The translations under genes and the position numbers were made by a program. A DNA stretch of 39,128 nucleotides from Phoronis australis (lineage: Eukaryota > Animalia > Phoronida), in assembly GCA_002633005.1 (NCBI GenBank), contig NMRA01001142.1, forward strand, positions 10,639 through 49,766, given 5' to 3'. The notes beneath the pieces are model-generated. The model had not been told where the DNA came from. It made no database searches and worked only from the letters and a program-made list of their open reading frames with translations. Below, piece after piece: positions 1-39,128 of this stretch (positions within the stretch are counted from its first letter, which is position 1; the number at the start of each line of letters is the position of its first letter).

Positions 1-755
1 GGGTGATGATGGTGATGACGGTGGTGAGGATGATGATGGTGATGACAGTGGTGAGGGTGATGATGGTGATGACTGTGGTGAGGGTGATGACGGTGATGAC
101 TGTGGTGAGGATGATGATGGTGATGGCAGTGGTGAGGGTGATGATGGTGATGACTGTGGTGAGGGTGATGATGGTGATGACTGTGGTGAGGGTGATGACG
201 GTGATGATGTGACGGCGATTGTGGTAATGGTGGTGTTGATGATGAAGCTGATGGGGGCTATGATGATGGTGGTTGAGACAATTGTGGTGATGGCGGTGGT
301 GAGGGTGATGGTGGTGACGGTTATGATGAAAATGGTGATTGAGATCATGATGTTGATGATGATGAGGGTGATGACTGTTGATTTTGATAGTGAAGAGTGT
401 ACTGGTAGTGATAGAATGATGATGATGATGATGATGATGGTCATGGTTGTGACGATTTATTTTTGCGGAGATGGTGGTGATGATAACTGTGATGGTGAGG
501 ATGGTAACACTGGTGCTGATGATTGTGATGATGATTTTGATGATATGATGATTTTGATGATGGCGGTGATGCTGGTGATGGTGATGATTATGATGATGAT
601 GATGAAAATTATTATTGCAATGATGATGTTGGTGGTGATAGTGAAAATGATGTTGATTATTGTGATTATAGCGTGTTGACGATGAGGATTTTAATATTCA
701 TGATGATGGTGATGACGATGACGACAACGACGACGAAGATGATGATGATGATGAC
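1..755. repeat. 27-bp minisatellite (GGTGATGATGGTGATGACTGTGGTGAG, ~7-8 copies, 2-207) grading into degenerate (GAT/GGT)n low-complexity repeat
   Basis: Periodicity is directly visible. The Met/Val-rich ORFs 3..212 and 209..679 are just translations of the repeat. Confidence 0.95.
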
Positions 756-3700
756 ATAAATTGAAGTATATCATTCCGCTTGCGCACATGTTACAGACGA
801 CTTCTTGGACTTGTGTGACTACATATACGTCACCACAATAAATAATTACAAAACGAAAAGACCATCAATATGCCTTTTAAAATCTTTAAAATGGTGCCGT
901 AAAATCAAAATGGCCTGCTGATGTCACACATTTGCGTCGCGTCAAATCGTTCCGGGTCAGCTGATCCGTGTCAACTAGCTATTGATACAGACCCGGAAAT
1001 GTTGTAGAGGGGGTCGGTAAACAAATTAAGTGCCTTTCAACTATTTGGTACACCAGTTTCGACGGTTCCGGCATCCTATAGTTCATCACATTCTGTACGA
1101 ATATTTATTTATTTATAATTAAAATTGCAGTTAATTTCAGTGAATTATATGTTATTCTTGGCATTCCGGGGGTCACCAACTGTACACAAAGCGACTATAA
1201 ACCTTTGTTCTGTCCGATTCAACTTAGGGCTCTTACCTCCATAAAACTGATCTCGACTTGTTCTTTACTAGATGAGGAGAGATTTGTGAATCTTCAAAAA
1301 GCTGGTTGTTCGTTGAGATCATGTTCTGCACATAAAGTGACATCGACGCCATGAAAACACAAATTGTTGAGCGTGGACTCAAGATCTCCAGTTTAACTAA
1401 GGAACAAATTGTGAGCAAATTCATAACGCTAAGTGTTCTAAATGAAAAAATGGGGGGGGGGGTGCGAATGAAAGACGGTGTTATCACCTCTTTAAATTGA
1501 TTGATGATAATTTCAAAGCACTTTTTGAGCATTAAGAAAAAAACTCTTTTCTTTGCTGTCGTGAACTACATTCATGATATTAAGTGAGAGTGACGATGTC
1601 TTCTCGTCGAGAGCCGAATTTGTCTGTAATAGCCCTACTCTGCAAAATTGTTTATGGCTTATATCACGTAAGCATAAACGAGCGTATTATACTACTGGAT
1701 GAACTTTCTGCTCCAAATACATTACAGGGCAAATACATGTACATACAACATTGTCCACTTTCCCGTCTTCCGTATACAACGCCGAGCTCAAGTGGGTTTC
1801 ATTTCTCAACATTATCGTCATTGACGTTACTTCGAGGTTGTGTCGCTTTGTAATCCAGATTAGCCTATTAGGACGACCCTAAACAAGCAGTGTACAGACA
1901 CGCCAGACAAGCTCATCCCCTTTAATATGGTGATAGAGATGGTGCTCACTTGGTGGTGAGACGAGTAACGCCATAGCGACGTAGTCATACTGGTCCAGAG
2001 CTGACTCCTAGAAAAGCACAAGACTAGGAGGTGGTTTGCAGGCTAAGACGGTACTGATGGTACGTTGAGATCAAGGTCATAAAATGCACGTGAACAAGAG
2101 AAGCAGGGGTTCAGTGGTACTTTTTTAAAATTTTGAGAGTCTTTTTTAAATTACTTCTTAAAATACATTCAACGAATTTTAGTTACCCTAGAAATTTCTT
2201 ATTATCCAAATGGTGCAAACAACGAATATAAGCGACACAAGCAGTTATAGCTTAGTCTATCCCTCCTTCTGTCAGAACCAACTTTTGATTCAGGAAATTT
2301 ATTGTTGTAATATCCATCTCATCTTGCTAGTCCTTACTCAGATTAGAACGAATTTGAGGCTTGAGAAGATGACTTACAGGTCGTTTCTTCACACCAGGCG
2401 CATTAAGATTCGGTTTCCACGGCGGATTTGTGCCAGTAACCATGCATGGCAGCATGGCCGTCACTGACGAGAAGGGAACAAGGATGAGGATGTGTACCCA
2501 ATTTAAATTCAAACCCACTAAGAGATATAAAGAACGTGATGATTTACTTCAGAAGAACAAATCTGCAAAAAATTGAACGTCAGTAATTCGGATCGTCGCC
2601 GGTTCTGTTGAACGCCGGACAGCAATCTGGGGGAACATTCACTCTGGCACCTGCCTAAATACTCCAAAACAAAATCACGATTTCTTAAACTAAAAGAAAC
2701 AAAACCACGTAGGATACTTCACAACACCTATTTTCCCATAGTCGCATGAACACTATAATGCCCGGGAGGGATAGCACTTTTTTCTTCAATGAGTCACAGT
2801 ACAAATTAATCAACGCACTACGGGGCACGAAAGAAATGGTTTTCCCAGTCATCGCCACATTTACAGGCGTATTTTTAGCTCTTAGCTAACCGTCTTCGCT
2901 TGCCACACTGGAAGGGCACGATTTTTTCGTACTGGCGACCCAGCCTAGTGAGCCTATCATGGAACATTTTGAAATTTTCTCTTCATTAGACTCTAATTAA
3001 GACATATGAAGACTTTTCGTTTGATTACAACAGATTTGCAGTATTATTGCAGAGATTTGTTTTGGAAGCGGTCGAACGAATTCCCAGCCTTGACCTAGCT
3101 CTTTGTCCAAAGTTCCCTCAGTTAATTAATTCTCAGAGTCAGTATGGATTGCCGCAACCCAAATACATTGATTCAGGCCTACTTCGCTGAGACTCTTTCG
3201 GACATTCCAAAAATATGCCACTTCAACATTAATTAACAAGGTCTTAAGTTCAAGGTGAACGTTTACTACATGGAAAACTTATTTACTGCGACACGTCGAA
3301 TGCCGTGACCCTGCCGGACACAGTGGTGAGGCTGCAAGTGCGTCTCCCTTAAAAATATGAACTTTTTACACTCTCGCGACATTTACTAGCGAGCTCGAGG
3401 TATGGCATGTGACGTATTCTGATTTAAAAACAGATCGAAAATTCGTTCTCCCGGCGTCAGTGGCGGATTTAGGGTGGACAAGGGGGCATTTCTCCCCCAT
3501 TCAGTCCTTTTCGGGCCGCCGAGTCGGGGGTGCGAATGTCTGACGGCAAAATCCTGGCTAATGAATCTGGCCTCAAAATCCTGGATCAAACCCTGGATGT
3601 TGTCCGCTGCTTTTACTCCTTGAAAGAAAAAACCTGTCAGTGTCAACTGTCTCGAACAACTCACATGCATAATGACACGCCAACGGGTACCGGTGCATTG

Positions 3701-3867
3701 AAAATTTGCCATGCTGTATGAGTGAACACGGAGAGAATCGTGCAATATGAAAATAGTAACTTCAAACCTTAAGTTCATATTGCATGTTTGAGACAGCTCA
3801 ACTCAATTCAGTTTTATACTACGAGTAGTCTATTTCGTCCGACCTAGCCACAAGTGCAAAAAGTTAG

Positions 3868-4718
3868 TGTTGAGCAACTGGGTCGCGTTCTCGCTGGTTC
3901 CCTGCGTCCTCAGCCTGAAGTATTATCTGGCCGGTTAGGGGCGATAATGAAGACACCAGGTTTAGAACAGTAGGTTTATATTTGAAGACTAAGTACCGAG
4001 AGAACTACTTCATTCAAAGCAATATATGACTACGCTACATAGTAATACGATACTACAACACAGCCCAGCCAGCTACCGCCCAACCTAGCGGCACCCAGGG
4101 AAGTAGCGAGGGTCGCGTTTACCTAAACATTGCAGAGTGACATCTGGTGTGGATTTGAGTAAACAAAAAGGCGCACCTGTTCCTGTGCAATATAGTGCAA
4201 TGTTACACAGACTAGAATCGAATTTCTCACGGATAGTGTGCACTGTATTCGTCAGTGCTGGCGATTTTCATCTCGATCCTTTATTTACCACGAACCTTGT
4301 CCTCTTTCGAACAGCATCCGATGGGCCTGTCAAGGTTTCATGGTTAACACTGGTCAGGTAGACCTTACCAAGCCTACCAAGGTAAGGAGTTTTATTTACT
4401 ATTGTGCTACACTCCTTGGCTCTACTATGTGGATCTTCTCGTCCTACAGAGTATCGGTAGTCCGAATGTGCAGGTGTGTGAGCTACAAGTTGTCCCGGCT
4501 TACTGTAAGTTTCATCATTCAATGAAGTCCGCGATTTCATTCCACATAAAACTATCATTCAATGTTTAGTGACAGTCGCTTGAGTCGCCCGTCATGGGGT
4601 GTTCTGCCAATGTCATTAGATACTCGTAGTCGTAGTCTATGTTGTCATTCTTCCGGGTGTGTTACAAAGGTACCAGTCACCTGTCTAGAGGTGGATTGTT
4701 TCAACGAACATTCATTCA
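3868..4718. mobile_element. Probable solo LTR (851 bp)
   Basis: Starts TG (TGTTGAG) and ends CA (CATTCA). Flanked by identical 5-bp GTTAG (3863-3867 and 4719-4723). No convincing ORF inside; terminal inverted repeat is weak. Confidence 0.5.
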
Positions 4719-5739
4719 GTTAGTGCTCAGAAATTTTGTGTTCGGACAAGTCAAGAACATCCTTCGTGGGTCGGTCAGCATTCGTTCTGAGATTAGCCCG
4801 TGGCTAATGATTTAAAAGTACTGCATAACATTGTGTTATGCACTGACACTTATTTACGGAGGGGTTACGCGTCCATGACACTCGGAAGGCAGCAGTATTG
4901 ACCCACTTGTCATCTGACAGTGGCAGCGTCATCGTCAGGTATTCATTGTCCAATGAGGGGTACTTGACCTAATTTTTAGATGTGGTGCGCTGTAGATTAG
5001 TTGAAAGATGTGTAGCATGGGTGGGAAACAATTGACCCATGCCGACGCAAAACAGGCCCTAGCAGGGGGCCAGGGAAGTGGGACTTACGGACCTCACTGG
5101 GTACGTTAGTTTTAAAACATGTAGCTCTCCTCTTCTGACGGTATGGATTAGTAGAATAATGCTCAAGGAAACAGTTGATAATAATCCCAGTGGGTTATGA
5201 AAAAAAATCGAGGCAAAATTGTATTTTTTGAAAATTAAAAAATCCACTATTTTAAAAAAATGAATACACTATTTTTTTATATTTGTCATTTTCATAGTCA
5301 TGTCTAACTAAGTAGTTAAAAGTTTTTTTTACTTATTTTAGAAAGGAACCGGGAGATTTAACCAATGTATATACCCTTGTTAAGACCCACATGCAGCTAT
5401 TGCAAACTTCCAACTGGAACATTTATTGAATTTAATAATTACAGGACGAATAGTTCTTAGGGTAGAACGTATGAAACTGCTAAAATTAGTATGTGACACA
5501 CTGATGGCTACTTCCTCTATTGAACATGCCTTAAAATGTTAATGGATATTTTTGACGTCCTTATGCTGATGTTAAAGGAGAATGCCACCCGATTAAATTA
5601 GTCTTTTTTACCGTCTTAATCGGTCTATATCCACATCGCCTCTTATACGGTCGACCTCACCTTGCCGAGAGATGTCGCGTTAACCCGTAAGGAAGATGAG
5701 AAACGACGCAGCGATGTCAGTGGTTCGTCTGCAGAGTGT

Positions 5740-6000
5740 ATGCCGCTGTATTGCGAAGCATCGTTCCTGCTTGTCCGAACTATGAAGCTGCGAAGAAAGC
5801 GGGTATATCGTTTTTTCGACTTCCTCGAGAGCTCAAAATGCTTAGGAAGTGGCTCGCGGTAGTGAAGAATGAAAGGTACGCTGTTCATAGCAAATATGAG
5901 GCCGTGAAACATCTGCGTGTCTGTGGCCGGCATTTCGTCGACAGTCGGATTTCCCTGACGAATTCCGGCTTACCGAAGAACTATCCATACGTTCCGTTAC
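5740..6000 (+). pseudogene. THAP zinc-finger domain, N-terminal remnant of the Kolobok transposase, frameshifted
   Basis: Removing GAAGC at 5755-5759 gives MPLYCIVPACPN..ISFFRLP..LRKWL..LRVCGRHF..YVP, i.e. the C2CH THAP signature with conserved P, W and HF. Confidence 0.85.
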
Positions 6001-6150
6001 CTGTGCAGGTTCACGGCGCTTCTCTAGTATTTTTTGGTCAGTGTATTCCGGTTCGAACTGATAGCCTTTGAAATCTAACGATCCGACCCGTGGAGTCTTC
6101 GTCTGATGAGCTCTTCACTAAGTCGGGATTGGCGCCGGACGAGTTGCCAT
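6001..6150 (-). pseudogene. N-terminal remnant of a KolX-like Kolobok accessory protein
   Basis: Minus strand from ATG 6150, with in-frame TAG TGA, reads ..SLDFKGYQFEPEYTDQKILEKRREPAQ. Y-x-F-E-P-E resembles the N-terminus of KolX/'P2RX7-like' proteins (recalled, not searched). Confidence 0.55.
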
Positions 6151-7992
6151 GTAGACGTTTATTTTCTGCGCTCTGATTCAAAATGAATTATTCTCATCCT
6201 AACCAATACTTATGTAGAACTGAAACAAATCCTGTCTCATTAGATACAATTTGTAATGCCTTTGCAGTATTCGTGAGTGCAAATGTTGAGAAGCCAGTAA
6301 TGAATAAACCACTGCGTTACCGGCTTTTGATGCCGGCAATAAAGGTATTTGATCGGGCACCGAGGCCGTGTGAGCGCATGCTAATTCAGTGTTTACTGAC
6401 TGAAAACTGTTGTGAAAAAAATACTCAATTTTATATGCTATGGTCACATGTTAGGGGGATCTTTATTTAGAAATACAAATACATTATTCAAATCATTGTT
6501 ACTGTACAACCTTTGCCCTGACGGTCTGTGGAAAGGGAACCTGACTTTGCGGCCTCCGACAAGTAAGTAGATTTTCAGTTTCGTGGCTAATTCACATAAA
6601 TAATTACGTGTTCCTTTGGCTCACTATTATAGTCTTTTCGTGGCTGGAGGTTTAGTTTCCAACTCAAGCTGGTTTATGTTCGTGCCAGTCCCGGCGGCCG
6701 CGACGGGCCTGATTGGGTTCCGAGCCACTAGCCGGGATAACAAGCGTTTTGTGTGTTTAGAACTCAAAAAATCACAAGTCTAAACAACACAGATCTAGGG
6801 TCTCCTGTCTGTATTCTACGGGAGAATACTTCGAATTATCTCCGAACAGACCCCAAACTCGACCTGCTAGGGACCTTGGAAAATTGACCTGCCGAACTTT
6901 GTAGGCTACGGTGTGTCCAATCCGTAACAGCGAAATAAAACAACACGTTTGTATAAGAACTCGGTGTATTTTTAAGGGTTTTACATCGAGGTTTGATGAT
7001 TTATTGGTGTTAAACGATGGATTAAAGCGATAAGCTGACACCAGTAACCCGTGTTGTGAACTGCTGAAGAGACTACGTGTGAAACCAATGACGTCTTTGG
7101 ATAATTTCAACACCTCCGTCTGTCATCAGGTGTTAGGTAACGCAACCGAACGTGCCGTTATCGAGTAGAACTACTGGATCTAAATTGATACAAAATAGGT
7201 TGTTTTTTGGGTGGCATGCTCCTTTAAATTGAAAACCTGCAGTAAAATCTCACCAATTTCAGACAAAACAATTGCCAAAGTTTTGAAATCTTCTAACATT
7301 GCCGTATATGCGAATGTCCACAATTTCTCCGAATCAATTGTCAGATATGGTAAAGATTTTTAAAAAAATAATTTAGCATTTATTTGGTCTCTTATTTTTT
7401 TTGAAAAAATTAAAAAAACAAAATGTCAGGTGTTGGCCATATTGTGTCCTAAATCAGTTAGATTTTACCATCTGTTCTATTTTGGCACAGTTTTATTATA
7501 TGAGCATATGACTAAATACATGCTTAGGTCCTTCAGTGGAACAGCAACTACTTTGTTTATCTCCTACAGTTACTATACTCAATGACTATGTAATTGTATT
7601 TTCAGGTAACACCAATAGCCACAGGTGGGCCCGTGAAACTGTAAATGGCTTCTGTAAGTGATCATTCGCTGGAAATCTTGAGAGTGCATGGGTCTCAATG
7701 AGATGAACTCTACACTGTAATCTGCATTACCTTTCATCAAGTTGCCCAGCTTGCAATTCCAGAAGGTGTGCATTATCACTGGACATAACTCTGCATTGGT
7801 ATTATCATTCTAACTTCAATGGTTCCATGCAGTCCTGAAGGATGTTGTCACTCACATGGTCTGTCCATTTACGAACTGTAGCAGCTTACAACAGAGTACA
7901 ACATACACATTGTTGACGTCAGCAACAAAAAATTACGCCTGTGCTTAACATTTGATATTGACAGCTCTTGGTCCCTGAAATTTGGAAGTAGT

Positions 7993-8650
7993 GTGCCATC
8001 AGACAGCAACATGCCACCGTCACCAAAGACATTGTTGCCATCCTCGTCCATGGTTCTGCATCCATCTGCTGTTGGTAGCAGCTCTTGGTTACAGGATCTT
8101 GTCGGGACAGAAACTGTTTTGCAACTGGTTGACACCAGCTCGTGGACAATGCAAACATTACTGCCATCCAGTGTTCCTTCTCCGTCTGATTCTAATATTT
8201 TGTCACCACCATCTTCACTTCGTACAACTTTACCACTGTTGTTAACATCATCGTCATCATTATCTTCATTTTCATTGTCATTATCACCATCTCCATCATC
8301 ACCACCACTCACTACCACTGCAAGTTCTGCCACAAGTTCAGTAGCCATAACCACGTCCTTCGTCACCAGTCATGAACCGTCTCGTATCACAGCAGCACAT
8401 ACACTACCAACAGCTGCCATCTTGCCAACATCTCCAGTACATGGAACCTCGCAGCAGCCGCAACAAATGACAACCACAACTAGCAATGTAAAGACAATGT
8501 CTTCTGAAGTTTCAACAACGGGTTTACAGTTTTCAACTACTTTGCCTACAACTGCAGCCAATGGGGGCTCTAAAGTTTCAAGAACAACAACTGCAGGCTT
8601 ACCAGTTTCTGGTAACTCGATGTCGCCTTTCCCATCAACTGATAAGACAA
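7993..8650 (+). CDS. TM-SH3 gene exon: Ser/Thr/Pro-rich mucin-like extracellular region (5' boundary uncertain)
   Basis: 259-aa S/T-rich ORF. Donor A|GTAAG after 8650 (phase 1) splices in frame to the TM exon. Confidence 0.75.
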
Positions 8651-9155
8651 GTAAGAAGGATATTATCCGTGTCCGGTTTGTCGCATGTTGCCAATGTGCA
8701 CTCGTTGAGGACCATGCACGTGTGGTTTTATCTCTAAATGGTTACGTGTTTTCAATTAGTTGTTTCACTTAGTGGTACTTGCAGTTACTAGTAAGTCTTT
8801 TAAAGGTGCAGGCGGTTGTCACTGAAACTAGATTTTTTGTTCTTTTTGTTTTTTGTTTTCAAGTCAAATTATTGTTAACCTTAAATTGATAACGTATCAG
8901 TTGTACTTGATAATTCAACCTGCAGTCACAGGCTATTCTGTTTTACCCTTTGGTTTTGTTTTGTGTTGAGACACGTGCCTTAGTTCAGATACGTGTATGC
9001 AGCTTCAGTTGTTGGCAGATGTTATAAAAACGGTTTATGTTTTATTTTCATTTTGGCATTTAAGTTACTCTCCATACAATCAATTTACACAATGGCATAT
9101 GTCAAGTTGATTTTCTTATCACTGACAATTTGATTGAGGATGCACCTTATTTCAG

Positions 9156-9283
9156 CTCTTCAAAACTCACAGCCCTGGGTCATACCTACTGCAGTCGTCA
9201 TTCCTCTTGTCACTCTTATTATTTTCACTGTTGCTGGTATTCTGTGTTACCGAAAGAGAAGCTGCTTCTCTCAAAGGTTAAAG
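9156..9283 (+). CDS. TM-SH3 gene exon: transmembrane helix plus basic stop-transfer segment
   Basis: Acceptor ttatttcag|. Reads LQNSQPWVIPTAVVIPLVTLIIFTVAGILCYRKRSCFSQRLK. Donor GTCAGT, phase 0. Confidence 0.85.
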
Positions 9284-10126
9284 GTCAGTATGTTTTGTTT
9301 TGCATAAAAATGAATTGGTCATGGTTAAGCTATTCACATCTGAAAACATATTTCACTTGGTTCACTGAATTGTAATGTAGGTCACTAACAATGAATTATT
9401 TGAATGTCTATCAACGGAGTAATGACGCTTTCTTGTGTGTAATGAACTAGTAATAATTTGCCTGGGGTTGTATTTAGATGTTAAAACGGCAATCAACCAA
9501 CGATCCATCAAAGAAATATTAACTTTTGATTTAGACCTCCAGTACTGCTGGTCTCACTTGTTCCTTACCCAGATGAGAAATGATACTGATCTTGCTCAAA
9601 ACTATGCTAGGGGAGTAAAAAGATACGTCTTGACAAGCCATCTTGCAGAGCCTGGTGTCAAGCAATGGAAGGAGCTGCATGCTACTTCCAAGCCATGATA
9701 TCACAGTCCTATCTTGCATGACTCATCTTTAGGGCAATTTCATAACATTGAGTTGTCTAAATCAAAATTTTGTTTCTGTTGCTTTTAAGAGGCAGCTCTA
9801 GAAGGCAGGTTTGCAACGGTTTTAAGTTTGACACGGTGTTAAGTATGAATGTATTGTTTCTGCCAAAGTATTGGTGTAATAAGTGTGTAGTATTCAACCT
9901 ACAGCTCACGACAATGATAAGTTTACTTGCAAGTAAAACTGTGTTTGACCCCTTCGCAAGATGCCAGTTACGTGTACATGCTAAAGTGTCTACCAATGCC
10001 CATGTACACCAAACTGTAACTTTAGGAACTGTTCACAAATCGTTGCCATTTTCACTAGCATTCAAAACTCACGTTTTTGACGCCCCTTCCCCAGAAGCAG
10101 AACAAAATGTTGATATAGGTCAATAT

Positions 10127-10308
10127 TCATTTAGTCATGTAAAGTGTGCTGTAAACTTTAATGCTGGTTCATAAAATATCAATCATTTTCAATTTATTTT
10201 CAATGACTTGTTTTCACTATTCATTTAGTTAATGTAAGGTGTGCTATACACTTTAATGTTAGTTGATAAAATTTAGATTATTTTCAATTAATTTCCATGA
10301 CATGTTTT
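10127..10308. repeat. Diverged ~92-bp tandem duplication (intronic)
   Basis: ATTCATTTAGT..GTGTGCT..ACTTTAATG..TTTTCAATT..ATGAC..GTTTT occurs twice head to tail. Confidence 0.75.
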
Positions 10309-11050
10309 TATAGAAAAACAATAATTAGCTTTATTTTTTGTTTTTTGCATCCTCATTTATTTGATGTCAAAAGCATATACTGACAGTACATCTTTGACTG
10401 CCTCCCTCTCTCCCTAAATCAATGTTCTGTACATTTCCGTGAAATTGTTGATAATTATGAAGGGTTCCTTTAGGTAAAGAATTACAATCAACACTACGCG
10501 ATCATTCACTTCATGTTAGGCACTATGGGGATGCTTGAAAATGTGTCGTCAGTGACTATTTTCAACCATTTTGTTTTACGTCAAATCTATTTTTAGACTG
10601 CTGACACAAAACACAATGTTCACTATTTGTGAAATGTCATAAATGCCAAAATTAATTGCGCATGTCCCAATATTCAAAATTAAGAAAAAATTTTCCCTTA
10701 AATTTTGAGTGTCCCAAATTTTATATACTCTCCTCAACTGGGAATAATTACTAATAAATGTAAAACTGGTAGAACGTAATTTTTAAAACCAAGAAGTTGA
10801 AAGCAATTATACAAAAACTCTAAATGCTTGTTTAAAACATGTTTATTATTGAAATGGGCAGCTTTATAAACCAGCAGAATTTAGAGCATTTCCATGCGCC
10901 TTGCTTCAAAGTACACAAGCAAAAGTAGCCAAACCCCAGGCCCTTCACCCCTTAGCTTGTGCTTGATTTTAACCCTGTGTTGAGTATCTATAGTTATGGG
11001 CTCAAGCTTAATAATCTTGTTTTCATGGTATTTGTGTTTGTACCCCTCAG

Positions 11051-11153
11051 AGGAACAGAAGAACTGACAGCGACGGTTCGCTGAAACTTGACAAGTTAAA
11101 AATCAATGAAGGCACAAACAACAAGGGTTTTGTTAACAGTGATGACCTCTCAG
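11051..11153 (+). CDS. TM-SH3 gene exon: juxtamembrane cytoplasmic linker
   Basis: cccctcag| RNRRTDSDGSLKLDKLKINEGTNNKGFVNSDDLS |GTATGT. Phases 0/1 match both neighbours. Confidence 0.8.
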
Positions 11154-11931
11154 GTATGTGTTATGTGTTATGTGTGCTTCATTGGTGAGTGTAGTTGCTT
11201 TTTTAATGGCAGAAATAATTCAAATTTTGAATTACGATGGGTTTAAGTGTTTTGCAGGATTGTACTTCATAGGGAATGAAGCTTGGTGTTCTTGACATGT
11301 TGTAGTATTTGTCTCGTATTCGTCTTATCTTGGTTTGTACAGATTTTAGGCCTCTGTTAACTGCACTCAGAGCTATTGAAAAAATACAAGGCATAGATCT
11401 TCTGCATTATACAATAAAGCATTTCTTGATTAAAATTTAATAGTTTGCACTATCTCAGTGTTTGACAATAGGCTTCAGCTCAATTTAAAAATAGACATGC
11501 GCATACCACAGGGCTGTAACCATTTACTAAAAATACCTGGTCGAGCTGGTTGGCACATTCATTGATTGCTGGGTTTCTTATGTTAAATTTTCCTGAGTGG
11601 AACCTTTCCATTGCTATCTTCAGTTTCGTTTGCCATGCGAGTAACATGCTCACACACCAACACTTGGACTACAAAACAATTGATTTTTTTATCGACTCAC
11701 TTTCTTTGCTGCCTTGAAGTCTAATTCGTCACTTTTAGCACATAGTATGCCCGACAAGTGAAAATGTATTTTGTTTAATTTCTCAACAAAAGTAATGATT
11801 AAGAAAATTCTGGTCCATTGCTTAGATATATGGTTTGTCAGTTGTGTAAATGACATCAAACACCATTCTATACTTTCTAGCAACATTATCAGCCTTTAGA
11901 AAAACGAAGATTTTTTTCTTTTTTCCTTCAG

Positions 11932-12152
11932 TTGTTGGACCCAGCGTCTACACAGTTCAGTATTCTTACGTAGCCCAGGAGGAAAATGAACTCAGTCTTG
12001 AAGTAGGAGAGAGGCTGAAAGTGATTCTCAAGTATGACAGTGATTGGTGGGTTGGTCATAATGTGACCAATGGGAAGGAAGGATATGTGCCAGCCTCCTA
12101 TTTGATGTTAGATGCTCAGCACGCAGAGAAAGGACAGAGTGTAGTGATAGAG
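11932..12152 (+). CDS. TM-SH3 gene exon: SH3 domain 1
   Basis: VYTVQYSYVAQEENELSLEVGERLKVILKYDSDWWVGHNVTNGKEGYVPASYL matches the SH3 consensus. Polypyrimidine/AG acceptor and GTATGA donor. Confidence 0.92.
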
Positions 12153-12941
12153 GTATGATTTATGTGTGAACATGCATTTCTTGGGTTAATTTGTGATTTG
12201 GATATTTTGCTTTAAGCTAGAGTGCGTGGATATCACAGGTTCACAGCTAGAGTTACTATTGTGTTGGGACCTGTATGTATTCCAATGCCAAAATTTGAGT
12301 TGCATATTTACGGGTATCAAAGGCACGCAATCCCACTTGAAGTGGTTATAAGCCTGTCAACTTTTGATTTAGACCACTTTGACCACTATAAAAATGATGT
12401 GACGTCTTGTGCTTTACTCTGAGAGAATTTATTTCTAGTTTGCAAGGAACTGGCAGTCTGTTCTTCCTTGAGACCATACTCAGTGCATAAAATGGCGTGT
12501 TGTGGACACAAGAAAACAAATTGTAGAGCCAGGTCTCAACCATTCACAAGTTCCTTTGAAGCTCTGATGTTATCTCTGTATTTGACTAAGGAACAAGTTG
12601 ATACCAATTTCATAACAATGTTTCAAATCAGAAGTTAGTTTTTGTGTTAAAAAGTGGGTTTGTAGCTGTTTTAAACTAATGAAGTGACCACCCTTTGCTA
12701 CTTTATGCCGTGGGTCTGAGCTTGTTATGATGAAAAGTATTGTGGGCTTTGGGTGAGTTTAGGAATATGATGCTCTGAGAATACTAAAAGTGAATTTCAT
12801 AGATACAAAAATTATGTCCTGAAGAACAGGCCATTGAACCACCATTAGAGAAATCATGAATCAAAAGTTATTTGAATAGAAAATTTTCACTTAAATATTT
12901 TGCTCTTAAGTTCCCAAACTGTCATTTTTCTATTTTTCAGA

Positions 12942-13313
12942 GGTTCATTTCCTTGCTACAAATAATGGGAATTTTACCAAATGAATGTTGTTTTATTACT
13001 CAGTTCTGTGTTGCCCTAACCAAGCTATGATAGACTTAAATTTATAATTTTGTAGAAAACTTTGACAAAATAAAATTTCAGACATATTTTGTGTTGTGGT
13101 GAAGATTTACCATGTATGGGACCAGAAAACTTTTTGTTGATAGCAATAAGGATGATGATAATGATATGAGTGGGTCCGGTTCATTTCCTTCCTGAAAATA
13201 ATGGGGATTTTACCAAATTTGGAACTTAGTTCTATGTTGTATATCCTAACCAAGCTATGATAGACTGAAAGTTATAATTTTGTAAAAAAAACTTCGACAA
13301 TATTTTGTGCTGT
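12942..13313. repeat. Diverged ~140-bp direct duplication (intronic)
   Basis: GGTTCATTTCCTT..TTTTACCAAAT..CCTAACCAAGCTATGATAGACT..TTATAATTTTGTA at ~12942 and ~13178. Confidence 0.8.
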
Positions 13314-13677
13314 AAACTTTCTACTTTCTACTTCAAAATTGATATCTGCTTGTTCTTAACTTACTTGAGAAGTGATTTCCGGATTCTAAACATTAACAGT
13401 AATTGTGATTGCTTGGGAGCTTGCTTGGCGTCAAATTTTCAGTTCTTTTTAAGCCCAAAAATCACCTCTAATTTGAGTAAGGAACAAACTGAGACCAATC
13501 AGTCCCACAGTGGGTAAATAGTCTCAATCAAATTTTACCTTGTCTGATGAACTTGAAGGTGAGTTTTTAGGAGATTTGATTATCATAGTTAGTAGCAGTT
13601 GTTTTGATAGTTATTGACTGATGTGTAATGCTGGTTGGATTGTCACCATCATTTAGCTCATTGCATTAATTTTTCAG

Positions 13678-13771
13678 GCCCAAAGAAGCCCAGAGCAGGC
13701 AAATGTAACAACTTCCACCAAATCTCGACAATCCGGCTCATATGAACATCTGCAAAATTTGGACTTTCGTG
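13678..13771 (+). CDS. TM-SH3 gene exon: linker with YEHL motif
   Basis: tttttcag| AQRSPEQANVTTSTKSRQSGSYEHLQNLDFR |GTAAC. Phases 0/1 consistent. Confidence 0.75.
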
Positions 13772-14033
13772 GTAACATGATATAGTGCAATATACAAGCT
13801 GTGTTTGTTGTCGTTTTTGTTTCCAAATATGATTTTCTCAATAATTTTTTTGTTTGGTAGTGATTGAAAAATAGCAGCAGATAGATTTCTAGTAATCAAG
13901 CTACTTCTTGTTGTTAAAGTTGACAAAGTTTGAATTGTATAAAAATTAAAAAATAGATAGTTCTGTAAACCTTCTGTCAACATCTGAGTTTTGGTTATGG
14001 TGACATCTGAACTGAACCATGTCCCCTTTACAG

Positions 14034-14221
14034 GCTCAAGATATTTCAAGGCTGTGTACTCCTACCAGAGCTCAGAGGATGGGGATCTGTGTTTCTTGGA
14101 AGGTGACATCATTGAAGCACTGGAAGGTGACCCTGAGGCCTGGGTCAAAGGTTACTTGGATCGTACCAAGATGGAGGGGTGGCTGCCTGGGAGTTATCTG
14201 GAACCAGTTGACTCCACACAG
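14034..14221 (+). CDS. TM-SH3 gene exon: SH3 domain 2
   Basis: YFKAVYSYQSSEDGDLCFLEGDIIEALEGDPEAWVKGYLDRTKMEGWLPGSYLEP. AG/GT boundaries, phases 1/0. Confidence 0.9.
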
Positions 14222-14588
14222 GTTTTACTTGACGAATGTCTACAATACATCAGTGTTGGGCTCAAATAATGTGTGTAGCCCAGAACCAACCTGTTTTTTT
14301 ATTTAAAACTTTTTTGGTCATGCAAGGTTGCTTGTTGTGGTGTTTCCAGCTTTTATTTGGATTGCCAATTTTTTCTAATTATAATATTGCTGTTTCTGTG
14401 CAATGATTTTATGTGGTTTTTCTGTGCAACGATTCTTTGGATTTGACCCTGTGTCTGCGCTTTCGTCTACTGGGCTATTTCGGACATGACCAGCAGGTGG
14501 CATAGAAGAGATTCATCATACTAATTACTTCTGCTACAAAATATCAGTGTGCTGATTTTGAATCATATTCGTCATTTTATTTATCTAG

Positions 14589-14676
14589 GACGATAAAACT
14601 GAGTATGCCAAACTATACGCACAGTTGAGGACATGTAACAGTGAAGCCACCGAAAACACAGCCACATTCGCTATTG
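14589..14676 (+). CDS. TM-SH3 gene exon: linker with TEYAKL / YAQL tyrosine motifs
   Basis: ttatctag| DDKTEYAKLYAQLRTCNSEATENTATFAI |GTAAG. Phases 0/1. Confidence 0.78.
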
Positions 14677-14895
14677 GTAAGATCTCTGATGCCTGCTTTG
14701 CCAACTAGGTCTAATAGCTGACTTCATACCATAATAAATACTACCACAAATCTGGCCTAGATGAAACTAGTTGCAAAATCTGTCATGCAATGCTTTCATG
14801 AATTGAGGGCATGAAATTGAACTCTGCTTGATCAAGTTTAAAATCAAATTTTGTTGCATATGACTGGCTGTACACATCTAAGGATTGTGAAACTG

Positions 14896-15143
14896 GGGCC
14901 CGTTCCAAGAAACTGACTTAAGTTCATTTTTGACTTAAGTCTGAGATTTGTCTTAACTTCTATACTTTGAAAATTCCACATCCGGTCAGATAGTTAAAAT
15001 TAGGATTGAACTTTTATCAAAAACGTAATTCAAACTTAGGATCTCTTGCTGAAAACAGTCTCGAGACAAATTTAAGTTTTATCTTAAAATTTACTAAAAT
15101 TTAAGATTTGTCTTAGCTAAGTCAGTTTTGTTGGAACGGGCCC
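14896..15143. mobile_element. PIF/Harbinger-type MITE in an intron
   Basis: TIR GGGCCCGTTCCAA(G/C)AAA(A)CTGACTTA at both ends. 3-bp TSD CTG (14893-14895, 15144-15146), the CWG type seen in animal Harbingers. Confidence 0.85.
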
Positions 15144-15297
15144 CTGGTCTACATTTCTATAAAGCACTTGTTATGCTTGTTTGCATGATTTATGCACAGG
15201 ATTGTGCCGAATTTGGAACACCAGAAGTCCTTTAGTATACTGTACTGTGATGACATTGTTGTGGTGGTTTGTATATATCAGCCATTGTCCCCCACAG

Positions 15298-15455
15298 AGC
15301 ATGTGGCGTTGTATGACTATGAGATCCAGGAAGAAGGTGACCTCTCATTTAAGTCTGGGGAAATAATTCTCGTTGTGGAAACCCTGGACAATGGCTGGTG
15401 GCTGGGCTGCATTGGTGCTGACAGGCATGGATGGTTTCCTGGAAATCTAGTGGAG
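15298..15455 (+). CDS. TM-SH3 gene exon: SH3 domain 3
   Basis: EHVALYDYEIQEEGDLSFKSGEIILVVETLDNGWWLGCIGADRHGWFPGNLVE, with canonical ALYDY, WW and GxFPxN. Phases 1/0. Confidence 0.93.
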
Positions 15456-15901
15456 GTGAAAATTATGATGACATTTTAAAATGTGACTTGTACACTGCAA
15501 TTGCTGCTTCCAATAACAGAGTAATCTGCTCAGTGTGTGCCTCATAAACTTGTAGAGCATAGGCAGATCCAGGATGGGAGGTCCAGACCCCATTTTCCCT
15601 TGAATTTAGTGATATCAAATCTGGAATTTTCAAATTGTTGACTTGAGTCTCCCTTTTTAAAAAAACCTTGATTCGATCCCCCTTTTAAAAAATCTGGATT
15701 TACCACCACGATATTTGACAATGAAATACTTTCAAGCTGCAATTGCCTGACAATCAGAAGACTACGGCTAGTAGCTTTTACCAATTTAATTGTTTTCAAT
15801 ATTTTGCTTGCTCTTGAGTACCAGCCCTGGGAATTCTAATATCAACTCTTATTTGCCCACATTGACCTGTGCTACAACTGTTATTGTGTGCACCATTGCA
15901 G

Positions 15902-15989
15902 CTAGTGGACGATATCCCCACAGAGCATGCGCCATCACCATACTTGTCATTGATAGCCAGCAGTGACTCGCAATCTCCTGGAGATAATG
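15902..15989 (+). CDS. TM-SH3 gene exon: linker with ITIM-consensus SPYLSL
   Basis: ccattgcag| LVDDIPTEHAPSPYLSLIASSDSQSPGDN |GTAAAT. Phases 0/1. Confidence 0.75.
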
Positions 15990-16445
15990 GTAAATACGGA
16001 TGAATCACTAAAAAGTCAATTATAGTCCTAGCTCATAGGAAAACCACAAGAAAACTACAGATTTCCTACAATTGTAGCAGGAGTGCTTCCATTGCGGTCT
16101 CTTGAGTGAACGACATTTATAAAAAGAGATCAGTTCTGTCACCTCTGGTCAACTTTAACGTTGCTACAATTCTTGAACCTTTTCTCAAAGTCTACAAAAT
16201 TAATGAATGTCGATCTGTACTACTTTTTCCCAGGGTTTTAATTGTAATTTTAGATTTGAAAAGGTGTGTCTGCTGACAAGTCCTTTACAACTTGTCCTAA
16301 AACAATACAATTTTTGAGTTAAGTTTTGAGTAAAGAGGTTAGAATCTGGACTCTGATCTTAAGTTTTCAGATAGTGTAATAGCTGTTGATATCTTTTATA
16401 CTCAAATCATTTCAATTATTGTCAAGCTTGAAAATATGTTTTCAG

Positions 16446-18184
16446 ATTACATTGAACCCATATCTCTAGAAACCAACACTTCATCCGCACCAGTACCAGT
16501 TGTAACTGAATCAGTTGAACCAGTTGTCCCACGCCCCCTCAGACCAGCACCATCAGTTCCATCCTCTATCTCTCAGCAGCCGAAGACCTCGTCACCATCC
16601 ACTTCAAGTGTGCCTAGTGGGATTGTTGCAAGTGACTCATGTCCTACAGGCAATGCTGGTGGTGACAGCGGAACAAACATTTCTCTTAGGGAGGTCCCAG
16701 TGCCACCTGGGGTTGAAAAACAAACCGATTCGAGTTCCAGCCATGATGAAAGTACTTCAAAAAATCATGGAAAATGTGATATAACTGAAAGATCGCATTC
16801 CAGTGGTCATGATGAACAGAAAAGTAAACGTGGGCAGGTGCCATACTGGAGTGACAATCATAGTAAACCAGAAAAATTCCACCAATTTGAAACAGGTCAT
16901 CAATCTGTGGCTCCTTCTAGTGAAGATCATGTCAGGACTCCACCACCCAGATATCCACCACCTCGCCTGCCTCCTGGTGCTAAATCAGACAAAATACCTG
17001 AGCATACAGTCAATGCAGATAATGCTGACCAGCCTAAACGCAGGTGGTTTAACTTGAGAGATGCAGCTGGAAAATTAATTCAGCGTCTACGAAGCACATC
17101 AGAATTGGAAGCACCCACTAGTCCAGGTGACAGTGGTGGCAGTCCATTGGAATCACCTGCTAGTTCTAGTGTAGTTAAGGAAATATCTGGTCCTGAGCTG
17201 ATGGAAACTACCTTCAGAGTTAGTAACTTAGTGAAGCGAGCGCCCAAAAGGCCAACTTCTCCTCCAAAGAGGCGACTAAATGCTCATTTTGTTACTGTTC
17301 CCAGTTCATCCAATGTGATGAAGGGTGTCAAACGTGCACCTCAGAGACCCCCTCCTCCCAAACGCCCTGCACTTCCATTGAAATCCAATATTAAACCAAA
17401 GCGGCCATCAAAACCCCCAAGCAGGATCCCTCCTAAGAGGCCTTCCTCGCCTCCATCAAGAGCTGTTCCAGCACCACTGGTGATGCACAAACAACATAAT
17501 GACAATTTGGTATTAAAAGGGCTTCAAAATGAAAGAAATGAAAATCAGAAACATGGTCAGCCTCTGATTAAACCACGTCCGCCTTACAAGATGAAAAATC
17601 CTGAAAAATTGATACCGGCTGGCGACAATGACAAACTGGTAGCTGCACCATTTGGAGTCGCTCTTCGTCATGTTTCTGTGGGTGGAAAAGAGGATACGAG
17701 TAACAAATCACCTGAAGGTGGTGTCATTACCATGGCAACTGAGAGTGACCAGGGCAAGTTGAAATTTAACCAGGTTTTAGATAATGTTCATAATAAGGAA
17801 AAGGAGATCCTGAGAAACAGCGGTGTTACAGTGGCCGAAGATTTTTCCAATCTTAAAGAGCATCCTCTCGTTGGGAAGGTTGCAATTCACACTAACAGTC
17901 ATACTGGCAAGGCAAAACCACCACTTAATGCTAAGCCAGTAATCTCGCCGAAACCTAAGACTATGCCAAAACCAATACCTGCTAGTGAGACCCTCAACTC
18001 ATCAAATACTCCTGAACCCAAGCCAAGACTCGCCACTAATCCTGTGACTGCCCTTCCCCATCCAAAACCAAGAGTGGGTGTACCACGCAAGGTTGTGTTG
18101 CGGAAAGCCATCAGGTCGTATCATTCTGCAGATACTGAGGAGTTGTCATTTGAAGCAGGAAGCTTTATTAAGGATATACGAGAA
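16446..18184 (+). CDS. TM-SH3 gene exon: ~580-aa Pro-rich disordered region plus first half of SH3 domain 4
   Basis: Long ORF with many PxxP/RxxPxxP motifs, ending LRKAIRSYHSADTEELSFEAGSFIKDIRE |GTAAGT. Acceptor tttcag at 16445. Confidence 0.9.
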
Positions 18185-19441
18185 GTAAGTCTGATACAAT
18201 GAATCACTGATCTTAGTGTCTTCTATGATACAAAACACAAGTTTGGAGTTGGATGCATTGGTTAAATGAGGAAGCTGAGATGCATACTTTTAGACCTTTG
18301 TATGGATAGCACCAAACTTCATATACACAAGGAATTGTGGGATAGCAGTCATCCAAAGCATCATGGCTAGTAGTATGTAAGCAAACAATCTGTAGAAGTC
18401 ATTCTTTGTTTAGTAGTACTTCAAGTGGGCATGAATGTTCAGTTTGTCATAGATGCATGCATAGAGGTATCATCTAAATCAAGTACCAGCTTACCGAGTA
18501 GACATTCACCTTTTTGTGACTTTGTGCATTGGATGACTGGTATCCCACGTTAAATCTGTGCTGTGGGATGCACATTGATTTTTGCTATTTGTAAAAAGGT
18601 TGGTGGTGCTATGAGTGCAGTTTTTATCTTGAGCATGCAGTGAAGCGTAAGAATTAGGTTTACAAAAGTTTTCTAACTTGCAGCTTCTAGATTTCACTTT
18701 GGCATCTCTGCTTATTGTGTTCATCTTGGGATCAAGCTCATCACAGTCTGCACCACTTTAACGTACTTCTTGTTGTAATGATGTCCTTTAAATCTAAATC
18801 ACAACTGAAGCCTTCCAGTTACCCCTGGTTATCCACATTCTCTCAGGCCCAGCTTCTGTTGAGAGTTAGTGACGCATATAATTAGCTTATAAGCCATGCT
18901 TGGAACTAATTTCCAATGAATAGCTCAAACTTTGGGTTTTTGTTGATAATATCATTTGTTCCATTTTTGAAAACTCAAAAACCCACAGTCTAATTTTTAC
19001 CACTGTATTTAGCTTTCATCATTCACACTGCTTTTCATGCCCCAAAAGAAAATGGAAAAGTACAGCCTGGATGCTTTCAAGCAACAGTTATTGCCATACA
19101 TGACCTAAGGAATAGAGTCATTCCTTCAATGACCAGCCCACTAGTGAGAAGGTTAACGTAGATAAAACCAGATGGGCTCACCAGGTGACATCGGAGGAAA
19201 ACAAATGATTTCACCCAATCAATCCTTATGCTTACAGCATGTATATTTGAGTAAAGCTTTGTAGATTCACAAGTGCATCGCCATCATGAGCAATTTTTGT
19301 CTTTGTTTACCTTACCATCAGTGACTTGTAGTTGTCTTGGAATTATGTTCATTTTCTTACAGGTGGACACCTTAATACTCAAGATGACCGAAACTGCTCT
19401 GTAGCACTGTTGTGACTATATCTTTGTTGTGTCTTATCCAG

Positions 19442-19552
19442 GTTCCGGGGCAGTATGGTTGGCGGTATGGTATGCTGGCTGATGGGACGACAGGGAAGTA
19501 CCAAGAGGAATGTGTGGAATTAGCTGTGCCTGTGAAAAGTGCCATGATCTGA
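19442..19552 (+). CDS. TM-SH3 gene terminal exon: second half of atypical SH3 domain 4 and stop
   Basis: cttatccag| VPGQYGWRYGMLADGTTGKYQEECVELAVPVKSAMI*. Completes the SH3 fold in phase 0. Confidence 0.8.
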   Translation, partial: VPGQYGWRYGMLADGTTGKYQEECVELAVPVKSAMI

Positions 19553-22099
19553 CGTGCTTGATGCAACCGGCATCTTATCCCGAATGGCAACAAGAATGTG
19601 ATAGTGAACACTTAAATAATTATACACAACATAATACACACAAATATTTTGGTTTGAAGATGAATCATCTTCAGTACTGAAAGACAATCATAGGAGACAC
19701 GGATATTAGAGTGTACACAGTTAACAACAGTCATGTCAATCAGACTACAGCTCTGGCCTCAGACTCCTGCCATACAGTGATTTACGTGGATTTTCCTTTT
19801 TATCTCTCTCTTCCTTATCTCTCTCTTCCTTATCTGTTGTTGGTCTTATAGACTTCTAATATCTGGTGTTTGTTATGACTCTGCCTGTCAGCACTTATCA
19901 TGGTTTACATTCTAACCAAACCGTTCATCATCACCTTCCTGATGGGTGTGGCTGTTTGAATAGTGTTTAACTGAATGCAATATAAAATAAAGCATGTGCG
20001 TTAACATTTTCTGATACTGTATTTTAGAAATCTCAAAATTGGTCGAAGACAGGGCATTCTTGTTCTCTGTTGACAGTTTAAGAGACATTATTAGCGAGAA
20101 AAGTGATTTTCTGAGATCAGCCTTGGCATGGAATGGAACTTGCAATCACAGCTTTTGCAGTCTTGTACTCTGCTGACAGAGCTAAACCCCACACTATAAA
20201 TGACAGAGTATTTTAAGTGTAGTCGATTGGCCATCATTTCAGCGAATGTCTGGCAGACAACACCAAGAATTTGCAATTTGTAATGTAATCACAAAAACAA
20301 AATATTTTATTACATAGCTCTGATCTATACTAATAACTTCAAGAATAATAAAAGAAGTCTATCCCATCCAACAATTATCTGAAAAATGTGTGTACTTGAC
20401 ACATGTATTTTCTCACCTTCAGTCCAGCCTCAACGTGTAAGAATCATTTTCTACAGTATATTTGATCAGTTATATGTGTCTAGTTGAGGTTGTTCTTTGA
20501 TGGTTGACATGTACCAGTAATTAATTTTGTAGTAGTGTGCATTGAATTTTTTTGAAAACTGGCATCACTTCTGTGTCATCGCTCAACCAATTTTACGAGA
20601 GAGGCTGCTGCCAGACTATCTATATATACATGTAATAGTCTAAAACATAGCTTTGTGGATTTATTTTTAATTTAAAACACAACAGTTACTGTTAGAGAAT
20701 TGTTGCATGACTTGTATTTGATTTTTTTCAAAGGTCAATTGAAAAACGTGACCTGTGGAGTCTGTAATAGAATCTCAGAACAAATTGGCCCATGCAATGT
20801 AGTTTTGTCACTAGACTCCTGGTATGCACTTGTATTTAGTATCTTGCAGACTCTTGTCATCTGTTCAGAAGTATTTTTCGATGACCCACGGATCTTGGTT
20901 GTTGCAAGGGGGCCCAATCACGATTTCTGAATGAAATGTTCCCGTATAACTCTTGAAAACAGGGCACCAGTAAGAAGTACATGTAGTGAAATTCCCCAAA
21001 GTGGTCTGGTCTCATCCCTGTGGGTTTGCTGAGGCTTCTTCTATTGGACATTTTCGGTGTGCTCATGAAATGTGCCTAGTAAAATTTAGATGAGTCTCTT
21101 GCTTAATAACTAAATAGTCCTCTTCTGTCGACTATTAGGATTTTTGCATAATATTTGTATTATTTTTAAATTGTTACTGCTACTAGTCGATTGAGCTGGT
21201 GTTACCTTTGTGTCTATTGGCTTTGTATGACTTACTGTTAGTTATTATTAAACAGGTTACAGTCAGTTATTATGAGATTGTTAAATATGCTGTTACATCC
21301 TTTTTCTTTGATGCAGTTCATCGTTCCATCTGTTTTATTAACTATAGTGTTTTTGACTTTTTAAACTCGAGCGCCTATTTTTACTCAGGCGTTGAAAATG
21401 CTCCAAGAACAATTGTCTTACATTCCATCAGCCTTCTTGCATAACTTCATATATTTTGAATTGAGCAATTTGTATACTTATGGAATTGTTTGATAATTAA
21501 TATCAAATATGAAAGTGATTTTTGTTGTTTTCACTTCTGACTTTCCTAATTTTACCCTACAGACCAAGTGGTGGTGTTTTTACGAAGTTATTTCAGCTGC
21601 AGCGACCTTGTGTTATTCTTGCAGTTTGTAGTTGGTTATTTTTACCTTGAGCTTGTCACTGTATTTGTAACTTGACTACTGTTCATCCGTGCGCTGGTTG
21701 CGTGTCCGCACATGGAGTCTCGGTTAAGCCAAGTTCAGAACAAATTCAAGACTAAAGCCCGGTGCTGCGTTCCGTGCAGAAAATATCTTGCGAGATCATG
21801 GTAGCCGGTTGCGAATTTGAGACCAGTTCCAAGCAGGTGAGAAATGCGCTGTGTGATTGTCGTAAAAACATGAATCTAGTGTTATCAGTGGCATATTGTG
21901 AATGTGGTCTGCCAATTTTGTTTGGCCAACATGCACGTATAAATCAAATGTAAAGAACAGGAATCGACGGCATCTTTCCCGCGAAACTAGAAAACAACTT
22001 ACTAAACATAATTCACTGGACTTGTTAAATCAACTATTTCATACAAATTAATGCGTCCTTCTTATGCAACTCTATTGCGCATTCAATGGTTTTCATGGT

Positions 22100-22745
22100 C
22101 GTAGATTTACTACAGACGCGACTTGTACCCGAACAGGAGACCCCTATTTATGGACGTGCTGCGCGCACGCATGGATGCCCTAGGGTTCCGGACCGGATTC
22201 AATCTCCAAACTCAAGACTCGAACTTTTAAGAGATTTTAAAAGATTTTCGTCTTTTCAAATTCATTTTCGTTGTATTTTAGACTATGCATGCGCTCTACA
22301 CGTACCAAAAAAGGGAAAAGGGGGAGCGTAGCATGCGCAGGCACGGGATGCAAAACAGTGAATTGGTGGTGAAGGAGTAGCCTAAGATAACCACCTTCTT
22401 ATAAGGGGCGTGCGGAAAAACGCTTGTGAAGAGGAGTAACGCTGTTTTTTTTTTCGATCATCATTTTTCGGGAATACATGGGTCTACATTTTCTTTTTTT
22501 TGGCATTGGAAATGTTGCCTTGACCGACGAAGTTAACTGGCTCTGATGCTTTAAAGGAAGAATGAGATACTCGTCAGGGTCCTGGCACCACGGCTCTACG
22601 TTTACGTTGTCTGTGACTTTATTAGATAAATCTGCATGTGCACGTATACCTTTCAGATGTTTTGTTATCGTCATTGTTTTGCTAGTGTGTTTAACTGTCT
22701 GTGTTCAAGTGGAGGCTGATTCGCGATTCTAGCTCTTGGTCTACA
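22100..22745 (+). mobile_element. Possible decayed 3' end of an LTR retrotransposon (PPT followed by an LTR-like region)
   Basis: Polypurine run AAAAAAGGGAAAAGGGGGAG (22307-22326) followed by CGTAGC (TGTAG-like), a TATAA box and ..CTACA. Upstream is an Arg/Pro-rich tail resembling an integrase C-terminus. No second LTR seen. Confidence 0.3.
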
Positions 22746-23182
22746 TCAGGCGTATGTAGGTGTTGAAGTTGGCACTATAGGGCTCCTTAGAAGGCCCATT
22801 GAACATCGCACGAGTCCCGCAAGACTTTGTTGTGAAAATACAGCCTCCCCGCAATTTCTGGTACTGTACACTGTTCGCGAATGCGGTCACTTTGTTAATG
22901 TGAGTGCCCCCTTGGTCATTCCTTGTATAGACATAACTTGTTAGAGTGCCATGATCTTCAAACAGACTCGCGACCAGACCACGGCGCCCGCCACANTTCG
23001 AGTTACAAACGTGTGGGGTGTAATAGGATGACACGGCATGACAGATGAGGTAAAAACGTTGCCCGTCAATTCGCCTGAATATCAGGGTTGCGGCACCACA
23101 GTATTTCCCCTAATCAAATCAAAACATATCTTAGAGTAAAGAAACTAGTTACCTAAAGAAATCAGCTATAGCGCTGCTCTTT

Positions 23183-23503
23183 CAGCGGTGGATCCATCTA
23201 AAATGCTTAGCTACTTCAGAAGTGTCGTCGGAAGCGCGCGCACAATTGATCTCCGGGGTTTTGCCGGTGAGCCACGAAGACTCGAAACGCGTTGATTTTC
23301 ATTACAGCAATTCACAATGCAAAAAATATATTTTCAGAGTGAACCTCCCCCCTCATTTTTTCCAAGTTGGTTTACTCGGGGTTTACACACTCTGGCGGTG
23401 CCGTTTTTGTTATTCTAGAGACGTTTTTGTTTTTTTTTAATTTTTGGGTCCTGGCCCGAGGGGGGGTTTAAACCCCCTGAACCCCCCCGTAGATCCGCCA
23501 CTG
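23183..23503. mobile_element. MITE with CAGTGGCGGATC-type termini
   Basis: Left CAGCGGTGGATCCA versus revcomp of the right end CAGTGGCGGATCTA. G/C-run hairpin inside the right end. Related ends near 3458 and 15558. TSD not evident. Confidence 0.6.
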
Positions 23504-23559
23504 GTTACTTTGTCACCATGGCGCAGATTTCATCAACGTGCAATTCGCTGTCAGTTTCG

Positions 23560-23900
23560 CTACCATTGGGCGGAACGGTGCTTAGAGCGTTTGCAATTTC
23601 AAATTGGCGCGGAGGTGATTCAAAGCATACATTTTACGCGTGTTTGTCACAGATCATTCCAGCAGTATGTGATGATGCACGTGATTGAATGACTTGTGTG
23701 GCTCGTCTTCGATAAACTAAGTTAGGTTCGCTTGATTTCAGTCCTGGGCACTCGGAACCTACTTTTTCTTCGCTCTTGCTACTTTTAACAATTTGTTCAA
23801 TGTTTTGGTCTTCTTTGAACGCTTTCAGCCTGCTGTTCTCGGAACCATACTTTTTCGTCTTCGACATGTTTCCTGTCATATTGGGAATAAAATTGCTGAT
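23560..23900 (-). pseudogene. Degraded non-LTR retrotransposon reverse-transcriptase fragment
   Basis: Minus-strand pieces ..AFKEDQNIEQIV.. and ..FIEDEPHKSFNHVHHHILLE resemble the RT motifs QAGFR..ST.EQI and FID..KAFD.V.H..L, in different frames. Confidence 0.4.
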
Positions 23901-25418
23901 TTCCAGCATGACAAAATTTTAAGTTGTTTTCCACTATTTTTCAAATTTAATCTATCTCTTATGTTCTTGAACATTTGTTTGTAAAACTAATTGCCTACTT
24001 CTACCCGGTGTGTTTTTGTAGTTCAAGTACAAGAAATTCTTGACATGATGGAACAAACTTAACGGCCGTAGATATTCATATCTAAAAATGGTGTCTATGG
24101 AACAAACCTTGGCAGACACAGGTTACTGTAACATGCAATCACATACTCGACTGTATATTTAGGTCATGTTGTGAATCAGCACAACATGTATGCCTGTTAG
24201 TGATTTTTACTTTATTTTTTATATTGCGTTATCTACTTTTGTTATTCATGCAGTTTCTATTCAGTTCATATCTTTATATGTTAGTGTTTTCATTTATGTT
24301 TTCTTAATTCTTTTGCGGACGTTTTGTGCTATGCTTGTGTCTCACTTGTGTGTTTATTTGTTTTCATTTGTCTTGTATTTTTTCTTGTATTTCCTGTACT
24401 TTTTTGAAGCTTAATAAAAGCAAAAACTACTAAGAGCACTTTACGCGCTTGAAACCTAGCCTTATCGTTTTGTCTGTCGGTTATAAGGAAGACTTGAGAT
24501 ACGAAGGAAGTACCTATGAAACATATCAGATCAAAACAGAGTACTATTTACTGTATACACAAACCACTGAAACGCACACGATGTTCTCTTCGTTCTGGAT
24601 CAGTGAGTAGCAAACGATTAGAGATAATTTATATAAATTGACGGAAATTTTCACAATTGAAGACGAAAATAGATAGTTCCCGTCCGTCTGTTCGTCGCCG
24701 TCCATGTCCGCCAGAGTGTTGGTTTCATCAGTTTTGGTAAGTTTTGAATGAAAATTTTGAACTATTGAAGTATCAATATGCCGATAGTTTCATGAGAATG
24801 GTAATGCATACAAAAATAAATCATTTTGTTTCCAATCCTATTGCTTGTCCTTGATTTTGTGGCCTAGATTTTTCTTGACACTCTGCTCCCAGCCGAGTAA
24901 GTCGAGTTCACCACACACTTGACGCGTAACCCTTTCGCTAAATAACTATTTGTATTTACAGAACGAGGCACGCCTGAGATGTTAGTTTCAATTGGAACAC
25001 AAGTTTGCCTATGTTTTACAAATCAGAAATCTTACCTTTGCCTTTGGCTGTGATACAGTCAGTGTGCCAGTTCCACTCCAGACCAATCATATAGATAGTG
25101 ACCGTGACGTGACCACCGTCTAGGGCTACGACCTTAGTCAGAGACGATGAAGCTCCTATCGGTGCTTCATAAGCATTGGAAGCTTTTCGGAAAATACACA
25201 CTGATTCAAATATCAATGTCATGTTATTAACCTTAGAAACCGTCGGTGTCTTTAATTCCTTCTAAGAATCTAAGTTGAGCAAATACTCCTGAAAAATCAA
25301 ACTTTTTAAACCTTCGTTAAGTTGCCCAAATCAGCAACGCCTAAGGCCAGGAGAGACTGTGGTCAATGTCTATAGTGAGACTAGTAATAATAATTACTCT
25401 CTGTACAAATGTTTGTAA

Positions 25419-25921
25419 TGTTGTGAATGTGCTTCCGGTGTATGAGCCTCTGTTAGCCACTCGCTAACGGGCAATTGCCTATTAATTAGCTGAATGGTTA
25501 GCACGCTTGGCGGTTAAATTGGGGTCGCTGGCTCGATTCCCGAGGTCGGGCAATCTCGGCTATTACCACAATTGACGTAGTCGGCAGGAGGACCTTAAAG
25601 CGAGACAATCTTGGGGTTCATCTGTCGGTCGGATATTCTGGGAGGTAAAAATCCAAGAGTAATATCTTGTGATGTAGTCCAGGAGTAAAATCCTGTGATG
25701 ACCACAGGAGTAGAATTCTGTGTTCACCTGCAAGGTGGCGCGCTTGTTCATAGGAAAGGGGGAAATGTTGTGAAATGTGCTTCCGGTGAATCATATATTA
25801 GCCTCTGATAGCCACTCGCTAACGGGCAATTGCCTGTTAGCTGAATGGTTAGCACGCTCGCCGGTTGAATCGGGGCCACTGGTTCGATTCCCGAGGTCGG
25901 GCAATCTCGGCTATTACAAAA
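25419..25921 (+). mobile_element. TRIM (miniature non-autonomous LTR retrotransposon) with tRNA-derived sequence in both LTRs (Helenus/Cassandra-like design)
   Basis: LTR1 25419-25570 (TGT..ACA) and LTR2 25766-25921. PBS TGACGTAGTCGGCAGGA at 25573 is complementary to a tRNA-Ser 3' end. PPT AGGAAAGGGGGAAA at 25752-25765. 4-bp TSD GTAA. 195-bp non-coding interior. Confidence 0.9.
25832..25903 (+). promoter_or_regulatory. tRNA-like Pol III internal promoter inside LTR2 (more diverged copy at ~25477-25552 in LTR1)
   Basis: A box TAGCTGAATGG and B box GGTTCGATTCC at tRNA spacing. D-arm GCT..AGC. Partial acceptor stem GCCTG../..CGGGC. Anticodon arm is non-canonical, so this is not called a functional tRNA. 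Confidence 0.75.
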
Positions 25922-25970
25922 GTAATGTCATTAGTAACAGTATTCTCCCTGACCGCTGTTAACGTGTCGC

Positions 25971-26068
25971 AGCGTCCTGTTTTGCTGAACGTGCGTCCTG
26001 TTTAAATGTCCCGCGTCCTGTTTAAAAGTTTCGCGACCGGTTTAAAAATTTCATGACCGGTTTAAAAA
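25971..26068. repeat. ~20-bp imperfect tandem repeat (GCGTCCTGTTTAAA / GACCGGTTTAAAAA), ~5 copies
   Basis: Directly visible. Probably the subterminal array of a small DNA element beginning CAGTATTCTCCC near 25938. Confidence 0.7.
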
Positions 26069-28390
26069 ATAGGGACCAGTTCGTAAAAAAAGGTGTCATC
26101 ATCGTTAATAAGGTCTTCAATGGTTCAAATTACGCTTGACAGCAACAGGCCATAGCCCTTTGAAACTGAATAAAGGCTCCGTGGTGAGTTGCCGAAAGCC
26201 TAACCACCGATCTCACTCAAGCGGCAGACCGGGCCCCTAGGCTATTTATGGTGCAACGCGGCTTGTAAATAATCTCAATCATCTTTTCAATTCATCTCAG
26301 ACAACTAGTCATAGTCCTTTGAATTTTAACAAAGGCCCAGTGCCATCTATAAGCCTAAGCCACTAGGCTTACCTGCTCAATGGAGGTGCAGTCCGGCACG
26401 ACAGTCGCTGATCGTTACGTTAGTCCTAATCGCTTTTGTAGTCACCTTTTGTGTTCGGCAGACAACTGATCACATAACCCATTGAAAATTATTTAGACTC
26501 AATGGTTAGTTCTGCGAAGTCTAACTAGCCAGCAGAAACACCTTTGCGCAGGAGTTTTTACAATGGCTGTCTTTTGGGTGGCCAAAATTTTATTTTCGTA
26601 GCGCGTTTTTCAATATTCCGTGGGCCCCACGACATTACCGGCACCAGTCTCAACAAAACTTTGCATGCAGACGCTTTTGATAACTGTCATTGGTTGTTGT
26701 TTGGGTATTTATCACTTAGATGAACATTATTGGTTACTTTTGGTGCCACCAGCCCATCGAGAGCACGGAATTCATCTCATTGCCTTATAAGGAGTTTTGT
26801 TGGCAGCATGCGCATTATATTTGTGAGCGTACTCCTTCTGAAAATCTGCCTAACAGTTCGCAACAACTTCGGTTGCGGGCGTGCGTGACGTTTGTGGTTT
26901 TGGGGGAGTAATCGGACATTTGGGACAGCTAGTGATGTCGCTGGGTAAAGTTCAAAATATATGTCTCGCTCTGAGAAATTGTAGCCAAAATCACGTGCTC
27001 TCATTGAAAATATATGGTGATATCTCGTGTAATCTCGCAAAGTCTTGTTTTCCTTGCTTGGTCCTTACGTTGTTGAACTCTATCCTGGCTTCCGTTACCG
27101 ATTGACATGTGCATTCTACACACTTAGTAATGTCGTCTGCCATGTGAAGGCGTAGAAGGACTGCTAAGGATTATTTTGAAAACCGAGAGATATTTCAGAT
27201 ACTGACGTTGACTCAGATGCAGATACGCCAGATAATCCAGGTCTGGATGATGGTGATAATGCCGGGCTCAGTCAACGAATAGCAAATGTCCGTGTTATGA
27301 ACGGTGGACCGAATTTTTGCCGCCAACATCCGACATCGGCATTCTTAGTCTTACAATTCTCTTCAACTTGCGTTTAGAATATATGGTTCTCAGCTGGAAG
27401 ATTGAGTTTGTGACAATCCGGAAAATTATGTAAATTCCATAGTTGTAAGCTTTTGACAATCCAGTCGACATCTTTTTATAAATATTGGTTTTTGTCAATA
27501 GGCCTAACACTCTCGTCCATGTATATGGAAAACGCACGTGGATCGTTTTGTTTACTCTACCTAATTTGTATTCAGTGGAGGGATATTGTGCTATTTTTAC
27601 AAGAATTGACCCTCAGAATGCTGTGCACAACATTGGACTGAGAGAAAACCTAGGACCAATATCAAAAGGACTGGCAACTGCTTCAAACAACAAAGAAAAC
27701 CCCAAGTCTCGCTATATTATGATCGCCACGCGAGAATTCGCGGTAGCATTGGTTTGCCTTGTTTGCCATCGCCATATTTGTTCTCGGTTGGTCTTAGAAG
27801 TCTCTGGTGTAATTCGACAAGTAATCTTATACTTTCCACGGGATATTACTCTAATAGAAGGTAAGACATTTCCTATAGATCTGGTTGAACGATTGATGTG
27901 GTAAATTCATAGTATAAAACTCGAGGTCATCTGTACTTTGGTCGTAAGTTTCGACTTCGTTCCCCCGCTTTTGGTCGCTTGCACTCGCTTGGATGTGGAA
28001 AGCAATTTATCGAATTTGTGAAAATCTACCAATTTGTTACTGAAATTGTAAGCAAATGCAACCACAACGAACATTGAAATAACCAATATCGTGAACAGTT
28101 GACGAAGTCCATTTTTTTATTGTTTTGGTTTTTCCCTACAAACGAAGATCAAAAATGCGCGTAATATTGGAATTGATTGTAAATGCCTTAACTGCGTCTG
28201 TATCAACACGGAAATCGTGAATTTCGTAACATTATTCAGAAATTCGTTTGCGTTGTTGAGTGTCATATTTATGCAATTTCAGTTAAAGCGATATTATTAT
28301 TTTGGTGTGACGGAGCCGTTTTATCACAAAAAAAACTTAATTAGTTGATAAAAACTTCAAAAAAGATTAAGGAAATAATGTGATTGAAAT

Positions 28391-28618
28391 CCAAGATGGC
28401 CGCCTCCATCTGCCGCTGGTCACAGACCACCACTGTTACTCTATTGTCGTCTTTATTGTAATTCGAATGTAGGTCAGCTGCTAGCTGCTGCAAACCAAAC
28501 TGTTTATTATTGTTCTGAATTTCAATGTTTGTTTCAGAATCAAAATACTTTAGCTCTCAAGAAGTGGGGAAAATTGGGGAAACTAAGGTTCTGTTTGACT
28601 TGGGCTTAATAAGGTAAG
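28391..28618 (+). promoter_or_regulatory. Putative transposase promoter and non-coding first exon
   Basis: YY1-like CAAGATGGCCGCC at ~28392. Strong donor AG|GTAAGT at ~28613. Acceptor tgtgtttcag| four bases before ATG 29605. Confidence 0.4.
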
Positions 28619-29604
28619 TTTTTCTTGGCTTTATTGTTGCAGCTTTATTCAATCACCTCCGTTCTGAGCAGTTTGATTTTACTGTCAGTTGTGAATGTCC
28701 TTAAAGTTACTGCCTATGTTCATTAATAAGGATCTAATTTCTTCTATAACTTCAATTATTAATAATCAGGACTCAACATAATGACCAGCTGGTCGCATTT
28801 GCGATCTGAAATTAGGAAATGCAAGCTGAGATTTTGCCATGTCGTGTCAAGTTGTAAAATGCAACCTAGAATTTCCAACATACACTTCTTGGCAGGTATA
28901 AAGTAACTTGCATGAATCCGACCATTATTTGGTTGTTGCCAAATCAAATTCAAAAGAACACTAATCAAGAAAAGCCCACCTGATGACTTATAAGCATGTC
29001 GCGTGAACATGGAATACTGCAGAATTGATCTTCAACGCATTTCATTTTTGGCTACTTTTGCAAATTTCTAACTGTGCCGAAGAGAGTTTCGGACCACAGC
29101 ATAATGTGTGATAAAAGGACATAAGACAGGTGTTTCTACTAAGTCCTAGACAATCAACTTGACAAACTTTGTGATGGAAAATAAATTTATTTTTCAAGTA
29201 AGATGTCCTTATTATCAAATATCCACGACAAAATCCTTGATGTTGCTCTGCGCACTGGTCGGTGCCGTTGTTAGCGCACAAGCCACACTCCCGGCAGACC
29301 ACCGTGGCTTGGAATTGTGCATCTCGTTCTTTATCGTAAAAGATCTAAATAGATTCCCGGCAGTTATGAAAGATCCTAGGCCTTGTTGATATTACTCGGG
29401 ACTGATTTTTATAGCATCGAGCCCTGATAATAGACCCACAAAATGTATATTTTTCAAATCCCTGAGGATCCTCTAGGATTTCAAAATGTATAGTTTTATG
29501 GGTCTACTTTTAAGTATTGAAAAGTTATGTAAAAGTGACTGTTTGACATAAAGATCAATATTTTGAAGAGACTTCACATATTGCAACATTCTGTGTTTCA
29601 GAAG

Positions 29605-32346
29605 ATGCCAAAACCGCCAAAACGCAAAAAGTTTGGCATCGCAGTAAGGAGAAAAAAAGGAAGAGTGGTCACGAGACATGCTGAACATCCGTATTCATGT
29701 GTGAGTCTGCCACCGGAACACTTGCCACATCCTTCAGTTGGTTCATCGTTTTGGGAAATTCCCAATTTCAATGATGTTGGCAGTGGGTACGTCCATGAAG
29801 AAAAGATGGACCTTGATGGTCATCATGCGGACGAGTTTTATGTAATCTTGGACAGTGGCCCCGTTCTCGTAAGTCCAGACACAGACACTGACGTTTTGTA
29901 CAAGGACTCCGCATATGAAAAACTGAGAGAGTGTGTGAAAAACCTTGAGCCACCAGAGGGCTATTTTTACTACTCGAAGTATAGCTGTATTCAGTATGTC
30001 AGTCTGATTGAAAGTATCAACCCCTCTGTGAATGTCTCAGTGACTATACATAGATATTTTTCTGCACATGTGAATGTTCACACAAAAATGTTGCCTGGTT
30101 CTAGTGATTTTTGGACTGGCTTACCCAAACTATATAAGTCTGTCAGTGATGTAAGTAGGTTACTCAATAGATTGTCTATGTTTGAGGTGTGTCGTGGGAA
30201 CGATAGGGAGGACTTCCAGTTCTTAGTTCCTGTTGGGTGTGGTATGTCAGGTAGTAAGGCACAGTCAATTCAGGCCTATCGGGAAATGTATAATTGTCAA
30301 TCAACAATTAGACATGTAGCTTGTGAACTTCTTGTCTGGCAAGGCCAAAGATGCTGTAGGTGTAGGCTGTATAGTGCCACTGTGCGCAAATCCCTCTCTA
30401 GGTGTACTACTGGAAGTCGTAATGCTCAGTCAGAGAGCTTAGTCTCAAGTCGAAAAAGGGAGAGCTATATGACACCAAAAGAACTTAAGCAAAAACTTGC
30501 CGAAAGCAAGAAAATACGCACTCAGTTACATCATGAAGCGGAGAGTTTGCGAAAGCAGATAGATGCTTTGATTCAAGTTCAGGGTTTAGTTTTACCTGAG
30601 ACTGACAGTTTTCAATTGTTTAGTATGGTTAGTGACCACCAGGGCGAGGTGGAGTCTGCCTTCCCGGAAAGCGATAGCTTTCAGCGGCTGTTTTGGGAGC
30701 AGCAAGTTATGTACAATAAGACCAATAAGGGTAAGGGGATGCGTTGGCACCCCATGATAGTACGCTGGTGTTTGTACTTGCGTTCCAAGTCTAGTAAGGC
30801 TTATGAAGCCATGAGGTCGAGTGGATTTATTTCTTTGCCGTGTGCGCACACCTTATATGATTACAGTCATTTTACTGTAAGTGGATGTGGAATACTACCC
30901 GACGTGCTTGGCCTTTTAAAGAGTGCGTGTAAGAAACAGGGTTGTTATGACGTGCCTCATAAGCGGTTTGTCGGAATTTTACAAGATGAGGTTAAGGTAC
31001 AGGATGACCTGGTTTACGACAAACATAGTGGGGAGTTAATAGGATATGTAGACCTTGATAGTGTAGGAAATCAACTGCAGGAGCTTAGGGACACACTAAG
31101 AAATCAGGCAGCTATTGTTGCTCGCTATGTTCTCATTGTTATGGTTAGGGGTGCCACTTCTGGCTTGAAGTTTCCTTTAGCTAATTATGCCACTGATGGG
31201 ATTTCTAGCTACTTTTTATACCCTATAATATGGAAGGCCATAGAGGTATTGGAAGTTGACCTTGACCTTCGGGTGATATTTATAACATGTGATGGGGCCT
31301 CTCCCAACAGGAAATTTTTTCATTTACATAGGGTTAGGGCTGATCATCATCTTGATAGAGTTATTTACAAATGTTTAAATCCCATGTCTCCTGATCATTA
31401 TTTTCTATATTTCATATCAGACCCACCTCACCTGCTGAAAACTTCTCGCAACTGTTTCAGCAATATTCAGGTGGCCATATCAGATCAAGAAACTTGTGGA
31501 ATGGGCAAGAAATAACATGGCGTCATATTGTTAGGCTCTTTGAAGAGCACTGTGAAAATAATCTGTATACGTTATGTCCCAAGTTAACCAGAACTCATGT
31601 GTATCTCACACCCTTTTCCAGAATGAAGGTGAATTTAGCTGCTCAGATTTTGAGTGCCACTGTTGCCAAGGCGTTAGAATTTTACTATGGTGCAGAAGTT
31701 AGTAAAACCGTGCGATTTATCTCTATAATGAATAAGTTATTTGACTGTCTGAACACGAAAAATTTAGATGAAGGTGTCAGGAGTCGCAACCCACAGGTTG
31801 ATGCATATAGATGTGTGAATGATGACAGGTTAAAGGAGCATGCCACCCAAAAAACAACCTAATTTGTATCAATTTAGATCGAGTAGTTCTCCTCGATAGC
31901 GGCACGTACGGTTGCGTTACCTGACACCNAGCCTTTAAGGTGGCTATTGAATGATTGTCTTGTTACTTTCGACAGTGGCGTGAAACAGTTAATACTGTTC
32001 CTGGTCTAAGCAAGGCTAAAAAAGCAAAAATGCTTCTGAGTAATCAAACTCTGGAGGGTATAGAGTTAAGTGTTCGATCAATTTGTGAATTGACTGTGTT
32101 TTTGTTGAACAGTGGTGCCCCATTTGTATTAACCTCTGCTTTTAATCAGGACCCCTTGGAGCAACACTTTGGCATTATCGCCACAAAGGTGGGGCAAACG
32201 ACAACCCAACTGTTCGTCAAGTGCAGCAAATCATGACTGAACTTAGAACAGTAGGAGAGTTGGCTTTAAATAGGCGAGGTAATGTTCAAGTAGGTCCTGA
32301 TTCTTGTCCAGCCATTGACGACACCCCTCTACCTAGAAGGCATTAG
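29605..32346 (+). pseudogene. P-element/THAP9-like DDE transposase lacking a THAP domain, disrupted
   Basis: Motifs RWHPMIVRWCLYL, QDEVKV, TCDGASPN, SDPPHLLKTSRN, PKLT..H..FSRMKVNLAAQ, LFDCLN, NQDPLEQHFG and GGANDNPT. Frameshifts near 31465, 31955 and 32172, plus an insertion at 31834-31934. Stop TAG at 32344-32346. Confidence 0.93.
31834..31934 (-). mobile_element. Kolobok insertion (same family as 5576-7223), collapsed across an assembly gap
   Basis: 31834-31928 is a near-identical reverse complement of ~7129-7223. AGG..CCT ends with TTAA at 31830-31833 and 31935-31938. N at 31929. Excision restores D-R-L-R-W-L-L. Confidence 0.88.
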
Positions 32347-32785
32347 TCTATGAGACTTGGTAGTGCTATTTTACACAAACCATGAATGTGTAGGGTGATT
32401 TCACTGTTGTTTTTGGAAATGTTTTTGTACTGAATTTTCTTTTTGAAAACTTCTGTGGGAATATTGCATTTTTGTATTCTATTGTCTTGTATTCCTTAGT
32501 AAAGTTTGCAAGATTTCGGAAATTGGTGATTGCTTTTCTATGTGGGTTATTCAGTGATCTTTCTTTTTTAATTGAGATGAAGTCTGTAATTGTGCCTAGA
32601 ATAGCAACAATTTTTGAAAGAAAAAGTATTGATAAATGGCTACATGTTATTTGGAAATTGTGGTATATCAGCCCCTTGATTCATTACACTTAAATATAAC
32701 ATGATAATTTAGTTGCGAACTTTGTCTGCAGCCTCTGTATATGTACTCAAGCATTTGGTTGTTGTTGTTTTAGTAGGTAATAAAG

Positions 32786-33581
32786 TATTGTTCTCTGTAG
32801 TATTAACTTTGAATTTTAGAGTGAAAATGAAAGCGAAGAAATGAATAGCTACATGGGTTTTTCTCGAAGATTCTTGACGAAGCCTGAACATCCCCTCATA
32901 AAAATGGAAGCAAAATGTGACTTGATTGCACATTTGTTTGTCTCAAGTAAAATTACCAAGTTTCAAATAGGTCTGGCTAGAGGCAAGTCCCTTCGAGAAT
33001 TAGACCCCAGCGTGTCGCATTGTTTTTATCTCGCGAAAATATTTTTCTGACGTTCTCAACNATGTTTTCTTATATATATTATTAAGTGACGTCATTTGCG
33101 ATAAACCCAAGCGCCTGTGATTCACTACTATGAAAACATGCGTTTCTATTATTAGCCATCGGGAAATTCGAGCGCCTGTGGTTGACTGGTGTTATGGGCA
33201 TGCCGATGGGGAGATCGGAGGGATTGGAAAAAGTCACCGCTTTTTGCAAGTTGTGTTTAGTTTAGTTGTTGATTATGTGTGGATTGTTTATAAAACCTAG
33301 GACCAATATTGTTCTCTGTAGTATTAACTTTGAATTTTAGAGTGAAAATGAAAGCGAAGAAAAGAATAGCTACATGGGTTTTTCTCGAAGATTCTTGACG
33401 AAGCCTGAATATCCACTCCTAAAAATGGAAGCAAAATGTGAATTGATTGCACATTTGTTTGTCTCAAGTAAAATTACCAAGTTTCAAATAGGTCTGGCTA
33501 GAGGCAAGTCCCTTCGAGAATTAGACCCCAGCGTGTCGCATTGTTTTTATGTTGCGAAAATATTTTTCTGACGTTCTCAAC
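32786..33581. repeat. 275-bp near-identical direct repeat (32786-33060 and 33307-33581) spanning an N
   Basis: The copies differ by only a handful of substitutions. The first copy ends exactly at N33061. Confidence 0.9.
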
Positions 33582-33698
33582 ATGAAAAGAATATTCAGTT
33601 ACACAATGTATTGCAGTCACAAGCCTATACAGTATTTACACAAATGTAGTCAACAAAATCTGGCATCAGAAAAAGGAAATGAAAATGTTCGGTCACAA

Positions 33699-35221
33699 TT
33701 AGGAATTCACTTCCTTCAGAGATTTACGGAAAGAATTACCACCTTGTGATGACACTCCCCTCTTGTTCTTCTTTCCCAACAGTTTGGTAACAGCGAATCC
33801 TCTAACATTAAAAAAAATCTTGATTAACACTTCGTTCAGAATCACAGCCTTACTGAGCTTCTGCCACAGATTTTTCACAGCTGCATCGCACAATATAGTT
33901 TCTGTAAGACAGTTTATGTTCATTGACGTTTTCTTGAGATTAGAAGTGTCGACCATGGATCGCGCCACAACCTCATAACATTGAATCAAATGAAAACAAT
34001 CGAGTGACGGAGTCTTTAATCCTCCTCTGCTAACTTGCCTGATCCGTTCAGTGTGTGGATACTCTTTCTCAATGTCTTTGCATGTGAGGTACTTACAAAG
34101 TGACATCATGTCCTCCCTCATGTGTTTTGGTGCCTTTTGTGGTGATACTCTTAACATGTAACCAGCAATGTGACACAGGACAAGATTGTCATCTTCAGTC
34201 AATGCATCAGTGTGTGTCTTGTTCTTTTCTTGCGTGTTTTTCTTCAAAAGCGCAATGACGTCCTCCAATAACTGGAACAGGAACACTTGGGTAAATTGTT
34301 TGTTCATACTTCGAGTTTACACCAATATCAGTGAGAAAACCAGGATCATGCCTCAGATCATGAAACCCCAGCATTAACTGCTCAAAATCTCCTTCAACTG
34401 TTACCCCACATAACGCTGAGGACAGCAAGGCAGCAAATTTCGAAATTAAATTCTGAAACTTCGCATTGATGTCTTGACCTTCGAGCTGAACTTGTTTGGC
34501 GATGAGGACAATCTCTTTCCCATGAACCGAAGCTGGACTATTTCTAAAGGGACAGTCCACAATCTTGCATAATGATATTTGTATAGCATGCACAACTGTC
34601 TCCGTAAAATTTTCACGAGGAATGGCTGGTTCAACATTTTCTTTCCCAGGTGAATGTCTTCGGTTGTTGTGTGCTGCAAATGTAAAATGAATACATTAAT
34701 GGGGCAAAGTACACCACATGACTGAGCCTGAGAATGTACATTGACACTTAAATTGACATGGATCATGAAAAGTCAAAGAGGTACTAACTTAAAAGCTACG
34801 TGTGTTACACTCAGTGGCCCCAAGGCATCACTGTCGTAAGATATGATTATTTTCCCTACTTATTTTCCCAACTATAATCCTAACACTCCAAAGTCGACAT
34901 TTTCACAATCAATATTCATTTACCTTTCAAATCCGGTCGCTGATGCTTCTTAATACCGTGTCCGCGAAACCCACTGATGGAAGAATAGCTTTTGTCACAC
35001 AGAGGACAATCAAATTTGTTGCCATCGGCACTAGCACCAACGAAGGTAGTGGATGTTGCAGTTTCATCAGCAGGCAAAGTGCTAGGTTCTTTTCTCTTTT
35101 TCGAGATTTCGTACCCTGAGAAATCGGGCTCATCATTGCTTTCCTCCTCCGCAGTATAATCGCCCAACAGTGCGTCTAAATCTACGTCACTCCAGTTCAC
35201 GAAGTCGTCGTGTTTGTTCAT
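33699..35221 (-). pseudogene. Transposon accessory gene: acidic N-terminus, C2H2 zinc finger and [YH]IAGY..SRGGL..PS domain; two exons, one frameshift
   Basis: Exon 1 35221-34924 (FDCPLCDKSYSSISGFRGHGIKKH). GT-AG phase-1 intron 34923-34674. Exon 2 joins ORF 34207..34593, then frameshifts near 34310 into ORF 33699..34307 (LCHIAGYMLR..VSRGGLKTPS..FFNVRGFA). Confidence 0.8.
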
Positions 35222-35785
35222 AATTCACTTCTTAACTCACAACAGATGTAATGTGCTTTTAAAATGCAGTAAAGTAAAAGAAACCAGTAAAAATCAGCAA
35301 AGTGAAAGAAAAGACTTCTGAATACAACGTATATTCCAATTGGCTTATAAATGAAAAACGCCGACGTAGAAGAAACCACCGGTGCTGCGCCAAATAATTG
35401 CAGGAATTACACGACAAAACAAGACTACGCTGCGGCGAAACTCGGAAAAATACGTCCCCTATAATTCTAAACGTATACATCAGATATTTTACGGATGAAA
35501 GAACCAATTTCCCGTATGATTAACATTTTGAGACCCCAAGTCGCAGTAAAACTAGATTTTATGCCCACGAAAGTAAAAAACGCTCATCACTGACCCATTT
35601 TAAGGCTATTTTTAACAGATAAAAAAACAACAACGAAGTACAATTTCAAGTCAGTTGTATTCTACGTGCTCTAATTAGTACAATCAATGCATTTACAATT
35701 AATGACAGAACTTTAACATCGTCAAATTTTCAATAACAACACCTACAAGAATCACAAGGATTCTAATGCTGTGAAAGGGCGTGTA

Positions 35786-37539
35786 TTTAAAAATGGCTGC
35801 CAATGTTGTTGATTAAGTGGGCATGCCTGACAGTGTTGACATGGGCTGAACTGTGGTTCTGGCACTAAGTAAATCCGATTATTTCGCTTTGTGAGCCTGA
35901 ATAGCGAGGCAGTCATAGTACAATAGCGATGAAAGTTGGGCTTGAAGTTTCCACTCCCTATGTATATTACTACCTCAGAATGCTGTGCACAACATTGGAC
36001 TGAGAGAAAACGTAGACTTGGCTGCGAAGATATAAAATTGCGACTGGCTTTACGAAGTAATTTCACTTGTCCTGTCTACTTCGTCTGAAAAGTTTACTTT
36101 ATCTTAGACTTTTTGGACTTCGTTGACATTGAAATCACAAGTATTGAGTAAAATATTTCATTCTGTTTCAAATACGTCGGTAGGAGTGTAGACTTCCGTT
36201 TCAAAGTTGTCGACTAAACAAATGGGTTATGTGATATGTTTGTAAATAAGTCCACCTTTTAGAAATAAAGAAGTTGAACAAACCGTTAGTTGTTTGCAAT
36301 ACTGTGCATTACTGTTGAAGTGCGTGGGTAAAAATAAGGTGCACACTAGCCTACGGAGAACATTGACCACTGCGCGGTTCCGGCATGTTTGTTGCAGTTT
36401 TTACACATGCGACCCGTTTAGATTTTCAGATGTGGAGAACACTGAATAATGATTGACTGAAAACCGTTGCTCGACAAAACATCAAGCAAAGCTAGCACAT
36501 TCGAGTAGAACTGGTTTATGGCTGGATGCCACCAAATTTATGTCTCCATTTAAGTGTAAGTTGCCTGCTGATGTAGTCTCTAACACTAGTGACACCCTTG
36601 ACGATTACTTTTGAAACACGTTGTTCCTCAGGTTCTTGACCTACGTTCCCCTTGCAGAAAATGGCCTCCCAGAATGTTTTACAACGTCTACAACAGAGGG
36701 CAGAAGCAGCAGAAGCACTGTTATCCACCTTAAAAAAACAGCTCAACGTAATTAGATCCTCCACTCAGGCTAATGGTCTAATAGGTATGTTGACCTTGAA
36801 GTATTGTTGCAGATTGTCTCATCTATCCATACTTTCTAATTTCTCAATACAGTACTCCCTGCTCAAAAATCTCTAAGGCATATTATTGACAAAAAAGTTA
36901 CTGAAGGTGGCACTGTATATCAGGCAAGACCATGCCATTGGTTTTCAGCACTTAAAAACATTTTATTAGATTTCTTTGGTCCTGCGTATGAGGACCGGCC
37001 TATAGATGTAGTAAAATCTATCACAGTGAAGACTGTCTATAACCTTTCAATACTGAATTCTTCCCAGGTATACTTGGAATTTTCCGCGGAAACGCGGATT
37101 TCCGCTTTTTTCAAATATGCTTTCCGCTTTTCTCATAATATTTCCGCGTAAAAAAAATCAGATTTGATATAAAATTTCCGCGACAAATTCCTTTCTTACC
37201 GCGGGGTTGCAGACGACGTTCACCTCGAAAAGCGGAAGTTGCTCTTTATGTTTCGGAGGAACGTAAATTGTCAACATTGCCGGGGCATCTGGGACAGCGT
37301 GGTGGGATTTTCAATGGCATCTCATGTTATTGTTAAGCGCGGCGACAAATNTTTTTAAAAATGGCTGCCAATGTTGTTGATTAAGTGCGCATGCCTGACA
37401 GTGTTGACATGCGCTGAACTGTGGTTCGGGCACTAAGTAAATACGATTATTTCGCTCTGTGAGCTTGAATAGCGAGGCAGTCATAGTACAATAGCGATGA
37501 AAGTTGGGCTTGAAGTTTCCACTCCCTATGTATATTACT
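35786..37539. repeat. 186-bp dispersed direct repeat (35786-35971 and 37354-37539)
   Basis: TTTAAAAATGGCTGCCAATG..TATATTACT is near-identical in both places. The second copy starts just after N37351. Confidence 0.9.
36661..36784 (+). CDS. AIMP1: First coding exon of probable aminoacyl-tRNA synthetase complex-interacting multifunctional protein 1 (p43/pro-EMAP II)
   Basis: MASQNVLQRLQQRAEAAEALLSTLKKQLNVIR resembles the AIMP1 N-terminal coiled coil (M..AVLKRLEQKGAEADQIIEYLKQQV). Acceptor ccccttgcag| and donor G|GTATGT. The remaining exons were not found in the window. Confidence 0.72.
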
Positions 37540-38099
37540 CCCAGAAATCACCCAGGCAGTACCACGTTGTCTCATCAGGACGGGATAGACATTTCTATAT
37601 GCTAACAATTTATTATACATGTTTCTTGATCTATATATGTATCGCCTGATCACCACGAATCCTCCCTATGCTTTGGCATAACGGTTTGCTCTGCGGCGCC
37701 TTCGGGTCTCTCCGTCCCCTCGCCCCCGCCCCCCGCCTTTTGGGTATCATAAACTGTTTACCCCGAATAATAAAACAATGTGTTTAAATTTTTCTTTTTT
37801 ATCAAAAAAGCCAAAAATAACGTTGTTGCAGAATAGAGTGCCGACACACTGGGGATTTGCTTAGTAGAATTTCGTTATTAACTTTTGTCCAACTGTTTGA
37901 CGGACCAATAGCCTACTAATTGAATACTAAGTGTTTCAAAGTCTCTTTCGATTGTCCACAAAAGGAACAAGAGTCGTCATCCGTAACTTGAATTATTTTT
38001 GAAAATGAGTTAGTAGTCAAAATTCTCGTCAAGAGCCGAAGCCACCTAATTCGTGGATCTCTTGTTGTACGTGTTAAACATCTTCCCGTGAAAAATTAG

Positions 38100-39010
38100 T
38101 TGTGTTTACTTTCAGTTCGTTGGCCCATTATGACTCCGCTTTTGAGACTTCGGAACTGTAATTCAATTGTGTACAGATATGTTGACACCCTCTCCCACCA
38201 CTTTTCAGTTTCATTAAAATCGTTGGCATAACAGGACAATACGCATCAAAACTAACAACTCTATCAGTAGCACATTTCTGTTTGTACTTAAATATCACGG
38301 AAATTAGACTATCAGGGCATGTACTCCATAAAGTTCATTTTGATATCTAAAACATCCACAATAGGTCTATAGTTCAAAATATTACCGTATGGGGAAAACA
38401 AGTCCTTTATAAAGACTATCTAATAATGCTTCTATTGCACCAGTTCCTGTAGAAAATGCTTTTTGCTCCTGCCTGTAGATCACTGCTACATGTAAACCAT
38501 AAAAAGTTGGTTAAGAAAATTATCTGATTTTTGATCTTCAAACAATATCCAAAGGAGATTACACATTCAAAAAAAATCTTTCCAGAAGTGATTGTCAATA
38601 TTAGGCAACTTTATCTTTGGAAAGTCAACTCCATGCTTTGCGAAATTTCTAAATTCAGGAAAAATCAAATGAAACAAACAGGCAGCCTGACTGACCGTTT
38701 ACAAATTTTGTTAACATGTTAATCTTTAAAGCCTTACAGAATGAAAATATGTTAATCCTTCTGATACCTCCTTCATTATAATTACAAACAGCTCGGGAGC
38801 GCTCGTAATCTTGTCACTGCGACCTTGCCAGAGGAATTTAAAAACGTACACTAAGTTCAGTTTTTCTCGAATATGTTTCGAAGGTTGTGGCAAGGATATC
38901 AGAAGATTTGCAATTTTTAAAACCGCTAGCGCCTTGATTACTGTAATCCTCTCGAATGGCGTCAAAATTCTTTTGGACCAATTTCTCAAAATTAATTCAA
39001 TATCTTTCAA
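38100..39010 (-). mobile_element. L1/Tx1-clade LINE ORF2 fragment (post-RT region), decayed, intronic
   Basis: WSKRILTPFERITVIKALA..LLISLPQP..FLWQGRSDKI, then FWKD and LWF..FYRNW motifs, broken by frameshifts. Lower boundary approximate. Confidence 0.8.
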
Positions 39011-39128
39011 TTTCTAGATCACCACTTCTCGGTGGTCGTTTCAAGTTATTCTTCGGTAGCTAACCCACGCCAGTAGCCAGTAGCCAGGGAAGTCACCCCC
39101 AGACATAGGCTAAGCAGGCTTATCGAAC

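Follow-up and report, generated by a model that had tools for sequence, protein, structure and literature searches.

The gene described here, on the plus strand of a 39,128-nucleotide stretch of Phoronis australis DNA (the window), probably belongs to an unnamed ancient animal family whose products are predicted to be single-pass membrane scaffolds, likely tethering actin regulators and endocytic proteins to the plasma membrane. The exons share one reading frame and are transcribed, and the product has one hydrophobic helix and four SH3 domains, in an order of parts that is kept from sponge to hemichordate and molluscs. Multi-SH3 scaffolds of animals are as a rule soluble proteins that receptors recruit; here the scaffold would itself be the membrane protein, in a family apparently as old as animals. 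Such a family would be a further component of the cell-cortex toolkit of ancestral animals, and would exemplify a gene that sponges, spiralians and hemichordates have retained and that is not found in the standard models.

The eleven coding exons (Table 1) are all GT-AG with matching phases, and join into a single frame whose sole stop is terminal, as the original prediction had proposed. The predicted product from the ATG at 8011 is 1,185 aa long and, by translation and domain search, consists of an S/T-rich N-terminus, one transmembrane (TM) helix, three SH3 domains, a Pro-rich tail and a terminal SH3 domain; the earlier claim that this layout lies in one chain is borne out by the exon frame, the single hydrophobic helix, the Pfam SH3 matches and the relatives described below. 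A model with an acceptor at 15282 and without exon 15902-15989 is out of frame and was rejected. The feature start initially placed at 7993 is neither a splice site nor a start codon: sense reads cover 7594-7965 contiguously with no listed joint (runs X2-X4), and the first in-frame ATG after an in-frame TAG (7879-7881) is that at 8011. In the joined model the start of the first exon is given as 7965/7992 and its end is at 8650, and no exons were found upstream of 7606. At the 3' side, transcription reaches 20098 in X1 contig 7 and 20600 in the sense reads.

Table 1. Features of the gene, numbered from the first letter of the window.
Feature	Position	Strand	Evidence and remarks
5' UTR part of first coding exon (likely)	7606..8010	+	acceptor 7606; 8 upstream ATGs; sense reads 7594-7965 in X2-X4
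Coding exon 1, predicted ectodomain	8011..8650	+	S/T 40%, Cys-free, K/R-poor, no signal peptide; joined to 9156 in RNA (X1 contig, 4 X4 reads)
TM exon	9156..9283	+	helix about 9176-9247; juxtamembrane Cys; sense coverage
Juxtamembrane cytoplasmic exon	11051..11153	+	joint to 11932 in X1, X2, X3
SH3-1 exon	11932..12152	+	Pfam SH3_1 53.4 bits; X1 contig 4 continues into next exon
Linker exon with YEHL	13678..13771	+	joint to 14034 in all 4 runs
SH3-2 exon	14034..14221	+	Pfam SH3_1 40.7 bits
Linker exon with YxxL (YAQL, 14616-14627)	14589..14676	+	junctions from phase only
SH3-3 exon	15298..15455	+	Pfam SH3_1 58.2 bits; junctions from phase only
Linker exon with YLSL	15902..15989	+	joint to 16446 in X1 and X2
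Large exon, disordered Pro/Lys-rich tail	16446..18184	+	18 PxxP; X1 contigs 6 and 7
ISGPEL (in large exon)	17183-17200	+	
Degenerate family tail motif (in large exon)	17264-17302	+	
SH3-4, first half (in large exon)	18095-18184	+	
Last coding exon, second half of atypical SH3-4	19442..19552	+	stop TGA; joint 18184/19442 in X1, X2, X3
3' UTR, putative end	19553..20360	+	AATAAA at 19986 and 20347

Transcription was followed in runs X1-X4, of which X1 is presumed to be RNA; none of the listed runs is on record as RNA. Stranded reads over the exons are of the sense strand, and six of the ten introns are seen in RNA. Five joints are listed directly (8650/9156, given as 8647>9153; 11153/11932; 13771/14034; 15989/16446; 18184/19442), and for the sixth (12152/13678) the loose end of an X1 contig matches the next exon, while 14221/14589, 14676/15298 and 15455/15902 are not among the joints listed. 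Three junctions had been singled out for checking, and two of these, 8650-9156 (X1 contig, X4 reads) and 11153-11932 (X1, X2 and X3), are confirmed; the third, the TM-to-cytoplasm joint 9283/11051, was not seen and is absent from the complete joint table of the window RNA, at a depth of about 2-6.

The unlisted 9283/11051 joint would be expected if the mucin/TM exons and the SH3 exons lay in separate transcripts, or if the main product were a soluble four-SH3 adaptor with its start inside intron 9284-11050, as would the start of X1 contig 4 near 11052 (6 differences over the first 96 letters aligned) and the 12 oyster Logan ORFs that begin just past the TM. However, no rival loose end is present at 9283 or 11051 and sense depth is similar on both exons. 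The TM-to-cytoplasm junction is also the exact place where scallop isoforms diverge, by 2 aa; it is likely an alternative-splice point, at which reads would be split and contigs broken. Among the oyster ORFs the starts fall on several Val/Leu codons, with one class lying within the TM exon, and a sister ORF has the TM; this pattern suggests starts set by the gene caller, and a soluble oyster isoform was rejected as an artefact. In the 46 family representatives, the TM precedes the first SH3 domain in the same chain in 31, and the TM and four SH3 domains are present in 20, and we consider separate transcripts or a soluble main product very improbable.

The product contains one hydrophobic 19-mer (KD 2.72; runner-up 1.23). 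Seven K/R residues are found in the 15 residues that follow it, and the charge bias is present in 22 of the 22 TM-bearing proteins examined (0-1 K/R before the TM, 4-8 after), with a juxtamembrane Cys, a candidate for palmitoylation, in 21 of the 22. We infer N-out/C-in insertion without a signal peptide, the TM serving as a reverse signal-anchor. It is unusual for an N-terminus of 220 aa to cross the membrane in this way, and counts of N-glycosylation sequons lend no support to the N-out topology: the N-terminal side shows no excess (60, against 63.7 after shuffling) and the SH3 side a mild one (185 versus 160, p 0.002), where neighbouring offsets are high too.

A further rival is that the gene model misses an upstream exon for a signal peptide; the product would then be a conventional type I membrane protein, its role as a scaffold unchanged. 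The Lingula, Plakobranchus and, weakly, Oscarella models open with a hydrophobic stretch. The contiguous reads over 7594-7965, however, contain the in-frame stop at 7879, and because this TAG precedes the first in-frame ATG no signal peptide is assigned. Moreover, a hydrophobic N-terminus is absent in most M-starting models, RefSeq and single-contig Logan ORFs included, and the sole upstream signal-like ATG with a donor (1596) fits in phase none of the four acceptors considered (7965-8007, including 8003/8007 read off the sequence), so that such an exon appears improbable.

The ectodomain (about 220 aa in the window protein) is S/T-rich (24-52%) and mostly Cys-free in most members, the sponge included, and is predicted to be O-glycosylated and unstructured, acting as a spacer and not as a specific ligand-binder. 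The same composition would suit a one-chain signalling mucin, along the lines of the Msb2 plus Sho1 idea. Its glycosylated ectodomain would sense glycosylation state, osmotic stress or mechanical stress, undergo shedding or stretching, and activate a Rac/Cdc42-MAPK cascade that assembles on the SH3 domains of the same protein. An ISxPxL motif in the tails of the window protein, Lingula and Owenia agrees at I, P and L with contact residues in the partial CRIB of POSH, which binds Rac1 (PMC12728182), and Msb2 and Sho1 converge on Cdc42 (10.1101/2020.12.18.423530). This motif is, however, at that tail position in only 3 of 17 proteins and arises in 2-4% of shuffled tails, and Pfam searches gave neither a SEA domain nor a cleavage domain of another kind. 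The ectodomain is unconserved in sequence and ranges from 8 to 1,350 aa across the family, with only 8-70 aa in Ptychodera (24 aa), Pecten and two oyster database models. We regard the signalling mucin as doubtful; an ectodomain so variable, unconserved and mostly without a signal peptide is easier to reconcile with a scaffold anchored in the membrane than with a specific mucin sensor.

For the scaffold, the SH3 domains and the proline-rich tail would anchor actin-regulating and endocytic proteins at the plasma membrane. SH3-1, -2 and -3 exceed the Pfam SH3_1 cutoff; SH3-4 was missed in the exon-by-exon Pfam search because the last intron splits it, and it aligns with the terminal SH3 domain of relatives. 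The ligand residues (aromatic, Trp, Pro) are kept in SH3-1 to -3, which may have dynamin-, WASP- or kinase-type PxxP ligands; SH3-4 is without the Pro and Tyr and may bind a non-PxxP partner. In the linker between SH3-2 and SH3-3, the Y and L of YxxL are invariant in a 29-sequence alignment, the window YAQL lines up with this motif in separate alignments, and the helix that carries them could be a phospho-switch or internalisation signal. The Pro-rich tail may bind other SH3 adaptors, and its family motif, a basic stretch of 13 residues followed by a PPPRP-like run, might dock onto SH3 domains of the same chain. This 13-residue motif scores significantly in the sponge (22.1 bits) and in the hemichordate (19.6 bits; 0/1000 shuffles each); that of the window is collinear with relatives, scores 5.8 bits (85/1000 shuffles as high, not significant by itself) and is missed by the motif HMM.

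In an AlphaFold model of the Patella member the ectodomain is disordered, and a single TM helix, the linker helix and four SH3 folds are seen. Foldseek with this model gave generic SH3 matches only, an SH3-4 profile run against the PDB gave PACSIN and Grb2 SH3 domains (up to 45 bits, a generic likeness only), and sequence matches to the ISGPEL stretch in the PDB were limited to designed repeat proteins. A complex prediction for Patella SH3-1 to -3 with the tail motif, run without an alignment, scored 0.06 and is counted neither for nor against. The linker YxxL, the basic tail motif and the atypical SH3-4 are direct experimental targets in oyster, Aplysia or an annelid. It is rather unlikely that these parts make up an undescribed receptor class that arose before sponges and bilaterians diverged and that vertebrates, insects and nematodes have lost. 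In such a receptor the mucin stalk would relay contact or membrane tension to the four SH3 domains of its own chain, which the conserved basic tail motif would hold closed and which Tyr phosphorylation or the binding of Rac would open; it would be an animal one-chain counterpart of yeast Fus1/Msb2/Sho1.

The architecture had been thought lineage-specific, which is contradicted by the same layout in bivalves and gastropods, Lingula (brachiopod), Owenia (annelid), Ptychodera (hemichordate, acorn worm) and Oscarella (sponge), in the last as a complete transcriptome ORF; a fusion specific to the window is likewise rejected. ORFs with TM and SH3 domains lie on single assembled contigs of 5.5-7.4 kb (P0014, P0026 and P0028), and in the ESM Atlas the family's own cluster has 89 members (0.90), with a 0.75 lead only for P0095. 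No vertebrate, arthropod or nematode members were seen in the searches, which weakly suggests loss. Members are mislabelled in databases, by composition, as 'intersectin', 'SH3 and PX domain-containing 2A', 'CD2AP-like', 'dynamin-binding protein', titin-like or mucin-2-like, and many such labels (intersectin, SH3PXD2A, titin-like, mucin-2-like) are hereby corrected; literature searches, including those by accession or locus id, found no name or description of the family.

Two SH3 trees were built, the second of which took in the sponge and hemichordate. SH3-4 forms a clade in the first (100/98), and in the second the SH3-4 domains of sponge, hemichordate, molluscs and window form one clade (98/90). 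SH3-3 likewise forms a family clade (97/96 and 100/79 respectively); a starred SH3-2 family clade appears in the second tree (96/81) and is unresolved in the first. Window SH3-1 does not group with the family in either tree, and Oscarella SH3-1 to -3 are unresolved, with a single clade not rejected (p-AU 0.50 and 0.40). SH3-3 and SH3-4 fall apart from the intersectin, CIN85, Tks and SORBS clades, and none of the window SH3 domains lies in an intersectin or CIN85 clade. The part order, the grouping of SH3-3 and SH3-4 and the linker YxxL place the protein in this family.

Its likeness to CIN85/CD2AP, intersectin, Tks4/5, SORBS/vinexin, POSH and Dlish lies in tandem SH3 domains followed by a Pro-rich region. 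CIN85/CD2AP are soluble, with three N-terminal SH3 domains and a C-terminal coiled coil, whereas the window protein has a TM and a C-terminal SH3 domain. Intersectin has EH domains, five SH3 domains and an optional DH-PH-C2, Tks4/Tks5 (SH3PXD2) an N-terminal PX domain, and SORBS/vinexin a sorbin-homology domain and three C-terminal SH3 domains; in contrast, Pfam found no EH, DH, PX, SoHo or RING domains in the window exons or relatives, and PF02208 is absent from the window exons and family matches. The original prediction had recognised no named ortholog, and by the trees and absent domains the protein is not an ortholog of CIN85, SORBS/vinexin, intersectin or Tks; neither tree includes SH3D19, Dlish or POSH. 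Dlish (Vamana) is set apart by description, being cytoplasmic with three SH3 domains (PMC5047748), unlike the window protein with its TM and four.

Chytrid proteins with a single TM followed by 8-10 SH3 domains (Entophlyctis, Rhizoclosmatium, Siphonaria and Chytriomyces; P0141, P0143-P0145, P0158) overturn the premise that membrane-integral SH3 proteins have one SH3 domain. Their ectodomain is Cys-rich and, for the two members placed in the tree, the SH3 repeats cluster by themselves (100/95), and an independent origin is likely.

The closest analogues are yeast Fus1 and Sho1 and the vertebrate transmembrane adaptors. Fus1 (512 aa) is not known to have a cleaved signal peptide, and Sho1 bears an SH3 domain. 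Fus1 is a single-pass type I protein whose cytosolic tail contains an SH3 domain as well as a proline-rich stretch to which a polarity scaffold binds (PMC2063912), and is O-glycosylated according to the title of Trueheart and Fink 1989 in the reference list of that paper. It is a closer one-chain analogue than Msb2 plus Sho1, although it is fungal with one SH3 domain as against four, and no homology is expected. Msb2 and Sho1 pair a mucin-type ectodomain with an SH3-bearing membrane adaptor upstream of Cdc42; they are two proteins, Sho1 being four-pass and Msb2 activated by Yps1 cleavage (10.1101/2020.12.18.423530), whereas the window protein is one chain that shares the S/T-rich ectodomain (40% S+T). 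LAT, NTAL and PAG have a single TM, a juxtamembrane Cys, Tyr motifs and no enzyme domain, with Pro-rich SH3-binding sites in PAG (PMC3342071). The window protein appears to share the single TM, the juxtamembrane Cys (with spacing other than CxxC) and a non-enzymatic tail with Tyr motifs, but differs in its long ectodomain and four SH3 domains from these adaptors, which have few extracellular residues and no described SH3 domain (PMC3342071).

The gene lies in eukaryotic, intron-rich DNA of about 40% GC and, as had been predicted from the sequence, its eleven exons form one in-frame chain, with GT-AG borders throughout (including the acceptor at 15298 and exon 15902–15989), a single frame of 1,200 codons and a sole, terminal stop, as befits a real gene. 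The predicted order of a mucin-like region, one transmembrane (TM) segment, three SH3 domains, a Pro-rich region and a fourth SH3 domain also holds: the exons of SH3-1, SH3-2 and SH3-3 (numbered from the N-terminus) score above the Pfam cutoff in a scan of the window exons, and SH3-4, which is split by the last intron, is identified through alignment. The sole TM-like segment (mean hydropathy 2.72; runner-up 1.23) is preceded by a Cys-free region with 40% S/T and followed by seven basic residues. Between 11932 and 15989, SH3-1 to SH3-3 each occupy a phase 1-0 exon, and behind each of these comes a phase 0-1 linker exon of 88–94 nt, which suggests that the pairs may have arisen by tandem duplication of one exon pair.

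The product is likely to be 1,185 residues long and to lack a signal peptide, since sense reads cover 7594–7965 with no joint listed there, an in-frame TAG is present at 7879–7881 and the first in-frame ATG is at 8011, with A at −3. That the gene model overlooks a signal-peptide exon is improbable, and less likely than either the scaffold or the mucin-sensor reading considered below; a hydrophobic start is found among 30 M-starting family models only in Lingula, Plakobranchus and, weakly, Oscarella. At 4340–4381 (+), a short ATG-led frame running up to a strong donor (CCAAG/gtaagg) is a candidate untranslated first exon of the gene. The mobile elements and repeats of the window are collected in the table.

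Mobile elements and repeats in the window
Feature	Position	Strand	Evidence and reading
Long degenerate GAT/GGT repeat, 27-nt unit	1–754		One frame Asp/Gly-rich over ~70 codons
THAP-domain ORF, upstream of gene	5700–6071	+	Pfam 42.6 bits; probably part of a transposon
High-copy repeat in RNA	6400–7347		RNA reads
Inverted match	7129–7227 vs 31830–31928	reverse	94% identity
Intronic high-copy repeats	12358–13500, 14893–15150, 15593–15645		Many off-target RNA reads, both strands
P-element/THAP9-like transposase, frameshifted	29539–32236	+	TNP-like RNase H N (69 bits), GTP-binding insertion (69 bits), weak RNase H C
Three ORF pieces, one with weak C2H2 zinc finger	33699–35224	-	Probably a further degraded mobile element

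RNA support was sought in four runs (three of raw RNA-seq reads and one contig set that is presumably RNA), with about 18–19% of each examined. The first mate of exonic reads is on the minus strand, fitting a plus-strand transcript as in most stranded libraries. The predicted junctions are partly confirmed, 6 of 10 introns being supported, five as listed joints and one (12152/13678) by the loose end of a contig; 8650/9156 is among them, reported three bases further left, an offset that would reflect an allele at 8650. Joints 14221/14589, 14676/15298 and 15455/15902 are not among the joints listed, and the most important one, 9283/11051, is absent from the complete joint table, at a depth of about 2–6 and with no rival loose end there in the same table. 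Separate transcripts for the TM and SH3 parts are nevertheless highly improbable, again less likely than the scaffold or mucin-sensor readings: in relatives, one ORF encodes TM and SH3 on several single contigs of 5.5–7.4 kb, and scallop isoforms show a two-residue difference right behind the TM, at the place of the unobserved joint.

Relatives came from three word-seeded searches and from a HMMER run against 1.84 billion representatives, from which the best 150 of 358 matches (E up to 1e-30) were taken. Assigned by a Pfam content of SH3 only and by family-profile score, the family comprises at least 46 proteins, not counting P0183 (a fragment), P0095 (doubtful) and duplicate isoforms that came from cluster look-ups. 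A TM precedes the first SH3 in 31 of them, 20 of these with four SH3 domains. The 15 TM-less members are 12 oyster ORFs on assembled sequencing-run (Logan) contigs, two models without the region and one starting within the TM; the oyster ORFs look like gene-caller artefacts, since their starts fall on several Val/Leu codons, for one class within the TM exon itself, and the TM is present in a sister ORF. The HMMER matches taken contributed 134 new proteins, 17 with a TM-like segment and eight set apart by family-profile score as clear members.

Named members come from bivalves, gastropods, Lingula anatina, Owenia fusiformis, Ptychodera flava and the sponge Oscarella pearsei (a complete transcriptome ORF of 1,816 residues), their database names being labels from composition or best match. 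The window gene thus belongs to an ancient, as yet unnamed animal family and is not the lineage-specific fusion of the original prediction. The named matches within the best 150 of 358 include none from vertebrates, arthropods, nematodes or cnidarians; as named matches are a minority of the 134 new proteins, this counts as "not found" rather than as established absence. The Haliotis-cluster ORF P0023 seems to join the coding frame out of an intron directly after SH3-3, where the window gene has a phase-0 intron. P0095 (571 residues, with a TM, three SH3 domains and a differing ectodomain, and without linker motif or tail) is a doubtful member; its SH3-3 falls with the family, at the end of a long branch.

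The envisaged search for TM-plus-multi-SH3 proteins returned relatives of the same layout, and the accompanying SH3 trees gave SH3-3 and SH3-4 clades, leaving SH3-1 ungrouped. In a 103-domain tree, window SH3-3 and SH3-4 fall in family clades (branch supports 97/96 and 100/98), with no resolved placement for SH3-1 and SH3-2. An 87-domain tree that includes the new members unites the SH3-4 domains of the sponge, the hemichordate, the molluscs and the window in a single clade (98/90); in it, a family clade includes window SH3-2 (96/81), the SH3-3 family clade (100/79) leaves the sponge outside, and window SH3-1 sits with outgroups on a long branch, away from the family. Forcing sponge domains into the SH3-3 or SH3-2 clade is not rejected (p-AU 0.50 and 0.40), which is no proof of a clade. 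In the tree of SH3-1 to SH3-3 joined, the window protein branches outside the bivalves and gastropods that were sampled (93.7/93), weakly beside Owenia, unlike window SH3-4, which is nested among molluscs in the 87-domain tree.

All 22 TM-bearing proteins tested have 0–1 K/R before the TM and 4–8 after it, and 21 have a juxtamembrane Cys, which favours a cytosolic position of the SH3 domains; a sequon test does not support an external N-terminus, the SH3 side being mildly positive. The YxxL motif of the SH3-2/SH3-3 linker is invariant in a 29-sequence alignment. It is helical in the AlphaFold prediction for the Patella protein (mean pLDDT 53.7, pTM 0.36), where the ectodomain is disordered, the TM is a helix, four SH3 domains are folded and the tail motif shows some order. 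This basic motif of 13 residues, with a PPPRP-like run behind it, reaches significance in sponge and hemichordate and in four of the six molluscs held out; the window copy is degenerate. Judged by the roles of SH3 ligand residues, the usual ones are kept in SH3-1 to SH3-3 and not in SH3-4. Many members have a C-terminal S/T-x-V/L, a PDZ-type end; the window protein ends in SAMI.

An ISxPxL motif occupies the same position in the window, Lingula and Owenia proteins and matches the POSH partial CRIB contact positions given in PMC12728182; a partial-CRIB-like element is a lead only. The ectodomain ranges from 8 to 1,350 residues across the family and is without an invariant column in the alignment of 29 sequences. 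The main rival reading, a genuine mucin sensor linked to a Rac/Cdc42–MAPK cascade, is rather unlikely. With their architecture directly observed, the family proteins are, with moderate confidence, membrane-anchored scaffolds, whose partners and regulation can be proposed: outside would stand a variable glycosylated stalk, inside a platform would bind proline-rich proteins of the cell cortex and the endocytic machinery, along with other SH3 adaptors, and the conserved tyrosine and tail motifs may regulate it.

At search level, no description of the family was found in the open-access literature. The window protein does not qualify as a CIN85, intersectin, Tks or SORBS member, nor, given the topology described in PMC5047748, as Dlish. 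A membrane multi-SH3 architecture of probably independent origin occurs in chytrid fungi (P0141, P0143, P0144, P0145 and P0158, annotated as 'Sorbin and SH3 domain-containing protein 2'), with a Cys-rich ectodomain, one TM and 8–10 tandem SH3 domains. The family protein would work like a transmembrane adaptor (PMC3342071) fused to a soluble multi-SH3 scaffold; yeast Fus1 is its nearest one-chain analogue (PMC2063912), and the originally invoked Msb2 plus Sho1 a looser one (bioRxiv 2020.12.18.423530).

What the first reader, a model, noticed from the sequence alone, without database searches (positions are those of the whole stretch)
25419..25921. 503-bp TRIM whose LTRs carry a tRNA-derived Pol III promoter
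Seen: complete miniature LTR-element anatomy (two ~155-bp LTRs, PBS, PPT, GTAA TSD) with no coding capacity. About half of each LTR is a tRNA-like A-box/B-box cassette. Knowledge: the PBS matches the tRNA-Ser 3' end (expected TGGCGTAGTCGGCAGGAT, 16/18), and a 4-bp TSD fits Gypsy integrases. Plant Cassandra (5S in LTRs) and animal Helenus-type elements (tRNA in LTRs) are precedents for the design. Inference: a SINE/LTR hybrid transcribed by Pol III and mobilised by a Gypsy partner. The class is known but this family may be uncatalogued. I saw no run of four or more T on the + strand across the element, which is compatible with Pol III read-through.
Basis: partly seen in the sequence, partly recalled or inferred. 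Interest (0 to 1): 0.75.

Follow-up and report, generated by a model that had tools for sequence, protein, structure and literature searches.

The report
Helenus-type tRNA-promoter mini LTR retrotransposon
This is a real but aged 503-base, gene-less jumping element from a multi-copy family in an animal genome, with tRNA-like promoter boxes in both end repeats, a design described in 2024 as Helenus; it is likely copied by RNA polymerase III and likely borrows a Gypsy element's enzymes, and a short palindrome beside its promoter appears, by eye, to be shared with fish, bivalve and ribbon-worm relatives.

Summary
Observation confirmed: LTRs 25419-25570 and 25766-25921, tRNA-Ser PBS (16/18), 14-nt PPT, GTAA on both sides, A/B boxes in each LTR. 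Public reads show a multi-copy family with at least two internal-region types and two more insertions with matching 4-bp flanks (left-right pairing inferred). This copy is old (LTR K2P 0.086), with a damaged PBS, 5' B box and 3' end. It meets the structural definition of animal Helenus (Kojima 2024), so it is a new family of a known kind. The scan has noted this type before in other genomes. Corrections: box conservation is only a trend (p 0.05-0.15); 44-94% of the laid depth from other copies has a T4 run between the boxes; RNA-seq shows no start pile-up; Pol III use and the Gypsy partner are untested; the host phylum was not placed. Addition: an inverted repeat plus a 10-bp palindrome directly before the A box. 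By eye, the palindrome stands there in 52 of 116 published animal Helenus families across three phyla and in Ajax, with changing self-complementary centres. That hints at one ancient lineage and possibly an RNA-dimer signal.

The parts
25415..25418 (+). 5' target-site duplication (GTAA)
   Evidence: identical to 25922-25925
25419..25570 (+). 5' LTR, 152 bp, TG...CA; 7-bp gap and 4-bp insertion relative to the 3' LTR; the 4-bp insertion is absent from many other copies
   Evidence: table 4
25452..25468 (+). 6-bp inverted repeat with 5-nt spacer in the 5' LTR
25470..25479 (.). perfect 10-bp palindrome in the 5' LTR, just before the A box
25487..25497 (+). A box, 5' LTR
   Evidence: fits the TRGCY / YGG pattern given in PMC10886601
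25530..25540 (+). B box, 5' LTR, with one substitution in the conserved core that other copies mostly lack
   Evidence: table 3
25573..25590 (+). primer-binding site complementary to the tRNA-Ser 3' end (16/18 in this copy)
   Evidence: most other copies match the tRNA at the early mismatch (table 3, table 7)
25654..25722 (+). three tandem ~25-nt units in the internal region (25654, 25680, 25705), each a 5-bp stem with a 6-nt loop; the first has a compensatory pair; candidate packaging signal (inferred)
   Evidence: 25573-25722 folds with z -3.63, 0 of 200 shuffles as stable
25752..25765 (+). polypurine tract abutting the 3' LTR
   Evidence: PPT-LTR junctions in other copies (table 7)
25766..25921 (+). 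3' LTR, 156 bp; terminal CA decayed in this copy, present in other copies
   Evidence: table 7
25807..25823 (+). inverted repeat with 5-nt spacer in the 3' LTR (one mismatch private to this copy)
   Evidence: table 3
25825..25834 (.). perfect 10-bp palindrome in the 3' LTR, 3 nt before the A box
   Evidence: strongest self-duplex 12-mer in the element (-19.6 kcal/mol); 1 of 2999 random window 12-mers as strong
25838..25848 (+). A box, 3' LTR; no variant listed at the 10% threshold in any of four runs
25881..25891 (+). B box, 3' LTR
25922..25925 (+). 3' target-site duplication (GTAA)

Best explanation
This is an aged, full-length copy of a multi-copy non-coding LTR retrotransposon (TRIM) of the Helenus type, likely transcribed by RNA polymerase III from the A/B boxes in its 5' LTR and likely reverse-transcribed and integrated by an autonomous Gypsy element. 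Shown: two LTRs, tRNA-Ser PBS, PPT, 4-bp TSD, A/B boxes, many other copies, at least two internal-region types, and no coding frame. Inferred steps: (1) TFIIIC/Pol III binds the boxes and starts about 12-14 nt before the A box, at the G-run that opens the palindrome (spacing recalled from tRNA-derived SINEs, no call). (2) The RNA runs through PBS, internal hairpins and PPT into the 3' LTR. In this T-run-free subfamily it would end at the first T run beyond; in the T4-bearing subfamily a leaky T4 between the boxes could end it inside the 3' LTR, as described for Cassandra. (3) The RNA is packaged by Gypsy Gag, possibly as a dimer through the 5' palindrome. (4) tRNA-Ser primes minus-strand and the PPT plus-strand synthesis. 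(5) A Gypsy integrase makes the 4-bp TSD. This copy is probably dead: 8.6% LTR divergence and damage to PBS, 5' B box and 3' terminus.
For: Anatomy. PBS identity. Multi-copy: 619 X1 contigs laid on the 198-bp 3' LTR stretch; summed depth over the LTRs about 6e3-1e5 against 15-305 in the left-flank bins, internal region about 550-1000 (the tool warns that this is no copy number). Other copies end in CA, followed by the PBS or by unrelated flanks (25 X1 contigs, agreement 0.43). Two more insertions have matching 4-bp flanks: GAAG (left 43 and 44 reads, right 26 and 21 reads in X6 and X7) and GCCC (left 90, right 127 reads in X7); the fifth base differs in both. A second internal type shares 14 PBS bases and then diverges. 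A box 0 of 11 and B box 2 of 11 positions variable against 10 of 32 in the spacer. Animal Helenus are defined with 4-bp TSDs and Gypsy-like PBSs, 311-1263 bp long. No T3 in the element, 0 of 2000 shuffles.
Against: No direct sign of Pol III transcription. Three RNA runs (about 18-19% of each read) show no place where many molecules begin or end. 81-89% of laid reads run on into unlike sequence, and the internal region has depth 2-10 against 50-100 on the LTRs, which fits LTRs carried in host transcripts; library type is unspecified. Box conservation is not significant (p=0.052 and 0.15). A T4 run lies between the boxes in 44% (X1), 77% (X4), 81% (X6) and 94% (X7) of depth at 25868, which could stop Pol III early in the 5' LTR. 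No autonomous partner was identified. No empty site was seen: both X1 haplotype contigs run from the left flank into the LTR. Left-right pairing of the two other TSDs is inferred from read counts, not from spanning reads.
Confidence: 0.75

Rival explanations
1. The element is a true TRIM, but the tRNA-like piece is a relic. Copies are transcribed by Pol II (from U3 or by host read-through) and the boxes do not drive mobilisation.
For: No start pile-ups, and most RNA reads run on into unlike sequence. T4 between the boxes in much of the family. Box conservation only a trend. Kojima states that Pol III function of Helenus is not validated.
Against: The A box is invariant in four runs and lies in the deepest, least fragmented part of the LTR. 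This copy has no T3 in 503 nt (0 of 2000 shuffles). U3 before the module is only about 40 nt. Standard RNA-seq can miss uncapped non-polyadenylated RNA (established knowledge).
Confidence: 0.2
2. Two tRNA-derived SINE copies (or a local duplication of one) happen to flank a spacer and mimic an LTR element.
For: The LTR core is far more abundant than the internal region, and some sequences share only the A-box region (X1 loose ends at 25837).
Against: PBS 2 nt after a CA end, PPT abutting a TG start, the same junctions in other copies and in a second internal type, 4-bp TSDs at three loci, and no poly-A or simple-repeat tail. LTR excess over internal parts is also reported for Helenus solo LTRs.
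Confidence: 0.03
3. The LTRs carry functional tRNA genes that the element spreads.
For: ARAGORN calls a tRNA-Ser-like fold over the 3' LTR at the relaxed threshold ps80.
Against: No call at default, ps95 or ps90. No Rfam tRNA hit at E<=10. No cloverleaf in the MFE. The 5' acceptor strand is replaced by the palindrome, and the anticodon-arm region is the most variable part.
Confidence: 0.02

Closest known systems
Animal Helenus (TRIMp3), Kojima 2024, PMC10886601; nearest by eye: the bivalve, nemertean, coelacanth and LTR-11_DR-like fish families with a palindrome before the A box (e.g. Helenus-1_LimFor, -1_MoPh, -1_CGi, -1_LiLo, LTR2_Lch). Read: whole main text; supplement parts 1 and 5-11 of 11
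   Same: Non-coding, under 1 kb, two LTRs with tRNA A/B boxes, 3'-end tRNA PBS, PPT, 4-bp TSD, LTRs outnumbering internal parts, no working tRNA; inverted repeat plus palindrome directly before the A box
   Different: Its tRNA-Ser PBS sequence is not among those in Fig. S2 (the listed Ser types are different 3' ends). No listed animal family matches by eye. No T run after the B box, unlike most families. Tandem internal hairpins. Host lineage not placed.
Ajax (5S-derived TRIM of nemerteans), same paper
   Same: By eye the same palindrome before an A-box-like motif; no T run in the LTR tail
   Different: Ajax has a 5S internal control region in place of a B box, a 5-bp TSD and a tRNA-Leu PBS
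Cassandra (plant TRIM with 5S rRNA in its LTRs); known here from Kojima's introduction and a search listing only
   Same: Pol III promoter inside both LTRs of a non-coding LTR element
   Different: 5S rather than tRNA promoter; plants; Pol III transcription shown there, not here
Ty1 PAL1/PAL2 dimerisation palindromes (PMC6844567, abstract read)
   Same: Short self-complementary sequence near the (predicted) RNA 5' end of an LTR retroelement
   Different: Ty1 is an autonomous Copia-type Pol II element; the role here is an analogy only, untested
biv-TRIM of bivalves (PMC6934838, passages read)
   Same: Animal TRIM
   Different: No canonical PBS; tRNA similarity and hairpins lie in the internal domain; no Pol III promoter mentioned

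Membership tests
Helenus (animal TRIMp3) | Non-coding LTR element under about 1 kb with two LTRs | tested here: met
   503 bp, LTRs 152 and 156 bp, no ORF of 100 aa or more
Helenus (animal TRIMp3) | tRNA-like sequence with A box (TRGCY...YGG) and B box (GGTTC) inside the LTRs | tested here: met
   Both boxes in both LTRs, 32 nt apart; intact in the 3' LTR, one substitution in the 5' B box; relaxed ARAGORN hit only at ps80
Helenus (animal TRIMp3) | PBS complementary to a tRNA 3' end just after the 5' LTR | tested here: met
   16/18 to human tRNA-Ser; the host's own tRNA was not available
Helenus (animal TRIMp3) | PPT just before the 3' LTR | tested here: met
   25752-25765, and in other copies
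Helenus (animal TRIMp3) | 4-bp TSD | tested here: met
   GTAA here; GAAG and GCCC at two other loci, pairing inferred
Helenus (animal TRIMp3) | Interspersed multi-copy family with excess or solo LTRs | tested here: met
   exact copy number not obtainable without the assembly
Helenus (animal TRIMp3) | A/B boxes more conserved than the rest of the LTR | tested here: inconclusive
   2 of 22 box positions variable against 10 of 32 in the spacer (p=0.052) and 23 of 108 elsewhere (p=0.15), after setting aside 4 changes private to this copy
TRIMp3 (functional sense) | Transcription by RNA polymerase III | not testable with these tools
   No start pile-up in X5, X6, X7; library type unsuited or unknown
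Helenus (animal TRIMp3) | Autonomous Gypsy family sharing the PBS | not testable with these tools
   No host genome held; none recognised in the window
A named Helenus family of Data S1 | Sequence identity to a published consensus | tested here: not met
   All animal entries read by eye; element-specific short motifs gave 0 hits, apart from one chance 8-mer and generic B-box and PPT words (FASTA line breaks can hide hits). Repbase and Dfam could not be searched.
Cassandra / Ajax | 5S rRNA-derived promoter in the LTR | tested here: not met
   No 5S hit in Rfam at E<=10; a tRNA-type B box is present
Functional tRNA gene | Cloverleaf passing ARAGORN or Rfam thresholds | tested here: not met

The most novel reading that the evidence does not exclude
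The inverted-repeat + palindrome + A-box module marks one ancient, cross-phylum clade of Pol III-driven TRIMs (coelacanth, ostariophysan fish, two thirds of bivalve families, nemertean Helenus, Ajax and this element), against the published view of separate origins per host lineage. The palindrome, whose centre changes among at least ten self-complementary tetramers, is the genomic-RNA dimerisation signal at the very 5' end of the Pol III transcript, which lets these parasites be packaged by unrelated Gypsy helpers without LTR homology.
Probability: 0.25. Interest if true: 0.65.

Novelty: new member of a known kind. Interest (0 to 1): 0.36.

Why it matters
As it stands it adds one more Helenus family, with a primer type not listed before, to a class described in 2024, and such LTRs can inflate tRNA-gene predictions. 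The part that could matter is the palindrome module. Kojima notes that it is unknown how a TRIM's dependence on its helper is kept when the LTRs share no sequence. A covarying self-complementary element at the predicted RNA 5' end gives a concrete, cheap test (covariation analysis, RNA dimer gels). It also bears on whether fish, mollusc and nemertean families arose once or several times.

Tried and rejected
Whole genome: none held, so no genome-wide BLAST, partner search or copy alignment. No other copy in the window. Rfam: one chance lncRNA hit at E 3.7 over the element, nothing at gathering level in the window. Host placement failed: three homologue searches with SH3-gene exons found nothing, the Atlas gave generic P-element clusters, and the representative search gave only generic SH3 proteins, 56% identity at best. 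Target-site preference for GTA(N): suggested by two loose-end consensuses and one contig, rejected as unproven because those consensuses mix PPT-flanked and random flanks and the two other TSDs differ. A 24-nt perfect hairpin over 25818-25841 (z -3.03) depends on a base private to this copy, so it is not taken as the family structure. Hammerhead ribozyme in the LTR: considered by eye, core not present. No RNA holder was listed for the stretch; this is no evidence either way. Run X4 is labelled DNA by a guess and one LTR-bearing contig there has depth 550, so it may be expression-weighted. Literature: five- and six-term searches for other tRNA-bearing animal TRIMs or a palindrome/dimer signal in non-autonomous LTR elements gave only the Kojima paper and works citing it, general SINE/LTR papers, or nothing. 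'palindrom', 'hairpin', 'inverted' and 'dimer' have 0 hits in its main text; its figures could not be seen, only legends. Earlier scan notes: none for this sequence or genome, none on this module; the four notes holding both words concern other palindromes.

Full report
1. Observation. The anatomy is real. The element runs 25419-25921. The 5' LTR is 25419-25570 (152 bp, TG...CA). A 2-nt spacer precedes the PBS at 25573-25590, the PPT is 25752-25765, and the 3' LTR is 25766-25921 (156 bp). GTAA lies on both sides and does not extend to 5 bp; a 4-bp match has a chance of about 0.0045. The LTRs differ at 12 of 148 aligned bases plus 12 gap columns (K2P 0.086). The PBS matches 16 of 18 bases of a human tRNA-Ser template printed in PMC3299991 (passage read). 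Each LTR has an A box and a B box 32 nt apart. It is not a working tRNA: ARAGORN is blank at default, ps95 and ps90 and calls one tRNA only at ps80, and Rfam gives no tRNA at E<=10. No ORF of 100 aa or more overlaps it. The + strand has no run of three T; 0 of 2000 dinucleotide shuffles lack T3 and 22.8% lack T4.

2. Other copies. No host genome is held and the window has no second copy, so I used public runs (eight listed, six laid). In run X1 the summed contig depth is 15-305 over the left flank, about 550-1000 over the internal region and about 6,000-144,000 over the LTR bins. 619 contigs lie on the 198-bp stretch around the 3' LTR. The tool warns that this is no copy number, so I read it only as a multi-copy family with LTRs far in excess of internal parts, as tabulated for Helenus. 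Loose ends show that other copies begin with TG and end with CA, followed by the PBS or by unrelated flanks (25 contigs, agreement 0.43), so the terminal CA has decayed in this copy's 3' LTR and the TSD sits where the family's ends predict. A second internal type shares the first 14 PBS bases and then diverges (X4, X5, X6). Two other insertions show matching 4-bp flanks: GAAG (left 43 and 44 reads, right 26 and 21 reads in X6 and X7) and GCCC (left 90, right 127 reads in X7), with the fifth base differing in both. No read spans both ends, so the pairing is inferred; only the best-supported 24 loose-end rows were shown, 191 were not. No empty site was seen.

3. Single copy: refuted. Other copies lack TSDs: not so at the two loci that could be read. 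Boxes more conserved: inconclusive. Of positions with a variant at 10% or more in any of four runs, after setting aside four changes private to this copy, 0 of 11 are in the A box, 2 of 11 in the B box, 10 of 32 in the spacer and 23 of 108 elsewhere; one-sided Fisher p=0.052 and 0.15. The deepest part of the X1 profile (25824-25851) is the palindrome plus A box. Four or more T is the usual human Pol III stop signal (PMC3141230, start of abstract in the listing).

4. Expression. In three RNA runs (about 18-19% of each read) LTR depth is tens to about 240 per strand class; in X5 the internal region is 2-10. 81-89% of laid reads run on into unlike sequence, and no start or end pile-up is listed. 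This fits LTRs inside host transcripts. X6 has LTR-PBS (68 reads, mixed) and PPT-LTR (36 and 18 reads) junctions, so some full-length-type copies are transcribed, by an unknown polymerase. These data neither show nor exclude Pol III.

5. (a) The internal region holds three tandem ~25-nt units, each a 5-bp stem with a 6-nt loop, one with a compensatory pair; 25573-25722 folds better than all 200 shuffles (z -3.63). (b) Before each A box is a 6-bp inverted repeat with a 5-nt spacer and then a perfect 10-bp palindrome. It is the strongest self-duplex in the element, matched by 1 of 2999 random 12-mers of the window. Inverted-repeat arms and palindrome have 2 of 22 variable positions (p=0.15), both driven mainly by one expressed locus in X7. 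Reading all animal entries of Kojima's Data S1 by eye, a palindrome directly before the A box, mostly preceded by a similar inverted repeat, stands in 33 of 51 bivalve, 2 of 2 coelacanth, 14 of 14 ostariophysan (13 with the inverted repeat) and 3 of 3 nemertean families, and in 2 of 2 Ajax. It is absent from 3 Lingula, 1 ctenophore and 40 wasp families (some wasp LTRs have a different long hairpin there). Two sturgeon/paddlefish families have a looser analogue that I did not count. That is 52 of 116 animal Helenus entries. It was not seen in the fungal LTRs of supplement parts 1 and 5; parts 2-4 were not read. Among the 33 bivalve cases, 22 have a strictly palindromic 4-nt centre of nine kinds (a tenth in fish), 2 pair through G-U and 9 have one unpaired central base; flank mismatches are mostly G-U. 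A hairpin loop need not be self-complementary, so this pattern suggests pairing between two RNA molecules. This is an eye count with no alignment, tree or null model. The paper's main text has no mention of palindromes, hairpins, inverted repeats or dimers (figures not visible) and speculates that mollusc and fish Helenus arose separately. In Ty1, palindromes in the 5' UTR are needed for RNA dimer formation and mobility (PMC6844567, abstract).

6. Mechanism. Shown: structure, family, TSD length, primer type. Inferred: Pol III start about 12-14 nt before the A box (spacing recalled from tRNA-derived SINEs), read-through to the 3' LTR, packaging by Gypsy Gag (perhaps via the palindrome and the internal hairpins), tRNA-Ser priming, PPT priming, Gypsy integration. 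The Gypsy assignment follows Kojima: only Gypsy elements share PBS regions with animal Helenus, and animal families make 4-bp TSDs while fungal, Copia-dependent ones make 5-bp TSDs. I put 0.75 on this whole reading, 0.2 on a Pol II-transcribed TRIM with a relic tRNA, and little on SINE pairs or working tRNA genes. This copy is probably inactive.

7. Relation to known families. It works like, and meets every structural criterion of, animal Helenus (PMC10886601; whole main text and supplement parts 1 and 5-11 read). It is not one of the listed families: no match by eye, element-specific motifs gave no hits, and its tRNA-Ser PBS is not in Fig. S2. Repbase and Dfam could not be searched. Helenus is reported from six animal phyla. 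The host here is an animal-type genome with spliced SH3 genes and P-type transposases, but its phylum could not be placed, so a new host record is not claimed. Later papers in the library add nothing on animal Helenus (PMC12859917 passages). The scan's own notes hold 61 findings with the words TRIM, Helenus, tRNA, LTR, Pol III in at least 16 genomes; these are unchecked and are not used as support.

8. Verdict. Real feature; new member of a known kind; interest 0.36. The boldest reading not excluded is one ancient cross-phylum clade with a 5' palindromic RNA-dimer signal: probability 0.25, interest 0.65 if true.

Noticed in passing
window 25938-~27650: A second high-copy repeat begins 16 bp after the TSD: diverse flanks before 25938 in other copies and depth in the thousands, 20-bp subterminal tandem repeats at 25993-26081, and 43 bp at 27611-27653 shared at 98% with 35973-36015. 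Likely a non-autonomous DNA transposon; no clean terminal inverted repeat or TSD found.
   Followed up: partly
window 29539-31862 (+): P-element/THAP9-type transposase in two overlapping frames (PF21787, PF21788).
   Followed up: partly
window 5700-6071 (+); 33699-35224 (-): A THAP domain (PF05485) and further transposase-like or zinc-finger ORFs without a Pfam hit.
   Followed up: no
window 11850-18202 (+): Spliced gene with three SH3 exons, a 600-aa proline-rich exon and the start of a fourth SH3-like segment; no close relative found. A Ser/Thr-rich ORF at 7882-8772 may belong to it.
   Followed up: partly
window 25167 (table 5c, run X1): One contig (depth 44) joins flank sequence ending at 25167 to an LTR start, perhaps another insertion of the family in a paralogous or allelic copy of this flank.
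   Followed up: no
window 25890-25901 and 25539-25550: A second, imperfect self-complementary 12-mer right after the B box (self-duplex -16.8 kcal/mol); it is variable among copies.
   Followed up: partly
PMC10886601 Data S1, Helenus-2_SyJa-LTR and Helenus-2_SyUm-LTR: By eye these two wasp LTRs seem to hold a hammerhead-ribozyme core after the B box (motif recalled, no call), which would make them Helenus-retrozyme hybrids; the text read does not say so.
   Followed up: no
window 1-754; 32786-33581; 35786-37542: A degenerate GAT/GGT-type tandem array at the window start, and two near-identical direct duplications (275 bp at 97%, 189 bp at 96%), each next to an N, possibly assembly joins.
   Followed up: no

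Follow-up and report, generated by a model that had tools for sequence, protein, structure and literature searches.

Two facing genes at the locus

The window analyzed here, a stretch of 39,128 nucleotides from Phoronis australis (contig NMRA01001142.1), holds a DNA transposon of the P superfamily, a decayed two-gene copy whose family is widespread in animals. Judged from sequence comparison, it consists of a P transposase that stops early and, facing it on the opposite strand, a gene encoding a homolog of the C-terminal domain (CTD) absent from that transposase. From left to right, the features are the following.

26469..26483, + strand: left arm of an outer inverted repeat (left end in the sequence-only reading), probably a terminus of a host repeat lying outside the element
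27611..27649, + strand: left copy of a flanking direct repeat of 33-39 bp, a putative, abnormally long target duplication
27650..27680, + strand: likely left TIR, starting CTAGG, with the GGACTGG-type core of the family
29605..32346, + strand: P-type transposase pseudogene, M at 29605 and stop at 32346, about 878 codons
29911..30441, + strand: unnamed beta-rich domain near the N-terminus, with four Cys that are invariant and a predicted zinc site
31830..31938, + strand: insertion between two TTAA, about 101-105 bp, an end fragment of another element that interrupts the transposase
32786..33581, + strand: intergenic region that includes a duplication of 275 bp (32786-33060, 33307-33581)
33699..34673, - strand: partner exon 2, a helical middle region, then the CTD homolog (33705-34304)
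34674..34923, - strand: predicted 250-nt, phase-1, GT..AG partner intron
34924..35221, - strand: partner exon 1, an acidic N-terminus and a single C2H2 finger
35941..35978, - strand: likely right TIR, with the final few bases changed in the window copy
35973..36011, + strand: right copy of the flanking direct repeat, also the start of a different host repeat
36221..36235, - strand: right arm of the outer inverted repeat, pairing with the arm at 26469

The transposase leads from a basic MP start through the 4-Cys domain, a coiled coil, and an HTH into an RNase H domain with a GTP-binding insertion. Pfam matches are PF21787 (TNP-like RNaseH_N) and PF21788 (GBD), each with an E value of 5e-19, while PF21789 (RNaseH_C), whose match is split by a frameshift, stays below the cut-off (E 0.003-0.013). 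The family profile matches 6p5a_A (E 3e-39) over residues 123-559 of that chain, and the motifs lie at 30979, 31285, 31420, and 32159, the last being the catalytic Glu. These domains and motifs bear out the P/THAP9-type catalytic core that had been read on the + strand, and the P-type DDE transposase with its GTP-binding insertion and DxxH places the element in the P superfamily; homologs of the protein are annotated as THAP9.

From the catalytic Glu to the stop there are about 61 codons, the stop lying directly behind RRGNV..DDTPLPRRH, as the sequence-only reading had it, and the frame closes with a conserved GN..D.TPLPKR tail. Among the matches listed, 72 of 120 homologs have the catalytic QDxLE motif with 43-77 residues remaining before their end, and IAGY/RGGL occurs in none of these; the other 47 lack the motif and are mostly cut models, a 73rd match being spurious. 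A CTD profile matches none of the 120 listed transposases (best E 0.03). A profile search for longer proteins, with 7,988 candidates scored, gave four hits, each a partner-type or mis-joined model, and no fusion to a transposase among them.

Within the unnamed domain, C94, C138, C148, and C151 are invariant in 29 of 29 sequences, and its AlphaFold model has a pLDDT of 88.8. Comparison with Pfam, PDB sequences, and Foldseek gave no match, and the ESM Atlas leads for this domain and for the partner were all below 0.9.

Both genes show the similarly mild decay noted earlier, the transposase with three frameshifts (at about 31460, 31960, and 32170) and one insertion, the partner with one frameshift near 34299 in exon 2 that other copies do not have. 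The TTAA insertion has a 94% identical inverted copy at 7129-7227 of the window and is missing from other copies, in DNA contigs as well as RNA reads (joint 31829-31935). The window is dense in nested repeats, and the intergenic region contains an 18-bp copy of the element's left end (33292-33309).

The partner resembles the C-terminal domain of the P transposase

The convergent gene with a C2H2 finger, an intron, and the LCHIAGYMLR..VSRGGLKTPS segment is found on the - strand as described, the intron being a prediction. Joining the exons across it holds the frame open for 224 codons. The finger matches Pfam zf-C2H2 below the cut-off (E 0.004-0.006), and exon 1 is 38% identical to the matching exon of a relative (L010). 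RNA reads under the same species label cover the partner at a depth of about 1-6 on both strands; they extend over the intron, and none shows a splice joint.

In exon 2, the CTD homolog is marked by IAGY, RGGL, and a basic C-terminal helix. A partner profile (A2) run against 177,635 PDB sequences has 6p5a_B as its sole significant match (E 3.8e-6), with YIAGY and GGL..PS aligned. This chain is the CTD region of the Drosophila P transposase, and the transposase gene matches the chain A region, the two genes thus dividing the P protein between them. The partner model (pLDDT 84.8) also has 6p5a_B as its first Foldseek hit, with a probability of 0.99 and a TM score of 0.67 on the target, at an E-value of 0.12 and an rmsd of 4.5 A; the next best match has a probability of 0.16. 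PF12596 is matched weakly, in 5 of 21 partner members (best E 2e-4), and single-sequence searches with the window's partner give no match, the homology being detected by the profile only. Profile and structure comparison therefore agree on the proposed likeness to the P-transposase C-terminus. The P CTD is described as all-helical and carried on a disordered linker, with a basic helix contacting transposon and target DNA (PMC7776569).

Encoded by its own gene on the opposite strand, the partner has about 330-420 aa. The P CTD is roughly half as large, and the partner may therefore have acquired further functions. Partners are longer at the N-terminus by 130-200 residues, which in some families are acidic and include a C2H2 finger, and their alignment is without any conserved stretch of 7-10 columns; the last 35 residues have a median net charge of +8 (19 sequences).

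The two parts are complementary, as would be expected if two transcripts were trans-spliced into one ordinary single-chain transposase, and the RNA depth at the window is too low to exclude this. We nevertheless regard trans-splicing as highly improbable, since the transposase ends in its own conserved tail and stop, and the partner brings a start and N-terminal domains of its own, with no intron in two families (L036 and L055).

Ends of the element

The sequence-only reading placed the boundaries at 26473 and 36231. These were not confirmed, and the ends more likely lie at 27650 and about 35975. A 15-bp inverted repeat does exist at 26469/36235, and one arises in 4% of 200 simulated flank pairs. 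It has no target duplication, and its arms are unlike the TIRs of the family, ranking 4343 and 1827 of 15,577 positions for TIR-likeness, on which grounds we rejected it as the termini. The left arm has a high read depth, and one contig joins 26487 to 27617. The earlier boundaries probably belong to an outer, unrelated repeat.

Scored against 13 reference TIRs from relatives, 27650(+) ranks 4 and 35978(-) ranks 3 of the 15,577 positions; rank 1 goes to a second copy of the right end at 37354-37544. This ranking is a post hoc test with top scores near background, so the assignment rests also on read junctions and on comparison of end and flank sequences. Reads from other copies diverge from the window at 35971 and complete the terminus (4, 6, and 45 reads in X5, X6, and X7). 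The left TIR agrees imperfectly with the right end (23 of 31 positions) and is most similar to the ends of L008/L014; the window copy and L008 have CT[AG]GG ends. An nhmmer TIR profile run over the window found no element end (best E 7.5).

The left flanking repeat is a 43-nt repeat, 98% identical to 35973-36015, and reads and contigs of the right-hand host repeat join at 35977 to other left flanks. The window copy is flanked by the 33-39-bp repeat and has no 7-bp TSD.

Linkage and co-divergence among relatives

The relatives' loci (80 metagenome loci) were selected through the transposase. The partner is found on the opposite strand in 28 of them, with no same-strand case, the best reversed decoy scoring an E value of 0.31. 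It is present in 17 of the 24 families with at least 1.3 kb behind the transposase, in 9 of 11 with at least 2.5 kb, and in all nine held-out loci (8 distinct), again on the opposite strand. Five of the seven partnerless families have only 1.3-2.1 kb downstream, where observed gaps reach 4.3 kb. Another, L001, has 12 bp upstream; as in L003, elements of its type may have the partner on the upstream side. The decayed copy L078 has no partner despite more than 9 kb on both sides. A prokaryotic origin of L081-L089 was rejected; intron-broken genes among animal-like repeats point to host contamination of MAGs. Viral contigs yielded no relatives of the element.

Both genes lie within shared TIRs and exact 7-bp TSDs in 10 insertions from 7 families, among them four 99.5%-identical copies at different sites. 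The TSDs are variable 7-mers. Most relatives have 30-50-bp CATAG/CATGG TIRs, most families starting CAT, and the elements measure 4.5-11 kb. Three loci with TIR pairs (L008, L029, L057) have no matching TSDs.

The trees of the two genes, compared over 21 gene pairs, agree (Mantel r 0.93, 14 of 18 splits in common), with one supported conflict in the position of L066. Of the two genes, the partner is the faster to diverge (median identity 21%, against 33% for the transposase). Its dN is well under dS in 7 of 7 pairs, with a dN/dS of about 0.15 where unsaturated, and it is under purifying selection.

It is scarcely conceivable that the genes are chance neighbors, a truncated P pseudogene beside a fragment of another element. 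The density of nested repeats would allow it, as would a 2.3-kb TIR-bounded piece of mostly partner sequence (L089), but this piece reads as a deletion derivative because it has the family TIRs and a remnant of the transposase tail, and the conserved linkage, shared TIRs and TSDs, and matching trees speak against a chance neighborhood. The two genes belong to one element, as had been proposed, in a layout that their sequences indicate to be conserved among relatives. The three outcomes that the sequence-only reading had named as counting against it (unlinked homologs, no similarity to the P CTD, and an independent TIR/TSD pair for the partner) were not seen.

THAP, C2H2, and end recognition

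The transposase had been called THAP-less, which holds for the window copy and not for the lineage as a whole. A THAP profile built from relatives reaches at best 1.8 bits in 27650-29800, and Pfam finds no THAP in 19 upstream ORF pieces. Upstream of the transposase, 27 of 80 related loci keep a THAP ORF, probably spliced to it, and so do 9 of the 21 families that bear a partner. The apparent loss of THAP is a trait of sub-lineages, the window copy included.

The further proposal, that end binding has been transferred from THAP to the partner's C2H2 finger, would suit the window copy, where C2H2 is present and THAP undetectable. It is very unlikely in view of the nine partner-bearing families with THAP ORFs, and it is contradicted as a family rule by five families with both domains (L009/L010, L025, L036, L045, L057) and by a young, complete family of four 99.5%-identical copies (L055/75/76/77) with neither; moreover, the partner has one finger only. 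End recognition likely remains with the transposase, through its HTH and either THAP, where retained, or the 4-Cys domain.

Proposed function and significance

With transposases that end early and a partner homologous to the P CTD, the claim that the C-terminal domain resides in a second protein is upheld. We consider it likely that the partner of this two-gene P element binds the transposase and would provide in trans the DNA contacts that the CTD makes in the single-chain enzyme; a need for the partner is likewise presumed.

The partner could instead be a CTD descendant turned regulator, acting as a repressor, an activator, or a targeting factor, with cut-and-paste done by the short transposase alone. 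Its extra N-terminal residues, in some families resembling those of transcription factors, its faster divergence, and the partnerless L078 speak for such a role. We think it unlikely, as the partner is retained in nearly all complete elements of very distant hosts, its conserved parts are those matching the DNA-contacting P CTD, namely the motifs and the basic tail, and no transposase of the clade has a CTD of its own.

More tentatively, and with slightly more doubt than belief, we suggest that these elements form a large, old, and still active P branch of marine invertebrates, with an obligate two-protein enzyme that arose by a split at the RNase H-CTD linker and an undescribed 4-Cys zinc domain that can replace THAP; the branch would be unpublished, and its two-gene state may even be ancestral to single-chain P/THAP9. 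A literature search, with Repbase outside it, found no published account of the two-gene P layout.

P is the textbook single-gene transposon. A natural two-gene P would mean that the target-contacting CTD can exist as a subunit of its own under its own regulation, and what it does in end processing and target capture becomes testable by omitting one gene. It would explain two large sets of mis-annotated animal proteins, the short "THAP9" models and the orphan IAGY/RGGL proteins, and two-subunit systems such as RAG1/RAG2 would gain a counterpart within a transposase. As candidate genome tools, the young intact elements come with a two-key switch built in.

Comparison with known systems

The element shares the HTH, the DDE RNase H with GTP-binding insertion, DxxH, and TIRs with Drosophila P (PDB ID 6P5A/6PE2) and its superfamily, including 1360/Hoppel and Galileo. 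It differs from Drosophila P in the separate opposite-strand gene for the CTD homolog, in an extra 4-Cys domain unmatched in P, in THAP being kept in some sub-lineages and absent in others, and in elements of 4.5-11 kb, some families, the window's included, having CT[AG]GG termini. TIRs of the P superfamily usually start 5'-CA, and canonical P/THAP9 enzymes use a GTP cofactor and 17-nt staggered cleavage; of the canonical traits, the window transposase lacks the N-terminal THAP and a CTD in the same polypeptide. Vertebrate THAP9 and zebrafish Pdre belong to the same catalytic family but are single chains with THAP and CTD and have an 8-bp TSD. A 7-bp TSD, as in the relatives here, is reported for 1360 and Galileo (PMC3698922), the Pdre2 TIR starts CATA (PMC10983969), and one account reports no alignment between the CTD of human THAP9 and the Drosophila protein (PMC10824691).

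Like the present element, Kolobok/KolX, PIF-Harbinger with its Myb-like protein, and ProtoRAG have a second gene inside the TIRs; Kolobok elements are described as carrying accessory proteins (PMC9587614). The partner here is helical and matches the P CTD instead of being a Cys-rich KolX protein, and the TSDs are variable 7-mers, which separates the element from Kolobok. Kolobok targets TTAA. The PIF-Harbinger type has a Myb/SANT partner inside the TIRs and a 3-bp TSD and requires both proteins for transposition, and the ProtoRAG genes lie tail-to-tail. Pfam finds no Myb/SANT in the pieces of the window's partner or in 21 partner CTDs, and the 7-bp TSD of the relatives likewise differs from PIF-Harbinger. 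In all three systems the partners are unrelated proteins (the KolX cytoplasmic-ballast fold, nucleases, helicases), whereas the partner in this element is part of the transposase itself, suggesting gene fission, or an unfused ancestral state, rather than recruitment.

P transposase regions divided between two genes

The transposase and the partner gene facing it occupy the following positions in the window:

29605-32346, + strand: P-type transposase gene, in four frame pieces
35221-34924, - strand: partner exon 1, acidic and with a C2H2 finger
Between exon 1 (ends 34924) and exon 2, - strand: partner intron, predicted, 250 nt
Ending at 33699, - strand: partner exon 2, with one frameshift

The partner, about 423 codons long with the predicted intron removed, bears out the facing intron-containing C2H2 gene of the sequence-only reading. 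The P/THAP9 catalytic core read there is likewise present, with Pfam P-transposase matches to RNaseH_N, GBD and, weakly, RNaseH_C, and with the DDE residues and DxxH at about 30985, 31291, 31420, and 32159. The transposase is broken by a 101-bp piece sitting between two TTAA, and its stop codon lies about 61 codons past the catalytic Glu, close to the 60 first estimated. Searching for relatives with the catalytic N-terminal half matched 340 proteins of 349 to 1113 residues, many of them ORF calls, in which small exons further upstream would be overlooked; the 120 listed include molluscs, echinoderms, and hemichordates. The QDxLE motif occurs in 73 of these 120 (one match spurious), and the 72 true cases stop 43 to 77 residues after it, typically in GN..D.TPLPKR, none with IAGY or RGGL downstream. 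A profile of the C-terminal domain (CTD) found no match in the 120 listed transposases (best E 0.03). The early stop is not decay.

The partner is the CTD missing from the transposase, as the sequence-only reading had proposed for the second protein. Among 177,635 PDB sequences, its CTD profile, built from 21 sequences, matches a single one significantly (E 3.8e-6). This is chain B of the strand-transfer complex of Drosophila P, with YIAGY and GGL..PS paired in the alignment, and Pfam Tnp_P_element_C is matched by 5 of the 21 members. The partner AlphaFold model is all helical (pLDDT 84.8), with the top Foldseek match being the same chain (PDB ID 6P5A:B; match probability 0.99, target TM 0.67, E 0.12). 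The basic last helix is kept across the partner family (median charge +8 in the final 35 residues of 19 sequences). The transposase profile matches chain A residues 123-559 (E 3e-39), and therefore the two genes divide the P enzyme at the RNase H-CTD linker.

Linkage and joint mobility

The partner travels with the transposase. Among the best 80 of 278 metagenome loci found with the transposase alignment, tblastn with the window partner alone gave matches in 17, weak ones counted, and an iterated profile (best reversed decoy E 0.31) placed the partner in 28, on the opposite strand in every one, 27 behind the transposase and one in front. The loci without a detected partner are mostly on short contigs. 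Grouping the 80 into 55 families, we found the partner in 17 of the 24 families in which 1.3 kb or more follows a complete transposase end and in 9/11 where 2.5 kb or more does; locus L078 is a true miss. It is also present in all nine further loci kept out of profile building (L081-L089; eight distinct, L089 only in part), which lie on contigs filed in bacterial or archaeal MAGs. These are intron-containing animal-type transposons, likely reflecting host contamination of those genomes. The exceptional locus (L003:4371-8617), with the partner upstream and head-to-head, is the nearest relative of the window transposase in the tree.

Both genes lie inside one mobile unit, with shared terminal inverted repeats (TIRs) and exact 7-bp target site duplications (TSDs) in 10 insertions from seven families. 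Four 4.5-kb copies (L055, L075, L076, and L077) are 99.5% identical with differing flanks, each having 34-bp TIRs starting CATAG; L025, L081/82, L085, L086, L087, and L088 have TIRs of 30 to 50 bp. L008, L029, and L057 have TIRs with mismatched flanks and are probably assembly chimeras. The target 7-mers (L025, L055, L075-77, L081, L085-88) often begin GTT/CT or end AAC/AC, an unquantified pattern that suggests a palindromic target preference. At L086:5738-12623, one gene pair is enclosed by two TIR/TSD pairs of a single type, one inside the other, and L089:1586-3842 is a 2.3-kb deletion derivative retaining mostly partner sequence.

The two gene trees agree across 21 non-redundant pairs (median identities 33% for the transposase and 21% for the partner), sharing 14/18 splits and 7/8 well-supported partner splits. 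The Mantel r is 0.93, with a permutation P of 0.0001 that ignores relatedness, making the shared splits the better measure. This agreement shows that the genes have long been inherited together, not that their products interact physically. The partner CTD is under selection, with dN far below dS in 7/7 pairs.

Beyond the homology and linkage shown here, the mobility of the gene pair, and selection on the partner CTD, the partner would fill the CTD site of a heteromeric transposase, which we consider fairly likely. The main rival, a regulatory or targeting partner that is dispensable, appears improbable.

THAP, C2H2, and a four-cysteine domain

No THAP domain was found in the window copy, in line with the THAP-less transposase first described, but this does not extend to the family, as a THAP ORF lies upstream in 27 of the best 80 of 278 loci and in 9/21 partner-bearing families. 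The MP-plus-basic start of the window transposase recurs in 24 of 124 proteins compared. A pattern search found C2H2 in the partner at 7/28 loci, several contigs being incomplete. Five families carry both domains and the young L055 family neither; therefore, the finger is not a THAP replacement, contrary to the earlier suggestion.

The transposases share an unnamed beta-rich domain (window 29911-30441) with four invariant cysteines in 29/29 sequences, present whether THAP is kept or not. Its predicted fold is confident (pLDDT 88.8) and has zero matches in Pfam, PDB sequences, and Foldseek; that it binds DNA or the partner is speculative.

Relation to known transposons

The catalytic core, the TIRs, and the 7-bp TSD of related families place the element in the P superfamily. 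It differs from single-chain P/THAP9 elements in that the CTD is not in the transposase chain and THAP was not found in the window copy. Harbinger and ProtoRAG are two-protein transposons with recruited, unrelated partners. The partner described here, in contrast to these and to Kolobok, is a homolog of the P transposase CTD; the Kolobok partner is unrelated to its transposase and recruited (PMC9587614). The TSD of the two-gene relatives has the 7-bp length reported for 1360 and Galileo (PMC3698922). The literature searches turned up no paper describing a P element that has two genes or is split; Repbase, Repbase Reports, and many of the subscription journals lay beyond their reach and may annotate such elements.

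Ends of the window copy and surrounding repeats

Other, diverged copies, seen in contigs and RNA reads that carry the same species label, lack the 101-bp insertion as well as the frameshifts near 32170 and 34299, so the window element is a single decayed copy from a family of low copy number. A 275-bp duplication at 32786-33581, whose junction carries an 18-bp copy of the left end, may reflect either rearrangement by the transposase or an assembly error (N at 33061).

The 15-bp arms at 26473/36231, originally taken as the element ends, form a genuine inverted repeat, but they have no TSD and are unlike the family TIRs. In a post hoc ranking of 15,577 positions against 13 TIRs of relatives, 27650 (+) and 35978 (-) come far higher, fourth and third, and a second right end at 37544 comes first; an nhmmer TIR profile found no element end in the window. 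Reads of other copies depart from the window sequence at 35971 and continue into a complete terminus, reads of another repeat join it at 35977, and one contig connects 26487 to 27617. The simplest interpretation is that an 8.3-kb element has inserted, making an abnormal 33-39-bp duplication, into an outer repeat to which the 26473/36231 arms belong. The second right end (37354-37544) is isolated, with its terminus intact, 1.6 kb downstream and beside an assembly N.

An element at 5572-7227, which we take to be Kolobok-like, is flanked by TTAA, has AGGAG termini, and contains a THAP ORF (5700-6068; Pfam E 1e-10). The 101-bp insertion in the transposase comes from the family of its end, a repeat of very high copy number judged from read depth. 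A tRNA-like SINE-type repeat lies in two tandem copies at 25417-25917, without an ARAGORN call. The fragment at 38726-39013 (-), without a Pfam match, resembles the C-terminal portion of an ORF from a non-LTR retrotransposon. Host gene exons at 11850-12155 and 16343-18199 include a long proline-rich region and stretches that we assume to be SH3-like.
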